Part shown: positions 1 to 64,000 of the stretch, one piece after another
Layout: every line of letters starts with the position of its first letter
Position numbering within the stretch: the stretch's first letter is position 1
Source of the DNA: an uncultured delta proteobacterium
GTDB lineage: Bacteria > Desulfobacterota > RBG-13-43-22
Reading direction: 5' to 3'
Length of the DNA stretch: 64,000 nt
Assembly: GCA_963790475.1 (NCBI GenBank)
Contig: CAWBOS010000010.1
Span: 1,824,001-1,888,000, forward strand
Position numbers and translations under genes: made by a program
The notes under the pieces: model-generated
Databases searched by the model: none
The model's input: the letters and a program-made list of their open reading frames with translations, nothing else
What the model was told of the DNA's origin: nothing

Positions 1-132
1 GGATTGCGTCTTATTGGCCTCGGCCTGGGACAAAAATATTTGGCAAAAAGTGCCCAGGACCAATCCTAAAAGGGTTATCGTGATTAGCACTTCCGTCAGC
101 GTGAATCCCCGGCAATTATTTTCTCTTTCCAT
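1..132 (-). CDS. Type IV minor pilin / prepilin N-terminal methylation domain protein (runs off window start)
   Basis: Read manually: MERENNCRG|FTLTEVLITITLLGLVLG, a class III signal peptide with G|FxxxE; starts 2 nt after the stop of the adjacent prepilin gene. Confidence 0.8.
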   Translation of the reverse strand, partial: MERENNCRGFTLTEVLITITLLGLVLGTFCQIFLSQAEANKTQS

Positions 133-133
133 T

Positions 134-616
134 TCAGCCCTCCTGCACTTTCACCCTTCCCTCAGAGGAAAGGGTAATTTTCTTTTGCCCGGAAGAATTT
201 TTTAAGACAATCGTGGTCCCGATCACTCCTCCTCGAGGTAAAAAAATCGGGTGGTTACTGCAGCTTTCCAAATTCACTCCCGGGTAAGAATAAGGATTGC
301 CCGGATCATTGAATTTCCGGAGAACCCCTTCACGGGTACCCGGCCAGCGGGAAGGGCCGGTTAAAGATTCCCTTTCTAAAAAATATTGTTTTTGTCCGGG
401 GTCAACCTGAATCCGGTAAAAGCAGTTTTGTCCAATGGCTCGCATTCGGGCCAGGTGGAAATCGGAAACCAGGCTGTTTACCGCCCCTTCCAAACGGTAT
501 TTGGGTATAACTTGGTTAAAACCATAACAACCGATCAAAAAAACCAGGCTTAAAAGGGCAAGAGTCATGATCGTTTCAATCAAAGAAAATCCCGAAGCAT
601 TTTTTCTCTTTGTCAT
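134..616 (-). CDS. FimT/GspH-like minor pilin
   Basis: G|FSLIETI prepilin motif, hydrophobic helix, ARMRAI segment, C-terminal 'ITLSSEGRVKV'. Confidence 0.8.
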   Translation of the reverse strand: MTKRKNASGFSLIETIMTLALLSLVFLIGCYGFNQVIPKYRLEGAVNSLVSDFHLARMRAIGQNCFYRIQVDPGQKQYFLERESLTGPSRWPGTREGVLRKFNDPGNPYSYPGVNLESCSNHPIFLPRGGVIGTTIVLKNSSGQKKITLSSEGRVKVQEG

Positions 617-871
617 TTTGTATATCTCCCTTCTGGGAAAAAATTGAATTTTTATTGGTTATAGCACCGCTCAAAGACAACCATTGATCCGTTATTAACC
701 GAGGAGGTATTATAGCCTTGAATTTTCGACCCGACCGGACCTCTCTGATCAAGGGCGCACAGAAAGAACTTCGAGTGGGACAGCCTTGGTCGATCGTGAA
801 TTGTTGGGTTGTGACTGCGGACAGAAGGATAAAGGAGTGGTTTACCTTAATTGAACGGAGGGTAAAAAAAG

Positions 872-1642
872 TTAACCGAGATACCAGTTCAAAAGAGCCG
901 AGCCGAAAAAGAGATGAATGACCGCCCCCAGAGAAAGAAAAGGTCCGAAAGGAACAGCATAAGTGCGATCCTTCCTCCAAACCAGGATCAATCCCAGACC
1001 CGCCAGGGTCCCCAAAAAGGAGCCGAAGACAAGGGTGACTAAAACCCCCTGCCAGCCGAGAAAGGCACCAATCATGGCCAATAACTTGATATCCCCTCCT
1101 CCCATGCCCTCTTTTTTGGCCAGCAGTTGATAGCCGACGGCCAGAAGCCATAACAGCCCGCCCCCGACCAGCAAGCCGATCAAAGAAGACCGCCACCCGG
1201 GGGACCCTGTCAGCCAGGAGAGTATCAAACCAATCCCTATCCCCGGATAGCTTATCCAATCGGGGATGATTTGATGAGATAAATCGATAAAGGAAACAAT
1301 CAACAGGGCACTGACTAAAAGCAACGCTTGAAGGAAGTCCCAGGAAAAGCCGAACTTCCAGCCTAACAAAACTGTGGCCAGAGCGGTCATTCCTTCGACG
1401 AGGGGATATTGATATGAAATTGGGGTCTGACAATATCGACATGACCCTTTTAATAGCAAAAAGCTTACCAGGGGAAGATTATCCAATACCGAGAGAGGAT
1501 GCCGGCAATGGGGACAGCGCGAACCGGGCCAGACAATAGACTCTTCCCGGGGTAAACGATAGATGCATACATTATAAAAACTTCCCAGTACCAATCCAAG
1601 GATGATCAGAATTATATAATAAAACCATGAAGGAACAGCCAT
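872..1642 (-). CDS. pilD: Prepilin peptidase / N-methyltransferase
   Basis: GSFYNVCIYRLP, two CxxC motifs, GMGGGDIKL, PFGPFL. Confidence 0.95.
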   Translation of the reverse strand: MAVPSWFYYIILIILGLVLGSFYNVCIYRLPREESIVWPGSRCPHCRHPLSVLDNLPLVSFLLLKGSCRYCQTPISYQYPLVEGMTALATVLLGWKFGFSWDFLQALLLVSALLIVSFIDLSHQIIPDWISYPGIGIGLILSWLTGSPGWRSSLIGLLVGGGLLWLLAVGYQLLAKKEGMGGGDIKLLAMIGAFLGWQGVLVTLVFGSFLGTLAGLGLILVWRKDRTYAVPFGPFLSLGAVIHLFFGSALLNWYLG

Positions 1643-1705
1643 TAGTGTTTTCTCACCCTGTAAATCATTTTATTCTTATATTCTGTATAAGAGGTCAGAG
1701 ATCGT

Positions 1706-1735
1706 TTGACAAGACTTTTTTCTTTAAGCTATAAT
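1706..1735 (+). promoter_or_regulatory. Sigma70-type promoter for the yrdC/sua5-like gene
   Basis: TTGACA-N18-TATAAT. Confidence 0.65.
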
Positions 1736-1939
1736 AAAACTATCTTTTTCTGCCCCGCAAGGACAAGAAACGCTAATAATATGGTAACCCGGTTATCAGG
1801 AAAGGGTAACGATATTACCGGGTCTGATTAGATTCTGAAACCCCTTCAGATCATTTCTGACCTTTCATTCGAAAAACCAGGAAAATAATTGGGCACCTAA
1901 AACCGGACTGGTCAAAATGTTTCTCGTTAAGGAGCTTTT

Positions 1940-2548
1940 ATGATTTTCCGCATTAATCCCTCTAATCCTCAGAAACGGCTGATCGATAAGGCCGTGAGCC
2001 TTCTAAAGGAAGGAGGGGTCATAGCCTATCCCACCGATACCATTTACGGCTTAGGTTGTGACATGTACAACAAAAAAGCAATTCAGCGCATCTATCAGAT
2101 TAAGAAAAGAGACCCCCAAAAACCTTTCAGTTTTATCTGCTCGGATTTGAAAAACATCAGCTTATATGCTCAGGTCACCAACCAGGCTTATAAGATTATG
2201 AAAAGATATCTGCCGGGGCCCTACACCTTTATCCTCCTGGGCACCAAACTGGTCCCCAAAATCATGACCACCAAGAGAAAAACCGTGGGCATTCGGGTGC
2301 CTGACAATAACATTTGTCTTTCTCTGGTAAAGACCCTGGGCAATCCGATTATCAGCACCAGTGTCGGTTTCTCAGGAGGGGAGGTCTTGTCCGATCCTTC
2401 TTTGATCGAAGAAACCTTTGGATCGCAGATTGATCTGACTATAGACGGGGGCATATTGGCCAATCAACCGTCTACGATTATTTCACTGATCGATGATGAG
2501 ATTGAGGTGATACGGGAAGGATTGGGAGAGTTTCGTCAATTCTTATAA
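1940..2548 (+). CDS. Sua5/YciO/YrdC family protein (threonylcarbamoyl-AMP synthase-like)
   Basis: YPTDTIYGLGC, LPGPYTFIL, VGIRVP motifs. Confidence 0.9.
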   Translation: MIFRINPSNPQKRLIDKAVSLLKEGGVIAYPTDTIYGLGCDMYNKKAIQRIYQIKKRDPQKPFSFICSDLKNISLYAQVTNQAYKIMKRYLPGPYTFILLGTKLVPKIMTTKRKTVGIRVPDNNICLSLVKTLGNPIISTSVGFSGGEVLSDPSLIEETFGSQIDLTIDGGILANQPSTIISLIDDEIEVIREGLGEFRQFL

Positions 2549-3441
2549 AAAATAGGCGGGAGCAATAAAAGCTGGGCCGAAGGCCAGGGGAGTTGGAGGG
2601 ATTCCTTGATCTCTCCCATCCATTCACTAAAGATAAGGTCCCAAACCGAAAAACGTTTCTTTTCCTGAAAAATCAATTTAACCTCGCCTCTAAGACCCAC
2701 CATTTTTTTGGTCAGTTCAACCGCGTCTTCGAAGCTACCCAATTCATCCACCAATCCCAGGTCCCTGGCCTGTTCCCCGGTGAAGATTCGTCCATCGGCA
2801 AGCTTCTCCACCTTTTCCCGATTTAAACGGCGTCCCTTAACAACAACCTCTACAAATTGTTGATGGACATTTTTAATCACTTCTTCCAAAAGGCGGCGTT
2901 CTTCTGGTTTCATTTCCCTTACCGGCGAGCCGATATCTTTAAAAGGACCGCTTTTAACCACCTCCCGGCTGACCCCGATTTTATGAAGGAGGTCTTTAAT
3001 GTTGGACAACTCCATGATCACACCGATACTGCCGGTCAGAGTCGCCGGATTGGCCACAATCTTATTAGCCGCCAAAGCCACATAATAACCTCCGGAAGCA
3101 GCCACATTTCCCATGGAGGCCACCACTTTTTTCTTGAGAACGGTTCGTTGGACCTCCCGGTAAATTTCCTGGGAGGCGGCGGTTCCTCCTCCAGGGGATT
3201 CAATCCGAAGGATAATCGCCTTGACCCGGCTGTCTTTCCGATATTTCTTTAGTTGTTCCACCACCTCTCTGGAGTCGGTTATGACCCCCCGTAGGGAAAC
3301 GACGGCGATACGATTACCAAAACTTATGTCAAAATCCCTTTTAAGAAAGAGGGTTATTCCCCCCCAAAGGAGAACCAAGCCGCAGGCCACCAGACCGTAA
3401 ATAAATAATCCAAACAGGACAGGGTGTTTTTTTTCAGACAT
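2536..3441 (-). CDS. sppA: Signal peptide peptidase SppA (36K type)
   Basis: LRIESPGG, AASGGYY, GSIGVI, DGRIFTG. Confidence 0.93.
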   Translation of the reverse strand: MSEKKHPVLFGLFIYGLVACGLVLLWGGITLFLKRDFDISFGNRIAVVSLRGVITDSREVVEQLKKYRKDSRVKAIILRIESPGGGTAASQEIYREVQRTVLKKKVVASMGNVAASGGYYVALAANKIVANPATLTGSIGVIMELSNIKDLLHKIGVSREVVKSGPFKDIGSPVREMKPEERRLLEEVIKNVHQQFVEVVVKGRRLNREKVEKLADGRIFTGEQARDLGLVDELGSFEDAVELTKKMVGLRGEVKLIFQEKKRFSVWDLIFSEWMGEIKESLQLPWPSAQLLLLPPIFYKN

Positions 3442-3470
3442 GCTTTTAGCCGGGACATGGTGAAGGTTAA

Positions 3471-3517
3471 AGTTCGGAGTTAGGAGTAAACGCTTAATCC
3501 CGAACTCTCAACTCCGA
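3471..3517. repeat. Short heptamer tandem repeats in inverted arrangement
   Basis: AGTTCGG AGTTAGG AGT ... TCCCGAACTCTCAACTCCGA, between rpsA and sppA. Confidence 0.5.
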
Positions 3518-3595
3518 GTTGATTTACAATTTTCATGCGAAAGCTCCTGACAATCTTAATAAATGAAAAGCTTCCCCATGCGGGAAAAGTCGGGA

Positions 3596-5380
3596 TCAGG
3601 ATTCGTCCGAATCCAGGTTAAACTTATTTTTGTTTTCCATTTCCTCCCGTAGCAAATCACCCAGATTGGAACTAGCCTCTTTGGAGCTATTCAGGTATTC
3701 TTTCATCAAGGTCTGATCCTCCTCTTTCTTGGCCCGGCGGATGGAAAGTCCGATTCTTCTCTCTTTCCTGGCGACGTTGATTACCTTGGCTGTGATCGTA
3801 TCCCCCACTTTATATAGCCCGACCGGAGTTTTGATCTTCTCCTTACTGACCTCTGAGACATGAACCAACCCTTCCACGCCTTCTTCAACCTCAACAAATA
3901 TTCCAAAATCGGTCACATTGGTGATAACCCCGTTAACTAAGGATCCGGTAGGATATTTTTTAGGAATTTCTTCCCAGGGATCAACTTCCAGTTGTTTAAC
4001 TCCTAACGAAAAACGTTCCTGATCCTTATCGATATGCAGGACTTTGGCCTGGATCTCCTGTCCCTTTTTGTACAATTCTGAAGGATGTCTCACCCGCTTG
4101 ATCCAGGAGATATCCGAAATGTGGACCAACCCATCGATTCCTTCATCAATGCCGATAAAAATCCCGAAATCGGTAATGTTTTTAATTTTTCCTTCAATCA
4201 CCGTACCTTCCGGATATTTTTCGGCAATCACATCCCAGGGATTGGGTTCGACCTGCTTCATTCCCAGAGAAATCCTTTTTTTATCCGGATCCACGGACAG
4301 AACCACGGCCTCGACGATTTCTCCCACCGACACAATCTTGGATGGATGTTTAACCTTCTGGGTCCAGGACATTTCAGAAACATGAATCAACCCTTCCACA
4401 CCATTTTCCAATTCTACAAAGGCCCCATAATCGGTCAGGTTGACTATCTTTCCCTTGACCTTCCGACCGATCGGGTATCGCTCAGTCACCGTAGTCCAGG
4501 GATCGGGATGGAGTTGTTTCAATCCCAAAGAGACTCGATGACGTTCCTTATCAAAATTTAACACTTTGACCTGCATTTTGTCGCCCACCTTGCACAATTC
4601 GGAAGGGTGGCTGGCCCGGCCCCAGCTCATATCGGTTACATGCAACAGGCCATCAATTCCGCCCAGGTCGATAAAAATCCCATAATCGGTAATGTTTTTC
4701 ACTACCCCTTCCAGGACTTGATCATTTTCGAGGGTATCTAAAATCGCATTTCGTTGTTCCTCCCTTTCCTTTTCCAAAAGAACCCGTCGGGATAGAACAA
4801 CGTTATTTCTTTTCTTATTATATTTTAGGATTTTGAAGGGGAAGGACTGTTCCAGTAAATGATCCATATCACGAATCGGCTGCAAGTCGATCTGAGATCC
4901 AGGCAGGAAAGCAGGAATACCGATATCAACCGTCAGCCCGCCTTTAACTTTTCCGACAATCTTGCCTTCAATAACCCCGTCATCGCGATAAATTCGGCTG
5001 ATTTCATCCCAAACGAGGATCTTGGCCGCTCGTTCTTTGGAAAGAAGGATATCCCCTTCTTCATCGTCACGTTTTTCAATCAAAACATCCACCCATTCAC
5101 CGGTCTGAGCCGTTATTTCTCCCGTGGGGGTTAAAAACTCACTAATAGGAATGCGCCCCTCTGATTTATAGCCGATATCAATCATTACAAATTCCTTATC
5201 AACACCGACAATCCTTCCTCTAACCACCTCCCCTTCCTGAAAGGTCTTCAGGCTTTCCTCGTATAATTCTTTAAATTCCTCTTCCCCCGTGTTCCCTGGA
5301 GACCTCTCATTCAAGGTCGTCTTTTCTGTGGCTTGGGTTTCGTGTTCTTGGTTATCCATTTCCTCTGTGTTTTTTTCCAT
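3596..5380 (-). CDS. rpsA: 30S ribosomal protein S1
   Basis: Six S1 repeats (e.g. DYGIFIDLGGIDGLLH, DFGIFIG). Confidence 0.97.
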   Translation of the reverse strand: MEKNTEEMDNQEHETQATEKTTLNERSPGNTGEEEFKELYEESLKTFQEGEVVRGRIVGVDKEFVMIDIGYKSEGRIPISEFLTPTGEITAQTGEWVDVLIEKRDDEEGDILLSKERAAKILVWDEISRIYRDDGVIEGKIVGKVKGGLTVDIGIPAFLPGSQIDLQPIRDMDHLLEQSFPFKILKYNKKRNNVVLSRRVLLEKEREEQRNAILDTLENDQVLEGVVKNITDYGIFIDLGGIDGLLHVTDMSWGRASHPSELCKVGDKMQVKVLNFDKERHRVSLGLKQLHPDPWTTVTERYPIGRKVKGKIVNLTDYGAFVELENGVEGLIHVSEMSWTQKVKHPSKIVSVGEIVEAVVLSVDPDKKRISLGMKQVEPNPWDVIAEKYPEGTVIEGKIKNITDFGIFIGIDEGIDGLVHISDISWIKRVRHPSELYKKGQEIQAKVLHIDKDQERFSLGVKQLEVDPWEEIPKKYPTGSLVNGVITNVTDFGIFVEVEEGVEGLVHVSEVSKEKIKTPVGLYKVGDTITAKVINVARKERRIGLSIRRAKKEEDQTLMKEYLNSSKEASSNLGDLLREEMENKNKFNLDSDES

Positions 5381-5567
5381 TAACCTTTTATCCCCCTAAA
5401 CTTCCTTTTTTCTCTTCAAGAACCGGGAGTTTATCGATATTATTTCTTCCCCGTCCTTGCCTCTGTTCAGCGGCTACGGTAATTTACGCAAGCTTATCAA
5501 AAATATTCATAAAAATCAAGTTTAATTGATTATCCCTTCCCGTCAATTTTTTAGGCAACATCGCGGT

Positions 5568-6272
5568 TCAGCGAGACCGGAAATCATCGGCAGAAGTGTT
5601 TGTATCCTTGAAAATTCGGGAATGAATGGATCGGACAACCTCTTCGATCGACAAATGAGAAGTATCCACCACCCAGGCCCCCGGGGCAGGACGTAGTGGG
5701 GCCAAGGTCCTTTCCTGATCCTGACGGTCACGAGCTTCCATCTCCTTTTCCACCTCTTTCAGGGTAACGGACTGCCCTTTCTGGATCAGTTCTTCGAATC
5801 TTCTTCTGGCTCTTACCTCCAAGGAAGCATTCAAAAAAAATTTAAATCCGGCCTGAGGGAAAATAACTGTACCCATATCCCTTCCTTCGGCGATTAGGCC
5901 CCCCTGCCGGCCGAGAGCCTTTTGTCTTTCAGCCAAAAAGGAACGAACTTCAGGTTTCATAGATATTGCGGAAGCCAATCGGCTGATTTCCGGGGTTCGA
6001 ATTTCCTGACCGACATCGCTACCTTGAACCCAGACCCTCTGCCCCGGCCCGTTCCCTTCAATGACAAATTCTAAATCCTTTAAGAAAAGGGTAAGGGCCT
6101 TTCCAGCTAAATCTTCTTTTTTTTGTTTTCTTAGTATCCAGGCAACTACCCGGTACATGGCCCCGGTATCCAGACAATCCAATCCCAATTGCTCGCCTAA
6201 AAGCCGGGCGATGGTGCTTTTACCCGCCCCTGCTGGACCGTCAATAGTGATGATGATATTCGGTTTGGCCAT
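5568..6272 (-). CDS. cmk: Cytidylate kinase
   Basis: ITIDGPAGAGKST, DTGAMYR, EGRDMGT; ATG at 6272; adjacent to rpsA. Confidence 0.95.
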   Translation of the reverse strand: MAKPNIIITIDGPAGAGKSTIARLLGEQLGLDCLDTGAMYRVVAWILRKQKKEDLAGKALTLFLKDLEFVIEGNGPGQRVWVQGSDVGQEIRTPEISRLASAISMKPEVRSFLAERQKALGRQGGLIAEGRDMGTVIFPQAGFKFFLNASLEVRARRRFEELIQKGQSVTLKEVEKEMEARDRQDQERTLAPLRPAPGAWVVDTSHLSIEEVVRSIHSRIFKDTNTSADDFRSR

Positions 6273-6449
6273 TAAGGTTGATCTCGAAAAAGTCAAATTC
6301 GATGAGGATATTTGTGAAATTTTGAAATCGGGGATTGCTTCCTTATTTAACGCCAAATGATCGCGTGGAAAAGCCGGACTTAAGGAGCGTTTCACTTTAG
6401 ACAAAAGGCGACGGCCCCTGGCTATCCTTGTTTGAGGCGGCTTTTTTAT

Positions 6450-7536
6450 TTAAGGAGCTAGCACCTGTTTCAAGGCCCGTAAAAACCGCTGGTTTTCTTC
6501 GGGGAAGCCCGATATTGACTCGGATATAATAATCCAGGCCGTAACTTTTCATAGAACGGATAATAATCCCCTTTTTCAGCAGGGCTTCATAGACCACCTG
6601 TGCCTTCAGGGGAACCTTTATCAAAATAAAATTGGCCTGGGAAGGCACGTAGGAAAGACCCATTCTGGTCAACCCCTTTTCAATCGTTTTCTTTCCGGCG
6701 CGAACCAGAGTGCGGGTCTTTTCATAGAAAGCCTGGTCTTTCAAGGCCCCCAGGGCGGCGGCCTGGGCCAGAGAGTTCACATTAAAGGGTTGCCGAACCC
6801 GATTAACGTAATCGGTCAGCTCCGGCTGGGCCAGTCCATAGCCGATACGAAGCCCAGCCAACCCATAGGCCTTGGAAAAAGTTCGAAAAACTATAAGGTT
6901 TTTTCCAGAATCGATGTAATGCAGTCCACTTGGGCAATCCTTATCTTCCACAAAGTCAATGTAGGCCTCGTCCAGAAGTATCAGAATCCGGTCAGGAACA
7001 CTTCTTAAAAACCATTCCCATTCTTTCTTTCTGATGGTGGTGCCGGTGGGATTGTTAGGGTTGTTGATAATGATGATTTGAGTTCGTGGGCCGATCCGGG
7101 ATAGAATCGCTTCCAGATCAATCCTAAATCTTTTGAGCGGTACCAGGATACTTTTTCCGCCCAGGGCCTGAACCGCCTTTTCATAAACCAGGAAAGAGGG
7201 AACGGGAGATATTACCTCAAAACCCGGTTTCATAAAGGTCTTCAAGGCCAATTCGATTATCTCGTTGGATCCATTACCTAACAAGATTTGATCCGCTGAT
7301 AGGCCCAGAAGCTGGCTGAGCGCTTGTTTTAAATAGTAACCGCTTCCATCGGGATAGCGATGAATCTGGGGCAGGACGCGTCGTATGGCCTTCAAGGCCA
7401 GAGGGGAAGGACCCAATGGATTCTCGTTGGAGGCCAGCTTGATTACTTGTTTAATCCCATATTCCCGGGTTAATTCTTCGATGGGTTTTCCTGGAGGATA
7501 GGGGACCAGATCAAGGATTGATTTTTTTATTTTCAT
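6450..7536 (-). CDS. hisC: Histidinol-phosphate aminotransferase (one apparent frameshift near 6505; corrected end GLPEENQRFLRALKQVLAP*)
   Basis: KLASNENP, NPNNPTG, DEAY, RTFSKAYGLAGLRIG. Confidence 0.92.
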
Positions 7537-7729
7537 GTTTTTCCTTATTTATTAACCAGTTCTTACATCACCGCTCATTAAAAATCAATAGCTTTTCTTG
7601 AAAAAAGGAATCATTTTTTGGAATTGGACCTGCTAAAAGTTCTTGCCTTTTCATGAAAAACAGGTAGAATTAACTCCTAATTTTTATTAAGATCTAATCT
7701 TGAAATCAATTAAAGAAAGGGAATCGAAG

Positions 7730-8005
7730 ATGAACAAGTCCCAGTTGATTGAAGCCTTAGCCAAAGATCAGGACCTGACCATCAAGAACGCCGAATTAGT
7801 CGTGACCCATTTTTTTGAGAGTATTGAGGAGGCCCTGGCTAAAGGAACAAGGGTAGAGATCCGTGGCTTTGGTAGTTTTAAGGTTAAAAATTATCAAGGC
7901 TACAAAGGTAGAAACCCAAAAACCGGGTCCATCATCAATGTCTCCAGAAAAAGACTCCCCTTTTTCAAAGTGGGGAAGGAATTAAAAGAACGAGTTGACG
8001 TTTAG
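7730..8005 (+). CDS. ihfB: Integration host factor beta / HU-family DNA-binding protein
   Basis: MNKSQLI, RVEIRGFGSF, GRNPKTG, PFFKVGKELKERV. Confidence 0.85.
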   Translation: MNKSQLIEALAKDQDLTIKNAELVVTHFFESIEEALAKGTRVEIRGFGSFKVKNYQGYKGRNPKTGSIINVSRKRLPFFKVGKELKERVDV

Positions 8006-8012
8006 TCCAATT

Positions 8013-8281
8013 CTTGGCCGTGCTAAGCGGGGAGCTGGCGGTGCCCTGTACCCGAAATCCGCTCATGCGGGGCAGAATCTCCTTTTGAGGGTTGTAATAA
8101 CAGTAAAGGTTCCTTTATCTAAGGTCAGAATTGGACGGTACGCAACAAACGGTTATGAACTCCGTCAGGTCTGGAAGGAAGCAGCGGTAAATAATGCGGT
8201 TTGTGTCGTATCTATCTCCAATCCTCGTCGTTAGGGCAAGGTCTTTAGTGTCGTTGATTCGAGAAAGGATGCACGGCCAAG
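8013..8281 (+). ncRNA. ffs: Large bacterial SRP RNA (Alu-domain type)
   Basis: 5' GCCGTGCTAAGCGGGGAG..GCGGTGCCCTGTACC..AATCCGC Alu-domain start; helix 8 GTCAGGTCTGGAAGGAAGCAGC; ends CTTGGCCGTGC / GCACGGCCAAG pair. Confidence 0.93.
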
Positions 8282-8695
8282 GATTTGTCATTCCCTCCTG
8301 ACTATAGAATTATGGTCGAGTTGTTACCTTCTTTCTTTCTAAATATTCCCACCTAACCATTTGTCATGAATAAAAAAAACCATAAATATCCTTGACAAAC
8401 CCCACTGACTTATTAATAATGAATCTCTAAGAAAATTACGAAAGGCCATTACCGTGGAAAACGTCCAGGCGGAAGATTGAAATAAGACCTTATACTTAGA
8501 TTCTGTTTTCGCGGGAATGAGAAGGAATGAATATTGCAGACAACTTATTTGAGTCTTAAAACTCAAGACTGCGACAGAAATTGGACAAAAGAGATTGTTT
8601 TTCAAAGCCTTGGGTCCTATCCCAGAAGATTTTTTGTACTAGGCCTCTCTTTTATTAATTAATTAAAGATAATTATATTTAATGACAATAAATTA

Positions 8696-8724
8696 TTGAC
8701 AAGGCCTCTTTTTTCTTGTATATA
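8696..8724 (+). promoter_or_regulatory. Sigma70-type promoter upstream of pilM
   Basis: TTGACA-N17-TATATA in an AT-rich region. Confidence 0.5.
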
Positions 8725-8865
8725 ACATTTTAAAATTTCTTAAATAAATGAGTTACTTCCTAAACTGAAAAAACTTCATCGGGAAATCAAGGATATTAAA
8801 TTTTATGGCAATTATGTCTGATATTATGTAATTTAAAACAAAAAATAGTTAGTTAAGAAGACCCC

Positions 8866-9924
8866 ATGTTGTTTTCAAGCACTGGCAAGGAAAATTATAT
8901 CGGAGTAGATATCGGCTCCCACTCCGTGAAAGTTTGTCATCTGGCCCACGGACGGAGAGAGATTTCTCTAAAAAGTTTCGGCCTGGCCAATTTACCTTCT
9001 TCAGCCATAGTCAACGGGGTTATCAAAGAACCTCAAATAATTGCCAATTCGTTACAAAATTTGTTAACCCATTTGCATATAAAAACAAAAGAAATCGTTT
9101 TTGCTATTTCCGGCTATTCGGTTATTATTAAAAAAATTGTACTGCCCTATATACCGGAAAAAGAATTGACCCAGTCCATCGAATACGAGGCCCAACAACA
9201 TATTCCCTTTGATATCAAAGAAGTCAATCTTGATTTTCAAGTTTTGAATCCACCCAAGGCCGATATGGATTCCATGTCCGTCCTTCTGGTAGCCGCCAAA
9301 AAAGAGACTTTGAACGCCTACCTGGAAATCTTCGAATTGTCGGGCTTGGAAGCCTCCATCGCCGATGTCACCGCCTTCGCCTTGGCTAATGCCTACGAAA
9401 ATAATTATCCATTAGATTCCACTCCGGTAGCCCTGGTAAATCTGGGTGCCGGTCAGATCACCCTCCATGTCCTTAACCAATACGGCCCTGTCTTTACCCG
9501 GGATATTTTTTTGGGAGGCCGGCAGCTTACTGAACAAATACAATCGCTATGGAACATTTCTTTTGATGAAGCTGAAAAAATAAAACTGGGCAGGAACCGG
9601 ACGCCGGACCAATTAGACCGAATCGGTCCTCCTTTCTTATCGATCTTTCAAACCTGGACGGAAGAAATTAAACAGGTACTGGACGTTCTAAGCGCTTCCG
9701 ATCCAGAAAATAAACCGGCGAAAATTGTCCTCTCGGGGGGTTCTTCTTTAATGCCCGGACTTCCACAATTACTTTCCAAAGGACTTCAACTCCCGGTGGA
9801 ATTATTAAATCCTTTTTCCCAAGTTGGGATTGATCCGGAAATCTTTGACCCCGCTTATTTGCAAAGCGTAGGGCCCCAAATGGCCATTGCTTTCGGCCTG
9901 GCCTTGCGTCAAAAGGGGAACTGA
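8866..9924 (+). CDS. pilM: Type IV pilus assembly protein PilM
   Basis: IGVDIGSHSVK actin-like start, HIPFDI, LSGGSS, GLALR; first gene of operon. Confidence 0.93.
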   Translation: MLFSSTGKENYIGVDIGSHSVKVCHLAHGRREISLKSFGLANLPSSAIVNGVIKEPQIIANSLQNLLTHLHIKTKEIVFAISGYSVIIKKIVLPYIPEKELTQSIEYEAQQHIPFDIKEVNLDFQVLNPPKADMDSMSVLLVAAKKETLNAYLEIFELSGLEASIADVTAFALANAYENNYPLDSTPVALVNLGAGQITLHVLNQYGPVFTRDIFLGGRQLTEQIQSLWNISFDEAEKIKLGRNRTPDQLDRIGPPFLSIFQTWTEEIKQVLDVLSASDPENKPAKIVLSGGSSLMPGLPQLLSKGLQLPVELLNPFSQVGIDPEIFDPAYLQSVGPQMAIAFGLALRQKGN

Positions 9925-10490
9925 TGATCCGAATTAACCTTCTGGCCGCCCATGAGGTAGGAAAGGAAAAAAATCAGCGGTGGTTCCTTCAGGGGATATT
10001 ACTGGCTGGCTTGATTGTAATAGCAACCGTTCTTATCGGGTTTTGGATGTTGGGGAGCCAGGTCCAAAATCTTAAAAAAGAGAAGGCGGCCTTGGAAATG
10101 CAAACTCGGGAAGCCGCGGCCCTTCAAAAAGAGATCAAAGATCTCAGAGACAAGAAGGAGGTGTCCCAAAACAGGTTGGCCCTTCTTCAAAATCTGGAAA
10201 AAGAACGCCACGGTCCGGTACGCCTGATGGAGTCACTCTCGGCAATCATTCCGGTCGATCAACTCTGGCTAACCTCTCTAAAAGAAACCGGCCCGGAAAT
10301 AAGGATCGATGGAGTGTCCCTGGGTAATGATATTCTGGCTGACTTTATGAAACGGCTTGAAGCTTCATCCCTGTTCAAGCAGGTAGATCTGGTTCATTCG
10401 ACTCAGGCCGTTTATAAGGATATGAAGGTTAAAAATTTCACTCTGATCGCCTGGTTGAAATTTCCGGCGCCTTCGGAAGAAAAAAAATAA
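9924..10490 (+). CDS. pilN: Type IV pilus assembly protein PilN
   Basis: MIRINLL motif, TM helix, coiled coil, LWLTSL. Confidence 0.92.
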   Translation: MIRINLLAAHEVGKEKNQRWFLQGILLAGLIVIATVLIGFWMLGSQVQNLKKEKAALEMQTREAAALQKEIKDLRDKKEVSQNRLALLQNLEKERHGPVRLMESLSAIIPVDQLWLTSLKETGPEIRIDGVSLGNDILADFMKRLEASSLFKQVDLVHSTQAVYKDMKVKNFTLIAWLKFPAPSEEKK

Positions 10491-10497
10491 AATACCT

Positions 10498-11112
10498 ATG
10501 GCCTCTTTCTCTCCCATAACCGATCGCTTAACCCAACTACCCTTCTCGCAAAAAATATTATTAGCCGTGGGGGGGTGGATTATATTGGGAGTGGTTATAG
10601 GTTACTTCTTACTCCTGCCTCGCTGGAATCAATCAAAGGCTCTCCAAGAAGATATCGCCCGGGAAAAAGTAAAATTGGATCAGATTATCAAAACCCGGGC
10701 GCAGATCGCCCAGTTTAAACAAGAGCTGGCCGAAATGGATGTCCGATATAAACAAATACTGATCATGCTACCGGAAGCCAAAGAAATTCCCCATCTGCTT
10801 AAAAATATTTCCAACCTGGGACAGCAGCAGGGTCTGGAATTCCTGCTGTTTAAACCGGAGAAGGAAATCCCCAAAGAATTCGTCGCCGAGATCCCGATTA
10901 CCCTGAATGTTAAGGGGTCCTATCATCAGATTGGTATGTTTTTTGACTATATTCGGAGGCTTCCCAGAATTGTCAATATTAAACAATTGGAATTGGGGGG
11001 GTTTGACGATAAAACAGCCCAAATTACTACTCGTTGTCAGTTGGTGACTTTCCGGGTCTTGCCTCTACCGCTCCCGTCATCAACACCGATACCGAAGGCT
11101 GTAAAGAAATGA
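10498..11112 (+). CDS. pilO: Type IV pilus assembly protein PilO
   Basis: LPEAKEIP, GSYHQIGMF, LPRIVN. Confidence 0.92.
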   Translation: MASFSPITDRLTQLPFSQKILLAVGGWIILGVVIGYFLLLPRWNQSKALQEDIAREKVKLDQIIKTRAQIAQFKQELAEMDVRYKQILIMLPEAKEIPHLLKNISNLGQQQGLEFLLFKPEKEIPKEFVAEIPITLNVKGSYHQIGMFFDYIRRLPRIVNIKQLELGGFDDKTAQITTRCQLVTFRVLPLPLPSSTPIPKAVKK

Positions 11113-11244
11113 TGGATTTGTGAAAAGTCTCCAGAGCCGTCACCCCGGCGAAGGCCGGGGTCCAGAATCAATCGAGTTTTCTTGATTCCGGCTTTCGCCG
11201 GAATGGCGAATGGGGGCTCTTTTGGACTTTTTACAATTCCCTCG
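11110..11244. mobile_element. MITE (~135 bp) enclosing a REP-like palindrome pair
   Basis: Imperfect TIRs TGATGGATTTGTGAAAAGTC / GACTTTTTACAATTCCCTCG; AGAAA direct repeat at 11105-11109 and 11245-11249; internal CGTCACCCCGGCGAAGGCCGGGGTCCAG ... TTGATTCCGGCTTTCGCCGGAATGGCG. Confidence 0.75.
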
Positions 11245-11258
11245 AGAAATAATAAATC

Positions 11259-11804
11259 ATGAAAAAAATTCTGATCTTATTTATCTTCTATTTCACCCTA
11301 CCGCTGGCTTTGGCGGCCTGTGCCAAATCGGCTCAAGAGGGTCCATCAATACAAAAGATTCTCCCCACCGCTCGGAAGGTTAATTCGGCGCCTTCCTCGA
11401 CCCTGCCCCCATCCTCCGCGCTTTCCCCGGTAGAGACGTCGGCACAAACAATTCCCCCCTATAATCCGACAGGAAAACCGGACCCCTTTATGCCCACCAC
11501 GGTATCCAACGAGACCAAAAGTAAGGGGAAGAAAGTTTTGCCTTTGGAACAGTTTGAAGTCAGTGACTTTGAGCTGGTGGGGGTGGTCACCGGTTCAGGG
11601 ATAAAAAAAGCCGTAGTCCAGGACCTGACCGGAAAAGGATATTTCATTCAAGTCGGGACCCGTATCGGCAAAATGGGTGGCAAAGTCATCCGGATAACTG
11701 GTAAAGAAGTTGTTATCCACGAACCTTTTCAGGATTTTCTGGGGCGGAGAAGTTCTCGAGTCGTTACCTTAAAAATTCCCCAGGCCCAATACGGAATTCG
11801 ATGA
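11259..11804 (+). CDS. pilP: Type IV pilus lipoprotein PilP
   Basis: Lipobox LAAC, YNPTGKPDPF, PLEQF, GTRIG. Confidence 0.9.
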   Translation: MKKILILFIFYFTLPLALAACAKSAQEGPSIQKILPTARKVNSAPSSTLPPSSALSPVETSAQTIPPYNPTGKPDPFMPTTVSNETKSKGKKVLPLEQFEVSDFELVGVVTGSGIKKAVVQDLTGKGYFIQVGTRIGKMGGKVIRITGKEVVIHEPFQDFLGRRSSRVVTLKIPQAQYGIR

Positions 11805-11870
11805 CCGGATATTCTTTGATGAATTTAATCAGCAAAACAAGCCATACTTCACCTTTATTTGAGAGCAAAT

Positions 11871-13831
11871 ATGAAAAATAACAAAAAGAGGCGCATTATC
11901 TATCTGGGGGGAGTTCTGCTTTTCTTTTTTGGCCTGGGAGAAAATCCATCTTCTCTCTGGGCGAAAGAAGGAAAGATCACTCCCAAAGCCCGATTAATCC
12001 AAATAGAGGATCAGGTGTTGCCGGATCGATTACGGGTCATACTGAAAATCAACCGCCCGGTGGTCTACCGATCTTCCACAATGACCAGTCCCCCTCGGCT
12101 GGTCGTCAATTTAAGCCCTTGTATTTTAGGCTCTCAAAAACCCATTACCGTGAAGGATTCTTCTCTGGCAGGGGTACGTTATTCCCAGTTCAATCCCAAA
12201 ACCGTTCGAATTGTTTTCGACTTCTTCCAAACCCCGGTCTATCAGATTTCCCATAAACAAGGAACGCCTTATCAAATTATCGTGGACTTTCCTAAAGCCA
12301 AACCTGAAACAATTTCACCCGTCCCCCACAAGACCGGAGATGGATTCTTACCGAAAACAACCATTGAAGAATTTAAAAAAGAAAAAAGTTTCCAAGATAA
12401 TCTATTGAAGAAAGAAAAGGTTCTTTCCAAAAAACCATTGGTCACCTTTGATTTTTATATGACCAATCTCCACAATGTGCTGCGTCTAATCGGTGAAGTC
12501 GGCGGGGTAAATATCGTGGTTGGGGATGAGGTGAAAGAAAAAAAAATGACTTTGAGTTTAAAAGAAGTCCCCTGGGACGAGGCCCTGAATACAATATTGG
12601 AGGGTAACAATCTGAGAAAACTGCAGCGTGGTGAAAAAACCTTTTTAGTCACTACCAGTGAAAACTATAAAAAAATATTGGATGATGAAAACAAGTCGAA
12701 ACTCGATGCCATCAAACTGGAACAGGAAGAATTGAAGGCCGAGGAACAACGCCGGAAAGTCGGAAAAGTTCTCTGGAGTACGAGACAATTCCAGATCAAA
12801 AATGTGGATGTGAAGTTGGTTGAGGATTTAATTCAAGGTTCCATAGAAAAAGAAAAAAAGATCACGGAGGATAGACTGCCGGGAAGCGACAAAGACAGAG
12901 CGACACTGCCGGGATCGGAAAAATTCTTGGGGGCTGATGTGCGTATCATAAGTGTCCCACACACCAACACCTTGATCGCCAAGGGAACCGAACGGGATTT
13001 GGATTATTATTGAATCACTAATAAAAACAATCGACCAACCTATTTCTCAGGTCATGATCGAGGCCCGCATCGTCGAGGCCGATGCCAATTTTACACGGGA
13101 TATGGGGATTCGATGGGGAGGGGCGAGCTTCCTTCGCTGATGCCCACGCACCTTTCGCCGGGACTATTCGAGGTGGAGACGCCTCCGGAGGCGGGCCGGC
13201 GCCAAGTAATTATGCCGTCAATTTGCCGCTAAACGCCGCTTCTTCGGCTTTTGGAGGCTTGGGGTTCGCCTTTGCCTCAACCAATTTAAACATCGATGTT
13301 CGAATCCAGGCCATGGAACAACAAGGCCGGGGGAAAACCATTTCTTCTCCCAAAATATTAACCAAAGATAATACAGAAGCCATAATTAAACAGGGAGCAG
13401 AGATTCCAGTAACAACTCAATCAGTAGTAGGTGGCGTTGTTTCGTTTACCACTGAATATAAAGATGCTGTCTTGGAACTTAAGGTTACCCCCCATATTTC
13501 TAGTAGTAAAAATATTCGAATCAATGTAAATATTTCAAAAAATGAGCCGACTTCACCAACGTAGATAAATTTGGAAATCCAACCATTAACACTAAAGGCG
13601 GCTTCAACGGAAATGATGGTCAAGGATGGCAATACGGTGGTCATTGGAGGGATTATCTTCAAAAAAGAAACGCTTATAGATAACAAGGTGCCCGGCCTGG
13701 GAGATATTCCCGTTTTGGGCTGGCTCTTTAAAACAAAGTACCGAACGACAGCAGATACCGAACTGCTTATTTTTCTCACTCCCAAAATAATTAGACCATC
13801 ACTCTCCGAGCGGTTTGGAAGTGATAGTTAA
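11871..13831 (+). CDS. pilQ: Type IV pilus secretin PilQ with AMIN domain; about 4 single-base frameshifts (near 13007, 13120, 13548, 13597)
   Basis: VPWDEAL; frame-corrected QVMIEARIVEA; ISSPKILT; LELKVTPHI; frame-corrected FTNVDKFGNPTINTK; VPGLGDIPVLGWLFK; ELLIFLTPKI. Confidence 0.9.
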
Positions 13832-13920
13832 AGCAGGTACATCGAAACATGGAAATCGAGTTCGGGGAAACAAAAACCGACTAATCGTATTTTTGTGTTA
13901 GTTAAAAATAGGGGAAATTT

Positions 13921-14319
13921 ATGAGTAATATTTGTAAATGCGTTTCAAGTCTGTTGGTAGTTTTGTTAATTTTCTGTGGTTCCTTAACCTGGGTCTTTGG
14001 TGCATCTCAAGAAATACGTCCGGCCTCTCAAACGTTTGGCACGATTGTTTCACCAGTAGAGGAAAGAAAACAGACCCTTTCTTCCGGGGATAAGATTTTC
14101 GTCACCTTGGATAAAACCCTTCCGGTTAAAAAAGGGGATACTCTGGAAGTTTTTCAACAAGCCCAGGTGACGATTGATGGCAAACCTGCCTTTCCTTTTG
14201 TGAGAGCCGGAAAGGTTATTATCCTGGAAATCATTAATGAGCGTTTGTTGTTATGCGTCATTGAATCAAGCAGCAAGGAAATTGCGGTCGGAGATCGTAT
14301 CTATTTTCCTGAACCTTAA
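13921..14319 (+). CDS. Exported hypothetical protein (small beta-rich domain)
   Basis: Signal peptide, RBS GGGGA, ends IAVGDRI; directly after pilQ. Confidence 0.65.
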   Translation: MSNICKCVSSLLVVLLIFCGSLTWVFGASQEIRPASQTFGTIVSPVEERKQTLSSGDKIFVTLDKTLPVKKGDTLEVFQQAQVTIDGKPAFPFVRAGKVIILEIINERLLLCVIESSSKEIAVGDRIYFPEP

Positions 14320-14343
14320 CAAAAATAGAAATGCAGGGTCAGA

Positions 14344-15462
14344 TGAAAAAAATAATCGTTCTTTCCATGGTACTCGGTTTATTGATGTTGGGTGGGATGA
14401 TTCAAACCGGATATGCCCAAAAGGGTGAAGCCCCTCTTAACGAATTCTTCAGAATTGTTAAAAGGATTTATCCAAAATCTAAACCAATGGGTTATTTTTT
14501 CGGCTGCCGATCTTGGTTTTGATTATCAACACAGACCGGAGGTCGGGGTCCTGGTTTCAAATTTTTCCAATCCGGCCGGGGAAGAAATTGAAATAGGCAA
14601 TCAAATCGCCTTGGAATTGCGGGCGGCCTTGAACAAAGGAAAACAATTTCATGTCTATGGGAAAGATCATCCGGTAAGCCAGAGTTTGAAGGCCAGCCTT
14701 AGCTCCGATCTAAAATGGAGCACCTCTTCTCAACGAAATTTTCAGCAAAATTTGTTGAAAAAATTTAGACCGTTTCCAGTTGATTTGATTATTATTGGTC
14801 AGGTGAGCCGAGAGCCGGAAAACCGAATAAAAGTAACGGCAAGTCTGATTCCTTTTTATAAACCTATAAGTCTGGTAGAAAGCGAAACCAAAAGAACGGA
14901 TATCCGCAGCGAAGAATTCCTCAGCCCGGCCCTTCCTTCCCAAGAAATGGACAAAGGACTGTCGGTCATTCAAATGCGGACCGTACCCAAAGGGCGTGTG
15001 GTTATCGTTGCTTCAATGAAAATGGAAAAAGGAAAATATTCCGGGCGAGGGACTTTGTTGTCTCAGGGAAGAACTATCAGGAGAAGCTTTGGGGAATCCT
15101 CGGATAGGCCCTTAAAGCCCCTATCCTTAAATGATATCGCCGGTTGGCTGGACGATAAAGAATTGACCGTTATCAAAGATTGGGAGGATTTCAAGAAGAA
15201 AGAGTATCATGATATCTTAGGCGGTTTTGGTGCCGACAGCATTTGGTTTGACGACCTGATTACCGAAGGGCCCCACACGGTTTTTATCAGCCTTGCTCAA
15301 ACGCCATCAAAAAACCAATTCAAGACTTTTTCCAAACGGTTTTCCATTAAAGGCGGGACATCCAACTATCTGTTTTTTTCCGTTTATTCAGATCCAATAG
15401 GAGAACCCGAAGTTAGAATTCGGCAAATCGTGGATCCTGAAAACAAATCCACCCCGTTTTAG
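14344..15462 (+). CDS. Exported hypothetical protein, FlgO/CsgG/TolB_N-like segment; frameshift near 14440 joins signal-peptide ORF to main ORF
   Basis: MKKIIVLSMVLGLLML signal peptide in one frame; VGVLVSNFSN...IGNQIALELRAAL...VDLIIIGQV in the next. Confidence 0.55.
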
Positions 15463-15500
15463 GATGATAATAAGGGCCTTGAAAGCGGGACTTGACCTCA

Positions 15501-16139
15501 TTAACCCTTTAAACACCCCTTAAGTTCTGAAAACCCTTTAATATGAAGATTAGCCGGCAAGGATGAATTCTTAAAGGCGACAAAAGGCACTCCGGCCCCT
15601 CCCGCAGTTTGGACATCAACTTCCGAATCTCCGATATACAGGCATTTCTCAGGACCTACTTGAAAAAAATCCAGGATTTTTATGACCGATTCAGGGTCCG
15701 GTTTCGGCCGAGTTACATCCAAGGAACCGATCACTAAATCAAAATAAGATTCCAAAGCAAAAGTTTTTAAGACCTGGCCGATGGTGGTGGATCGATTAGT
15801 GGAAACAGCAGTTTTGATTCTTGGTCTTATGGTTTCCAAAAAATCAATCAATCCCGGTTCCATTTCCATCAACCGGATAAAAGGATTATAGTCAAGGGCC
15901 TGAGCGTAAGTCAGGACAGCATCCCGAAGATGATTGTCTTCGAACAAATAGGCAATGGATTCCCCGGCCGTATGCATATGGACATAATTCAGATCGGATT
16001 CGCTCATAACGGGCTTGCCGAATTGTTCCAGCAAATGGTTATAAAAAGATTGATTAGCCTTCCGGGAGTCAAATAAGACCCCGTCGCAATCAAAAATGAT
16101 TACTTCCGGTCGTATCGGAAAATTTATGCGTTTATCCAT
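15501..16139 (-). CDS. HAD-superfamily hydrolase (Gph-like)
   Basis: FDCDGVLFDS, KPDPE, YIGDSEVD. Confidence 0.9.
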   Translation of the reverse strand: MDKRINFPIRPEVIIFDCDGVLFDSRKANQSFYNHLLEQFGKPVMSESDLNYVHMHTAGESIAYLFEDNHLRDAVLTYAQALDYNPFIRLMEMEPGLIDFLETIRPRIKTAVSTNRSTTIGQVLKTFALESYFDLVIGSLDVTRPKPDPESVIKILDFFQVGPEKCLYIGDSEVDVQTAGGAGVPFVAFKNSSLPANLHIKGFSELKGCLKG

Positions 16140-16447
16140 CGTATCAAATTCACACTTTCTAAAAAAAATTTTGTCTCTTTCAGACCAAAAAGTCAATAAA
16201 AAACCATAGGCTACTACTCCCTCATCAAACCGGACAACTCATTGAAGGCATTCTGATTGAGAATCCCTTTCTTCAGTAGTAGAAATTATTTCCCTTTCAA
16301 GAGAAGACCTATGCCCCTCATTCTTTGACCATAGACATTTTCTTCAATCCCGGAGAAACAATTGAAGGTCCTTTAACAAAGGTGCGGTCCCGGAGAAGTG
16401 GGATACCAGGCCAGGAGATATCGATCTATTGCAGTTCGGTCGCGAAT

Positions 16448-17692
16448 CTAATTCAATTCTTTTTCCTGTGGAAAGACCGGCAGGTAGCGATAGGACAGAG
16501 AAATGATCAAGGCCCCATAGGCCAAGACGGCAATGGTCGGCGCCCATTCCTGCCAACTGGGCCAGTAGGTTACAAAGTGGTCAAAGGGCATCACCGGCAG
16601 GGCCAGCGAAACGACGGTGAAGATGAAGCGGTTAAAGACCACGCCGGTACAGGATAACAGACAGGCCAAGGCCAGCCAACCGGGTCTCATCCTCAATCTG
16701 GCACTCATGAGCATAATGGCCGGAACGATTCCAAAAATACCCAGTTCAGCCACCACTAGCCAAAATCCATAGGGACCTTGATATTGATCCATATAACGAA
16801 GTCCCCGGGCGGGCAGATCGACAGCTGCCCAATAAATCGTATCGGCCAGTTTCAAAATGAGATAGACGATCAGCAGACCTCCGGCGATCTTGCCCAGCAA
16901 GGCCATCACTTCGGGTTTGACTAATTTTCTTCCGGTCACCTTCTGGGTCAGGGAAGTGATCAAAACCGTAAAAGCCGGGCCGGAAGCAATGGCCGAAGCA
17001 ATGAAGAGAAAGAAAGTCCAGGGCCAGATAAAAAACCCTTCCCTGAAGGCAAAAGGCCGGCCGAACATGACCCCATACATGCCGCCCAGGGAACCTTGAT
17101 GAAAAAAGGATAAAAAGGTCCCGGTCCCGGCGAAGATAAACATCAACTGATGCAGATTATGGGCAAAAAAATGGGCACCCTGGTTGGCATTGATTTTTCG
17201 GTTTTCCAGAACCAAAGGCGCATATTCGATCATCAATACCCCCAGATAAAGGGTAATACAAAACATCACCTCAGTCAGCATGGAGTGGATATTGGGATGC
17301 CAGAACCCGTACCAGGAACGCAGCGGCTGGCCGACATCCAGGGTCAGGATCAATATGGCCCCGCTGTAGCAGATAAATCCAATGATCACCGCGAAATTGA
17401 TAATAGCCTTCAGTTCTTTTTTGCCCCAGATATAGGTCAGAAAACCGGTAAAAAAGGCCCCGGCCCCCAGGGCAATCACCGCCAGATCAAAGGTGATCCA
17501 CAGGGCAAACCCGAAATAATCGTTCATGTTGGTCTGGTTCAAACCCTTCCAGAAGATTAGAAAGGCCGCCAGCAACCCCCAACCCAAAACCAAAAGCAGG
17601 ATAAGAACCCACAGCTTAAATTTGGACAGGGAACATCGGGGTAAACCCTCAGGGATTAAATCGTTATCTTTGGAGATGATGATTTCGTTCAT
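16448..17692 (-). CDS. qrcD: Menaquinone reductase integral membrane subunit (NrfD family)
   Basis: PEGLPRCS start, FDLAVIALGAGAF, DVGQPLR, HQGSLGG; last gene of the cluster. Confidence 0.88.
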   Translation of the reverse strand: MNEIIISKDNDLIPEGLPRCSLSKFKLWVLILLLVLGWGLLAAFLIFWKGLNQTNMNDYFGFALWITFDLAVIALGAGAFFTGFLTYIWGKKELKAIINFAVIIGFICYSGAILILTLDVGQPLRSWYGFWHPNIHSMLTEVMFCITLYLGVLMIEYAPLVLENRKINANQGAHFFAHNLHQLMFIFAGTGTFLSFFHQGSLGGMYGVMFGRPFAFREGFFIWPWTFFLFIASAIASGPAFTVLITSLTQKVTGRKLVKPEVMALLGKIAGGLLIVYLILKLADTIYWAAVDLPARGLRYMDQYQGPYGFWLVVAELGIFGIVPAIMLMSARLRMRPGWLALACLLSCTGVVFNRFIFTVVSLALPVMPFDHFVTYWPSWQEWAPTIAVLAYGALIISLSYRYLPVFPQEKELN

Positions 17693-17715
17693 GTCCTACC
17701 TCGTTTTTTAATAAA

Positions 17716-17796
17716 GGTTTCAAGGTTTCGAGGGGTCAAGGTTTCAAGTGAAAGGCGTTGAAATAAACCCCTTGAATCCTTCAACACTGGAACTCT
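17716..17796. repeat. Octamer tandem repeats in inverted arrangement
   Basis: GGTTTCAA GGTTTCGA GGGGTCAA GGTTTCAA ... CCCTTGAA TCCTTCAA CACTGGAA, between qrcC and qrcD. Confidence 0.65.
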
Positions 17797-17806
17797 ATCC
17801 TATATT

Positions 17807-18571
17807 CTATGAAACCTTTCTGACGACTTCGTTTTTTAAATGATTATCCCCTTGCCGGCGAATCCAATCTTGGGAAGTCAGGTAATAAACCTTGGGCCGG
17901 CTTCCTAATTTTTCAAGGAGTCGAAAGGCCCTGGGGGATTTACTGAGCCGGGAGACCTGACTCTCAGAGTCCTTCAGGTTTCCAAAGGTGATGGCCCTGG
18001 TCGGGCAGGCTTCGGCGCAGGCCGTGATGTATTCCCCTTCTTTGAGATCGCGTCGTTCTTCCATAAAGGCCTTATCTTTGGCCCGCTGATAACGATGATT
18101 GCAAAAGGTGCATTTACTGACCACCCCACGCATGGCCACTGAAACATCCGGGTTCAAATAATTTTCCAGACCTCGGGGATAAACCGGGTCCCACCAATTA
18201 AAATAGCGGGCATGGTAGGGACAGGCGGCGATACAATACCGGCATCCGATACACCGGGGGTAGATCTGACTGACGATCCCTCTTTCATCGATCTGGGTGG
18301 CAGTGACCGGGCAGACCGAGACACAGGGCGGGTGCTGGCAGTGCATACAGGGACGGGGTAAATAAGCGATCCGGGTCCCGGGAAAGGGCTTCCTATTATT
18401 CAGGCGATAAAGCCGCATCCAGGTGGTGCTCCTGAGTTTGTCGGTCTCGTCATCCCGGAAGGACAGGTTATTTTCGGCCATACAGGCCACGGCACAAGCC
18501 CCGCACCCGGTACACTTATCCAGATCAATGACCATACCATATAATTCTTTTCCGACCGATACCTCTTTCAT
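17807..18571 (-). CDS. qrcC: Menaquinone reductase iron-sulfur subunit
   Basis: MVIDLDKCTGCGAC, CMHCQHPPC, CIGCRYC, KCTFC. Confidence 0.9.
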   Translation of the reverse strand: MKEVSVGKELYGMVIDLDKCTGCGACAVACMAENNLSFRDDETDKLRSTTWMRLYRLNNRKPFPGTRIAYLPRPCMHCQHPPCVSVCPVTATQIDERGIVSQIYPRCIGCRYCIAACPYHARYFNWWDPVYPRGLENYLNPDVSVAMRGVVSKCTFCNHRYQRAKDKAFMEERRDLKEGEYITACAEACPTRAITFGNLKDSESQVSRLSKSPRAFRLLEKLGSRPKVYYLTSQDWIRRQGDNHLKNEVVRKVS

Positions 18572-18579
18572 GATGACCT

Positions 18580-20871
18580 CTACACTTTCTGTATTTTTAC
18601 CCGGGTAGCCCAGGCCACATCCAGCCCGGTCAGGGGATCCGCCCAGGTATCCAACATGGGATAAGGATTGTCCCCTCGGTTCTTGAGCGTGGCATCATAA
18701 GCCTTGTGTCCCATCCCTAAGGGGACAAAAACGCACTCGGGTCTGGCCCCTTCAAAGAGATGGATTCGGGCCTTAATCTTTCCCTTGACCGACTTAATCT
18801 CGACCCGGTCCCCTTCCCTTAAGGATATAGCCTGGGCCGTATCGGGATGAATCTGGACTACCAGATTATTTCTTATCAAGGTTTCTTCCCCCAGATATTT
18901 GGTAAGAAAAGGCGGATTGGCCACATATCCGGATTGAAGCAGAAGCAATGATTGGGGAACCATCCAAAAAGGATACTCCTGGCCGGTTTGGGCTTTTTCC
19001 CGGGCCCCGGTCTGCAAGGTGGAAGGAGAAAAATCCCACTTCCTTTTTCCTTGCTCGCCCTTGTTCTCCGGGTGATACCAGGTCCCCTGGACCACTAATT
19101 GTTCCCGAAATTTATCAAAAGATTCAAAGGAGGCCGGAATGAATTTTCCGTCTTCCTTGGGCGGTTCATCGGTCAATCGACCTTTCTTGGAATCATAGAG
19201 ACCTTTGGCCGTCTGCTTGATTACCTGTTCCATATTTTCAAAAGGCAGGGCTTCCTGAACCGGCCCTCCCAAATCTTTGGCCAGATGCAGGAAGGTTTCT
19301 CCCAGGGATTGGGTGTCATGGAGGGGAGGAAAAATCGGTTTGGTCAAACCATATACAGGAAATGGGACCCCCAGACAATTATAGCTGTCATCCCAGCGCT
19401 CCAGAAAAGTCGGGGAGGGAAGAACCAGGTCGGCCAGGGAAGCGGTTTCGTCCATAAAGGGAGAAATACTAACGACAAAAGGAATCTGGTCTACAGCCTG
19501 GAGAATATTTTTTTCACCCAAGGTAAAAGCAGGATTGGCCTCGTTGATCAACAAGACATTAATGGGGTACGGTTTTTTTAGAATGGTATTGGCAAAAAAA
19601 CGGCCGGCCAATTGTCCGGTTTTCGGGTAGTCGGCGGAAAAGGCCCCATCCAATCTCGGCAGAGCAAGACCCTTTTTCGCGGTTTCATCCAACGTCAGTT
19701 TCGGCCAGCCGGCATAGGGGAACTCGGGTTGCAAATAAACACCCCCGGGGCGATTGATAGAACCGGCTAAGAGATTCAGGAGATGAACGGCCTGGGCCTC
19801 AAAGAAACTGACCGGCAATTCACCTTTGCCTTTCCCCCACAGGGCAACCGGTTGTTTGGCAGCGGAAAAATCCCTGGCCAGCTTAGTAATGGTTTCCTGG
19901 TTGAGGGTTGTTTCCTTAGCCACCTGATCCGGTGTATAGTTTTTATTCAGAAGCTCTTTTAATTTTTCCAGTCCGGACATCCTGGTCCGGATAAATTTCG
20001 TATCGATCCAGCCCTTCTCGATCATCACTTGGGCCAGACCTAAGGCCAGGACCCCTTCGCTTTTCGGTTTAATGGCTATCCACTCATCAGCCAAAGAGGC
20101 CGTCGTAGTGGCCATAGTGTCAATCTGGATCACTTTGGCCCTTCCCTGTTGAGGGTCGCGGCGCCATTCCTGAAAAGCCCGGCCTACCCAGCAAGGGTTT
20201 CCCCACCCATCCAGCAAAGCGCTGCCGAAACTCAAGACATACTGAGACCGGGGAAGGTCATAAGTTATCCGGGTTCGAACCCCGTGGATGGTTTGAGTAA
20301 GTACGGCCTCCAGATCGCTTAATTGAAAGGGTTGAATAAAATTGGGAGAACCATAAGCCTTCAAGAACCTGGCCGCCAATTGGGCCTGACTCCCCTCCCC
20401 CTCTCCATCCAATAAGGCTACGGTGTGCGACAAATTATTTTGTCTTAATTCTTTTAATTTTGAACTTAATTCCCTTAAAGCCACTTCCCGGGTAATGGGT
20501 TTCCATTTTCCTTCGCCTCGGTCTCCGATCCTCTTTAAAGGAGATTTAACCCTTATATCTTCCTGGTATAGATATTGAAGTCCGGCCAAACCTAAAGGAC
20601 ACAACCCACCCCGGTTAACCGGATGATTGGGATTGCCTTCGATCTTGACCGCCTTTTTCCCCTCGATTAATCTGACCCGGATCCCGCATCCTCCGGGGCA
20701 AAGTTTGCAGGTTGAAAAGACATAAGAGGTCCCGCCTTTATCAGGAATCGGGGCCCAGCGTTGGCTCCATTTGGCCACCTCATCCATGGATATCCAGGGC
20801 AACGGAGAAATAACCGTTCCCACTGCACCCCCGACAATAAACTTCAAAAAATCCCTACGGTCTATGGCCAT
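18580..20871 (-). CDS. qrcB: Menaquinone reductase molybdopterin-oxidoreductase-family subunit
   Basis: Tat motif DRRDFLK, CKLCPGGC...GGLC, C-terminal molybdopterin dinucleotide-binding domain. Confidence 0.87.
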   Translation of the reverse strand: MAIDRRDFLKFIVGGAVGTVISPLPWISMDEVAKWSQRWAPIPDKGGTSYVFSTCKLCPGGCGIRVRLIEGKKAVKIEGNPNHPVNRGGLCPLGLAGLQYLYQEDIRVKSPLKRIGDRGEGKWKPITREVALRELSSKLKELRQNNLSHTVALLDGEGEGSQAQLAARFLKAYGSPNFIQPFQLSDLEAVLTQTIHGVRTRITYDLPRSQYVLSFGSALLDGWGNPCWVGRAFQEWRRDPQQGRAKVIQIDTMATTTASLADEWIAIKPKSEGVLALGLAQVMIEKGWIDTKFIRTRMSGLEKLKELLNKNYTPDQVAKETTLNQETITKLARDFSAAKQPVALWGKGKGELPVSFFEAQAVHLLNLLAGSINRPGGVYLQPEFPYAGWPKLTLDETAKKGLALPRLDGAFSADYPKTGQLAGRFFANTILKKPYPINVLLINEANPAFTLGEKNILQAVDQIPFVVSISPFMDETASLADLVLPSPTFLERWDDSYNCLGVPFPVYGLTKPIFPPLHDTQSLGETFLHLAKDLGGPVQEALPFENMEQVIKQTAKGLYDSKKGRLTDEPPKEDGKFIPASFESFDKFREQLVVQGTWYHPENKGEQGKRKWDFSPSTLQTGAREKAQTGQEYPFWMVPQSLLLLQSGYVANPPFLTKYLGEETLIRNNLVVQIHPDTAQAISLREGDRVEIKSVKGKIKARIHLFEGARPECVFVPLGMGHKAYDATLKNRGDNPYPMLDTWADPLTGLDVAWATRVKIQKV

Positions 20872-20892
20872 CTCGAAAGACCTCTTCTATTA

Positions 20893-21515
20893 GTCACCAG
20901 ACCTCCGGCAAAGCCGGAGGCTTGAAATTGTGAACCGCTCAAAGCGGATTATTTATTGACCACCTGAGGGTGGTTCTTCATCGAACAAAAGGAGTTGATC
21001 GAGACGTTGATCTTCCTTTTCTTGAGTCTTTATATATAACCGTGTTTCATCTTCGTCTTTGCCCACGGTTGAAACAAAATAACCCCGAGCCCAAAAATTC
21101 TGGCCACTGAAATTCTTTCTTCGCCCCAAATAGGCTCGGGCTACTTGAATGGCGCTTTTGCCTTTGAGATACCCAACTACTTGCGAAACAGCATATTTCG
21201 GAGGTATCGAGATTAAAATGTGGACATGGTCCGGTTGTAAATGCCCTTCGATAATCGTACATTCACGCTGGATGGCCAAGTCCTTGAATAGCGCCCCTAA
21301 ATATTTTCGTACTTGCCCGTATAATTTTTTCTTCCGATACTTCGGTATCCAGACAATATGGTATTTGCATTCCCACTTCGTATGGGTTAAACTTTGTTCC
21401 TTTTTCATGGAAAGCCTCCTCCTCTGTAAACTTGAGCGGTTCACAGGTTGGAGGCTTTCTTATTCTCCCGGAATTGTCAAACTCTGGGAGTCCCCCGGCC
21501 GAGCCGGGGGTTTAC
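20893..21515 (-). mobile_element. IS200/IS605-family insertion sequence (tnpA only)
   Basis: Subterminal hairpins CCTCCGGCAAAGCCGGAGG and CCCCCGGCCGAGCCGGGGG flanking tnpA; exact ends inferred (TTAG|GTAAA ... GTGAC on minus strand). Confidence 0.85.
20953..21408 (-). CDS. tnpA: HUH (Y1) transposase TnpA
   Basis: KYHIVWIPKYR, DHVHIL (HUH), LKGKSA, FWARGYFVSTVG, YI. Confidence 0.95.
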   Translation of the reverse strand: MKKEQSLTHTKWECKYHIVWIPKYRKKKLYGQVRKYLGALFKDLAIQRECTIIEGHLQPDHVHILISIPPKYAVSQVVGYLKGKSAIQVARAYLGRRKNFSGQNFWARGYFVSTVGKDEDETRLYIKTQEKEDQRLDQLLLFDEEPPSGGQ

Positions 21516-21586
21516 CTAAAAGAAATTAAAATATAATTGAATAATAGTATTTTTATTTTTCATGGCCTTTTGGAAAAAGCTTTCAT

Positions 21587-21662
21587 AAATCCCTCCCAAC
21601 CTCCCTTTTCCAAAGGGAGGGGTAAAGCTTCCCCCATTGTAAAGGGGGATTGAGGGGGATTT
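21587..21662. repeat. C-run/G-run palindromic REP-like element (related copies at 25049-25159, 28111-28142, 31343-31387)
   Basis: AATCCCTCCCAACCTCCCTTT..AAAGGGAGG...AAAGGGGGATTGAGGGGGATT. Confidence 0.7.
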
Positions 21663-21686
21663 GGATTTTTAATTTCAATTAGGTAA

Positions 21687-22253
21687 CTATTTATGACAAA
21701 CGAAACAAGCATTACTAGCACCTTTCTTCTCATGACAAGTCTCACAGGTTTTCATACTCATCACTTCAGGGGCATAACCGGAAATCCATTTAAAATGGTA
21801 AGGCGGATTTTTTTCCGTCTTACCGCCCACAGATTTATGACAGGCCGTGCACTCCAATTTTGCCATCTTGGTATGAGCAGCGTGAGAGAAAAAGACATTA
21901 TCCGGCTGTTGGGAATAGATGAGCCAGGGGATGTTCTTCCTTTCCTTTTTCAGCTTTTCGGCCAGTTTGATAAAATCGGCTTCCGCCTTCGAACTTCCAA
22001 TAGCCGACTCATGACATTCCAGGCATTTAGTCAGGTTTGGGACACCGGCAAAACTCCCATCCCCTCTGAAGGCATGACAATCCTGACAGGTCAAAGAGGC
22101 CTCTTGCCCATGTTTCAGATGACTGAAACGAACCGGCTGTTCTTTGTTGGAATGGATAAGCACGGGAAAAATAGCCCAGCCTAAAATGAGTGAGGCGATC
22201 ACCCCAATCCAAAAAAACATCCACTTGTTTTTTGTTTTACCTTCGTTTTTCAT
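21687..22253 (-). CDS. qrcA: Membrane-anchored multiheme cytochrome c of menaquinone reductase
   Basis: N-terminal TM helix; five CxxCH (CQDCH, CLECH, CTACH, CETCH, CFVCH); QPDNVFFSHAAH. Confidence 0.88.
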   Translation of the reverse strand: MKNEGKTKNKWMFFWIGVIASLILGWAIFPVLIHSNKEQPVRFSHLKHGQEASLTCQDCHAFRGDGSFAGVPNLTKCLECHESAIGSSKAEADFIKLAEKLKKERKNIPWLIYSQQPDNVFFSHAAHTKMAKLECTACHKSVGGKTEKNPPYHFKWISGYAPEVMSMKTCETCHEKKGASNACFVCHK

Positions 22254-22319
22254 ACGCCCCGCCTTGACCTGAATATCAACGAATAAACAGTGCAATCCTA
22301 TCGATTTTTCTTCTCTTTT

Positions 22320-22772
22320 TTATTTTTTGTCAAGTAAATATTTTTGATGTTTTTCAAAGGCATTCAAGATAACTCGTTCTGTTTCCTGGGGAAGATTCAT
22401 ACTATTCAGAGAGACAACCGGGAAAAATCCGGCATCCGCCGCATCACTTTGAGCTTTCAGTTGTCCGCCTTTCACCCTACACCAATAATCCAGTAAAACA
22501 TAATGGTAGAGAATTCTACCTTGTGGGTCGGGGATGATCCGTTCAAAGATCTCGACCAGATCGAGGACCTCGACCAGTATACCGGTTTCTTCCTCGATCT
22601 CCCGTTGGATGGCCGTCTTTACGGTTTCTCCAACATCAACCGCACCTCCGGGGATACTCCATTTACCAAACCCGGGTTCTTTTCCTCTTTTAACCAATAG
22701 GACCTTATCGTCCTGGAAAACAATCCCTCCCACTCCAACCCAGGGCCGATCCGGATAAGAACGTTCATTCAT
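22320..22772 (-). CDS. NUDIX hydrolase
   Basis: Nudix box PGGAVDVGETVKTAIQREIEEETG. Confidence 0.92.
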   Translation of the reverse strand: MNERSYPDRPWVGVGGIVFQDDKVLLVKRGKEPGFGKWSIPGGAVDVGETVKTAIQREIEEETGILVEVLDLVEIFERIIPDPQGRILYHYVLLDYWCRVKGGQLKAQSDAADAGFFPVVSLNSMNLPQETERVILNAFEKHQKYLLDKK

Positions 22773-23003
22773 GACCGCTCACCTGTTTTTTCTCTTGACT
22801 ATCCCTTCGAGTCTATTTTATATTCTTTATCATGCAGAAGCAATTGATTGTCAAATAACAAATAAAGAAAAATTCTCGAATATTTCCCTTCCAGCGCATC
22901 AACAGCAAATGCGATATCAATGGTCAAAGGCTTAAGTGTATTTTTTTGAAAGGGCTCGTTAAGAGGAACAAAAAATAAAAACACACTTACAAAGGGGGAT
23001 GAC

Positions 23004-24122
23004 ATGAAGAAGAAGAAAATGGAAGAATCAGGAATTAATCGAAGAAATTTTCTAAAGCTCTCTGCCGCCTTGGGGGCGGCCGCAACCTTGACTGGGGTTC
23101 CGGCTCTCACTGGCGAGGCTGCTTCCAAAAAGATGACTATCAAGCCCTTTAAGCAGGGGATGATCAACACCGCCTTGGGGCCCATCTCCCCGGACAAGTT
23201 GGGGACCACGTTGATGCATGAACATTTTGTCTTCGGCTATCCGGGCTGGTATGCCGATGATACCATTGCTCCTTTTGACTTTGGGAAGTATCTAAAAGAA
23301 GATCTCGGGGAGATAAAAACCGCCCAGAGTTACGGCATTAAGACCATCGTCGATGCCACACCCAATGACTGTGGGCGTCATCCGGAATTGTATATAGCCC
23401 TGGCCAAAAAAACGGGGCTCAACATTATCTGCTCCACGGGGTTGTATACCAATTCAGAGGGAGCCCCGGCCTATTTCACGACCAGGGCCTGGACGGGCGT
23501 GGATCTTCCCAAGATGATGTCCGAAATCTTTATTAAAGAGATTACCGAGGGCATCGGCAAAAGCGGAATGAGGGCTGGGGTCCTCAAGGTCGCCACCAGT
23601 CCCAAGATGACCCCCCATGAAGAAAATATGCACAAGGCCGCGGCGGTTACCCAGATGGCTACAGGGGTGCCGATCATTACCCACACCGAAGGTCCGCTTC
23701 CTGGAGTGGCCCAGGCCGAATTCCTTCTTAAGCAAGGCGCCGATCCTAAAAAGACCATGATCGGCCACGTCTCCAATTCCAAGGATATCGAATATCACAA
23801 GGCCATTCTGGCCAAGGGCGTCTATATTGCTTTCGACCGGATCGGCCTGGACATCATTACTCCCACGGAGGTCAACGTTAAGAATGTGGCCGATTTATGT
23901 AAATTGGGCTTTACCGAGAAGATCATGCTCTCCCACGACACGGTGAACTGGCTGGGCCGTCCGCCCATTTGGCCGGCGGAGGCCAAAGCGGGATTTGCCA
24001 ACTGGCGCATCGACCATATCTCCAAGGATGTTATTCCGGCCCTCAAAGCCCAGGGCGTAACCGATGAGCAGATAAAAGTCATGATGGTAGAGAATCCCAA
24101 AAGACTTTTCATGGGGGCTTAG
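23004..24122 (+). CDS. Tat-exported phosphotriesterase-related protein / lactonase
   Basis: NRRNFLK; TLMHEH; VLKVA; ITHT; IGH; MLSHD. Confidence 0.85.
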   Translation: MKKKKMEESGINRRNFLKLSAALGAAATLTGVPALTGEAASKKMTIKPFKQGMINTALGPISPDKLGTTLMHEHFVFGYPGWYADDTIAPFDFGKYLKEDLGEIKTAQSYGIKTIVDATPNDCGRHPELYIALAKKTGLNIICSTGLYTNSEGAPAYFTTRAWTGVDLPKMMSEIFIKEITEGIGKSGMRAGVLKVATSPKMTPHEENMHKAAAVTQMATGVPIITHTEGPLPGVAQAEFLLKQGADPKKTMIGHVSNSKDIEYHKAILAKGVYIAFDRIGLDIITPTEVNVKNVADLCKLGFTEKIMLSHDTVNWLGRPPIWPAEAKAGFANWRIDHISKDVIPALKAQGVTDEQIKVMMVENPKRLFMGA

Positions 24123-24244
24123 AATATCTATAATACCGGTCGTCGTTTAGCTTTCGGCGTTCGCAGTTCAACTAAAACAATTCTTAAGGTGGTGTATTGC
24201 CTGCCTCTGGCAGGAATGAAAATTGAGTAGGGACTTGCAAATCA

Positions 24245-24299
24245 GGGGATATCGGTTTCAAGACACCTAAAACTTGGAGAACCGGTATCCCCTTTTTTA
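24245..24299 (+). terminator. Intrinsic terminator-like hairpin
   Basis: GGGGATATCGGTT...AACCGGTATCCCC followed by a T run. Confidence 0.55.
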
Positions 24300-24379
24300 T
24301 TTTTTGAAAAGACATAACTAAGAAGGAAAACCGGGGCTGGATTTATTTATAACTCTCAACCATAATAAAAAAATTCCCT

Positions 24380-25030
24380 TTACGGTTTACAGATACGGCA
24401 AGGGCTGTATCCTTGCCAATAAGCCTCTTTTTTTGACTGGAAAATAATCAGATTCTTAGGGGCAATATTTTCCCCTAAAGAGCAGTCCAGACGATGAAAC
24501 CTTCGGGTATGGACTTGTCCTCGATAGTTTTCATCGCTCTCTTTAAGGGCTTTGGTCCATATTCCCCGAAAATCCTTAATAGCCCCCCTTTGTAATTGCA
24601 GTAATTCATCGAATCGCTCCATCCAAGGTCCATGATACAAGACCTTCGCCAGACCTTGCCTTACCAGCTCTCCGTTGACGAACAACCCATTTTCCAAAAA
24701 GACATAGGCTAATAGCCGGTCATATCTATCCCGTCTTTCCGGACCATACACCAACCGGACTTCTTTTTTCAAAACCAGCCGGCGATTCAATTGCCTAGAC
24801 TCCTGGGCTAAAAATTCAGCTGGTTCTTTCCCCTCTCTTTCCGGGGCGTCAATCCCCAAATAGCGGACCCGTTGTCCACCGGAGATGATAATGGTGTCCC
24901 CATCGATCACCCCGTCCACACGAATCGAATCGGCGGAGAAGACTTGAAAGGGAAACAACCCGAAAGAAAGGAATAAGATTAAATAAATAGAAATGAGAGG
25001 AGGATATTTTTTCAAGTTTTTACAGACCAA
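24380..25030 (-). CDS. Exported thermonuclease (SNase) with C-terminal Ada-type metal-binding domain
   Basis: VIDGDTI, VRYLGIDAPE, DRYDRLLAYV; FHRLDC...GYSPCRICKP. Confidence 0.88.
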   Translation of the reverse strand: MVCKNLKKYPPLISIYLILFLSFGLFPFQVFSADSIRVDGVIDGDTIIISGGQRVRYLGIDAPEREGKEPAEFLAQESRQLNRRLVLKKEVRLVYGPERRDRYDRLLAYVFLENGLFVNGELVRQGLAKVLYHGPWMERFDELLQLQRGAIKDFRGIWTKALKESDENYRGQVHTRRFHRLDCSLGENIAPKNLIIFQSKKEAYWQGYSPCRICKP

Positions 25031-25177
25031 ATAAAAAAAGTGATATCACCCCCACCCTAACCATCCCCCCTTGCGGCCGGCGACGAGCCCTTCGACAAGC
25101 TCTGGGCCTTGAGTATATCGAAAAGGCTCAGCCGAGCCGGGGAGGGGAGGGAGGGGGGTAAACATAAATTAATGCGT

Positions 25178-26110
25178 CTATGCTATCTGGCCACGAAAGT
25201 AATCAATCGTCTGGCGAAGCCCTTCATCTACTTCTACTCGGGGCTTCCATTTCAGATATTTTTTGGCCAGAGAAATATCAGGTTTTCGTTGGACAGGATC
25301 ATCTTGAGGCAGAGGATTGTGAATAATCGCAGACTTAGAGCCGGTCAGGGCCTTCACTTTTTCGGCCAGAGCCAGGATGGTAAATTCTTTGGGGTTTCCC
25401 AAATTGACGGGTCCGATAGTCTCATCTTGTTCCATCATGGCGATCAACCCTCGAACCATATCGGAGATAAAACAAAAAGACCGGGTCTGCTGCCCTTGAC
25501 CGTAGACAGTCAGGGACTGACCCCGCAGGGCTTGAACAATAAAATTACTGACCACCCGGCCATCATTAACGGCCATCCGGGGACCATAGGTATTGAAGAT
25601 CCGGGCGATACGGATATCCACCCCATGCTGACGGTGATAGTCCATCATCAGGGTTTCGGCTACCCGTTTCCCTTCATCATAGCAGCCTCTGGGGCCGATA
25701 CAATTAACGTTTCCCCAGTAGGTTTCCTTTTGGGGATGAATCGATGGATCACCGTAAACCTCCGAGGTGGAGGCTTGGAGAATACGGGCCTTAACCCGTT
25801 TGGCCAGGCCCAGCATATTCAAAGTACCCATGACATTGGTCTTAACGGTTTTGACCGGATTGAACTGATAATGGACCGGAGAGGCAGGACAGGCCAGGTT
25901 GTATATCTCATCCACTTCCAAAGTGATAGGGTTGATGAGGTCATGCCGGATGATTTCAAAATGCGGATTGTCCCTGAGATGCAGGATATTTTCTTTGGCG
26001 CCGGTAAAAAAATTATCGATACACACCACATCATGTCCCCGGTTCAATAAGGTCTCACAAAGATGGCTGCCGATAAACCCGGCCCCTCCGGTAATCAGAA
26101 TTTTTTTCAT
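25178..26110 (-). CDS. UDP-glucuronic acid decarboxylase (SDR epimerase family)
   Basis: [39 protein letters not shown]. Confidence 0.92.
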
Positions 26111-26256
26111 TTTAGCCCCCTTTTATTATAATTTCATGTAAGTTATGTCATGGGCTCTATTTTTTGTCAAGCCATGGTTCGATTTTTTTAAGCTTTACCC
26201 AAGACTTGTATTATGTTATTGAGATAAAAAAATGTTTTTTCAAAATGATGTTTAGG

Positions 26257-26613
26257 ATGGAGGGTGCTCTGGCTGGAAAAATTTTGTTTCCGGAGATGAT
26301 CGAGAAACTCCCGGATATCGGCATACCTTTTCACGGGGTCAGAGGAAAATTATTTCAGGGACAGGGGATGCAGGCTGTTTTTTTCACTACAGATGGCCCG
26401 GGGGAGATTCCAGTTCATCACCACCAGGCTCAATGGGGGGTCATGCTGGAGGGGGAAGTGGAATTAACCGTGGGGGGTAAAACACAAACCATCCGTCGCG
26501 GCGATTCCTATTACATCCCAACCGGGGCTATCCATTCCATACACGTCTTATCGCCGATGAAGGCTTTGGATTTTTTTGATGAACCAAGCCGATATAAACC
26601 TAAAACCAAATAA
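26257..26613 (+). CDS. Cupin domain protein (start uncertain)
   Basis: PVHHHQAQWG...GDSYYIPTGAIH, DFFDEPSRY. Confidence 0.8.
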   Translation: MEGALAGKILFPEMIEKLPDIGIPFHGVRGKLFQGQGMQAVFFTTDGPGEIPVHHHQAQWGVMLEGEVELTVGGKTQTIRRGDSYYIPTGAIHSIHVLSPMKALDFFDEPSRYKPKTK

Positions 26614-26798
26614 ATGAATTATGTAAGTTGCCGACTGATCGAAATCATTCAGATCTAAGGCGACTATTTTCCAAGGGGTTGAAAGTACAAAGAAACGCGC
26701 CGCAGTAACCCTGCCCCGGTGGAATCCGAAGGGGATGATGATAATTCCGCTTGGGGCGGGAAAGATGGGTGATTTCATCAGTCTGTCAGGAGAAAAAA

Positions 26799-27980
26799 AT
26801 GGCCATCTCACAAAAGATAAAAGAAAAAATGGAAAAAGGCTCCTTTATTCGAAAAATGTTTGAGGAAGGGGATAAACTCAAGGCCAAACACGGCCAGGAA
26901 AACGTTTTTGATTTCAGTTTGGGGAACCCCAATCTGGATCCGCCCGAGAGAGTTAACCGGAGATTGATTGAAATCCTGAATCAGCCCGTTCCAGCCCTTC
27001 ACGGCTATATGTCCAATGCCGGGTATCCGGAAACCCGCAGGGCCGTGGCGGATTTCTTATCTCGGGAACATGGCTTGTCCTTTAAGGAACAGGATGTGGT
27101 TATGACCTGTGGGGCAGCAGGAGCCTTGAATGCCGTTTTAAAAGCCTTGATCGAGCCGGGAGAGGAAATTATCATTTTGGCCCCTTATTTCGTCGAGTAT
27201 CTTTTTTATACCGATAATGTCCAGGGAGTTCCCGTGGTGGTCCCCACCAGGCCGGATTTCTCACTCGATGTCAAGGCCATTGAGCAGGCTTTGACCACCA
27301 GGACTAAAGCCGTGTTGATTAATTCTCCAAACAATCCCACCGGAAAAGTCTATGATGAAAAATCCCTCAGGCAATTGGGGGACCTTTTAAACCGGATCAA
27401 TCGAGAACAGGGGCAGGTGATTTATTTGCTTGGCGACGAACCTTATCGGAAAATCGTTTATGATCAAATCCAGGTGCCCAGCATCTTTCAGGCCTGCCGG
27501 CAAAGCATCAGTGTCACCTCTTATTCCAAAGACCTTTCCCTGCCGGGAGAACGAATCGGTTATCTGGCGGTCCATCCCCAGATCTCTGAGAAAGAAGAAT
27601 TGCTGGCCGCCTGCTCCTTTACCAACCGCATCCTGGGCTTTGTCAACGCCCCGGCCCTGATGCAGCGGCTTCTACCAGAGGTTCAAGGTTTAACCGTAGA
27701 CGTTAAAAAATACAGAAAAAAAAGGGATATTTTCTATCGGGGCCTTTCTCAGATAGGTTATCAACTCACCAAACCTGAGGGGGCCTTTTATCTTTTTCCC
27801 CGTTCTCCCATCCCGGATGACGTTGCTTTTGTTCAGGCCCTGCAGGAAGAATTGATTCTTGTCGTACCAGGTATGGGTTTTGGAGCCCCGGGTTACTTCC
27901 GGATTGCTTATTGCTCTCCGGATGCCACTATCGAAAAATCATTGGCCGGGTTTGAAAAAGTATTCAAAAAATTTTCTTAG
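26799..27980 (+). CDS. PLP-dependent class I/II (aspartate-type) aminotransferase
   Basis: FDFSLGNP, NSPNNPTG, DEPYR, SYSKDLSLPGERIG. Confidence 0.92.
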   Translation: MAISQKIKEKMEKGSFIRKMFEEGDKLKAKHGQENVFDFSLGNPNLDPPERVNRRLIEILNQPVPALHGYMSNAGYPETRRAVADFLSREHGLSFKEQDVVMTCGAAGALNAVLKALIEPGEEIIILAPYFVEYLFYTDNVQGVPVVVPTRPDFSLDVKAIEQALTTRTKAVLINSPNNPTGKVYDEKSLRQLGDLLNRINREQGQVIYLLGDEPYRKIVYDQIQVPSIFQACRQSISVTSYSKDLSLPGERIGYLAVHPQISEKEELLAACSFTNRILGFVNAPALMQRLLPEVQGLTVDVKKYRKKRDIFYRGLSQIGYQLTKPEGAFYLFPRSPIPDDVAFVQALQEELILVVPGMGFGAPGYFRIAYCSPDATIEKSLAGFEKVFKKFS

Positions 27981-28145
27981 AAAAATTGACGAAAACGGGT
28001 CACGAGAGAGAACAGACGAAATAAATATCAAACAAAGTCTACCTTTAGCTTATCATCTGATGGTTTATAAAAATATTACAATTAGTTGTTTTAGCATTAA
28101 AATCATCCGCTATCCTCCCTTTGATAAGGGGGAGGACAGGGGAAC

Positions 28146-29202
28146 ATGGTGAATACAGTCGCTATCGCCTTAAGCGGGGGAATTGACAGCGCCCTTTCCG
28201 CCTATCTCTTAAAAAAGGAAGGCCACCGGGTCATAGGTCTCCATGCCGACTTCGGATTTTCCCCGGAACCCGCCCTCCCCTGGCTGGAAAAAATAACCGC
28301 CTTCTTGAAGATCCCCCTGGAAGTTATTTCCCTAAAAGAGATTTTTCAAAAAAGGGTAGTGGATTATTTTATCTCCGAATATGCCCTGGGACGGACCCCC
28401 AATCCTTGTGTGGTCTGCAATCCCCTTGTCAAGTTTGATCTGCTGTACCAGAAAGGATTGAGCCTAGGGGCCGACTTTTTTGCCACCGGGCATTATGCCC
28501 GAATTGTCCAAGCCCCCTGGGGGGAGGGATTGCTCATTGCCAGAGGACTGGACAACACTAAGGATCAATCCTATTTTTTACACAGAGTTAGGCAGTCAAA
28601 ACCTTAAGCGAATTCTATTCCCTTTGGGCCCCTGGACTAAAAACCACGTTCGGGGCATGGCCCGGGAAATCGGTCTTCCGGTGAACCCCAAAGGGGAAAG
28701 TCAGGATATCTGTTTCCTGCCCAAGGGAGGCTACCGGGAGTTTCTGCTTAAACATATCCCTTCCAAACTTATCCGGTCCGGGGAAATTGTGGACATCCAG
28801 GGAAGAAAGCTGGGGACCCATCAAGGACTGTTCGCTTATACCATCGGACAAAGAAGAGGACTGGGTTTGCCGGCAGCAGAACCCTATTATGTAATCCGTC
28901 TGGAACCTGATCTCAACCGATTGGTCATTGGCGGAAAGAAGGATTTGGAATCTTCGGGTTGTCTCCTTTCCGATGTCTATTTCATATCCCGCCCTCCTGA
29001 AATCGACGGCTTGGAGATCATGGTCCAGGTCCGATATCGGCACAAAGCGGCTAAGGCCCGATTACACGTCGGAGAAGGTCAGGGGCTGGAGATCCATTTT
29101 CAAAATCCGCAAAATGCGGTTACTCCAGGTCAGGCCGCGGTCATCTATTGGGAGGATAAAGTTCTGGGAGGGGGCTGGATTGAAACCACCTGGAAAGAGT
29201 AA
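28146..29202 (+). CDS. mnmA: tRNA 2-thiouridylase MnmA (apparent frameshift near 28597)
   Basis: SGGIDS, TPNPCVVCN, ATGHYA, KDQSYFL | ESQDICF, YTIGQRRGL, AVTPGQ. Confidence 0.92.
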
Positions 29203-30511
29203 TCCTTTAAAGGTAGCGATACACACCCTGGGCTGTAAAGTCAACCAGTTTGAATCCGCCTGCCTGCAGGAGCGATTTCAGTCCCAGGGATGGGAAACGG
29301 TGTCCTTTAAGGAAGAGGCCGATCTTTATATCATCAACAGTTGCGCGGTTACCGCCGAGGCCCAGAGGCAATCGGCTCAGATGGTCAGGAAGGCCGTTCG
29401 GGACCATCCACAATCCAGGGTCATAGCTGCCGGATGTGCCGGCCAGCTCTTTCCCGAGGAATTCGAAAAGATCCCCGGGTTGAATTATGTGATCGGCCAT
29501 TTCAATAAACTGCAAATCCCTGATCTGCCGGCCTCACCGGAAAAGACAAAGACCTGCCGAACGATCCTGCTGCCGCAAGCCGAACAGCCTCTCGAAGCGC
29601 GCTTTCCTTTGCCCGGTAAAAAAACGAGGGCCTTTTTGCGCATTCAGGACGGCTGTAACGCCCATTGCAGTTACTGTCTGGTCCCCAGAGCCAGGGGGCG
29701 ATCCAGAAGCCTGCCCGTGGAAGAAGTAATTTCCGGGGTAACACTATTAAATGACCGGGGCGTCAAGGAACTGGTCCTGAGCGGCATCCACCTGGGGCAA
29801 TACGGGGCAGACCTTTCCCCGGCCGCCACCTTGGCTTCTCTTTTAGAAATCCTTCTTCAAAAACATCCTCATCTCTATTTCAGGATAAGTTCGCTGGAAC
29901 CCCGGGAGGTCACCCCTGCCCTGCTTGACCTGATTAAGGAATTCCCCAACTTGTGCCCCCATCTCCATATCCCCTTACAGTCCGGAGCTGATTCCATCCT
30001 GCAAAAAATGAATCGCAACTATTCGGTGGATTTCTATCGTCATTTGATTCAGACGATCCACCGGAAAATTCCCCTGGCTGCGATCGGGGCCGATCTGATC
30101 GTCGGCTTTCCAGGGGAAAGGGAAATCCAATTCCAGGAAACCATAAACTTTTTGTCGGAAATCCCTTTATCCTACCTCCACATCTTTCCTTTTTCCCCCC
30201 GTCCTGGAACCCCGGCAGCCGGATTTCCCGATCCGGTCCCGGAGAAAACAAAAAAAGAACACCTGCGGATCATCCGGGACATTGACCGCCGGAAGAGAGA
30301 ATCATTTAACCGCCGCTGTCTGACCCATGACTTTTCTGCCCTTGTCCTGCAACCCGCCAAAGAAAAAGGATGGACCCAAGTCCTGACAGAAAATTACCTG
30401 ACCGTTTCTATCCCCGGAAGGCTTAAAAGGAACGAGCGGATCCGGGTCCTACTGAAGACCCTGGATCCCGCCGGTCTGAAGGGAGAATATATCCTTAGTC
30501 AGGTTTATTGA
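29180..30511 (+). CDS. mtaB: tRNA t6A37 methylthiotransferase MtaB (start approximate)
   Basis: TLGCKVNQFES, IQDGCNAHCSYC radical-SAM motif, HIPLQSG, FSPRPGT. Confidence 0.92.
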   Translation: MKPPGKSNPLKVAIHTLGCKVNQFESACLQERFQSQGWETVSFKEEADLYIINSCAVTAEAQRQSAQMVRKAVRDHPQSRVIAAGCAGQLFPEEFEKIPGLNYVIGHFNKLQIPDLPASPEKTKTCRTILLPQAEQPLEARFPLPGKKTRAFLRIQDGCNAHCSYCLVPRARGRSRSLPVEEVISGVTLLNDRGVKELVLSGIHLGQYGADLSPAATLASLLEILLQKHPHLYFRISSLEPREVTPALLDLIKEFPNLCPHLHIPLQSGADSILQKMNRNYSVDFYRHLIQTIHRKIPLAAIGADLIVGFPGEREIQFQETINFLSEIPLSYLHIFPFSPRPGTPAAGFPDPVPEKTKKEHLRIIRDIDRRKRESFNRRCLTHDFSALVLQPAKEKGWTQVLTENYLTVSIPGRLKRNERIRVLLKTLDPAGLKGEYILSQVY

Positions 30512-30635
30512 ACTTGTTTGCCTGCCGCTGGGCCGGCGTGATGCAGGCGGATAATATCCTTGACTACTCTTTATCGTCTATTTTATATTCGTTTCATCCT
30601 AAGGAGCATTCTGATTAAAATTGAAGGGGGAGATT

Positions 30636-31247
30636 ATGAAAAGGGAATGGATGAAGGTAGCCTCTTTGTCGGTCTTGGTGCTTTTTGCCTGCAGTTGTGC
30701 CTCCATGTCCAAAAAAGAAATAAAATCGGAGAAGGAGAGTGCCGAGGATTATTATCACAAAGGCATGAAGGAGTATAAGGAAGGGGACTATGAAGACGCC
30801 ACGGTTGCCTTTAAAAAGGCTGTTGAGATAGACGGTAAATACTTTAAAGCCTACTACGCCCTGGGTCAGTCCTACGAAAAGCGGAACAAGACTAAGGAAG
30901 CGGAAGAGGCCTATGAGGATGCCCTTAAGATTGACCCCAAATCCCTGCCTGTCAGGGAGGCTCTGGGGCTGAATTATTTTCACCAGAAAAAAAATGGCGA
31001 GGCGGAAAAGCATTTAAAAGAGGCCAGAGCCCTCGGCAGCAAAAAAGCAGAAGTTTATTACTGTTTGGGAGAAATCGAGCAGAGGGAACACTCCTGCAAA
31101 ACAGCCATAGTCGCCTTTAAACAGGCCTTAAAGCTGAACCCGGATTATATGGTGGCGCGCAACGGTCTTAAAGCCGCTGAAGAAGCCTGTAGGCAGAGGC
31201 AGCAGCCTTCTCCCGTTCCGCAACAGAGGTCCATCCAGCCGAAATAA
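30636..31247 (+). CDS. TPR-repeat lipoprotein
   Basis: Lipoprotein-type signal (LFACSC), about 4 TPR repeats. Confidence 0.8.
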   Translation: MKREWMKVASLSVLVLFACSCASMSKKEIKSEKESAEDYYHKGMKEYKEGDYEDATVAFKKAVEIDGKYFKAYYALGQSYEKRNKTKEAEEAYEDALKIDPKSLPVREALGLNYFHQKKNGEAEKHLKEARALGSKKAEVYYCLGEIEQREHSCKTAIVAFKQALKLNPDYMVARNGLKAAEEACRQRQQPSPVPQQRSIQPK

Positions 31248-31416
31248 AGGAGAAGAGACACCTGACCGACCTCCGGCAGAACCGGAGGCTTGATATTTGC
31301 TGGCCTCTAACAGGCCTGATCGCAAATAAAAAAACCTTGATTAAATCCCTCCCGACCTCCCCTTTGAAAAGGGGGATTGAGGGGGATGTGGTTCCTTCAA
31401 AACTACATCACCCCGC

Positions 31417-32388
31417 TTATAGATAACCGGCGGCGGCGTACTGCTTGATCTTTTGGGGGATCACCGTTTCCCAATAATAATCGAAGTTAAACCCCGAATA
31501 ATCATGGAAAGGGGCCGGCCCGGTATCCACCAGCAAACATTGACAGCCTTTCCCTTTCAAGACCACAAAAATATTATTGGGACTAACCGAGGTCTTCACT
31601 TCCGGGGTTTTGATGAACAGATCCAACAGCCGGTCGATGAAGACCTGTACGGTCTCCCGCACCTGTTGATAGGCCGAACTCCCCGGTCCACCCAGAGAAT
31701 AGTAGATTTTGGCCAGGGATTCGCCTGCCAGCCGTTCCTTGATCATGAAACTTCCGTAAGGATCGCTGGACAGGATGCGCGGCACAGGAACACCCTGCTT
31801 TTCGAAAAACTCGGTCACCTCATATTCATCTTTCAGATGATTTCGACTGTAGGCGCGAGGCTTGGCGATCTTTAAAACCGCCTGATGGGCTTCCTGGTAA
31901 TCGTAGACAATACCGTTCTCCCCCTCCCCGATCCTGGGCAGTATAACGGTATATTGGTTCCCGGCCAGGTTGATAGGGATCAATCCGGTCTTAAAGCTGG
32001 TCAGGCCTTGAATGACGTGGCTCGACTCGTTATCCAGATAAAGGCCCCGCAGATCCCCCGCCAGATTGGCTACATATTCCCTTGATCCGAAACCGATGAA
32101 GGTGTCCGAGCGGTCCTCTCTTAAGAACATCCCATAATAGCCGGCGGTGTGGAGTGCTTGTATTAAATCGGCCATCCGGGCATACTGGGGGGAGAAAAGG
32201 ATTTCGAACAAGCCCGTCTCTCCTCCGGAAAGGGAACGGAAACCGCAAACCCGGCATTCCTCCACCTGGACATTGGGAATACGGACAACGGACCCTTCGA
32301 TAGTTATGTCCTGGGCCGTTTTAACCGTTATTAAAAAGCCTTCCTCACAACGGGGGCAGATTTCATTTTGCGGCTTTGACTCATCCAT
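31417..32388 (-). CDS. YgiT/MqsA-type Zn finger fused to a protein-kinase-like domain lacking the catalytic Asp
   Basis: CPRC...CRVC; IGEGENGIVY; LKIAK; catalytic loop TSVSPNNI; DTG. Confidence 0.7.
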   Translation of the reverse strand: MDESKPQNEICPRCEEGFLITVKTAQDITIEGSVVRIPNVQVEECRVCGFRSLSGGETGLFEILFSPQYARMADLIQALHTAGYYGMFLREDRSDTFIGFGSREYVANLAGDLRGLYLDNESSHVIQGLTSFKTGLIPINLAGNQYTVILPRIGEGENGIVYDYQEAHQAVLKIAKPRAYSRNHLKDEYEVTEFFEKQGVPVPRILSSDPYGSFMIKERLAGESLAKIYYSLGGPGSSAYQQVRETVQVFIDRLLDLFIKTPEVKTSVSPNNIFVVLKGKGCQCLLVDTGPAPFHDYSGFNFDYYWETVIPQKIKQYAAAGYL

Positions 32389-32398
32389 GGAAGACGTC

Positions 32399-33604
32399 CT
32401 AAGTTTCAATGTTTTTTTGGGTCTCCAGCAGTTTTTCATGCTGGAGGGTCAACCGGTAAAGTCGTTCGGATAAGATAACCGCGATATTTTTTATGAGCTT
32501 GTAAGGGGCCGTGAGGTTGGCCTCCAACAACTCATTGAACAGGTCCTGGTCGATTTCAATCAACTTGCAGGCCTTAGCCGCGACAACGGTCATGGACCTC
32601 GGCACATGAAGCAGGAAGGCCACTTCCCCCAACACCGAACCGCGGCCGATCTTCTGGTGCCAGGAACCCGGTCTTGAATAGTGGCCCCGCCGGACCTCCA
32701 CCTCCCCCTCCAAGATCAGGTAGATATTTTCTCCAATAGTCCCTTCCCGGAGGATGACTTCTTCCGGTTCAAATTCAATGGTCTTGGCCGTTTTCAACAG
32801 CAAGAATATCTCGGCCGGTTTCAGGCCATGGAAAATCTCAAATTCCTTGGCCTCGTCCCGTTCGGATTGGGTCACTTCCTGAGGTACCAGCCACTGCAAA
32901 TAACCGGTACGCTGGTATTTACGGATGCGGTCGGGAAGGACTTCATTCCAATACTTGTTGAAGGTATAGCCCTCGTAATTTTTCTTCAGGGTAGTCCCCG
33001 GATCGATCAGGACGAATTGGGTCGGATCCTTAAACTTTCCCCCCTCACTCAGCACATAAATGTTGTTTGGGCTGACGCTGACTTTGCAATCCGGCCTTTT
33101 TTTGAATAATTCCAGGAGTCGATTTAAAAAATTTTCCAGACCTTCCAGAATCAATTGTTGACTTTTAACCGACAAGTCGTTGAAACGCAGATAGAGGCTG
33201 GTAATGGATTCCCCCTCCACAAACTCCTTGATGCAAAAGCGGCCAAGAGGATCCAGGTGATAAATTCGCGGGACATAAACCTGTTCGGAAAGAAAAAAAT
33301 CCGTAGTCATGGCCTCTTCCAGGAGACGCTCCCGACAGACCGGTTGCTGCTTGGCTACCTTGAGGCACAATGGCCCCGGGGCTTCCGAAAGGGACAGGGA
33401 ATGGGAACGCAGAGGATAGACAATGCCGCGGTCCCCCTCCCCCAGGGGAGGAAGACTGATCCCCAAATGGACCCCGCCATAGGCTTGATCGATTTTCTTA
33501 ATACCGGAGTCGGTGGCCTGCTGCAAGGCATCAAAAAAAATGACCGCCTGTTCTTCCAATTCCGGGGCTTCGATAGATTTAAGGAGTTTCTTATCCAAGG
33601 CCAT
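32399..33604 (-). CDS. Protein-kinase-like domain (no catalytic Asp) fused to a C-terminal cNMP-binding domain
   Basis: LGEGDRGIVY; LKVAK; VSVSPNNI; DPG; then ILREG...GEVEV...LGEVAFLLHVPRSMTV. Confidence 0.75.
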   Translation of the reverse strand: MALDKKLLKSIEAPELEEQAVIFFDALQQATDSGIKKIDQAYGGVHLGISLPPLGEGDRGIVYPLRSHSLSLSEAPGPLCLKVAKQQPVCRERLLEEAMTTDFFLSEQVYVPRIYHLDPLGRFCIKEFVEGESITSLYLRFNDLSVKSQQLILEGLENFLNRLLELFKKRPDCKVSVSPNNIYVLSEGGKFKDPTQFVLIDPGTTLKKNYEGYTFNKYWNEVLPDRIRKYQRTGYLQWLVPQEVTQSERDEAKEFEIFHGLKPAEIFLLLKTAKTIEFEPEEVILREGTIGENIYLILEGEVEVRRGHYSRPGSWHQKIGRGSVLGEVAFLLHVPRSMTVVAAKACKLIEIDQDLFNELLEANLTAPYKLIKNIAVILSERLYRLTLQHEKLLETQKNIET

Positions 33605-33615
33605 AGGCACCTCTA

Positions 33616-34847
33616 TTAGGATGGATTTTTCATCCCTTCCTCTTTTTCAGCCCGCCAACCCAAAAAAAATACCACCGCTCCCAAAAGAGGGAAAATTCCC
33701 AGCCAGCCAAAAAGAGTACGGGCCGAAACGTTAAAAGAATTGACTAATAAATACACGGCTGCAATAGCCGTCAGTCCGAAAATGCGGCTGCCGAAACTGG
33801 TGGTGGATTTGGCCCTCCCCTGAATGTGGGCATCGGAATAACGATTGATGATGGAATCAATCCCCACCGCCTCGGAGGCCTGGCCGGCCCCCACCATGGC
33901 CCCCACCAGGCAGGCCAGGATTACGTCATTAACCAGGTTGAACCCGAAAAAGGACAACCCGATGACGATCAGGGACACCCCGGTGAGGAAAAAGGTGGAA
34001 CGATAGGCAAAAAAGAAGGGGATCACCAGGGCGGTAACCACGACCTTGCCGGCCGATTGGGCCGATTCGAAATAACCGTAGGCCGACAGACCTTTGGCGA
34101 TATGGGCCAAATAGACCACGGAAAGGACGGAAAAAGAACCGCGGGCCATCGCCACCAGGGATCGACCGATCAATAACAACCGCAAAGGCTTGTTAGCCCA
34201 GGTGTACCGCAGACCCTCTCTTTGACTGGCCCAATAGGACTTTTTGCGGACTTTTTGATAATCGATGACCGATTCCCCGGCCAGGTGAAGCCGGGAGACC
34301 AGAAAGAAAGAAATAAAGAAAAAAAACGGTCCCCATAAGACCGCTATTTTAAACCCCAGCCAGCCGGCCACCAGACTGGCCAGCGCATAACCCGCTGATA
34401 TTGCTGAAATGGTTGGCCGCATCAATCTGGGATAAAACCTTGGTCCCTTCCTTGAACCGGGAAATTGACTTTAACCACCTTGTCCGCCGCTGGCTTAAAA
34501 AAAATAAAGACAAAATCACCTAAAAAAGATAAAACCAGATAAACCGGGTAGGGATATCCCCACAGCACCGCCGCCACCAGGAGCAGGCTTAAAAATGTCC
34601 GCAGCAGATCAGCGGCCATCAGTGAGGTGCGAATGCGCATTTTGTCAATAAAAGGGCCGGATATGGCATTGATGAGGATTTCACAGACATAACGGAAAAC
34701 CAGGACCAGACCGGCGATCATGGGGTCCTTGCTTTTTGAGGCCACCAGCAGAACTGACAGAATGCGTAAGAAGCCGTCCCCGATCCGGGTGAACACCCGG
34801 CTGGAAATCAGAATGATAAAATCTTTCCGGACAGTGGAGGGTTCCAT
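33616..34847 (-). CDS. MFS transporter (apparent frameshift near 34445)
   Basis: About 12 hydrophobic segments across two ORFs; SGPFIDKMRIR, FFKPA, EGLRY, QGRA motifs. Confidence 0.8.
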
Positions 34848-34863
34848 GGGCACTTGTCGATAA

Positions 34864-34939
34864 TGTATAACAAACCCCGAACCGGGAGTCAATACGATAT
34901 ATACGGAAGTTTGACTTTAACAAATCCTGGGCGTATAAT
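34864..34939. promoter_or_regulatory. Back-to-back sigma70-type promoters for the MFS-kinase operon and the cyclase gene
   Basis: Plus strand TTGACT(34911)-N17-TATAAT; minus strand TTGACT(34892)-N17-TATACA. Confidence 0.55.
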
Positions 34940-34967
34940 ATAATTCAACCTTTAATCAAAGAACCCT

Positions 34968-36602
34968 ATGGCCTATCAACTACTGATCACGCCTTCCGTC
35001 GGTAAGCGCTGGACTTACGTCCTGGAAAAAACCTTGGTGAAGATCGGACGGACCAACCACTGCGAGGTGGTCATCAACGATCAATTGGTTTCCCGGGAAC
35101 ATTGCCAGTTGCAGTTGAAGTCCGAGGGACTTTTTTTAGAGGATTTAAACAGCGTTAACGGGACCCTGGTCAACAATCAGCGCATCACCCGGGTCTTGCT
35201 GCATCCCGGAGATAAGATTCGTCTGGGGCTTTCAGATATTCTTTTGGAGGGGTACCAGGAGAAGGAAACTGCCCCGTCTACCCAATTCACCAAGCCCAAA
35301 GAACCCCGGCCGGAGCCGGCGAAAAAACCTGAACCTGGGATTTCAATAGAAAAAAAACCTGAACGCATCCGAGAACCTGCCCCGCTGCAGCCGAAAAGAT
35401 CCGAAATGGGGCAGCCCGACGAATTAAAAAAACCCAGGAAACCCGAGGCTGCTGTTCCCCGAGGTCCTGAGCCCGCTCCTATCCCCTTGGTTTCCAAAAA
35501 CCAGGAACCACCAACCCTCTTGGTCGTCCATCCGGAATGCTCGCAGATTGAACACCTGCTGGCCCCCCTGGCGGCTTCCGGGGTGGTGATCCAACGGACG
35601 TCGGATAGCCGTCAAATCCACTCCATCTTAGAAAAATCCCCGCCGGACTGCATTCTGCTCGGCATTCAAACGGAAGCCACCCTGAATGTCTGCCAGGAAA
35701 TAAAGTCCCGCCCGAACGCTGGTCCAATTGTGTTGTTGATTCAAGAAGAATCCTGGCAGGACCTGTACCCCCTGATCCAAGCCGGGGTGGACGAGGTGCT
35801 TCGCCAACCGGACCCCACTGAATTGCAAGTTCGTCTCCGGAATATGCTGGAACTGCACCGCTTACGAAAGGAAGCTACCTCCTTAAACTCTCAAATGGAA
35901 AAGCGGGTCAGTGCGGATGTATCCGAAGCCGAACGCATCACCCGGCTGAAAAGGTATCTTTCTCCACAGGTAGTGGCCGCGGTCTTATCCGGGGATGAAT
36001 CCCACGTCCTCAAGCCTACCCGTCAGGAGGTGTCCATCGTCTTTTCCGACCTTCGAAACTTTACCCATTTCTCGGAGACCTCTGAACCGGAAGAAATTAT
36101 GGCCATGCTGGGTGACTTCCATGGCCTTTATGGTGAGATTATTTTTCAATATGACGGGACTCTGGAGCGTTTCGCCGGAGACGGGGTCATGGTCTTTTTT
36201 GGGGCCCCGGTCCGTTTTAAAGATCATGCCTCCCGGGCAGTGGCCATGGCCGTGGCCGCCCGGGAACGATTGGTCGACCTGCGCAAGAAATGGAAGAAAT
36301 TAGGCTATGCCCTGGATATTTCATTCGGGATTTCAACCGGATATGTTTTTGTGGGCAATATCGGGTTCGAGGGACGGATGGACTACGCCGCCATTGGGAA
36401 GACCACCAACCTGGCTGCCCGGTTGTGCGCCGCGGCCAAGGGGGGTGAAATTCTGATAAGCCGCAAGACCCTTTTTCAGGTGGAGGACCTGGTGGAGGTG
36501 GAAGAGACCGGAGCCTTGGAAGTGAAAGGCTTCAGCGAACCGGTTATGGCCTATAATGTGCTTCGCCTTAAAGCCCCCTTCACCCCTACCCCTGTTGACT
36601 AA
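34968..36602 (+). CDS. FHA + Pro-rich linker + pseudo-receiver + class III adenylate/guanylate cyclase
   Basis: IGR/SREH/NGT FHA motifs; DCILLGI receiver-like segment without Asp; FSDLRNFT, FAGDG, DY, NLAARL, VKG. Confidence 0.88.
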   Translation: MAYQLLITPSVGKRWTYVLEKTLVKIGRTNHCEVVINDQLVSREHCQLQLKSEGLFLEDLNSVNGTLVNNQRITRVLLHPGDKIRLGLSDILLEGYQEKETAPSTQFTKPKEPRPEPAKKPEPGISIEKKPERIREPAPLQPKRSEMGQPDELKKPRKPEAAVPRGPEPAPIPLVSKNQEPPTLLVVHPECSQIEHLLAPLAASGVVIQRTSDSRQIHSILEKSPPDCILLGIQTEATLNVCQEIKSRPNAGPIVLLIQEESWQDLYPLIQAGVDEVLRQPDPTELQVRLRNMLELHRLRKEATSLNSQMEKRVSADVSEAERITRLKRYLSPQVVAAVLSGDESHVLKPTRQEVSIVFSDLRNFTHFSETSEPEEIMAMLGDFHGLYGEIIFQYDGTLERFAGDGVMVFFGAPVRFKDHASRAVAMAVAARERLVDLRKKWKKLGYALDISFGISTGYVFVGNIGFEGRMDYAAIGKTTNLAARLCAAAKGGEILISRKTLFQVEDLVEVEETGALEVKGFSEPVMAYNVLRLKAPFTPTPVD

Positions 36603-36779
36603 AAAAACCTGACTCTGTTTATCATGCCCCCCATATGGGTCAACCCTGACCGGATGGTCCCTTCGATCAATCCGACGATATCTTCTCTTCTGATTATAAG
36701 AAAACTGCTTGGAATTTTTTTTAAGATCAGGTAATCTATTTTGGGGTCGGATCAATGCATCTCAATAAGGAGGCCCAAA

Positions 36780-37043
36780 TTGAAAAAAGTTACAATCATA
36801 ACCCTAATGTTTATTTTTTTTCTATGTTCAGCCTTTTCTTTTTGTTACGCAACGAGCGATCAAACTCCCGGGAATTCTCTAAAGGGAACTCAGATTGCCG
36901 ACAAGAAGGAGAGACATGAAAAAATTGAAGAGTTGCAAGAAAAGATCAAGCAGTTGAAAGAGGATAAGGAGAAGATAGAAAAAGAAATTCAAGAAAACGA
37001 AAAGGAATTGAGGGAACTTAGACATCATCATCACAAATCCTAA
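36780..37043 (+). CDS. Small exported coiled-coil protein ending in HHHHKS
   Basis: AGGAGG RBS, TTG start, hydrophobic signal, K/E-rich heptads. Confidence 0.6.
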   Translation: MKKVTIITLMFIFFLCSAFSFCYATSDQTPGNSLKGTQIADKKERHEKIEELQEKIKQLKEDKEKIEKEIQENEKELRELRHHHHKS

Positions 37044-37191
37044 GGTTAATTTTCCAAAAGCCGACCCCTTAAACAGGTTGTAAGACCCCAAAATATCCGG
37101 AAACGGTTTTATGTTGGGGGCGTTATCTATATAGACTTTTCCTGCACCGTCATTTATTTTTATTTTGGAGTATTCAGAATAAAATTTACCT

Positions 37192-38705
37192 ATGGCCAAA
37201 CCCATCCCTGTTGATCAAGAAGACATCGGGCTCCATTCTTTCCTGAAGGCCGTTGGGCCTTTTCGAGGTTTATCCGACCGGGAAATCAGCTCGCTGGCCG
37301 CCTTGGCCAAGCGACTGGAATATAGGTGCCGGTGAGTACATCTTTCAGGCCGGAGATCTGGGGGATGCCCTATTCATCATTGAAGAAGGCCTTTGCAGTC
37401 TGGAGATTGCCGGAAGGACGGTCAAACGCCTGAATCCCGGAGACCTCTTTGGTGAGATTGCCGTCATTGATACCCTGCCCCGAACGGCCTCAGTCAGGGC
37501 CGCCCAGACCTGTAGGCTCCTCTGTTTTCAAGCCGGAGATCTGGAAAATGAAAAGAAAATTAATCCATCCAGTTATATTAAAATCCTGAAGGCCTTAGCC
37601 CGTCAGATCACCTCTTATGTCCGTTCCGGGGATGATCTCTACCAGGAGATGGACTGCCTGCTGGTCCAGGACGGTGGTTGTGCTCCGGGATATGACAGCG
37701 TCACCGGTTTCCTGACCTATTTTCTGGAAGAAGCCGGACATCAGGTCTTTATGGCCCGGGAGGGTTTCAAATCCCTGGTCAGCGGCCAGGCCGGGGACTT
37801 TTGCTGTCTGATCAATGACCAGGACCTTTACCAGAAGATGGAAAACCTGCACCTGCCCGGGGTTATTTACACTCCGCCTCTGCGCGAAGCCCGAGGGGCC
37901 AGTTTCCGGACCGAACGCTACCCGGAATTTCTGAAGCCGGAAAATCAAAAATTGGCCTGCCCAAAATCTGATTGCCCGGCGGATTCGTATCTTGATCGGA
38001 ATAGGGGGCAATGGGACCTTCAGCGGCCTCAAGGCCTTAAGTCTGCTCCTGCCGGCTTCCGTCAAGGTTTTTTTTATCCCGGTCACCATTGACAGTGATA
38101 TTTTCGGTACTGAATGTATCGGCGAACATACCGGCGTCCAGGTGGGTTCGGAAAAGATCCTCTCCTATCTGGCCGATGCCCGTACCCACCACCGGATCTA
38201 TATTATCGAGATGATGGGGGCGGAAGGAGGTTATCATGCCCTTCATTCCTGTCTGGGGGCCGGTGCCGATCTGGCGGTCCTGCCCTCTTCCCGTTATGAT
38301 CCCAGCCAGGTGGCCGAAGCCCTCAATCACAAAGTATCGGCGGTTATTGTTGTCGCTGAGGGTTATAAAAGGGAAGAACGTAAAAAGGCCGGATATAAAG
38401 GGAATGCCGCTGAATACTTCCGCGATGAGTTGCAAAAAGCCGGTCTGCGAACCCGGCGACGGGTCGTTTGTGAGGGTTTTTCCAGGGATATCCGGGGGGC
38501 GGCCCCCAACTACCGGGATATTACCCTGTCGCAAAGAATGGCCCGTCAATTGACCCGTCTGCTTCAGGAAGGGAAGAACCAGGTGATGCCGGCGATCCTG
38601 GCCGGGCAGGAATATGCCATCCCCTTTGAGGAAATCCGCACCGATAATTCCGTTGAATCCGGTCTGGCCGACCTATCCAATCGTCTGACAAATAAAGATG
38701 AGTGA
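37192..38705 (+). CDS. cNMP-binding domain fused to a divergent PfkA-family phosphofructokinase (apparent frameshifts near 37323 and 37970)
   Basis: MAKPIP...FRGLSDREI | FGEIAVIDTLPRTASV; DGGCAPG; IGGNGT; PVTIDSDI; IIEMMG; VVAEG. Confidence 0.75.
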
Positions 38706-38829
38706 TAAGGCCTAACCCCATTCATGCTACCGCTGGTTTTCAGGTGATTAGACCAGGACCTCCCGTCCCTCCGGTTCATAAGGATGGATTGGTCCGGGGG
38801 AACATTTGATTTGAGAAAGGCTGATATAC

Positions 38830-39642
38830 ATGAAAAAAAGAATTTTACTCATTCCTTGGTTTTTATTACTGAACCTCTTTTTATGGTCCTCCTCGGTCTG
38901 GGCGGTCCCCTTATCTTTGGATCAAAACATCAAAGCCATTTTGGCCAAGCAGGAAGGTTCAGGTCAAGGGTTTGATTTTGTGGTCATCGGTGATAACCGG
39001 GATGGAGCGGAAGTATATAATCGATTATTAAATCATGCCAAGGCCTTTAAGCCTTTTTTTATCCTCAACACGGGGGATTTTGTCCGGGAAGGACAGGTCT
39101 TTGAATATGAAAATTATATAAAGCAGATCGCTCCGTTTGATATCCCCATCCTGCATCTCCCGGGAAACCATGACGTCCGTTATGGATCGGAAACCTATCG
39201 TAAATACGTAGGGGAGCTTAATTGGGTATTTGACCTGAGTGGTTTTCGCATTATCGGCCTTGATAATGCCACGGGAAAATTCACCGAGGAGACAGTGGCC
39301 TTCGCCCGGGAAAACCTGACCAGCCAAAAACCCTGCCTGGTGGCCTTCCATATACCCCCGGCCATCGGGCGGTGGACTGTGCATGCCATGATCGATGACC
39401 AAAAGGGAGGGCATGGCGGCGAGGTGATGGATTTAATCAAAGGAGCTAAAGTGCCCATGGTTTTTATGGGACATATTCATCTCTATGACGAAATGGACAT
39501 CGCCGGCACTAAATATGTTATCAGCGCCGGGGGAGGGGCAAGGCTTTACGGTAAATATAATTTCGGAAAACCGGAGTTCGGTTTTGTCCTGGTCCGGGTA
39601 AGACCCACGGGGATTACCCATCAATGGGTACCCCTGGATTAA
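38830..39642 (+). CDS. Exported calcineurin-like metallophosphoesterase
   Basis: Signal peptide; GDNR, TGDFV, GNHD, FH, GHIH. Confidence 0.88.
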   Translation: MKKRILLIPWFLLLNLFLWSSSVWAVPLSLDQNIKAILAKQEGSGQGFDFVVIGDNRDGAEVYNRLLNHAKAFKPFFILNTGDFVREGQVFEYENYIKQIAPFDIPILHLPGNHDVRYGSETYRKYVGELNWVFDLSGFRIIGLDNATGKFTEETVAFARENLTSQKPCLVAFHIPPAIGRWTVHAMIDDQKGGHGGEVMDLIKGAKVPMVFMGHIHLYDEMDIAGTKYVISAGGGARLYGKYNFGKPEFGFVLVRVRPTGITHQWVPLD

Positions 39643-39663
39643 TATTCCGTCGGGAACCCCCCT

Positions 39664-40198
39664 TTATTTGGGAATACTTATCTTCCGGGTAAATATCCAA
39701 TTGTCCGCCAAAAGATGACAGCCGTTACAATTGGCAAAGGACCCTATTGATTTCTTTTGAAAAACATCGGAAGATATTTTTCGGTGCTTTTTCAGGATGT
39801 AAGGAATCTCGGTAATGCGTAAGGGGCATATTGCTTCCGAGGCTTTCCATTATTTTCTGTGGTATTTTAGAGTTGGAACTTTCAGCCCCGTTCTCTTTAA
39901 GATAAAGGGCGATAAGGTTTTTAGTTTTTTGGTCTATCTCCAGAGTTCCTCCGAAATGTTTTTCCGTCGAACCTAACAGCTTTTCCCAGGAACCGGAAGG
40001 TAAAAATTCGGGCGGATAGGGCATATGGCATTGTCCGCATGTCTTCTTATAAGTCGAGGCCGGATCAATCCCAGAACTCAGCGCTTCTTTTGTCCCATTT
40101 GGACTGACCTGATTTCCGGTTGCACTTAAACAGGCCGAACTACCCATTAACACAGCCAGGAACAACAGCACAAAAAATGATTTTTCAGGAATGGTCAT
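39664..40198 (-). CDS. Diheme cytochrome c (DHC family; apparent frameshift near 39822)
   Basis: CGQCHMPYPPEFLP...HFG; frame-corrected RITEIPY..KH..ANCNGCH...SIPK*. Confidence 0.8.
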
Positions 40199-40349
40199 TT
40201 CCCCTCCCCGGGGGGCTCTCCTAAAAAGGGTTCCCTCTGACGATGGTCATGAGGTTCCACCTTTTCAAAGCCCCTTTTTTTGATGTAAGAAACTAAACTA
40301 TATAATAAGAAAAATCAATCACCAAAAAAACCACCCCGGGCTTTTCCCC

Positions 40350-40378
40350 TTGACCCCTCGCCGGGCTTCTTTTATACT
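40350..40378 (+). promoter_or_regulatory. Sigma70-type promoter, copy 1 of a triplicated motif
   Basis: TTGACC-CCTCGCCGGGCTTCTTT-TATACT. Confidence 0.6.
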
Positions 40379-40544
40379 CTTTTCATCAAAAAAACATCGA
40401 AGTCCGGGGTCAGTCCTTTCCGCAGTAGACAGGACATTCCTTGTCCCGAATCCGTTGCCTGATCGGGGATTCGGCAACATACCGGACTTTACCCGGACAG
40501 GGGGCGGGGGAAAAGTCCGTCTAAACCCATACCTAATAACGACC

Positions 40545-41315
40545 ATGAAAAATAGAAAAATCAACATTGATTTGCTTTTCCTCGGCTCGGGCAATGCCTT
40601 CGCCCCAGGACGGGCCTATGGAAGTTTCCTGGTAGATGAGCGGATTCTTTTCGAAGCCACCCCTACCACTTTACCGGCCCTCAAGGAACTAAACATACCT
40701 CTGGAGGATATCCAGTACATCTTCATCAGCCATTTTCACGGCGATCATTGCTTCGGACTGCCCTTTATCTTCCTCGATCATTATTTTATCACCAAGCGAA
40801 AAAAGCCCTTGACGATCATCGGCCCGAAAGGCCTTAAGAAACTCTCTTATACCCTCATAGACCTGGCCTTCCCCGACACCCGGAAGCGTTATTCCCGGAA
40901 ATTTCCGTTGAAAATTTTAGAGGTAAGCCCCGGCAAAGAATACTCCCTCAAGACAATGACTTTCAAGGTTTTTAAAATGTCTCATGGAAAGACATACAAC
41001 CTGGGGTTCAGTCTGACTTATAAGAAAAAACGGCTGTTCTATTCCGGCGACACGGGGCCAAGTCCTTCCCTGTTGGAACTCCTACAGGGCGCGAATATCG
41101 TTGTTTTAGAAATGACCTCCATTGACGACGATTACCCCTTCCATCTCAACCAGGAAAATATTTTGGAAATCAGAAAGCAGCTCCCACCTGAGACCCGATT
41201 GATCCTCACCCACCTCCCGGCCTTTACCAGGAAACAGGCGAAGGCCCTGGAACAGAATCCTTATGGAGTCCTTCTACCGGCCGAGGATAGGCGGCGCTAT
41301 AAATTCAATCTGTAA
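40545..41315 (+). CDS. Metallo-beta-lactamase-fold hydrolase (RNase Z/ElaC-like phosphodiesterase)
   Basis: FLGSGNAF, ISHFHGDH, SH, YSGDT, LTH. Confidence 0.85.
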   Translation: MKNRKINIDLLFLGSGNAFAPGRAYGSFLVDERILFEATPTTLPALKELNIPLEDIQYIFISHFHGDHCFGLPFIFLDHYFITKRKKPLTIIGPKGLKKLSYTLIDLAFPDTRKRYSRKFPLKILEVSPGKEYSLKTMTFKVFKMSHGKTYNLGFSLTYKKKRLFYSGDTGPSPSLLELLQGANIVVLEMTSIDDDYPFHLNQENILEIRKQLPPETRLILTHLPAFTRKQAKALEQNPYGVLLPAEDRRRYKFNL

Positions 41316-41337
41316 AGGCCCGTGTTCTCTTTTCTCC

Positions 41338-41367
41338 TTGACTCCTCGCCCTGGCTGATTTTATACT
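41338..41367 (+). promoter_or_regulatory. Sigma70-type promoter, copy 2 (glgP)
   Basis: TTGACT-CCTCGCCCTGGCTGATTT-TATACT. Confidence 0.6.
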
Positions 41368-41501
41368 CAAGCAGTTCTAAAATGATTCACAATCGCCGGG
41401 CCAACGGTTTCCCCGATTGCAAAGCAAAACCTTCGAGCCTTATGGAAACAGGCTCTCCACTCCTGAAGAGGCTGTAAAAAGAGGATCTTCCCCAAAAAAG
41501 C

Positions 41502-44015
41502 ATGGAACAAAATCCTAATTACCCCAGCCCCACTGGCCAATCCGAACCCGAGGACATCCGTTCCGGGCTCCGCCCGGAGACAATTGCCAAGGCCTTTAAT
41601 GATAATCTGGCCTATCTCTGCGCCCGGTTTCCTGAAGTGGCTACCCGTAACGACCGATACCTGGCCCTGGCCTACACCGTCCGCGACCGCCTTTTACACC
41701 GCTGGACCAACACCGCCCGTACTTACTATCAAATGCGCAGCCGATCGGTGTGTTACCTCTCGGCCGAATTTTTGATGGGACCCCAATTGGGCAACAATCT
41801 GATCAACCTGGGCATTTTTGACCAAGTACGGGAAGCCATGCAGCAATTAGGTCTGGATCTGGACGACTTGCTGGAGCAGGAGGAGGAACCCGGGTTGGGC
41901 AACGGCGGTCTGGGCCGTCTGGCGGCCTGCTATCTGGATTCCCTGGCGACTCAGCAGATCCCTGCCATCGGTTACGGCATCCGTTATGAATTCGGTATTT
42001 TCGACCAGGCCCTTCGGGACGGCTGGCAGGTGGAACTTACCGACAAATGGCTGCGTCTGGGAAATCCCTGGGAAATCGCCCGGCCGGAAATCGTCTTTGA
42101 TGTCCAACTGGGCGGTCACACCGAGACCTATTTTGAAGACGGCCGGCAGCGTGTTCGCTGGATTCCCGATCGCGTCGTCCGGGGAATGGCCTATGACACG
42201 CCCGTGCTCGGCTACGGCGGAAACACCGTGAATCTGCTGCGCCTGTGGAAAGCCGAGGCAGCAGAGTCCTTCGACTTTCAGGCCTTCAACACCGGGGATT
42301 ATTACGGGGCGGTCATGGAAAAAGTGACCTCGGAGAACATCACCAAGGTATTGTACCCCAATGATGAAACGATTCAGGGCAAACAACTCCGTCTCCAACA
42401 GCAATACTTTTTCGCCTCCTGCGCCATGCAGGATATGATCCGCATGTTTCTTCAACAGTCCGGTTCCCTGGACCATTTGCACGAGAAATTCGTGGTGCAA
42501 CTCAACGATACGCACCCCGCCATCGCCGTGGCCGAACTCATGCGCCTATTGGTCGACGAGCATACCCTGCCCTGGGATCAGGCCTGGCAGATCACCCAGA
42601 ACACCTTCGGTTACACCAATCATACCTTGTTGCCTGAAGCGCTGGAGCGCTGGCCCATCCCTCTCTTTGCCGGTTTGCTGCCGCGCCACCTTGAAATCAT
42701 CTTTGAAATCAACCAGCGATTTTTGGACGAAATCCGGCTCCGCTATCCCAATGACGACGCCCGGGTCGCCCGCATGTCGCTCATCGACGAACAAGGACCG
42801 CGTTATGTGCGCATGGCCAACCTGGCCTGCGTAGGCAGCCAGAACATCAACGGAGTAGCCAAGCTACACACGGACCTGCTCAAATCCGGTGTTCTGCACG
42901 ACTTTGTAGACTTTTCACCGGAAAAATTCACCAATGTAACCAACGGCGTTACTCCCAGGCGTTTTCTGCTGCTCAGCAACCCCGGTCTTGCCGGGCTTAT
43001 CACCCGCCGAATCGGAAACCAGTGGATCAAAAACCTCGACGAACTCCAGCGTCTTGAGGGGGCCGTAGAGGACCCCGCCTTTCGAAGAGAATGGAGGGAA
43101 ATCAAACTCCGGAACAAACAGGTCCTGGCCGCTCTGTTCTTGCGCCTTGCCGGCCTGACCGTCAATCCCGACACCCTGTTCGACATCCAAGCCAAACGGA
43201 TCCACGAATACAAACGGCAACACCTGAACCTCCTGCACATCGTTACCCTCTATAACCGGTTACGTCAGAAACCGGAGGTCGACTTTGTTCCGCGCACCTT
43301 CATTTTCAGCGGCAAGGCCGCACCCGGCTACCACATGGCCAAGCTCATCATCAAATTGATCAATTCCGTGGCCGCCGTGGTCAATCAGGACCCGGTGACC
43401 GAAGGCCGATTGAAGGTCGCCTTCTTGCCGAACTTCAATGTCAAGAACGCGCAACGGGTTTATCCGGCGGCCGACCTTTCCGAGCAGATATCCACCGCCG
43501 GGATGGAGGCCTCCGGCACCGGCAACATGAAGTTTTCCATGAATGGGGCCCTCACCATCGGTACTCTGGATGGTGCGAATATCGAAATCCGCAACGAGGT
43601 AGGCCCTGAAAACTTCTTCCTCTTCGGCTTGACCGCCGACCAGGTGCAGGCAGTTAAATCTCTTGGTTACCATCCCCGCGGCTATTATGAGGCGGATCCT
43701 GAACTTAAGGAGGCACTCGACCTGATCGCCTCCGGACACTTTTCCCCCGAAAATCCGGATTTGTTCCTTCCGCTGGTGAATACCCTCCTGAGCCAAGACG
43801 AATACATGGTCCTGGCCGATTACCGGTCTTACCTCGACTGCCAGGAAAAGGTTGCCCAAGCCTATCAGGACCGGGAGAACTGGACGCGCATGTCCATCCT
43901 CAATGTTGCCCGCATGGGATTCTTTTCCTCTGACCGGTCCATCCGGGAATATTGCCAGCGTATCTGGAAGACCTCACCGGTTTCCATAAAACTGGGGGAC
44001 TCAAAAACCGGTTGA
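41502..44015 (+). CDS. glgP: Glycogen/alpha-glucan phosphorylase
   Basis: GLGNGGLGRLAAC, QLNDTHP, KRIHEYKRQ, EASGTGNMKF (PLP lysine). Confidence 0.96.
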   Translation: MEQNPNYPSPTGQSEPEDIRSGLRPETIAKAFNDNLAYLCARFPEVATRNDRYLALAYTVRDRLLHRWTNTARTYYQMRSRSVCYLSAEFLMGPQLGNNLINLGIFDQVREAMQQLGLDLDDLLEQEEEPGLGNGGLGRLAACYLDSLATQQIPAIGYGIRYEFGIFDQALRDGWQVELTDKWLRLGNPWEIARPEIVFDVQLGGHTETYFEDGRQRVRWIPDRVVRGMAYDTPVLGYGGNTVNLLRLWKAEAAESFDFQAFNTGDYYGAVMEKVTSENITKVLYPNDETIQGKQLRLQQQYFFASCAMQDMIRMFLQQSGSLDHLHEKFVVQLNDTHPAIAVAELMRLLVDEHTLPWDQAWQITQNTFGYTNHTLLPEALERWPIPLFAGLLPRHLEIIFEINQRFLDEIRLRYPNDDARVARMSLIDEQGPRYVRMANLACVGSQNINGVAKLHTDLLKSGVLHDFVDFSPEKFTNVTNGVTPRRFLLLSNPGLAGLITRRIGNQWIKNLDELQRLEGAVEDPAFRREWREIKLRNKQVLAALFLRLAGLTVNPDTLFDIQAKRIHEYKRQHLNLLHIVTLYNRLRQKPEVDFVPRTFIFSGKAAPGYHMAKLIIKLINSVAAVVNQDPVTEGRLKVAFLPNFNVKNAQRVYPAADLSEQISTAGMEASGTGNMKFSMNGALTIGTLDGANIEIRNEVGPENFFLFGLTADQVQAVKSLGYHPRGYYEADPELKEALDLIASGHFSPENPDLFLPLVNTLLSQDEYMVLADYRSYLDCQEKVAQAYQDRENWTRMSILNVARMGFFSSDRSIREYCQRIWKTSPVSIKLGDSKTG

Positions 44016-44105
44016 TGCCTGATTCGCTCCAGCAGTTCCACTATTCGGTTACCCTGCCCTGACCTCCCAATAACCAAAGGTCAACTCTTTTACCCCTTTT
44101 TCCCC

Positions 44106-44134
44106 TTGACCCACCTCTTGGCTTCTTCTATACT
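44106..44134 (+). promoter_or_regulatory. Sigma70-type promoter, copy 3
   Basis: TTGACC-CACCTCTTGGCTTCTTC-TATACT. Confidence 0.55.
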
Positions 44135-44342
44135 CTTCCCCTAGGCGAAGAAAATTCTTAATAAATCGCATAAGAAGTCGGATATTGGGGAGGTTCAAGG
44201 AGGATAGGGAGTTTGGAAAAAGTCAGTCAATAATTCTGTTGAAATTATTATAACTTGAATTATAATTTCAATGAGAATATAAGAAAGTTGGGATATTCCT
44301 TGATAGTCACCCCAATAATTGACCGAAAAGAAAGGAGAAATT

Positions 44343-44728
44343 ATGGAAAAGGAAAATGGTAGCGGATTAGTGGAATTATTGGCTTGATATTGATGATCAT
44401 TTCTTTGATGGTTCTCGGCTGTCAGTCTCCTCCACCAGCTCAAACACCTCCTCCGCCCAGCTCATCTCAAAGCCCTGCTCCGGCCGGAACGGTTCAAACA
44501 CCAGCGCCGGCAGGAACAGCCCAAGCTCCTGCGGCTGGGACTCCTTCCCAGGATCCGAATCAGATCCAGGTGGGGATGACCGGAGAACAGGTCCAACAAA
44601 TCATGGGAGCGCCGGGGCAAATCGAACAAAAAGGGGCAATGGTTGAATGGAAATATTATACCCCGCAAGGTAAAGTGGAAGTCAAACTTCAAAACAATAA
44701 GGTGGCCTTTATTGAAAGGGGGCATTAA
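44343..44728 (+). CDS. Lipoprotein with Pro/Ala linker and SmpA/OmlA(BamE)-like domain (probable 5' frameshift)
   Basis: AGGAG RBS before ATG 44343; VLGC lipobox; IQVGMTGEQVQQIMGAP...WKY. Confidence 0.7.
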
Positions 44729-44940
44729 GAGTTATCCCCTGTTGAAACATTGCACTGAGTTGAATATCAGAGAGGGCCCTAACTTTTCATCAAAGGCAGA
44801 TTAGGTCCTCAAAAAATTGTCCACCTTTTTTCGAAAACAACCTCCTTGCCGGCTGGGTTAGGGAAACCGGGTTAGCCGGCTTTCCTGACCCAGGGCAAGG
44901 GAACAGCGAGATGAACCAGGAAGAAAAAAAGGGGAAAATT

Positions 44941-45432
44941 ATGGGAAAAAAAATGATACGGTTTAGTTGGATAATTTTTTTGATTTTGGTATTCCTTTCT
45001 TTGGTGGTGTTTGGCTGTCGACAGGCACCTCCACCGGGTCAAACACCTCCGGGCTCAGCACAAATGCCTCCGGGCGGCTCGGCTCAGATGCCGGCTCCCG
45101 CCGGTACGGTTCAAATGCCCGCTCAGCCCGGCTCAGCACAAATGCCTACTCAGCCCGGCTCGGCTCAAATGCCTGCTCCCGCCAGCTCGGCCCAAATGCC
45201 TGCTCCGGCCGGAACAGTCCAGGTTACCCAGCCTGGGATGCCTTCCCGGGATGCAAATCAGGTTCTGGTGGGGATGACCCCCGAGCAGGTCCAACAAATT
45301 ATGGGTTCCCCGGACCAACTCTACCAAAAAGGATTCATCGAATGGAAATATTCTAATCCACAAGGGGGTAGATCGGATATAAGATTTCAAAACAACAAAG
45401 TGATATTGATTGAAACTTATAAAAACCCATAA
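44941..45432 (+). CDS. Paralogous lipoprotein with 9-aa tandem repeats and SmpA/OmlA-like domain
   Basis: VFGC lipobox; repeated xxGSAQMP units; VLVGMTPEQVQQIMGSP...WKY. Confidence 0.75.
   Translation: MGKKMIRFSWIIFLILVFLSLVVFGCRQAPPPGQTPPGSAQMPPGGSAQMPAPAGTVQMPAQPGSAQMPTQPGSAQMPAPASSAQMPAPAGTVQVTQPGMPSRDANQVLVGMTPEQVQQIMGSPDQLYQKGFIEWKYSNPQGGRSDIRFQNNKVILIETYKNP
45046..45222 (+). repeat. Intragenic ~27-bp tandem repeat (6-7 units)
   Basis: Variants of GGCTC(A/G)GC(A/T)CAAATGCC. Confidence 0.8.
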
Positions 45433-45453
45433 AGACTTTTGTGAGGGATCCTG

Positions 45454-45594
45454 GAGACCTTGAAAAATGTTCAATTTTGACCAGGGTCAAGGAAGACGAT
45501 AATTTTAACCACAGGAATACATTTAGTATTTCGAGGATTAAAATTTGAGTCTGATGCAGAGATTGGGCAAAAGGGGGCGTTTTTCAAAGGTCTC
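45454..45594. mobile_element. MITE, 141 bp
   Basis: TIRs GAGACCTTGAAAAA / TTTTTCAAAGGTCTC; TCCTG direct repeat at 45449-45453 and 45595-45599. Confidence 0.8.
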
Positions 45595-45824
45595 TCCTGA
45601 TCATCCTGGATAAGGGGTGCTTAACCTTTCGGGTTTGTTTATCCCCTTATCCCTTCTCACCAGCCGGGAGGGCAATTAGAAACCCAATTTGAGTTTATTC
45701 AGCAGGAGAATAATTTTTCTATATCCGGGTTATCTGTTATTCTTTTTAGAGAGCGGATCACTTTTAAACAGAGTCGGAAGACCGGTTTGATTGTCCCTAC
45801 AATCAAACCAGAGGAAAAGCCATC

Positions 45825-48800
45825 ATGAACCAGGAAGAAAAATTGGATCAAACCCGATCGAAAAAAGAGGAAATGTTCGGGCAGGACAGCCGAAGAAACC
45901 ATTTCCAAGATAATCATCCTGAGCTTTTTTCCGACCCTGAAAATCTCCCGAAACCTATGGTTGATGAAGGTGAGGCGACGGTCGCTTTTCAGTCTTTCAC
46001 TCATCCGAAGGCCCAATCGCCTTCCAATCTACCCACCCTTGAAGTGGTTACCGGTGAAGCCAATCACAAAATATTATCGCTGGGAAAAGAAAAAATAAAG
46101 ATAGGCCGCTCCGGATACAACGACTTGGTCTTGGCGGACGGAAAAGCCTCTCGAGACCACGCTGAAATATATTTTGAAGAAGGGCAATATTTCATCGAAG
46201 ATTTGAATTCCACCAATGGGGTTTCCGTCAATGACCAGGTGATTCATAAAATCTCCCTCAAGTCCGGGGACCGGATTGCTATCGGAGATACCGTACTTCT
46301 TTTTACCCAAAAAGAACCGGAAATCTCCCTGCGCGAAAAAGAGGCCTTCATCCAAAAGAGCGATCTGTTCAACTGGTTCGATCAGGAAACCAAATTGTTA
46401 TTGGCCCAAAACCTGCTTGTCCGTTTCTTTCCAAAGGAATCCGTCGTTATAAAACAAAACACGCTGGTGGAAAGCATGTATTTTCTTTACTCCGGTGAGA
46501 TTCGTATCGTCGCCGTCAACGAAGAAGGCGGGGAGCGGCCTATCGATCTTTTGAAAGCAGGCGATTTCTTTGGGGAACGGGCCCTCCTGGCCGGAGAATC
46601 GGGCAATAATTCCATGATCGCCACCAAGGACAGCACCCTTTTGGAACTCCGAAAAGAACAATTAAATGAATTACTGCAAAAGAAACCCGATCTGAATCAG
46701 GCTTTCTATCGGATGGTTATGACCAAGCTTCGCTCAGCCCAGCAGGATTCGGATCGCCAGGGGGAGAGAAAGGACAATTTAAAAGATATCATTACCTCGA
46801 CCGATGTCCAGATCATCGGTCAGGACAAAAAGATCCTGGATGCCAAGAAAAAGATAGAGCAACTGGCTAAAGAAGACAAGACGGCCCTTATCATCGGTCC
46901 CACCGGAACCGGTAAAAAAACCTTTGCCCGATACTTCCATAAAGTCAGTCCCCACCCGGAATATCCTTATGTGGAAATCTCCCTGGCCGATCTGGAAGAG
47001 ACCAAGGCCGGGGCTACCCTGTTCGGCATCGAACCCGATCCGGGAGTCACTCACATGAAAGGACAGATAGGCTACCTGGAGATGATTGACACCGGGACCC
47101 TGGCCATTGCCCATGCCGAACTGCTGGATGCCCACCAACAAAGCATATTGGTCACCTATCTCAAGTATGGATGGTTTCATCGGGTCTACGGCCAAAAAAG
47201 TGTCAAGGCCAAGACCAAGGTCGTTTTTCTGGCTTCGGGAGCAGAGGCCGAGGTCATGGAGAAATTTATTCCCGAGCTCCGCGAAGAACTGACCAAACGA
47301 AAGGTCGTTTTACCTCAATTAACCCAACGCCTGAAGGACATTCCCATATTAGCCGACTATTATTTAAAGACTTTTGCCAAGAAAAATGCCAAACGAGTCA
47401 GCGGTCTTTCCCGAGAAGCAACGGAAAAGCTGGTCTCTTATACCTGGCCGGGAAACATCAAAGAATTGAAAAATGTCATCCAAAGGTCGGCTATTGTTTC
47501 TTCTGAAGATGTCATCATTCCCGGCGATCTGATCTTTGTCATCCCCTCGGAAAAAGAAATCCACAAGCTTAATATTCTGCGTCAGGATAAGATCAGGGAT
47601 TTTCTCCGCCATCCGCTGATCCCCAAGGTATTCATCTGGTTCAATATTCTTATGGTGGTGGTGATGGCCGGTTTCACCCTCTACGGAGGCACCAGGCCGG
47701 CAGGTCATCCCCTCCAGGATCCGGCAAACAACCCCGGGATGTTGATCACCTGGCTGATCTGGTTTCCGATCCTGCCTATTTCGGCCTTTCTGATCGGTCG
47801 GATCTGGTGCGGTATGTGCCCGATTGCCGGCATAGGAGACTTTGTCGCTCGGTTTAAAAAATATAATCTGCCGGTCCCCAAGTTTTTGAAATCGATGAAT
47901 TTCTGGCTGGTTATTCTGGCCTTTCTCTTCCTTGAGTATTCGGAAGAATACTTCGGAGTAGCTGATAAGCCTTTGGCCACGGGCATCCTTCTGGTGATTA
48001 TTATCAGCATGTCCGTGCTATTCTGTGTCCTTTTTGAACGGAAGACCTTTTGCCGTTATGTCTGCCCCTTGGCCGCGGTATTGGGGACCTACTCTACGTG
48101 TAGCATTGCCGAAGTCCGGGGAAACAAGAAGATCTGCCAGACTCAATGCGGCCAACATTCCTGTTATAAGGGAACGGAAATGGCTGACGGGTGCCCCATG
48201 TTTTCCTATCCGGCCTCCCTGGCCACCAACACCGAATGTATGATGTGTCTGAATTGCTTAAAGAGCTGTGAAAACAGGGGGGTCCAGGTTAATCTTCGGC
48301 CTCCTCTGCAGGAGCTTTGGCACCAACACCAACCCATATTCGCCATATCTTTTTTGGGGGTTATGCTGATCGGGCTTATGGCCCGCCATCAGTTCACCAA
48401 GTTGACTTATTGGAAAATTTGGGAACAATCCCTGGGATGGAGTGATTTATTCACGACCACCGTCCTCTTCTTCTTTTTTATTTTATTTGCCATTGTTCCC
48501 TTTACCTTGAGTTCGTCTCTTTCGGCCGCCGCTTCTCAGGAAAAAGTCTCTGAAAATATGGCTCATTACGGGCTGGCCTTTATCCCCCTGGCCATGGCCG
48601 GTCATATCGCCCATCTTTCCCATGAAATTCTAAGCGACGGGGTCTATAACCTTATTGCCTATCTCTATAAGTTATATGATAAAATAATTTTTGGAATTCC
48701 CATAGGGAGCCGGGAAATTGTCGTCTCTCATTTTATCAATAGCTCTGTGGTCACCTTTCTCAAAATGATGATCATCATGGCCGCGTTTTTGGGTTCTGTC

Positions 48801-49031
48801 ATTGCCTTAATCATGATCGCCCGCAAGCTGTCGGAAAAAAATGTCTTTGCCAGGATTCTTCCTCACTTGCTGGTTCTTTTTTTCTTTTGGGTGGTTTATT
48901 TGTTCATTTTCTCAGGTGCTACAGGGGAGCCGCCAACGGCCGCATCGACCCTCCCGGCTTCGCCTCCGGCAGTAGGAGGGCCGGTGATCCCCGGAAAACC
49001 ATTAACCCCGTCAGGTCAACCAGGCGGATGA
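45825..49031 (+). CDS. FHA + cNMP-binding + degenerate sigma54-activator-type AAA+ + NapH/CcoG-like 4Fe-4S polytopic membrane protein
   Basis: IGR/SRDH/NG; FFGERALL; GPTGTGKK and WPGNIKEL with no GAFTGA; GRIWCGMCP, FCRYVCP, CMMCLNCLKSC. Confidence 0.82.
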   Translation: MNQEEKLDQTRSKKEEMFGQDSRRNHFQDNHPELFSDPENLPKPMVDEGEATVAFQSFTHPKAQSPSNLPTLEVVTGEANHKILSLGKEKIKIGRSGYNDLVLADGKASRDHAEIYFEEGQYFIEDLNSTNGVSVNDQVIHKISLKSGDRIAIGDTVLLFTQKEPEISLREKEAFIQKSDLFNWFDQETKLLLAQNLLVRFFPKESVVIKQNTLVESMYFLYSGEIRIVAVNEEGGERPIDLLKAGDFFGERALLAGESGNNSMIATKDSTLLELRKEQLNELLQKKPDLNQAFYRMVMTKLRSAQQDSDRQGERKDNLKDIITSTDVQIIGQDKKILDAKKKIEQLAKEDKTALIIGPTGTGKKTFARYFHKVSPHPEYPYVEISLADLEETKAGATLFGIEPDPGVTHMKGQIGYLEMIDTGTLAIAHAELLDAHQQSILVTYLKYGWFHRVYGQKSVKAKTKVVFLASGAEAEVMEKFIPELREELTKRKVVLPQLTQRLKDIPILADYYLKTFAKKNAKRVSGLSREATEKLVSYTWPGNIKELKNVIQRSAIVSSEDVIIPGDLIFVIPSEKEIHKLNILRQDKIRDFLRHPLIPKVFIWFNILMVVVMAGFTLYGGTRPAGHPLQDPANNPGMLITWLIWFPILPISAFLIGRIWCGMCPIAGIGDFVARFKKYNLPVPKFLKSMNFWLVILAFLFLEYSEEYFGVADKPLATGILLVIIISMSVLFCVLFERKTFCRYVCPLAAVLGTYSTCSIAEVRGNKKICQTQCGQHSCYKGTEMADGCPMFSYPASLATNTECMMCLNCLKSCENRGVQVNLRPPLQELWHQHQPIFAISFLGVMLIGLMARHQFTKLTYWKIWEQSLGWSDLFTTTVLFFFFILFAIVPFTLSSSLSAAASQEKVSENMAHYGLAFIPLAMAGHIAHLSHEILSDGVYNLIAYLYKLYDKIIFGIPIGSREIVVSHFINSSVVTFLKMMIIMAAFLGSVIALIMIARKLSEKNVFARILPHLLVLFFFWVVYLFIFSGATGEPPTAASTLPASPPAVGGPVIPGKPLTPSGQPGG

Positions 49032-49073
49032 AAGAAATATCAATTTAGAAAAGATTTAAGGAGAACTTAGCCG

Positions 49074-50798
49074 ATGATTTCCCCCGGCAATCTTATTGGT
49101 AAAAATATTGATCAATTTCGGCTCGACGAATTTATCGGTCAGGGGGCTATGGGCGTTGTCTATAAGGCCTTTGATAATATCCTTCATCGAACCGTAGCCC
49201 TGAAATTGATTGCTAAAGAAGGCCAACCGGCCACACCAGCCATGATGGAAGCCAGAAGGCGTCTTATTCAGGAGGCCCAGGCCGCCGGCCGTTTGACTCA
49301 CCCCAATATCGTCACCATTCACTCCTATGGAGAGACCGATGAATTTCAATATATCTGCATGGAATTTATTGTCGGCAAGACCCTGGGGGAAATACTTGCC
49401 GAACAAAAAATCCTGCCTGTTGAAGAAGCGATGATCATTATTGAGCAAATTTTAATGGCCCTGGACGTTGCCAACCAGGGACAGATTGTCCACCGGGATA
49501 TTAAACCGACCAATATTATGATCTTGAATGATAAGCAAACCAAAGTTATGGACTTTGGTATCGCTAAGCTTCCATCCCTTTCCATAACTACCACTGGAAC
49601 AGTCCTGGGGACCCCTTATTACATGTCTCCGGAACAAATTTCCGGTCAGAAGGTGGATATCCGTTCGGATATTTTTTCGGTTGGAGCGCTTTTCTATCAG
49701 GTCATTACCGGGGAAAGGCCTTTTGACGGTGAAACCACGATTACCTTGGCCTATAAAATAGTCCAGGTTGAACCCGTACCTCCAAAGATCTTAAATGTCC
49801 ACATCCCTCAAGCCATAGAAAACATCTGCCAAAAGGCCCTGGCCAAAGATCCGACTTTTCGATATCAAACTCCCATGGAGATGTTGGAGGACATCCGGGC
49901 CTTTAAACGCAGAGTGTCGGCATCAAAGCAAGTCCTGGCCGATACGACCATCAGGACAAAGGCCCCTATCCCCGCCCCTACACCCCCGAAAGTAAAAATG
50001 GAAGAGAGAACTCAGATCTCCCCGGGAAGGATGGAAGCCAAACCGAAAGTAGTGCCTATAAAAGAGGCCGAATCGGCCCCTGCCGTGGCTTCCCCCGCGG
50101 TAGATATCCCGGTGCCCCCCCGACCTTCCGTCCCTAAGGCCCCTCCGGCACCAAGCAAGACCCCGGGGACCGCGCTTAAGCCCATAACCTTCGCCATCGT
50201 TTTGTTAATCTTTGTGGTGGTCGGGATTGTCCTGGTTGTTCGTTTTGCAAAAAACAGCCCGCAATACAATCGGCCTGACCAGTTGCCGATCCAAGGGTTG
50301 ACTCAAGTAGCTCCCCCTCCTGCGCCCCCCGAGCAAAGAGCAGCCCCCAATCTGGATTCTTTAATTCTCCAAGCCAAGGATCAATTGAAAATTAATCCGG
50401 CTAATGCCCGAAAGTTGTTAGAACAAGCCCTGGCCATGGACCCTAATAATTTTGAGGCCAACCTTCAATTAGCCCGTCTTTTGACTTTTCAACAAGATTT
50501 CCAAGGGGCCATTCCCCTTTATCAAAAAGCCCAGCAATTGAATAGTCGGATTCCCGAAATCTCTTTTAACCTGGGCTTTATTTACTTGAATCAGGGGAAA
50601 TATGACCAGGCGATAAACTCTTATGCCCTGTGCCGGGCACTATCTCCTCCCTTTCAGGATGAAGTCCTGACCAACATGGGCCTTTGTTATATAAAAAAGA
50701 ATAATTTCCAGCAAGCCCAACTCCTTCTTAGGGAGGCCCTGATGTTGAATCCCAAAAATACCATCGCCCAAAATTACTTAAGATCGATTGGAGGATAG
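49074..50798 (+). CDS. Membrane Hanks-type Ser/Thr protein kinase with extracytoplasmic TPR domain
   Basis: GQGAMG, VALK, HRDIKPTN, DFG, GTPYYMSPEQ; Pro-rich linker, TM helix, TPRs. Confidence 0.93.
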   Translation: MISPGNLIGKNIDQFRLDEFIGQGAMGVVYKAFDNILHRTVALKLIAKEGQPATPAMMEARRRLIQEAQAAGRLTHPNIVTIHSYGETDEFQYICMEFIVGKTLGEILAEQKILPVEEAMIIIEQILMALDVANQGQIVHRDIKPTNIMILNDKQTKVMDFGIAKLPSLSITTTGTVLGTPYYMSPEQISGQKVDIRSDIFSVGALFYQVITGERPFDGETTITLAYKIVQVEPVPPKILNVHIPQAIENICQKALAKDPTFRYQTPMEMLEDIRAFKRRVSASKQVLADTTIRTKAPIPAPTPPKVKMEERTQISPGRMEAKPKVVPIKEAESAPAVASPAVDIPVPPRPSVPKAPPAPSKTPGTALKPITFAIVLLIFVVVGIVLVVRFAKNSPQYNRPDQLPIQGLTQVAPPPAPPEQRAAPNLDSLILQAKDQLKINPANARKLLEQALAMDPNNFEANLQLARLLTFQQDFQGAIPLYQKAQQLNSRIPEISFNLGFIYLNQGKYDQAINSYALCRALSPPFQDEVLTNMGLCYIKKNNFQQAQLLLREALMLNPKNTIAQNYLRSIGG

Positions 50799-50883
50799 TC
50801 AATTAAAAATATGGACTCGCTGTTCATGCTCAAATTCAAAAAAGAGCCCGAATTAGACCTCCATATTAAATTTTTTTATACCG

Positions 50884-52440
50884 ATGATAAATTTTATTCA
50901 AAAAGTAGTAAGAAAGATCAGCTATCTCGGCCGATCGGGAGAAAAAGTCCACAAAGAAAAAACAGCCGCTACGGAGTCCCCGCCAGAACAGCCACGTTTG
51001 GACCCGGAAAAACGGTCCCATCCCAGAAGGCGCCCCCGGAAAAGAAGCCATCGGAACGCTCCGGGAGCGGGAGCATCATCAACCCCCGCGGCCCCGGCAG
51101 CGGCCGAGCCCTGGCGGAGTTCCCAGTTTAAGGTTTCACCGGCGGAGGGAAAGACCCGCTTTCACGATTTCGACCTCCCTGATCCGCTCCTGCACGCCAT
51201 CCATGATTTGGGGTTCCAGTACTGTACGCCGATCCAGGCCGAAATTCTTCCCAGCGCCCTATCGGGCAAGGACGCCAGCGGCCGGGCCCAGACCGGAACC
51301 GGTAAGACGGCGGCCTTTCTCATCGCTGTTATCGCCCGGATGTTGAACAATCCCATCCACGGTGGGCGGAAGCCCGGAACGCCCCGGGTGCTGGTGATCG
51401 CCCCTACCCGGGAGCTGGTGCTTCAGATATCCGAGGAGGCCCGCCAATTCGTCAAATACACCGATCTCAAAGTAATCTCCGTGTTCGGAGGGATGGATTA
51501 CGAAAAGCAGAGGAAACAACTGGCCGGTGTTCCGGTGGATATCGTGGTGGCCACCCCCGGCCGGCTGCTCGATTTTCAACAGAGACGGGATCTGATCCTG
51601 AACCGAACCGAAGTAATGATCATCGACGAAGCGGACCGGATGCTGGACATGGGATTTATTCCCGATGTCCGGAAGATCATCCACAGCACCCCGCCCAAGG
51701 AAAAGCGTCAGACCCTGCTTTTCAGTGCGACTCTGACCAAAGAGATTACCCGACTGGCCGCCCAATGGACTAATAACCCGGTAACCGTGGATATCGAACC
51801 GGAGCAGGTCGCTGTGGACACCGTGGACCAGATTGTTTACATCGTGACTACGGACCAAAAATTTGCTTTGCTTTACAACATCATCGAAAAGCTAAAGCTA
51901 AAAAAAGTCCTGGTGTTTTGCAACCGGAAAGACGAAGTGAGACGACTGGCGGAGATGCTCACCCGATACGGGATAAACTGTGCGGAACTCTCCGGGGATA
52001 TTCCCCAGAACCAGCGGATCCAGCGTTTGGATCAATTCAAGGCCGGGAAATTTCGGGTGTTGGTGGCCACCGATGTGGCTGGCCGGGGCCTGCACATCGA
52101 GGGCATGGATCATGTGATAAATTATATGCTGCCCCATGATGCGGAAGATTATGTGCACCGGATCGGGCGCACCGGACGGGCAGGGGCCGCGGGGACCTCC
52201 ATCAGCTTCGCCGATGAGGAGGAGGCCTTCTACCTCCCCCCTATCGAGGAATACATGGGCAGAAAATTAAGCTGCATCCAGCCCGATGAAGACTGGCTGA
52301 TTTTGCCAAAACCGACGGGACCCAGGAAACCCCGTACACCGGAATCCGGAAGAAAGGGAGCCGCCTATGGCCGGAGGAAGGGAACTGATTCCAGGGAAAG
52401 GTCGGGAAGAAGGCGGTCCCGACCGCAAGTCGATTCGTGA
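50884..52440 (+). CDS. DEAD-box RNA helicase (RhlB-like)
   Basis: [32 protein letters not shown]. Confidence 0.93.
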
Positions 52441-52528
52441 TTCATCAATTCCATCGAGGCATCATTCAATTCTCATTAGGAAAACAAAACTTGAATGACA
52501 AGCCCCCCCAAATGATTCCTTGACTTCG

Positions 52529-52750
52529 TTAATTGTCCGTCCTTTGCTCGATCAATTTTTCCTTTGATCTTTTGTATTGTTTTTCCGTGATAATCCCTTT
52601 ATTATAGGCATCCTCAAGGTCTTTCAATTCTTGTCCCAACGTGGTGGAGTAAGACTGTGTTTTGACTTCGGCCCCTCCCCCACGACAAGCGGTTAATCCC
52701 AAGGCCATAACGATCATAACAGCGATGGGCCAAAATCTTAAGAGCTTCAT
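52529..52750 (-). CDS. Small SHOCT-domain lipoprotein
   Basis: LTAC lipobox; LKDLEDAYNKGIITEKQYKRSKEKL. Confidence 0.8.
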   Translation of the reverse strand: MKLLRFWPIAVMIVMALGLTACRGGGAEVKTQSYSTTLGQELKDLEDAYNKGIITEKQYKRSKEKLIEQRTDN

Positions 52751-53059
52751 AGTAAGATTCTCCTTATTCTGATGTATTGGATAAGAATTTCTAACCCCTT
52801 TTTCTAATTTTCTTTAGGAATTGGACTATATCAATTTCTTATAAGGCCCTTTTTTATCTTATTTTTTTAAAAGTTTCACTAAGATTTATATAGTCACTCC
52901 TTCCAGACCCCATTTTTCAAAGAGAATTATTTGCCAATTTCAATAAAAATTCCCTTCTATTAACATCATCAGGTTATAGCATGTTTCTCCTATTCCCAAA
53001 GGTCCACTTGGTGGAGCTTGTTTTCATCCCGGCGCTTGCGCCACGGCACGACCGCCCTA

Positions 53060-53091
53060 CCCTGGCTATCCGCTGGAGCGATAGGTCACCC
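53060..53091 (-). other. Degenerate, partial terminal attC
   Basis: Minus strand GGGTGAC CTATC GCTCCAGC GGA overlapping the GNAT stop; second half not recognisable. Confidence 0.35.
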
Positions 53092-53523
53092 CGTTCTCTC
53101 CATGTCAACGTAGACGTCGCTACGGCTGGTTTCTATGAAGCCATGTCGTTTGTAGAGCTCCTGCACGCGGTTGCACACAAGAGTGTGGATGCGTATTGGT
53201 TTCCTAATAATCTCGGCCCGATCAAGCTCCCAGCGCAAGATCAGGGAGCCAATCCCCTGGTTTTGGAATTCGGGAAGAACCAGCAGTTCATGCAAGAAGA
53301 CATGGTCGTCATGTTCGGAAGACCAAACCCCGGCGATCGATCGGCCCGCGAGTTCAGCGATTCTGAACGCGGCTTGTTGAAGCTTTAAATCAAAGCGTTG
53401 CTTTTGAGCGCTATCATCCCAAACGCCAAACTGCTGCTTCACAACATCCTCGTACGCCAGGCGGTTAAGCGCTCGAAGGAAATCACGATCTTCCAATGTG
53501 GCAACGCGGAGTTGTATATCCAT
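53086..53523 (-). CDS. GNAT acetyltransferase (cassette)
   Basis: LLVLPEFQNQGIGS, LYKRHGF; ATG 53523 follows the attC end. Confidence 0.85.
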   Translation of the reverse strand: MDIQLRVATLEDRDFLRALNRLAYEDVVKQQFGVWDDSAQKQRFDLKLQQAAFRIAELAGRSIAGVWSSEHDDHVFLHELLVLPEFQNQGIGSLILRWELDRAEIIRKPIRIHTLVCNRVQELYKRHGFIETSRSDVYVDMERTG

Positions 53524-53537
53524 CGATTTATTCCACT

Positions 53538-53588
53538 GCCTAACGTGAGCATCTGCGGCAGCGATCAGCCGACTGTAGCCTGTTGTCA
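53538..53588 (-). other. attC site (degenerate)
   Basis: Minus strand TGACAAC ... GTTAGGC. Confidence 0.6.
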
Positions 53589-53655
53589 TGCCATGAGAGT
53601 CAGTCTCGCTAAGTAATTGCCGTCCCCTTCGTCGTAAAGCACTTCTGATTCCTAG

Positions 53656-55638
53656 CCCATCTTCCGCAGTTAGAAAGCATGGAAGACGCGATATCAAATA
53701 GTTACGACAAGAATTAGGGCATTTTCTTCACTACATTTTCAATAATTTTTGGTTTGTTGGGGAGCAGAATTTTCAATCTCTGAAGCAGCACTTTGAGTTC
53801 CTTTGAGGGAGTAGCCACCATTCTGAGCCGGAGGGTTCTCTCCCGCGCCGGTAGTAGCACATCCAAAGATTTCAATTCCCGCAACTCCTCCAACAGCTTT
53901 CTTGGGGCGGTACCGAGTCCCGAGGCTTTCATCCATTGCTGGAGCGTTCGCCACATAGTCAGCGCCAAGAAGCAGACCAGGATATGAGCCTGGGTCCGTT
54001 CCTGTTTTTGATGGAAGATCGGTCGCATTCCCAGATCATGTTTCTCGGTACGGAATGAATCTTCCACTTCCGTCAGTTGGATGTAGGTATTCCATAGGAC
54101 TTTCGGGTCACTTTCGGTCCAGTTGGTGCGCAGGATGTAGCTACCGCCGGTCTCCAAGGCCCACTGTTGCCGTTGTTCGTTCTTCTTGACTTCTAGGGAA
54201 AGCGGTGCGTCTTTTCCGGTACCGGTCTCTATGACTGTAATATTGAACAACGAGGCCGCACGTTTATTTTGTTCCAGCAGTCGCCCTATTCTCCGCTCGA
54301 CTTTCTGCTTGTCTCGGAGCTTGCCGGTTTCGGCCTGGCGGGCCAGGTGATCCAGTTGGCTTTCCAGTCGGGTCAAAAAGTGGTTTAGAATGGCGTTTTC
54401 TTTCTCCTTCCGGCCTTGAGACCGGCACAGGACAAAGATTTCATCCGTTCCTTCCGGCGAGCAACAGAGCTTGACCTCAACATCAGGTTGGACCGCTTCC
54501 CAGTTCTGTTCGAAAAGCTGCTGCTCAAACTTCTTCAGCATCACTTTTGGGGTGCCGACCAAATAGCGGGCACCGACTTTGCGCATAAACTCCAGATTCT
54601 CCTCACTCACCATGCCGCGATCCATAACCCAGATCCGGTTGGCTTGGCCGTATTTGGCCTCCATCATCTGAACCATCTCTTGGGTCGTCGTAACATCCGG
54701 TCGATTGCCGTCAAAAACCTCAAAGGCTATGGGAAAGCCCTCTCGGGTGGCCACCAGGCCGATGCAGACCTGGGGACAATCTGGACGACTGTCCCGGCTG
54801 TAACCCCTCTTGGCCTGGGCATTGCCCTTGGCGGTCCCCTCAAAATAGGTGGAGGTTATGTCATAAAACAAAAAATCAAAGCTACTGCCGAACAGTTCCC
54901 CATAACGCTCCTGAAGGTGACGGCTTAAGGCATCCTTGTGGGGAAGCAAGGCATCCAGGGCACGATAAAGCCGATCCTCATTGATCTTATAGTCGGCCAC
55001 TCCCAGCAGATCGTCTAAGGCCGTCTGGCCATACCAAAACTCGGCCATCTGTAATTCCGACGATGGGGCGCAAAAGCGTCCAAGAACTAAAATAGACGCC
55101 ATGATCGACCAAGGAATCTCTTCCCGGTTGGAAGGAATATGATCTCGGCAGAACCTGGCAAGCCCCAGTTTGTTCCACAAAAGCAACCCCAAATAGACAT
55201 CGCCGAAGCCTCTGAGTCGCTCGACGCTTACGCCATGGATATTGACCGTGGCCCAAGATGGGGGGTCTTCCCCCTGCTCAAACAGTTCAGGTCCAGGTAG
55301 AGGCTTTCCGGAAAGAATCCGTCCGATCTCCTCCCAACCTATCCGCTCTTCCCGATCAAGGCCAGGAAGTTTCCCTATCGTCGCCACTACTCGCTGACGG
55401 GGCCCTCGGGCAGTACGGACCGACTCAACTAAAAGCCAGCTCTCGTACTCCGCTCCACCTTTCTTTTTGGTCGCACGCCGGAGATACATAACCCCATTAT
55501 CTCCGTTCCCACAGCACCTGGCAAGGGGGTGGTCTTCACTACATCCAATTTTCAAAGATCAGGACTTGAAATCATTTAACAATTCCTGAAAATTCATCAC
55601 GTTTTTCTTGATTTTTTCTCCAAACTGCGGAAGATGGG
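53656..55638 (-). mobile_element. IS1634-family insertion sequence, 1983 bp
   Basis: Perfect 16-bp TIR CCCATCTTCCGCAGTT / AACTGCGGAAGATGGG; CTAG duplicated at 53652-53655 and 55639-55642. Confidence 0.92.
53714..55489 (-). CDS. IS1634-family DDE transposase
   Basis: MYLRR...LVESVR..GPRQR; YDITSTYFEG; GYSRDSRPD; VMDRGM; VEDSFR..K; RPIFHQ. Confidence 0.92.
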   Translation of the reverse strand: MYLRRATKKKGGAEYESWLLVESVRTARGPRQRVVATIGKLPGLDREERIGWEEIGRILSGKPLPGPELFEQGEDPPSWATVNIHGVSVERLRGFGDVYLGLLLWNKLGLARFCRDHIPSNREEIPWSIMASILVLGRFCAPSSELQMAEFWYGQTALDDLLGVADYKINEDRLYRALDALLPHKDALSRHLQERYGELFGSSFDFLFYDITSTYFEGTAKGNAQAKRGYSRDSRPDCPQVCIGLVATREGFPIAFEVFDGNRPDVTTTQEMVQMMEAKYGQANRIWVMDRGMVSEENLEFMRKVGARYLVGTPKVMLKKFEQQLFEQNWEAVQPDVEVKLCCSPEGTDEIFVLCRSQGRKEKENAILNHFLTRLESQLDHLARQAETGKLRDKQKVERRIGRLLEQNKRAASLFNITVIETGTGKDAPLSLEVKKNEQRQQWALETGGSYILRTNWTESDPKVLWNTYIQLTEVEDSFRTEKHDLGMRPIFHQKQERTQAHILVCFLALTMWRTLQQWMKASGLGTAPRKLLEELRELKSLDVLLPARERTLRLRMVATPSKELKVLLQRLKILLPNKPKIIENVVKKMP

Positions 55639-56310
55639 CTAGCCGCAAAGACGAGCTCTTTCGGAAAGTGTCTGTGGGTCAATGTAAAGCCACCGAAGTT
55701 CCTCTCCTACGATACCGTGGTATACAAACCGAAAGCGTACCTCTCCCGGGTAACCTCTTCCGGTTCTTAGATTCTCATCATCGTTAAAAACCCCGCTACG
55801 TCCCATGTCTAAGGACGTCAATAACACCTGGCCGATTGGATTAAGCAGTTCCCGGCATTTAACAAAGACCCTGTCAAGCCCATTAAGGGTTCCCGCAAAT
55901 CCGATGGTCCGGCCGAGAAACAGCAGGGTGTCGTAACCTTCGGCCGGCAGTTCATAAAAGTTGATTTCCCTTACATCCGAAAGCCCCAGGCCGCGCATGA
56001 TGGAAACAGCTTCCGGTAGCACATCTATGGCTGTTACCTCAAAACCCGCCTTTTCCAGATAACGGGCGTGTAGTCCACTTCCCGCCCCCACGTCTAACAC
56101 GCGACCACGACAATGTTTGAGGGCAAAGGCATCGCCGCCGTAATAGTCAGGTTCACGAAAGAAAGCCTGGACGGGTATCAGCTCGCTGACCCCATTCCAA
56201 TAGCGTTTTTCCAGCACCCCGGCTGTGTTTCCCTGGATAAATTCTTTCTAAGCGATACCATAGGGATCTTTTGGAACTACATTCATTTTTTGCTATTCAT
56301 CTTTCCAATG

Positions 56311-56376
56311 CCCTAACGATCTCGGTTCACGGACAGCTCCGCCGTACTTTGCGACCGTATGTTTTGTTTGTTATTT
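56311..56376 (-). other. attC site (R''/L'' half degraded)
   Basis: Minus strand ...CCGTGAACC GAGATC GTTAGGG. Confidence 0.5.
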
Positions 56377-57066
56377 TTCCCAGCCTTCTTTGATGGCCTG
56401 AAATGCCTCGATCATTCGTGGATCACGAGGGAGTCTCTCATCGGGGAGTCCCTGTTCTTTTGTGTCACTTATGATGAGAATTCCACCGGCCTTGATTCCC
56501 ACGGCCTGTGCGCAATGGCAAAAAGCCGCGAACTCCAATTCCAAGGCGATGGCGTCAAGATCCATTTGGGTCTCGTCACCGTGCCAGAACGTTGCCGGGA
56601 CACTGACGCTCTTTCCTCTCCGAAAGGGAATGTGCCGCCGTTCTAAAGCCGCCGATATCATTTCGACCATATCCGGACTGGGGGTCGTGTATGGATCTGC
56701 ACCAAGCTTGACCGACACGCCATCCAGGGTTTGCACCTGCGTCGGTACAATGCAATCTCCGACTCTCATATCATTTGAAATTCCAAAGGCAGTCCCGAAG
56801 AAGACGATCTCCTTCACATTCCCATCTTTAAGGATTGTCACCAGGTCACACATGATGGGAGCGCCATAAAGTTGAAACAGGATTGTGGCGCCCCCTTTTT
56901 CTCCGTCGACGAGATATCGTTCGGATACAACATATTGGTGAAAGAGCACCTTCCCGAAAGTATTGACTACGGCATCGACTTTCGGCCTGGTGCTAGGACC
57001 GGCAAACAAGTATGCACGAGGCGGCAATGTCTTAACCCCGAACTCACTTTCGGCCCATTTTCCCAT
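56371..57066 (-). CDS. Nucleoside phosphorylase (PNP/UDP) family protein (cassette)
   Basis: YGAP, IVFFGTAFGI, GDCIVP, ALELEFAAF, IISD. Confidence 0.75.
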   Translation of the reverse strand: MGKWAESEFGVKTLPPRAYLFAGPSTRPKVDAVVNTFGKVLFHQYVVSERYLVDGEKGGATILFQLYGAPIMCDLVTILKDGNVKEIVFFGTAFGISNDMRVGDCIVPTQVQTLDGVSVKLGADPYTTPSPDMVEMISAALERRHIPFRRGKSVSVPATFWHGDETQMDLDAIALELEFAAFCHCAQAVGIKAGGILIISDTKEQGLPDERLPRDPRMIEAFQAIKEGWEK

Positions 57067-57080
57067 ATCTTGATCCTCTA

Positions 57081-57145
57081 GTTCAACGGATAGTTTCACC
57101 GGGAACCGCGGGTTATCCGCGATCTGGTGAGACGCCTCGTTGATC
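57081..57145 (-). other. attC site
   Basis: Minus strand GATCAAC GAGGC GTCTCACC ... GGTGAAA CTATCC GTTGAAC. Confidence 0.78.
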
Positions 57146-57149
57146 GATT

Positions 57150-57887
57150 CTATTTTTGTGCTACGACGATCAGTCTGCGACTTGATTCCTTGTCATAAGG
57201 GGTCGATTCCCAGTCACCGAAAAATTCCACTTTATCAAATCCGGCTTCACTCAGTAGTTTCTTCCAGGAATCCTGCAGGCGGATTCTAATACGAACAGTC
57301 GTATACCGAAAATCGGTGATCTCCTGGGTGTGAACGAAATCGAATATGATAAACGTTTGAATGTCCCCTGCGTAGTCAATCACAAAGAGCCTTGTATAAT
57401 CACGATTATTAATGACCGGATCAAAGCGAGGCGGATTCCGCATAGTTGCATCAGAATTCCCTTGGTCAAACACAAGAATCCCGCCGGGGCGCAGCACCGT
57501 TTTCATGCTTAGCAACGCCCGAAGGGTCTCGGCATCTTCCAGAGGTTCATCAATCGCACTGGTAAGGCAGACCACGGCATCGAATTCCGTTGTGTAATGA
57601 TTTGGTAGTTCGCAATAGTTGGCCTTCTGGACAGGAATCTCGACATGTGCCTCTTCAATGTTTTTTCGAGCCCGAGCAAGCATGGCATCTGACAGGTCAG
57701 ATCCGAATACCAATACCCCCATCTTGTGGAACATGATCAAGTCTACACCGGTACCACAGGCACAATCCAGAACCTTCGATACCCTGTGTTTCTCGAATAG
57801 CTGCCGGAAGAACTGTTCACGAGCAGGATTACTCCCCTTCATCCAGTCATACCGCTCAGCAAACCCTTCATAGGTATCTTTCAGCAT
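57150..57887 (-). CDS. Class I SAM-dependent methyltransferase (cassette)
   Basis: VLDCACGTG, GSDLS, FDAVVC, LRPGG. Confidence 0.9.
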   Translation of the reverse strand: MLKDTYEGFAERYDWMKGSNPAREQFFRQLFEKHRVSKVLDCACGTGVDLIMFHKMGVLVFGSDLSDAMLARARKNIEEAHVEIPVQKANYCELPNHYTTEFDAVVCLTSAIDEPLEDAETLRALLSMKTVLRPGGILVFDQGNSDATMRNPPRFDPVINNRDYTRLFVIDYAGDIQTFIIFDFVHTQEITDFRYTTVRIRIRLQDSWKKLLSEAGFDKVEFFGDWESTPYDKESSRRLIVVAQK

Positions 57888-57901
57888 ATTCCTTTTCCCT
57901 T

Positions 57902-57958
57902 GCCCAACACGGCCATCAGCGGGAGTTCCCAGCGAATCGCTGCATGTCGACGTTAGTC
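57902..57958 (-). other. attC site, canonical, 57 bp
   Basis: GACTAAC GTCGA CATGCAGC ... GCTGATG GCCGT GTTGGGC, with an extrahelical G in L''. Confidence 0.88.
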
Positions 57959-57961
57959 GAT

Positions 57962-58025
57962 TTCCGATCGCCTGCGTCACCCGGAGCCGGCTGTTTCGGC
58001 GATCGGGTGCACGCGGTTATTGGGC
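57962..58025 (-). other. attC site with non-canonical AAT core
   Basis: GCCCAAT AACCG CGTGCACC ... GGTGACG CAGGCG ATCGGAA. Confidence 0.78.
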
Positions 58026-58799
58026 CTTACCGTTTTTCGGCCCAGAATTGCTACTGCCACCAAGCGATCCGTGGAGCCGACCGCCTTTGCTGAAGTCATA
58101 GTCGCCAAAATACTCGATTTCGCTAAACCCAGCGGCAACGAGAAGTGCCCTCAACTCCTTCTGTGTCCAGCACTTCATCTCAAAGTCAAAGAGGGCAGTT
58201 TCTTCACCCTGCGACGCTTGTAACACATGGGTTTCTGAGACTAACAAAGAGAGGGTTTCCGGTCGGAGTTTGGTGACACTGCGGAACGTGAGGCTTCCCT
58301 TTTCTGTTATGACCGTCTTTTCGAGAATCGGATTTACCGTCTTTCGGATGACCGTCGAGTCCCATTCTCTTACGTCTATAATCATGATTCCACCTTCCGG
58401 CATCACGCGAGCAAAAGAGGGGAAGACTGCCCAGCGAGAATCGCTCTTGACAAGGTCGTTGAGCACCCCGCGACAGAGAATGGCATCAACAAAGATCTCT
58501 TCCGGCAATTCGAGGATGTCGCCAACCACGAAATCAACAGAGGTGCCAGCCATAGAACTTTTTCTTTTGGCCTCTGCGATCAGTTCCGCGGAAGAATCAA
58601 TGCCGATCACATAAAATCCTCTTTCTGCCATTGCAATAGCGTAGGTACCGGTACCACACCCAGCGTCAAGCAAACGTGCGCCGGTCGCCACTTGTCTCTG
58701 CCGGAGCTGTGCCACGATGAAGTCAGCCCTTTCTTTCACCGGCCCTTCAACCAGCGAGTCATAAGCCCAAGCAAAAGTCGAATAGAATGGCCTCTTCAT
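58017..58799 (-). CDS. Class I SAM-dependent methyltransferase (nested cassette; probable C-terminal frameshift)
   Basis: LLDAGCGTG, GIDSS, GDI. Confidence 0.88.
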   Translation of the reverse strand: MKRPFYSTFAWAYDSLVEGPVKERADFIVAQLRQRQVATGARLLDAGCGTGTYAIAMAERGFYVIGIDSSAELIAEAKRKSSMAGTSVDFVVGDILELPEEIFVDAILCRGVLNDLVKSDSRWAVFPSFARVMPEGGIMIIDVREWDSTVIRKTVNPILEKTVITEKGSLTFRSVTKLRPETLSLLVSETHVLQASQGEETALFDFEMKCWTQKELRALLVAAGFSEIEYFGDYDFSKGGRLHGSLGGSSNSGPKNGKAQ

Positions 58800-58813
58800 T
58801 TTCCCTTCGTGGC

Positions 58814-59371
58814 TCAATCTATTGATATTTCCTTCTTTGCATCAATGATAATGGAAACCATTCCTAGCTTTTTAAGTGAATTCCTTGTATCAAATCTGAA
58901 TGATCTTCCTATCTTCCCATCTATCTCATTCCAATATCTATGATGAAAAACACCATCCTCATCACAATATTCAAGCAATTCACATTTAAATCCAGCTTCA
59001 TTTAATATTTCTAACAACTTATCATAAGTATACAATACCTTATGTGATGCCGCAGGATGATCCGAAGGTCCTGGTCCTCCTACCTTCACCATGTTTTGGT
59101 ACCATTCATTTCGAAAATTACCATCTGGCACAGCAATTCGAATCATGCCTCCAGCTTTTAGATACGCATAACAGATCTTAGCAGCGATCAATCCTTCATC
59201 AAAAGTCAGATGCTCCCATACATGCTCGGCCAAAAGATGGGTAATGGTTCCTTTTTCAAATTTCCTTGCCCATGTAGATTCATCCAATAGATTCAATTCA
59301 TCTTCTTGTGTGGATATCCAGCCATCAACGGTAATAGCCCCCGCTCCAATTATTACTTTCTGATAAACCAT
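58814..59371 (-). CDS. SAM methyltransferase-like protein (cassette)
   Basis: IIGAG, AEHVWEHL, LKAGGMIRIAVPD; AT-rich. Confidence 0.8.
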   Translation of the reverse strand: MVYQKVIIGAGAITVDGWISTQEDELNLLDESTWARKFEKGTITHLLAEHVWEHLTFDEGLIAAKICYAYLKAGGMIRIAVPDGNFRNEWYQNMVKVGGPGPSDHPAASHKVLYTYDKLLEILNEAGFKCELLEYCDEDGVFHHRYWNEIDGKIGRSFRFDTRNSLKKLGMVSIIIDAKKEISID

Positions 59372-59399
59372 ATTCTATCCTCACGCGTGGGAAGCGTCC

Positions 59400-59467
59400 G
59401 ACTAACGTCACGCTAACGGGAAAGCGGGCGTCTTTCCCCGCCGATCCGGTTCAGCAAGTGGTTAGGC
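59400..59467 (-). other. attC site
   Basis: GCCTAAC CACTT GCTGAACC ... CGTTAGC GTGAC GTTAGTC. Confidence 0.88.
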
Positions 59468-59472
59468 ATTCA

Positions 59473-60018
59473 CTATTTCAATTCATTCCGAAGTCCAAGA
59501 ATAAAATCACGAGCATACGCTGTCTTCTCTTCTGCTTGCAGTTTGCCTTCCGGCGTCTGGAAAACGATACGATCAAGGTTATGCTCAAAGATATCTGCCG
59601 TCATCTCGTACGCCTGCCCTCTCGCCCCACCCGTCGTAAAGGCCTTTGCTATCCCGAAAGCACCTAACACTTCCATGTAATTTGCGTCATGAATGATCTT
59701 TTCTTCTGGAGTCCGAGGGTTCTTCAGATGGGTAAGTAGCGATTCAAATGCCTCTTCAATCTCGCTTTGTTGCCACTTGAGGTCACCAAGAAATGAGAAG
59801 ACATTATTTCGAAAGGTCATGTCGTTTCGGATGTGCTCTCCAAGCCCATGGAAGCATGCCAGAAAGCAAAGTCTATGCGGCACCGGATTCATTTCCTGTG
59901 AGATGGATGGTAGACGCGAAATAATCCGCTGTATATGGCGGAAATCATGTCCGGCATCTCTTCCTTCATAATACCGACGGACAAATTGCAGATAAACTTC
60001 AATCTCATTCCTATCCAT
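59473..60018 (-). CDS. HD-domain-like protein with degenerate HD motif (cassette)
   Basis: DAGHDFRHIQRI, ACFHG, IIHDANYMEVLGAFGIA. Confidence 0.75.
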   Translation of the reverse strand: MDRNEIEVYLQFVRRYYEGRDAGHDFRHIQRIISRLPSISQEMNPVPHRLCFLACFHGLGEHIRNDMTFRNNVFSFLGDLKWQQSEIEEAFESLLTHLKNPRTPEEKIIHDANYMEVLGAFGIAKAFTTGGARGQAYEMTADIFEHNLDRIVFQTPEGKLQAEEKTAYARDFILGLRNELK

Positions 60019-60027
60019 CTTATGTTG

Positions 60028-60099
60028 GCCTAACCTATTTCTCACTTGTCCGGTGTAAAGCGCAGCATAACATCGGTCAGGTGAAGAAAATTATTAAGT
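60028..60099 (-). other. attC site (R'' ACTTAAT)
   Basis: ACTTAAT AATTT TCTTCACC TGA ... AGTGAGA AATAG GTTAGGC. Confidence 0.75.
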
Positions 60100-60588
60100 G
60101 TTAGATTCATCATTTCGCCACATTTTAATGTTGTATGTATCAAAGCCAAGTTTTTCAAAAAACCTTTGGGCAATCCCATTAAAATTCCATGTATCAAGGG
60201 CGAAGTTAAGAAACCCCTTCCCCCTTGCAATGGTCTGCATTTCGTTAAAAAGCGCATTTCCGATATGTTGACGTCTGAATCCTTCGTGAACGACTATGTG
60301 ATGAATATAAACTTGTTTTCTTTCATATGTGAGTGGATCTTCCGGTTTATCAATAAATGTTGCCCATAAGTACCCCACAGGAGTTCCTCCTACATAGGCA
60401 ACCAAAATAAAATTTGTTTCTTTATTTAAGATAGAATCGAAGAATTTATTAAGATTTTCATCATTTCCTACGGGCTTAAAAATATCTGGATGATTTTCAA
60501 AATGAATTTTCTGGACAAATGAATTTAGAAAAACGATATCGGGGATATCTTTCTTCTTTGCTTTAATAATATCCATTTGTAGTCCCAT
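60094..60588 (-). CDS. GNAT acetyltransferase (cassette)
   Basis: IVVHEGFRRQHIGNAL, NGIAQRFFEKLGF. Confidence 0.88.
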   Translation of the reverse strand: MGLQMDIIKAKKKDIPDIVFLNSFVQKIHFENHPDIFKPVGNDENLNKFFDSILNKETNFILVAYVGGTPVGYLWATFIDKPEDPLTYERKQVYIHHIVVHEGFRRQHIGNALFNEMQTIARGKGFLNFALDTWNFNGIAQRFFEKLGFDTYNIKMWRNDESNT

Positions 60589-60592
60589 TGAT

Positions 60593-60663
60593 ACTTAACA
60601 CCAAAGTTCACCTGCATTTTGCAGTGAAACGAAAAAGATGTCAGGTGGAATAATTGGTTCGAC
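60593..60663 (-). other. attC site
   Basis: GTCGAAC CAATT ATTCCACC TG ... CAGGTGAAC TTTGGT GTTAAGT. Confidence 0.8.
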
Positions 60664-60685
60664 AGGTTTTGTTATTCCCGGACTT

Positions 60686-61207
60686 TTATATTGATCGCTT
60701 CAACCGATAAAACACATGACGTTGATTATTTTTCACAATATCAGTCTCATAGCAAAAACCTACCTTTTCCATTACCCTGATCGACGCTTGATTGTTTTGT
60801 GCAGTATAACAAACTAATTCGGGTAGCCTTAACTCCTCAAAAGCAACTGAAATTGTTGTTTCAGCCATTTCAGTTGCCAACCCTCGACCCGAAAAATCTG
60901 AGAGTAGCTTGTAACCGACTTCGACTTCATCTCTATTATTGAGAATCATACGTCTAAGGCCACAACGACCGATGAAACAATCACTTGTCTTTTCAAATAC
61001 TACCCATTCACCATATCCGTATTGATTCCAATACGTTAATTGCTGCTCTAAGAAAGATCTTGTCTCAATATTGTTACGAATTCCCCCAAGGGTTGCCATT
61101 ACTTTAGGATCACTGTGCAGAGCGCATAAATCAGTTAAATGGTCCTGGTTGATCCGCTGAAGAAACAATCGCTCGGTTTGAATTCTATCTATGGATTCAG
61201 AAAACAT
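60686..61207 (-). CDS. RimJ/RimL-type GNAT acetyltransferase (cassette)
   Basis: IQTERL, EVGY, GRGLATE, NQASIRVMEKVGF. Confidence 0.9.
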   Translation of the reverse strand: MFSESIDRIQTERLFLQRINQDHLTDLCALHSDPKVMATLGGIRNNIETRSFLEQQLTYWNQYGYGEWVVFEKTSDCFIGRCGLRRMILNNRDEVEVGYKLLSDFSGRGLATEMAETTISVAFEELRLPELVCYTAQNNQASIRVMEKVGFCYETDIVKNNQRHVFYRLKRSI

Positions 61208-61224
61208 ATATAAATCCTTAATCA

Positions 61225-61283
61225 GTTGAATGGGAGGAGTCCGGCGTACGGGTTATCGCGCCGCCTGGACTCCTTGGTTATGC
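61225..61283 (-). other. attC site
   Basis: GCATAAC CAAGGAGTCCAGGCG ... CGCCGGACTCC TCCC ATTCAAC. Confidence 0.78.
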
Positions 61284-62063
61284 TATCCCGTGCTTTTTTC
61301 GCAGTTTGAAAGCGACAGAGCAGGGACGAGTCCTGCAAAAGTTCAGTTTTTTTTCGTTTTCGGCCAGAAGATACCGGTCTTCAGTGATTGCAGGCTCCTC
61401 AAATTTCACAACTTCAAATCCCAAAGAGATGAAAGCCTTCCAATAGTCCGAAAGAGGACGATGAAACCAGATGAATTCAGAAGTGAAGTGTCCCCAAGGT
61501 GGGTCTATACATTTCCTCTGTTCAAAGTATGGAAATGGCCAATAGTATCGTACTGCTTGCCCATCGGTAGAGACGGTTGCGCGTCCTTGGGGAAAGCAGG
61601 AGTGTGAGAACACGACTACTGCGAACCCGTTTGTCTTGAGGACTCGGTTGAAGGCCTTTATTGCTCCGGTTAAATCGGGTGTGTCCATGAGGACATAGTT
61701 ACCGATCACCATGTCAACCGAACCGTCAGCCACGGTCTTAAGCTCGGAACAGGAATCGACTCGGAACGGGACTTGGAGATTCTTCCCACTTGCGATCTCT
61801 ATCATCTTTTCTGAAAAATCAATGCCGATGACATATGCGCCCCGCTCATGGAGCATCCGGGACAGGTAACCTGTACCGCAACCCACATCAAGCACCTTTA
61901 GGCCGGCGACATCACCGACGAAATCCCAAAGGACTGGATCAGAATTCAAGACCCGGTTGCTGTCTCCTTTATCTCCCACCTGAATGTCCCAATCATACGC
62001 AACTCGATTCCAGAATGCGCGTGTCTCTTCTGTCTCGTCTTTGTTTATTATGATATCTTGCAT
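61278..62063 (-). CDS. Class I SAM-dependent methyltransferase (cassette; ATG within GTTATGC, stop within GCATAAC)
   Basis: VLDVGCGTG, GIDFS, FSHSCF, FHRPLSDY. Confidence 0.9.
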   Translation of the reverse strand: MQDIIINKDETEETRAFWNRVAYDWDIQVGDKGDSNRVLNSDPVLWDFVGDVAGLKVLDVGCGTGYLSRMLHERGAYVIGIDFSEKMIEIASGKNLQVPFRVDSCSELKTVADGSVDMVIGNYVLMDTPDLTGAIKAFNRVLKTNGFAVVVFSHSCFPQGRATVSTDGQAVRYYWPFPYFEQRKCIDPPWGHFTSEFIWFHRPLSDYWKAFISLGFEVVKFEEPAITEDRYLLAENEKKLNFCRTRPCSVAFKLRKKHGIA

Positions 62064-62120
62064 AACGGTACCCATCAAGGGGTATGGCTTTTCAGTGTCG
62101 TCTGCATGGGTTGGTTCGCG
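62060..62120 (-). other. attC site
   Basis: CGCGAAC CAACC CATGCAG ... TTGATG GGTACC GTTATGC. Confidence 0.72.
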
Positions 62121-62664
62121 ATATTCTTCCCACTCTGACTTCAGAAGGCCGTACCCGACAAGATCCTCGTACTTGTCCCATTTCTTGACTTGCTGCCGGG
62201 AGTCCTTCCCTGGTCATACCGAGCTTTTGCATGACTCTACCCGATGCTGGATTTCTGCACAAATGCGATGCATGGATTCGGTTCAGGTTTAGCTCCATGA
62301 AACCGAACTTAAGCACAGAACGGCCTGCCTCCGTGCAGTAACCTTGTCTCCAGTAAGGACGGCCGACCCAGTACCCCAGTTCGGCGCGGTCGAAGCGGCG
62401 TTCGATCACAAGCCCGATGGCGCCGACAAGTTCACCGTCCGCCCTCATCGTAATCGCAAAGTTCACAAGTTCTCCGGCCTCGAATCTCGGTTGATGAGTC
62501 CTGATCCACTGTTCAGCCATGCCCTCTTCATAGGGGTGTGGGATATTGAGTGTCGTGTCGGCGATGGCACGGTCGCCTGCAAGGAGCCGGACGTCGGTGA
62601 CGTCGCTCATCTCGAATGGTCGCAGAATCAGCCGTTCAGTTTTCAAAGTCGGAAGTTGCTTCAT
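62092..62664 (-). CDS. RimJ/RimL-type GNAT acetyltransferase (cassette; C-terminal frameshift near 62200)
   Basis: LKTERLILRPF, AELGYW, NPASGRVMQKLGM. Confidence 0.88.
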   Translation of the reverse strand: MKQLPTLKTERLILRPFEMSDVTDVRLLAGDRAIADTTLNIPHPYEEGMAEQWIRTHQPRFEAGELVNFAITMRADGELVGAIGLVIERRFDRAELGYWVGRPYWRQGYCTEAGRSVLKFGFMELNLNRIHASHLCRNPASGRVMQKLGMTREGLPAASQEMGQVRGSCRVRPSEVRVGRISRTNPCRRH

Positions 62665-62847
62665 GTTTCCTCAGTGAATGTTGTACTTCATCGGTCGCCT
62701 CATTGCCCCGCCGACCAAGTTCTTCCCTTTCATTTCAGCTTAACTGCACCGGCACTGCCACATGGCCCTTTAGCAGAAGGGTCCAAAGATATACTATGCT
62801 CCATTTTTCTTCATTTCGTTCTTGAAAGAATAGAGCACAATCGCATC

Positions 62848-63606
62848 TCATCGCTTACGTAGCAGTACAATCGGCCTTTGGATTGGTTTGGGGCTTGGCA
62901 AGGGGTCATTCAGGTTCCAATTATTCCACCATCCCATGAATTCGAAGTCGGTACAATGTCGTATAAAGAGCAGGAACTCCTGCGGATAGATTAGCCGTTT
63001 TGAATCAGTCCCCGAGTATTTGTTTATTCGTCCGTTATCGGTCACCTCAAGAGTGATCGATTCCTCGTACCGCTGCTCAACCGGTTCGACTATCCGGCCT
63101 TGAACCATTGTTTTGACTTTGATACCCTGCTGCTCTATTTCCCAACTCTCTTCCATGCCTTGCATTGAACTGAAATAAACGCACCAATCGAGCAGGTACA
63201 GGGTGCCGCTTGGCAATACCCTGGCCACAGATTGGAAATGACTCAGGAGGTCGTCTGTTCCTTGAGCATAGAGGGACCCTAAGGCAACAAAGGCAAACTC
63301 GGCCGATCCGGTTAAAGCAAACCGGCACATATCTCCCTTTACGATAGTGGCTTTGTGGGGATCAGTCACTTTTCTTTGACTATAGTTGACCATTTGATCA
63401 TTAAGATCGAGCCCTATATATCGATAGTTTCTGGCCACCAGTTCGGTCATGTGGGGACTATTTCCACAGGCAAGCTCTAAGAAAGTGTGAACGGGGACTT
63501 GGGCATAGCGCTTTATGCACTCCTCGAAAACATTTACCTCGTGGGAAATGTCGCGGAATGAAAAGGCCACTTCATAATACTGCGGGTAATCGTATACTAT
63601 TGACCC
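62848..63606 (-). CDS. Class I SAM-dependent methyltransferase (cassette; start codon damaged or uncertain)
   Basis: Frame extends upstream as GSIVYDYPQYYEVAFSFRD; LELACG, GLDLN, GDM. Confidence 0.82.
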   Translation of the reverse strand, partial: GSIVYDYPQYYEVAFSFRDISHEVNVFEECIKRYAQVPVHTFLELACGNSPHMTELVARNYRYIGLDLNDQMVNYSQRKVTDPHKATIVKGDMCRFALTGSAEFAFVALGSLYAQGTDDLLSHFQSVARVLPSGTLYLLDWCVYFSSMQGMEESWEIEQQGIKVKTMVQGRIVEPVEQRYEESITLEVTDNGRINKYSGTDSKRLIYPQEFLLFIRHCTDFEFMGWWNNWNLNDPLPSPKPIQRPIVLLRKR

Positions 63607-63724
63607 CTATCTATCCCCTTGGGCTGATGATTATCCATTGCGGAGCGGCAGCTCCCGCATAAATGCTTTCTGACCGGCGGTTCACCCCTAACCTTTCTCC
63701 TGCCGGAAAGGCACTATTTTTCCA

Positions 63725-64000
63725 TTACGTCTCGTTTTCCCCCCGTTTTTGCAACAGGCATCTCCAAGCTCTAGGCGGATTCGGTCGATTAGATCCGAAA
63801 TGACTGGAAGTGAGGGAAAGAACCTCAAAATAAGGCTCCACGGCCAAGACTATATCTCCGGCAGTCCGTTGAGGGGGACCAGGACCTTGGCGATGTTCAT
63901 CAGCGTTTCCAACGAGTGTCAGCCAAAGGCCGGCTTCTTCCAAATGGTTGGCAACATTTTGGGCAAACCGGCTTCGATCGTTTTCAGAACTGAATGAATG
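63725..64000 (-). CDS. C-terminus of a probable SAM methyltransferase (partial, runs off window)
   Basis: HSFSSENDRSRFAQNVANHLEEAGLWLTLVGNADE...GPGPPQRT...FEVLSL. Confidence 0.65.
   Translation of the reverse strand, partial: HSFSSENDRSRFAQNVANHLEEAGLWLTLVGNADEHRQGPGPPQRTAGDIVLAVEPYFEVLSLTSSHFGSNRPNPPRAWRCLLQKRGENET

Follow-up and report, generated by a model that had tools for sequence, protein, structure and literature searches.

The window, by which we mean the whole 64,000-nucleotide stretch of DNA analysed here, carries at 37192-38705 on the plus strand a single gene of ~503 codons, provided that one extra base near 37327 and another near 37956 are passed over. Its product joins a cNMP-binding domain to a divergent phosphofructokinase (PFK) module. 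The open reading frame list shows the locus as three plus-strand pieces in frames 1, 2 and 0: an ATG at 37192 leading to a TGA at 37333-37335, ORF 37253-38092 and ORF 37992-38705. Read as one gene, segment 1 (37192-37326, frame 1) contributes the first 45 codons, for the helices at the N-terminus of the cNMP-binding domain. The orthologs described below keep the start Met and share the N-terminus MAKP. An extra T at 37327 (the alignment allows 37324-37327) then shifts the frame by +1 at break 1, just ahead of the TGA that ends unshifted frame 1. Segment 2 (37328-37955, frame 2) supplies the remainder of the cNMP-binding domain, followed by the long C-helix with its linker and by the N-terminal half of the PFK module, where DGGCAPG (37670-37690) and the FRTER arginines are found. 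Within it, the DNA alignment with three intact orthologs reveals an in-frame 6-nt tandem duplication (ACCTGC, 37845-37850) that adds His-Leu and, mapped on the ortholog model, falls between two secondary-structure elements. An extra C at 37956 (the alignment allows 37956-37959) produces the second +1 shift. Segment 3 (37957-38705, frame 0; stop codon 38703-38705) covers the last two thirds of the PFK module; here lie GGNGT (38004-38018), TIDSD (38085-38099) and MMGA (38211-38222), along with the glutamate of VVAEGY and the arginines of FSRDIRG. DGGCAPG, GGNGT, TIDSD and MMGA are the four altered signature motifs listed in an earlier note on this DNA, and all are present as described.

The middle piece matches the Pfam family cNMP_binding (PF00027; E 5.3e-17, residues 25-99, window 37325-37549, 62 bits against a gathering cut-off of 27.5), and the last piece matches PFK (PF00365; E 5.4e-32, profile positions 95-276 of 277, 111.7 bits against a cut-off of 30.9). 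Searched alone at E<=0.01, the middle piece returns the cNMP domain only, and the N-half of the PFK module is not reported. The same note had placed the junction between the two domains inside the uninterrupted ORF 37253-38092. Relatives indeed align to residues 25-236 of that ORF with 80-88% identity, and in them the PFK domain called by Pfam begins at residue 155. The phosphate-binding cassette of the sensor, FGE...PRTASV, lies at 37448-37495. A promoter and terminator scan of 36500-38900 gave signals no better than shuffled sequence.

Genomic neighbourhood

Two genes upstream, at 34968-36602 on the plus strand, lies a gene for a protein combining FHA, receiver and class III adenylate/guanylate cyclase domains (Pfam Guanylate_cyc). 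The proximity to a cyclase claimed earlier therefore stands, with a single small ORF in between (36741-37043, plus strand). The 100-aa product of this ORF begins with a hydrophobic segment and also contains a coiled-coil-like stretch rich in Lys and Glu and a run of His; it is 70% identical over 57 aa to a product of the locus in the related genome G012. Directly downstream, a calcineurin-like metallophosphoesterase with an N-terminal hydrophobic leader (38830-39642, plus strand) is syntenic in G012 and in a second relative, G004. Glycogen phosphorylase follows 2.8 kb downstream (41502-44015, plus strand).

The cyclase ortholog also lies upstream of the fusion gene in G004, and class III cyclases are adjacent to the fusion gene in the window's genus. 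A different, CHASE2-type cyclase neighbours it in six loci, of which five are labelled Chlorobiales-type and the sixth is L055. Cyclases adjoin the fusion gene in two unrelated lineages. The cyclic nucleotide may well come from the upstream cyclase of the window. In one Calditrichales genome (L068), the gene immediately before the fusion gene is a glgP homolog; glycogen phosphorylase offers a weak contextual link to sugar-phosphate metabolism. Clustering the ORFs of 80 loci revealed no operon partner conserved across the family: the best cluster, P5C reductase, occurs at 11 of the 80, followed by FTHFS (10) and UvrB (7), and the cyclase and glgP neighbourhoods are confined to a few lineages.

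Intact orthologs and the nature of the frame breaks

Three relatives (G004, G012 and G016) carry intact syntenic orthologs of 497-500 aa with 77-87% DNA identity and the same motifs. These score 141-149 bits for PF00365 over profile positions 3-276 of 277, and 56-63 bits for PF00027. No stop codon interrupts the window copy when it is translated in the frame of the orthologs, in agreement with the proposal that two frame corrections restore one protein of ~500 aa. Its dN/dS against the orthologs is 0.083-0.119, compared with 0.096-0.128 among the orthologs themselves. The gene is patchily spread among relatives, with strong matches in only 4 of 40. Because uninterrupted orthologs carry identical motifs, the sequence comparison indicates that the motif changes are not decay of the window copy. 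The earlier note had named real frameshifts combined with motif changes unique to this copy as grounds for rejecting its reading; the motifs are family-wide, which rules out a decaying pseudogene with private motif changes.

The extra T and the extra C are both unique to the window in the DNA alignment and absent from G004, G012 and G016. At break 1, one base is missing from every covering metagenome contig, in four of four sequencing runs, and the same is true of every contig over break 2, in all three runs with cover there. The small shares of words found in runs X3-X20 were disregarded as evidence of habitat. The 6-nt duplication is missing from the contigs of runs X2, X3 and X4 but present in an X1 contig that is 98.6% identical to the window, and this contig lacks the extra C. 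It spans break 2 only; the X1 contig over break 1 is about 90% identical. Elsewhere in the assembly, the only dnaE is split across two overlapping frames, as is the only good mnmA match, while rpoB, rpoC, gyrA and the genes for ValRS, IleRS and LeuRS are intact. Frame splits were judged by tblastn: seven G004 frames were listed as split in the window, of which five were counted at gene level, the other two being an antisense shadow and a repeated-domain case. G004 itself shows a different set of split genes, the cyclase ortholog among them. A blastn comparison of the window with G004 yielded 156 non-triplet indels out of 214, too noisy for an error rate, and was set aside.

Since the same assembly also has frameshifted dnaE and mnmA, we consider the breaks in the fusion gene quite probably technical. 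The main competing explanation is that the frameshifts are real and that a family member functional elsewhere has recently been inactivated in this strain. In its favour, the gene is accessory and patchily distributed, two independent +1 insertions fall within it, neither in a long homopolymer, and the assembly has several long essential genes that are unbroken. Against it stand the absence of relaxed selection or of any stop in the orthologs' frame, the contigs of four runs without the extra bases, including the near-identical one that shares the lineage-specific duplication, the frameshifts in mnmA and in the essential dnaE, and the differing split genes of G004. We therefore regard genuine inactivation as unlikely, while giving it some weight. 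Programmed +1 recoding at both sites is far less credible, to the point of being negligible. Both shifts are +1 and a GCC codon follows each extra base, but the extra bases occur in none of the three orthologs and in no metagenome contig, an in-frame TGCC string is read normally elsewhere in the gene, and other genes of the assembly have unrelated single-base breaks. Programmed frameshifting or quadruplet reading at TGCC was rejected on these grounds. Single-base indel errors thus appear to hit even essential genes of this assembly, and its "pseudogenes" should not be taken at face value.

A family of sensor-fused PFK modules

At least 543 protein clusters match the fusion at E<=1e-20, and 119 of the 120 clusters listed carry both PF00365 and PF00027, so the domain-architecture search proposed earlier finds the fusion conserved. 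The cassette is retained as well, with Gly in 119, Glu in 113 and Arg in 120 of 120. Relatives are encoded by 123 GTDB species genomes from several phyla. Domain scans of 77 proteins identified 42 cNMP-PFK fusions, 33 in which a receiver domain precedes the PFK module, and two with PFK only. In a tree of 23 sampled sensor-fused PFK modules and 10 canonical PFKs, the former make up one group apart from the latter (SH-aLRT 100, branch 4.15), and within that group the cNMP forms enclose the receiver forms. The window's orthologs P0151 and P0156 fall inside this sensor-fused clade, and the window copy displays GGCAPGY, GGNGT, PVTIDSD and FSRDIRG. The clade is automatically annotated as "6-phosphofructokinase", and a cluster look-up of seven outlying members returned automatic names only. 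A canonical PFK is encoded alongside in each of five distant carrier genomes checked and in G000.

The receiver (REC)-PFK proteins, found in Desulfobacterales-type MAGs, share with the window's family the divergent PFK module, its motifs, the conserved linker before the first strand and the clade, but have a two-component receiver domain, not a cNMP-binding one, as the sensor at the N-terminus. In one case the gene adjoins a CheX-like gene and a hybrid histidine kinase. Together the two forms offer a natural case in which sensors have been exchanged on a single enzyme chassis, within a widespread, multi-phylum and so far uncharacterised family.

Fold and active site of the PFK module

We modelled the intact G012 ortholog, not the broken window copy, with AF2 (pLDDT 90.4, pTM 0.83). 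The model predicts a PfkA fold, in which a helix spanning residues 125-144 runs into a strand at 155-160. The top Foldseek matches in the PDB are bacterial ATP-PFKs, with target-normalised TM scores of 0.84-0.89, 24-26% identity and E values down to 4.6e-24. PfkA-type enzymes (3PFK/4PFK, 5XZ8, 1PFK) thus have the fold in common with the fusion family, are found by phmmer at E 1e-20 and share PF00365 above its cut-off, but they are only about 25% identical, are separated by a very long branch and lack the fused N-terminal sensor domain of about 150 aa. Ortholog P0151 of G012 scores below the cut-off of all three curated NCBIfam models for ATP-dependent 6-phosphofructokinase that were used (NF002872, TIGR02482 and TIGR02483), with 134.9 versus 253, 109.5 versus 371.35 and 103.2 versus 430.55 bits.

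To describe the active site, residues were counted in 117 family members using PfkA numbering. At least 116 members keep G11, R72, G104, T125, D127, D129, R162, E222 and R252, and M169 and R243 are retained as well; D12 changes to Cys and N128 to Ser. Thr125-x-Asp127-x-Asp129, the catalytic motif of PfkA with D127 as the catalytic base, is preserved, T125 in 116 members and both aspartates in all 117. Position 103, the Asp of GGDGS in PfkA and presumably a Mg-ATP ligand, is Asn in 104 members and Asp in the other 13, which shows that Asp is tolerated. Arg72 and Arg171 are assumed to act at the transferred phosphate. The former is present in all 117 members, whereas Ala replaces the latter in the window copy and in 109 of the 117; six members have Arg there, and the loss extends to 111 overall. 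For the 6-phosphate of fructose 6-phosphate (F6P), the PfkA site presumably comprises Arg162, Arg243, His249 and Arg252. R162 and R252 occur in all 117 members and position 243 is Arg in 83 and Lys in 33, while His249 is replaced by Phe in 114, beside a two-residue insert and a new invariant Arg. In PfkA, M169, E222, R162, R243 and R252 together hold the sugar and its 6-phosphate. Two new near-invariant arginines occupy the positions of Tyr69 and Gln251, the first of them three residues before R72. Arg171, His249 and Asp103 (Asn in the window copy) are all presumably important for catalysis or F6P binding in PfkA, and their replacement counts against reading the module as a kinase.

The loss of Arg171 and His249 means that the acceptor may be changed. 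The earlier note had also considered a changed phosphate donor, for which we find no support. Under the rule that separates ATP from PPi users, Asp104 and Lys124 are the marks of PPi use in PFKs; position 104 is Gly in all 117 members and position 124 is Val, not Lys, in 116 (Gly in PfkA), which speaks against pyrophosphate. PPi-dependent PFKs belong to the same superfamily but differ from the fusion family at both marker positions, and the window's genome has one such PPi-type enzyme on contig C13 (GGDDT, KTMDLD). The ADP/PEP effector site of PfkA, presumably Arg21, Arg25 and Arg154, is largely gone: R21 and R154 occur in 0 of 117 members and R25 in 26.

Proposed function and alternatives

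From the architecture, conservation, clade structure, fold, kept and lost residues and assembly state observed here, we infer kinase activity, its substrate and donor, and by what route and in which direction it is regulated. The reading we favour, which we hold to be somewhat better than an even bet as a whole, is a signal-gated, ATP-type sugar-phosphate kinase in which the fused sensor replaces metabolite allostery and the two breaks are assembly errors. The polypeptide passes from the cNMP-binding domain, by way of the long C-helix and a short conserved linker, directly to the strand that opens the PFK module and to its nucleotide-binding loop (GGCAPG). The substrate would most likely be fructose 6-phosphate or a close sugar phosphate. 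With the classical ADP/PEP effector site lost, control would be handed to the sensor: cNMP from the nearby cyclase or from others would shift the C-helix and thereby switch the catalytic module, making the protein a signal-gated paralog beside housekeeping PFKs.

A kinase with another acceptor and product, such as a different sugar phosphate or a regulatory bisphosphate, in place of a fructose-6-phosphate 1-kinase, is less probable, though it deserves serious attention. The fixed changes around the substrate pocket (R171 to Ala, H249 to Phe, N128 to Ser, Val at 124 and the two new arginines) would suit it, as would the long branch from canonical PFKs, the scores under every curated cut-off and the presence of at least one ordinary PFK in every genome checked. 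It is opposed by the retention of all the residues assigned to the sugar and its 6-phosphate, together with the base D127, by R171 in six members and D103 in 13, which suggest the same basic chemistry, and by the proximity of glgP in two lineages, which fits a glycolytic role. We think it improbable, and more so than another acceptor, that the module is a dead pseudoenzyme that binds a sugar phosphate or nucleotide and serves as a signalling scaffold or regulator. Eukaryotic PFKs, with their regulatory halves and subunits, provide a model for such a protein, and Asn at position 103, the missing Arg171 and the accompanying housekeeping PFKs are in keeping with it. Yet D127, D129, T125, R72, G104, G11 and E222 are near-invariant over 117 members from several phyla, as in a working active site, dN/dS is about 0.1, and Asn can also bind Mg.

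Beyond the signal-gated kinase reading itself lies a broader and rather doubtful idea: that these proteins form a distinct class of signal-gated sugar-phosphate kinases, not spare glycolytic PFKs, whose active site has swapped arginines and whose output is another product, such as a regulatory sugar bisphosphate, or the phosphorylation of some other sugar phosphate, and which are switched directly by a second messenger in the cNMP form or by a phosphorelay in the receiver form. If so, they would parallel in bacteria the hormone-controlled signalling of the PFK-2 type, with central carbon flux set post-translationally by cAMP/cGMP without CRP. Bacterial cAMP is thought to work mostly through transcription (CRP), and few enzymes are known that a cyclic nucleotide switches directly. 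Should family members be active, a committed sugar-phosphate step would be under the direct control, at the protein level, of second messengers and phosphorelays. The label "6-phosphofructokinase" probably conceals another mode of regulation, and the reaction may differ too.

Two known proteins resemble the fusion in design. Mycobacterial Pat, a cAMP-regulated protein acetyltransferase, is bacterial too and likewise carries a cNMP-binding domain at its N-terminus. The window sensor matches its NCBIfam model weakly (E 1.9e-4 and E 2.3e-6), but catalysis in Pat lies with a GNAT acetyltransferase domain that has no relation to PFK. Pat is regulated by relief of autoinhibition. In the literature searched, which consisted mostly of abstracts and included PMC4106842 and PMC6791715, neither cNMP-PFK nor receiver-PFK proteins turned up, and we found no characterised or assayed family member. 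According to PMC4106842, Pfam at that time listed no cNMP fusions with glycolytic enzymes. The flagellar PGK-like protein of trypanosomatids presented there also joins a cNMP-binding domain to a glycolytic-enzyme fold; it is eukaryotic, however, and its partner domain is a phosphoglycerate kinase that its authors, in the same text, deem degenerate.

Frame structure of the fusion gene and its orthologs

The gene for the fused cNMP-binding and phosphofructokinase (PFK) protein is spread over three plus-strand frames in the window. The opening frame, the third of the three, starts at ATG 37192 in the raw sequence and ends at a TGA at 37333-37335, and is followed in the ORF listing by a middle piece (37253-38092, 279 aa) and, overlapping it in another frame, a last piece (37992-38705, 237 aa). 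By Pfam, the middle piece contains a cNMP-binding domain (E 5.3e-17), whereas the last piece matches the C-terminal two thirds of a PFK domain (E 5.4e-32, profile 95-276 of 277); the top NCBIfam model for the last piece is an ATP-dependent PFK subfamily, at a score far under the cut-off. The sequence features that the earlier note had read by eye are all present, namely the cNMP cassette FGE...PRTASV and the altered motifs DGGCAPG, GGNGT, TIDSD, and MMGA, as is the cyclase that it placed two genes away, an FHA-receiver-class III cyclase at 34968-36602, upstream.

Searching the middle piece against 40 related genomes gave strong matches in four: two of the same genus (G004, 88% identity; G012, 86%), one of the same family (G016, 80%), and one of the same phylum (G026, 48%, PFK part only). 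All four lie within open frames of 497-547 aa and are limited to middle-piece residues 25-236, which correspond precisely to what lies between the two breaks. In G004, G012, and G016 the orthologs are uninterrupted (500, 500, and 497 aa); a downstream metallophosphoesterase is common to the G004 and G012 loci, and the upstream cyclase is also common to G004. DNA alignment with these orthologs bears out the two single-base shifts proposed previously, as an extra T at 37327 and an extra C at 37956, and reveals an in-frame ACCTGC duplication at 37845-37850, all three found only in the window. When it follows the reading frame of the orthologs, the window copy contains no stop codon, and its dN/dS against them (0.083-0.119) is at the level seen among the intact orthologs themselves (0.096-0.128). 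The orthologs exclude, in practice, programmed recoding at both breaks. The window copy itself adds nothing beyond its intact orthologs, and it probably carries assembly errors.

Origin of the frame breaks

Contigs from four public metagenome runs (X1-X4) were aligned over window positions 37100-38800. Every contig covering the first break has one base fewer than the window, at all depth (one contig each from X1, X3, and X4, two from X2), as does every contig covering the second (one from X1, three from X2, one from X3; X4 gives no cover). The X1 contig over the second break matches the window at all but 4 of 278 positions and carries the same 6-nt duplication; since it is near-identical and lacks the extra base, the frame is intact in a near-identical strain. 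Over the first break, the X1 contig is only about 90% identical to the window.

We consider it quite likely that both breaks are assembly errors; a very recent, real inactivation of the fusion gene is unlikely. Inactivation would fit the absence of a long homopolymer at either extra base, and rpoB (1386 aa), rpoC (1390 aa), gyrA (824 aa), and three class I tRNA synthetases (886, 963, and 831 aa) are open throughout in the same assembly. Against it, the only DNA polymerase III alpha gene of the window's genome (contig C13) is also split between two overlapping plus-strand frames, the first encoding the PHP domain (locus L115, 1219-2424) and the second the polymerase, finger, HhH, and OB domains (2066-4750), and a frameshift in this essential gene is a sign that the assembly contains consensus indel errors.

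Further cases emerged when the window and 69 kb of syntenic G004 DNA were compared in both directions. G004 frames that map to two or three window frames include, besides the fusion gene, a PilQ-type secretin (three frames, 12720-13828, plus strand), an MFS transporter (33616-34892, minus strand, ORFs of 156 and 269 aa), and mnmA (tRNA 2-thiouridylase; 28149-29199, plus strand, split over two frames near 28595), the broken copy of which is the only strong tRNA_Me_trans match in the window's genome; a split in PilM is ambiguous, lying close to its start. Conversely, several frames of the window are broken up in G004, where the ortholog of the window's intact cyclase falls into at least three ORF pieces (L028, 5763-7396). 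The set of broken genes differs between the two assemblies.

As a separate observation, contig C13 also holds a second RNA polymerase beta-prime-like match (171005-171871, 138.9 bits) whose open frame is just 570 aa long; the intact rpoC lies on C15, and the C13 match may be contamination or a fragment. The contamination estimate for this genome is 9.68%.

A family of sensor-fused phosphofructokinases

An exhaustive search of representative proteins with the middle piece returned mostly multi-cNMP proteins, together with matches that cover the two domains in a single stretch (proteins of 498-676 aa) and others confined to PFK (proteins of about 490-511 aa); by Pfam, proteins from this search are cNMP+PFK or a receiver form, with a two-component receiver domain before the PFK module in place of the cNMP domain. 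A word-indexed search with the G012 ortholog (8000 candidates scored) found at least 543 clusters at E ≤ 1e-20. Among the 120 clusters listed, PF00365 is paired with PF00027 in 119, the exception being a 407-aa entry with PF00365 only. Automatic names, where given among these 120, are "6-phosphofructokinase" and, once, "cyclic nucleotide-binding domain-containing protein". In the ESM Atlas, this pair of domains recurs in a single cluster, which has 72 members.

GTDB contigs (one genome per species) contain 123 stretches encoding a relative. The MAG titles of the best 80 span Thermodesulfobacteriota/delta proteobacteria, Calditrichota, Bacteroidota, Chlorobiales-type, Leptospiraceae, and Candidatus Xenobia. 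For 77 of these 80, an ORF containing the two signature motifs could be called (L064, L078, and L103 were left out), and Pfam assigns 42 to cNMP+PFK, 33 to receiver+PFK, and two, both short ORFs, to PFK only. All 33 receiver forms come from Desulfobacterales-type or "Deltaproteobacteria" MAGs. That the fusion gene has this architecture and belongs to this family is practically certain.

Maximum-likelihood analysis of 23 sensor-fused PFK modules together with 10 canonical PFKs from the same genomes gave a tree in which a branch of length 4.15 (SH-aLRT 100) sets all 23 apart from the canonical PFKs; this was a quick search with midpoint rooting only, and several canonical rows were flagged as long branches. 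Receiver forms make up a subgroup (support 96) nested among cNMP forms, which suggests that the cNMP fusion arose first and that a receiver then took the place of the cNMP domain on the same chassis. Both forms conserve an aromatic-x-x-Met/Ile-Asp-Val-Leu-Leu segment before the first strand. Full-text searches of the openly available literature yielded no description of a sensor-fused PFK family, and according to a 2014 paper Pfam at that time contained no fusion of cNMP domains to glycolytic enzymes (PMC4106842).

Active site and predicted control

We tabulated active-site residues in 117 full-length family members and the canonical PFKs of the carrier genomes, with standard numbering transferred from 3PFK, the enzyme of Bacillus stearothermophilus, through its HMMER alignment with the ortholog. 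G11, R72, G104, D127, D129, R162, M169/G170, and R252 are kept in all 117 and T125 and E222 in 116, and R243 is Arg in 83 and Lys in 33. D12 is replaced by Cys and N128 by Ser in all 117, D103 by Asn in 104 (Asp in 13), R171 by Ala in 109 (Arg in 6), and H249 by Phe in 114, and position 124 is Val in 116. The motif changes are therefore shared across the family, which disposes of the private decay that the earlier note had named as the sign of a pseudogene. Two invariant Arg residues are gained, one at the position of Tyr69 and one at that of Gln251, next to an insert of two residues. At the effector site, no member has Arg at R21 or R154, and 26 have it at R25.

In PfkA, we take D127 to be the catalytic base, D103 a Mg ligand, R72 and R171 transition-state residues, R162/R243/H249/R252 the 6-phosphate site, R21/R25/R154 the ADP/PEP site, and Gly104/Lys124 the positions of the phosphoryl-donor rule. 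Given these assumed roles, the pattern of kept and changed positions looks like that of a functional ATP-type site in which arginines have been swapped and the classical allosteric site is missing. The fusion protein is predicted to work as a PfkA-type kinase does, although it departs from the named ATP-PFK families in several of the features that define them, and the intact ortholog scores below the cut-off of every NCBIfam PFK model.

The AlphaFold2 model of the G012 ortholog is confident (pLDDT 90.4, pTM 0.83; 31-sequence alignment), and its top Foldseek matches in the PDB are bacterial ATP-PFKs (target-normalised TM 0.84-0.89, 24-26% identity). A long helix (125-144) is followed by a short helix and then the first PFK strand (155-160). 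From the domain order and this modelled secondary structure, we infer that cNMP binding would move the hinge/lid helix of the sensor, a helix that connects to strand 1 and the GGCAPG loop over no more than about ten residues; this movement could act on nucleotide binding or, alternatively, on the subunit interface from which R162 and R243 come. We lean towards an active kinase controlled by its fused sensor; fructose 6-phosphate as the physiological acceptor is a more tentative proposal. The likeness to the mycobacterial cNMP-regulated acetyltransferase is one of logic only.

Genomic context

The fusion gene is patchily distributed, with strong matches in two of the 13 other species in its genus and four of 40 relatives overall (MAG completeness 66-100%). 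Besides the fusion gene, the window's genome carries two PFK genes, of which one is PPi-type, and at least one canonical PFK outscores the fused PFK in all five distant carrier genomes checked. Across the 80 loci, no neighbour is conserved family-wide. The FHA-receiver-cyclase lies upstream in the window's genus, and a CHASE2-cyclase neighbour cluster occurs in six loci, five titled Chlorobiales-type and the sixth L055; in the four whose coordinates define its position (L038, L042, L044, and L051), the gene for a CHASE2-class III cyclase is found immediately upstream of the cNMP-PFK gene, in divergent orientation (about 5400-7785, minus strand). This is a second, independent cyclase association.

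On a Calditrichales chromosome, a glycogen phosphorylase gene (L068, 5466-7979, plus strand) ends 22 bases before the start of the cNMP-PFK gene on the same strand, and in the window and G004 a glycogen phosphorylase lies 2.8 kb downstream of the fusion gene. Between the two in the window are a dihaem cytochrome c gene (39725-40198, minus strand) and a metallo-beta-lactamase-fold gene (40350-41315, plus strand); the G004 ortholog of the latter appears split. In L008, a DUF3334/CheX-like gene and a hybrid histidine kinase (2-586 and 2680-3366, minus strand) flank a receiver-type PFK gene, the N-terminal domain of which is missed by Pfam and recognised as a receiver in a close relative.

Between the cyclase and the fusion gene, a small plus-strand ORF (36741-37043) encodes a hydrophobic N-terminus, a Lys/Glu-rich stretch, and a His run. 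It is conserved in G012; the matching place in G004 holds a much longer GAAGAAAAA-type repeat.

Follow-up and report, generated by a model that had tools for sequence, protein, structure and literature searches.

We analysed a cassette locus on the minus strand of a contig from an uncultured delta proteobacterium, lying in a stretch of 64,000 nucleotides, called the window below; positions are counted from its first letter and all features are read on the minus strand. The host genome is a MAG with an estimated contamination of 9.68%. The locus belongs to a minus-strand, integron-type cassette array without a nearby integrase, at 53-65 kb of the window, which is a CALIN: at least two attC sites are clustered with no intI nearby, and they are co-oriented with small genes. 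The cluster holds 6 matches to the covariance model described below (E≤0.15) between 57075 and 60668, that is at least 6 sites in 4 kb. This setting resembles that of the CALINs in the passages of the IntegronFinder paper that define them (PMC4889954), with no difference in kind from these; the same source reports insertion sequences inside 12% of CALINs, and one lies inside the present array as well.

The attC sites were located with a covariance model, R1, built on 60 attC sites that all come from other genomes, the window being left out. It was searched with filters off, and the family register, which counts 7 nt from the GA in the 3' arm of the stem to the crossover triplet, was taken from an alignment of the family (A2). 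The family model was used in place of a simple scan for AAC...GTT complements or an MFE-based scan, which were too unspecific or too strict. An Rfam scan of the window returned no attC match, its sole match being an SRP RNA. In the host genome R1 has 24 matches in total. Over the 60 family sites, which come from several phyla, the stem is 93% paired and covaries, with compensatory changes at 7 of 9 pairs, and the terminal loop of 22 nt is invariant. The crossover triplet is GTT in 50 of the 60 members, and AAC is found in 55. Seven members keep the G with another second or third base (GTA three times, GTG three times, GTC once); thus off-consensus junctions do occur in this family.

Upstream of the locus stands the attC of the preceding cassette (59400..59467; R'' GCCTAAC at 59467-59461, R' G|TTAGTC at 59406-59400), matched by R1 at 59394-59472 with 30 bits and an E-value of 1.6e-6. 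Its crossover 59406|59405 marks where cassette A begins on the 5' side, between the G at 59406 and the TTAGTC at 59405-59400. Gene A (58814..59371), taken from the list of open reading frames, encodes a small protein (185 residues) that resembles class I SAM-dependent methyltransferases. It has no Pfam match at E≤0.01; 1561 homologues were retrieved at E≤0.001, the best of them 66-72% identical and named class I SAM-dependent methyltransferase in their sources. Gene A is not directly followed by an attC: with filters off, R1 gave no attC-like match between 58031 and 59393, and no attC remnant was detected between gene A and the next gene. The R'' box GACTAAC that matches the cassette start TTAGTC is found about 850 nt further on, as the first-pass annotation had proposed.

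This box belongs to an outer attC (57902..57958; R'' at 57958-57952, R' G|TTGGGC at 57908-57902), which closes cassette A. GACTAAC is the exact complement, 7 of 7, of GTTAGTC at 59406-59400. The site has the R''...AAC and GTT...R' ends and a paired L stem, is 57 nt long and lies 3' of a cassette gene. R1 matches it locally at 57904-57956 with 19 bits and at full length with 30.4 bits (E 1.1e-4); folded alone, it gives a weak MFE structure (-6.5 kcal/mol) in which the R box is not visible. Downstream of it begins cassette C, which starts at 57907 and comprises positions 57081..57887, with a methyltransferase gene recognised by Pfam (57150-57887) and an attC at 57145-57081 (R1 match 57075-57150, 25.8 bits).

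Between gene A and its attC lies a complete second cassette, B, with a start TTGAGC, a gene and an attC of its own, as had been claimed. Gene B (58017..58799, ATG at 58799) encodes a class I SAM methyltransferase (Pfam Methyltransf_25/31/11), 23% identical to that of cassette C. It carries a +1 frameshift near 58094: its homologues, 60-69% identical, cover only 90-92% of it and end in ...DRLVAVA..., which the window encodes in the other frame, and the native frame runs on as an open reading frame at 57977-58138 into the inner attC. The frameshifted letters are identical in a contig from sequencing run X1.

The inner attC (57963..58025) has R'' GCCCAAT at 58025-58019 and, at the R' position, GATCGGA at 57969-57963; in the alignment its stem pairs 58014-58005 with 57982-57974 around the conserved 22-nt loop at 58004-57983. 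R1 matches it at full length at 57957-58030 with 57.9 bits (E 1.7e-15), three of its R-box pairs being non-standard. The R box, the L box and an extrahelical base of an attC hairpin are present, with one unpaired stem G as in the family. Two conserved triplets are absent from this site, AAT (58021-58019) standing for AAC and GAT (57969-57967) for GTT. A model drawn exclusively from other genomes thus recognises two separate, abutting attC sites, inner and outer. The gap between the inner site and the outer R'' had been given as 3 bp; the family register gives 4 nt (57962-57959). The family of the inner site is common in Thermodesulfobacteriota-type MAGs. In classical attC sites the terminal structure is the variable part, whereas the 22-nt terminal loop of the inner type is invariant. 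A conserved attC type common to many related genomes is also what PMC8352920 describes for the taxon-specific attC sites of chromosomal integrons such as the Vibrio VCRs.

The sequence statements of the first-pass annotation were all found on the minus strand, and the two borders of cassette B could be delimited closely. At the left junction (58812..58819), a GAT at 58819-58817 overlaps the TTGAGC at 58817-58812 that forms the 5' end of B; at the right junction (57959..57969), a GAT at 57969-57967 is followed by the displaced rest of the 3' tail of A at 57967-57959. As GAT stands at both junctions, the crossover is resolvable only to within these three bases: the placement "A|TT" put forward earlier is one of those allowed. 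From TTGAGC to the ATG of gene B there are 12 nt, the spacing that separates TTGGGC from the start codon in a metagenome locus with a B homologue (L037). At the right junction, which falls at the attC crossover, the target-derived bases after the G read AT (G|AT), and at the left junction the target is joined to the cassette's own 5' end, as in a secondary-site insertion. In the passages cited from PMC2811028, GAT is a preferred secondary site and the triplet tolerates an A well as its second base; the genome-wide insertion sites reported in the part consulted of bioRxiv 10.1101/2022.09.11.507474 have the consensus GWT.

The reading that we favour, with a probability of roughly 0.65, is that cassette B entered the 3' tail of cassette A at a GAT secondary site of GWT type, through the action of an integron integrase. 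A circular methyltransferase cassette, made of the 5' end TTGAGC, gene B and a family attC, would have recombined into this short tail at a GAT triplet one codon beyond the conserved end of gene A; the likely agent would be an integron integrase, with the folded attC of B and a double-stranded GWT secondary site as its substrates. The attC of A would have been pushed about 850 nt downstream, to its present place 4 nt behind that of B. A and B would now be bounded by the original crossovers of A, 59406|59405 and 57908|57907, and would therefore form one two-gene cassette. Read by hand, this one-step insertion fits the observed letters exactly. A two-step history, in which B was inserted canonically at the outer attC and the attC was then relocated, was rejected since the same hand reading leaves it one base off the observed letters. 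An observation on gene A speaks against the insertion. Gene A ends in GAT TGA (58819-58814; stop codon TGA at 58816-58814), its C-terminus falls at the same place as those of its homologues, the closest of which end in ...KKEI[T/L/V]I, and its present length is thus normal and demands no lost tail. The statement that the insert supplies the stop of gene A is literally true and for the same reason carries little weight.

The circular form of B was then considered. The ATTGAGC before the start of B is complementary at 6 of 7 positions to its R'' GCCCAAT, and in the computed fold of the circular junction an R-box helix is gained (-16.6 versus -15.6 kcal/mol). In the strict 7-nt register the R box of the circular form pairs at only 2 of 7 positions; the 6 of 7 need a shift of 1 nt, a spacing present in 4 of the 60 family members. 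It seems that the donor attC of B itself carried GAT/ATT rather than GTT.

A further match links the inner R'' to the R' at the end of the outer attC: the two are complementary at 6 of 7 positions, including all of the outer four. In none of the 60 family sites is a site complementary at its outer four positions to the R' that follows, and the insertion of B leaves this inner case unexplained. It would find a place if A and B had already formed a unit, whether native or by fusion, that ended in the inner attC, and if the outer attC were an ORF-less cassette of about 60 nt inserted later at the inner crossover: with 57968-57909 excised, the inner attC would end in G|TTGGGC, placed exactly in the 7-nt register and 6/7 complementary to GCCCAAT, and ORF-less cassettes are on record in the passages seen of PMC8876359. 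Such a history would leave as coincidences the match of GACTAAC with TTAGTC, that of ATTGAGC with the R'' of B and the 12-nt spacing shared with L037, and the unit's own start would be AT, not TT. It is also opposed by an occurrence of gene A without B and by the separate lives of the two genes in relatives, both presented below, and we hold it to be unlikely.

Another way to keep A and B as a native pair would be to read the whole of 58025-57902 (124 nt) as one long, branched attC closing a native two-gene cassette. The stretch does fold as such (-29.0 kcal/mol): GCCCAA and TTGGGC form an outer helix of 6 bp that encloses two hairpins, and the length of the stretch falls in the range of 57-141 bp given for attC sites in the portion consulted of PMC12901181. 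Each half, though, is a complete attC of the family type for a model built from other genomes, the double build recurs in none of the 24 matches of the host genome and in none of the 60 family members, and the R'' of such a site would mismatch the cassette start TTAGTC, whereas the internal GACTAAC matches it. With B also missing from the X3 contig presented below, a single long site is very improbable.

Un-nested homologues of B were sought, and B-type methyltransferases proved to be independent cassettes elsewhere, with their R'' at the same place. A scan of metagenomes for B gave 4 loci; the relatives of B, 48-64% identical, stand in a cassette context in 3 of 3 metagenome loci. An R'' GCCCAAC is found at the homologous place after the B-type gene in L036 and L037, and an attC of the family lies just upstream of the B relative in L036 and L038. 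We also looked for A and B as native neighbours: no A homologue is present in the 3 B loci, and no B homologue in the 2 A loci. Among 401 genomes of the phylum, gene A has two good homologues, in genomes G054 and G024; neither stands in a cassette context, so that they have no bearing on the native attC of A. In a DNA-level search, 61 relatives and 21 genomes from the order matched only in the attC core; neither A, nor B, nor the outer attC had a copy there, and no strict empty site was seen.

The contigs of several sequencing runs were compared with the window, the parts of it without contig cover in any run being uninformative. An arrangement running from A to C without B exists: in run X3, contig record 14 matches 58840-58818, continues with 68 other letters and then matches 57908-57830, so that the break falls at the proposed left junction. 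An exact empty site was not seen: the 68 letters are unplaced on the window, where an empty site of the simple kind would have 59 nt resembling 57967-57909. The record is a single contig with a depth of 2.2 and just 23 matching letters at one end, a type for which the comparison tool carries a warning. In X2 and X3, contigs carrying gene A (about 98.6% identity) lose their likeness at 59407 and 59402, beside the 5' boundary of cassette A, and at 57956-58019 X2 and X5 offer other copies of the attC core only.

The same comparison bears on the assembly. The genome holds repeated copies of the attC core, and in a MAG of this contamination an assembler could have joined two arrays over it. Yet Logan contigs of X1 span 57910-58307 and 58651-58838 without gaps and with 0 differences; they run across the two junctions and include hundreds of unique bases to either side, and the left junction contains no repeat. 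Run X1 is possibly the source sample of the genome and its agreement is not fully independent; a misassembly at either junction is nevertheless unlikely, and we regard the whole locus as an artefact of this kind as barely credible.

The agent of the insertion was considered in the light of the host genome. No IntI above the curated cut-off of TIGR02249 was detected in it, the best match reaching 105 bits for a cut-off of 265, and the tyrosine-recombinase match nearest to the array, about 29 kb away, scores far under this cut-off. A tyrosine recombinase of 314 residues beside the genome's best attC copy (C10:1651376-1652170) was considered as a candidate integrase and rejected, because it reaches 105+72 bits for the required 265, leaves the IntI-specific middle part unmatched and has an identical second copy on C11. 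Among the 61 relatives, 22 possess an IntI above the cut-off, six of them in the same genus (G001, G002, G004, G007, G009 and G010), and the enzyme is thus at home in the clade. Past integrase action in the host lineage is plausible; the integrase step itself and the order of events are inferred. The earlier proposal of an integrase-mediated insertion at a secondary GAT site is partly supported: the family attC with GAT at its crossover, the independent B cassettes, the separation of A and B in relatives, the X3 contig and the published consensus all speak for a complete cassette inserted at a non-attC GAT site, and an integrase is its likely agent.

The array bears signs of decay: besides the frameshift in gene B, a GNAT gene (62092-62664) is frameshifted and an IS is present at 53714-55555. 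Together with the missing IntI and with junctions that have only 3 nt (GAT) in common, this would also suit an origin without integrase, by illegitimate or microhomology-mediated recombination or by replication slippage in a decaying array, the box matches being due to chance. The two ends of the insert are, however, cassette ends to within one base, by the family crossover register and by the start-to-ATG spacing of L037, and a 6/7 match to the R'' complement would arise by chance with a probability of about 0.02 (a rough estimate, over some 14 positions from the conserved end of A to the ribosome site of B). Such an origin is rather improbable. Under the preferred insertion by an integrase, the array has decayed since; the locus now looks inactive and apparently fossil, and it is for this reason doubtful that the A and B pair could still be excised as a unit, as the first-pass annotation had suggested.

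Off-target (GWT or attG) cassette insertions are mostly known from laboratory assays and a few resistance plasmids, natural examples at secondary sites being aadB in RSF1010-type plasmids and dfrA14 inside strA. The present case shares with them a complete cassette at a non-att site, a junction at the attC crossover, a target GAT that fits GWT and an attC left with a non-canonical R'. It differs in its target, which lies inside another cassette, between gene and attC, the array being chromosomal and the MAG of an environmental, anaerobe type. It differs also in its outcome, a pair of abutting attC sites and a two-gene unit with canonical crossover bounds. Fused cassettes such as blaGES-1/aacA4 and blaOXA-10/aadA1, as the passages seen of PMC8876359 and PMC4670013 describe them, likewise place two complete genes in one mobilisable cassette. 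In those the attC of the upstream cassette is wholly or partly lost; here none was, the attC that matches the start of A being intact at 57958-57902: that of the first gene was moved to the far end and that of the second kept before it. In the literature searched, no description was found of a cassette nested between the gene and the attC of another. The mechanism is already known, and the nested placement is new.

A more far-reaching reading would make insertion into gene-to-attC spacers a recurrent, integrase-driven route to operon-like multi-gene cassettes without loss of recombination sites. The tandem attC sites would be functional and could fold as one branched site of 124 nt, given that the inner R'' is fully complementary to the outer R' in its outer four positions; an integrase could then move B alone, A and B together, or neither, and the invariant 22-nt loop would be a clade-specific recognition element. 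We consider this combination improbable.

If the nested insertion is real, units of this kind would be split or mislabelled by software that calls cassettes on the assumption of a single attC each, and the origin of abutting attC pairs would be explained. The locus would represent a natural, chromosomal off-target insertion in an uncultured environmental lineage, with the off-target site within the array itself, and it would provide, besides attC loss, a second route to two-gene cassettes.

The arrangement is best read, with a probability of roughly 65%, as the insertion of one cassette into another: cassette B, carrying a methyltransferase gene, would have entered cassette A, whose gene is class I SAM methyltransferase-like, at a GAT secondary site in A's 3' tail. 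A direct sequence check recovered all the motifs named in the first-pass annotation at their places on the minus strand. Along this strand (slashes marking junctions), the preceding attC ends in G/TTAGTC (59406-59400) and is followed by gene A (59371-58814; last codons GAT TGA at 58819-58814), TTGAGC as the start of cassette B (58817-58812), the ATG of gene B (58799), the R'' box GCCCAAT of B's attC (58025-58019; hereafter inner attC) and the boxes R'' GACTAAC (57958-57952) and R' GTTGGGC (57908-57902) of the outer attC, which matches A. GAT stands at both junctions, ...ATAGAT/TGAGCC on the left and ...GGCGAT/CGGAAA on the right.

The window (G000:C10:1824001-1888000) contains small co-oriented genes on the minus strand from about 53.1 kb to 64.9 kb, extending 0.4 kb past its end; a run of such content is typical of integron cassette arrays. 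Its first members form a pair (64941-64443, minus) that we take by eye to be a BrnT/BrnA-like toxin-antitoxin, followed by class I SAM methyltransferases, GNAT acetyltransferases and one phosphorylase-family gene. The run is broken by a DDE transposase (53714-55555, minus; PF01609), whose IS (53660-55660, minus) has inverted ends of about 20 nt at ~55640 and ~53660 and apparently truncates a methyltransferase gene (55639-56217, minus). A GNAT gene (62092-62664) is frameshifted relative to the frame continuing into the methyltransferase gene 61278-62078 (minus), with no attC between them; by eye, the other frame of the GNAT 3' end resembles the usual GNAT C-terminus and continues in frame into the methyltransferase. 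The stretch 61278-62664 (minus) represents either a fusion gene that has suffered a frameshift or another two-gene cassette. Searching this genome with the TIGR02249 integron-integrase model, no match exceeded the curated cut-off (best 105 bits versus 265), and 22 of 61 relatives, including six same-genus genomes, have one above it. The array is therefore a CALIN within a clade where integron integrases are common. A tyrosine recombinase of 314 aa (C10:1651376-1652170, plus) was rejected as not IntI-like, being well below the cut-off with its middle part unmatched; it has an identical copy on contig C11, and the genome's top attC-family copy (73.9 bits; C10:1649476-1649550, minus) lies 1.8 kb from it. 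The window also carries a bacterial large SRP RNA (8018-8276, plus; 142 bits).

When relatives were searched at the DNA level with the entire region, matches were confined to about 45 nt inside the inner attC, from which a repeat family was recognised. Its 22-letter core pattern matched 77 times in 76 stretches of public genomes, mostly MAGs titled Thermodesulfobacteriota, Syntrophaceae, Smithella, Syntrophus or deltaproteobacteria, with some titled Nitrospirae, NC10, Nitrospinota, Zetaproteobacteria, Spirochaetales, Calditrichaeota or Holophaga. Ten loci with stemless flanks, apparently chance or coding matches (L042, L048, L060, L062, L071, L099, L105, L106, L108, L109), 4 whose 5' half is deviant or truncated (L047, L061, L088, L112), L111 (site cut by the contig end), L080 (deviant 3' end) and one duplicate in L095 were left out, yielding a 60-row alignment, A3, that excludes the window. 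Family sites open with a 7-nt R'' that ends in AAC; some 4 nt further on, a stem arm of 10 nt containing one additional base leads into an invariant 22-nt loop and a second arm of 9 nt, and after another 4 nt or so come GTT and four more bases. In the A3 stem 93% of cells are paired, 7 of the 9 pairs show two-sided changes, and the covariation exceeded that of each of 500 shuffles. Pairing at the outer four R-box positions occurs in only about half of the cases, as expected since the four bases after GTT come from the next cassette.

R1, a covariance model built from A3 and thus without the window, was run on the whole window with filters off. On the minus strand it matched the inner attC (57957-58030; 57.9 bits, E 1.7e-15), 59394-59472 (30 bits), 57075-57150 (25.8 bits), the outer attC (57904-57956; 19 bits, or 30.4 bits over the full model in a whole-genome run), 60022-60104 (16.6 bits) and 60587-60668 (14.6 bits); the whole-genome run placed the family at 24 sites in G000. 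As R1 matches each of the two sites and nothing from 58031 to 59393, the inner and outer attC are separate, complete and adjacent, and gene A indeed has no attC of its own directly behind it. Behind the gene 61278-62078, an attC-like hairpin (61207-61278, minus) that R1 did not match shows by eye R'' GCATAAC and, at the R' position, ATTCAAC, whose TTCAAC is nearly complementary to R'' GTCGAAC of the next cassette (~60652); it looks like another non-GTT junction in this array.

At E<=0.001, gene B returned 1120 homologues, the best of which are 60-69% identical and cover only 90-92% of B. The six homologues read end in ...GDYDSAKPVG[A/S]TDRL[V/I]AVA..., a motif encoded in the other frame of the window (ORF 57977-58138), which points to a +1 frameshift in B near 58094 (minus). 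A contig of the public run X1 has the same letters there; the frameshift is probably real rather than an assembly error, and the native frame ran into B's attC, as cassette genes often do. A metagenome scan for B gave four loci, three of them 48-64% identical. L036 and L037 both carry ...AGGCCCAAC at the corresponding position behind the gene; this R'' box opens an attC ending in GTTGGAA or GTTGGGT. R1 scored the downstream attC of L037 at 33.7 bits, with a further site 650 nt on, and placed a family attC immediately before the gene both in L036 (31.7 bits) and in L038 (19.3 bits). In L037, TTGGGC, the complement of its own cassette's R'', lies 12 nt before the ATG, exactly the spacing of TTGAGC to B's ATG, which upholds the 5' boundary proposed for B. 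From these contexts, R'' place and start spacing, B with its attC belongs to a cassette lineage travelling alone, and the search for un-nested homologues thus bears out the claim that it is a complete cassette.

For gene A, 1561 homologues were recovered at E<=0.001; the top ones are 66-72% identical, and many come from Firmicutes genomes. The nine read end in ...DAKK plus 3-9 residues (KKEITI, KKEILI and KKEIVI in the three closest), so that A, ending KKEISID, is of normal length. Native adjacency of the two genes was not encountered: tblastn (E<=1e-3) found no A homologue in the 3 B loci and no B homologue in the 2 A loci that the phylum search had supplied.

A look-up returned 13 public runs, each with under half of the sampled words, and contigs of X1, X2, X3 and X5 were compared with the window. 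Those of X1, possibly the source sample, cover 57910-58307 and 58651-58838 with 0 differences each, so that both junctions and the frameshift of B stand in another assembler's output. A misassembly having created the junctions, which these contigs contradict, is extremely improbable. X2 and X3, from one study, contain gene A at ~98.6% identity; their similarity to the window ends at 59407 and 59402, where cassette A has its 5' crossover, which is what a cassette lodged in a different array would show. Record 14 of X3 (170 nt, depth 2.2), a single low-depth contig with only 23 letters on one side, below the 30-letter guard of the comparison tool, matches 58840-58818 exactly, then has 68 unplaced letters, then 57908-57830 with 8 differences. 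It places a close relative of A, without B, 68 letters from the G/TTGGGC opening cassette C, and its likeness to the window stops exactly at the base before TTGAGC. Instead of these 68 letters, a simple empty site would carry 59 nt resembling 57967-57909; we suppose that a diverged A tail and attC would fall below the 90% threshold. The jump in identity from 98.6% in A to 90% in C indicates that the two arrays are mosaics of each other.

In the R'' columns, the inner attC reads AAT, a triplet shared with one family member, L040, against AAC in 55 of the 60. GTT is found in 50 of 60 members seven bases past the GA in the 3' stem arm (3 more have it shifted by 1-3 nt, and 7 have GTA, GTG or GTC); the window reads GAT there (57969-57967). 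Among the relatives' copies (n=11), L012 (G039) also has GAT there, with the same preceding letters, and L013 and L014 have ATT. After recombination G alone belongs to the attC, so G followed by AT is the expected trace of a crossover with a GAT site. The nested insertion leaves one observation unexplained: the inner R'' (58025-58019) is complementary to the R' closing the outer attC (GTTGGGC, 57908-57902) at 6 of 7 positions and at all of the outer four, a full outer-four match that no family member (0/60) shows with its following R'. It would be accounted for if an ORF-less cassette, comprising nothing but the outer attC, had entered behind an A+B unit that already existed; such a history is nevertheless unlikely, since three other matches would then be coincidences, and neither the X3 contig nor the absence of A-B adjacency elsewhere agrees with it. 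The complementarity also lets both sites fold as one 124-nt branched hairpin (-29 kcal/mol), yet a single long branched attC is very improbable, each half being a full family site.

For the nested insertion, a single reciprocal crossover inside GAT, with circular B and the tail of A as partners, would yield the observed letters exactly. The A/TT crossover initially proposed stands as one placement, the exchange point not being fixable within the three GAT bases. In the family's 7-nt register, the cut may be G/AT in both donor and target, with only 2 of 7 positions pairing. One base further on, it may be A/TT with ATTGAGC as donor R', which pairs with GCCCAAT at 6 of 7 and turns the AAT and ATT changes into a compensated pair; 4 of the 60 family members have such an 8-nt spacing. 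PMC2811028 states that both partners need the same first base in the triplet, whatever its identity, that the second is tolerant, T-to-A even increasing recombination frequency, and that GAT is a preferred secondary site. The preprint bioRxiv 10.1101/2022.09.11.507474 gives a GWT consensus at genome-wide insertion sites, from which cassettes can be re-excised. Both fit either placement and agree with the proposal of GAT as a secondary insertion site. An integrase-free accident, quite unlikely, must account for both insert ends lying within one base of independently defined cassette ends. A two-step history, canonical insertion followed by relocation of A's attC, was rejected because it misses the observed sequence by one base.

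With both conserved triplets gone from the inner attC, frameshifts in B and the GNAT gene, an IS in the array and no IntI in the genome, the locus has the look of a fossil and not of a working unit. The literature already describes insertion at secondary and attG sites, fused cassettes and CALINs, and the type of mechanism is known; searches of the open-access literature yielded no account of a cassette placed between the gene of another cassette and that cassette's attC, and this placement appears new. The terminal loop GATCGCCGAAAnAnCCGGCTCC (22 nt; window 57983-58004, minus) is the same in 60 sites from MAGs of several phyla, and the stem flanking it covaries across the L040-L115 collection. 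Classical attCs, by contrast, vary in their terminal structure; judged from this conservation, the loop may therefore serve as an element recognised by a host factor or by a clade-specific integrase.
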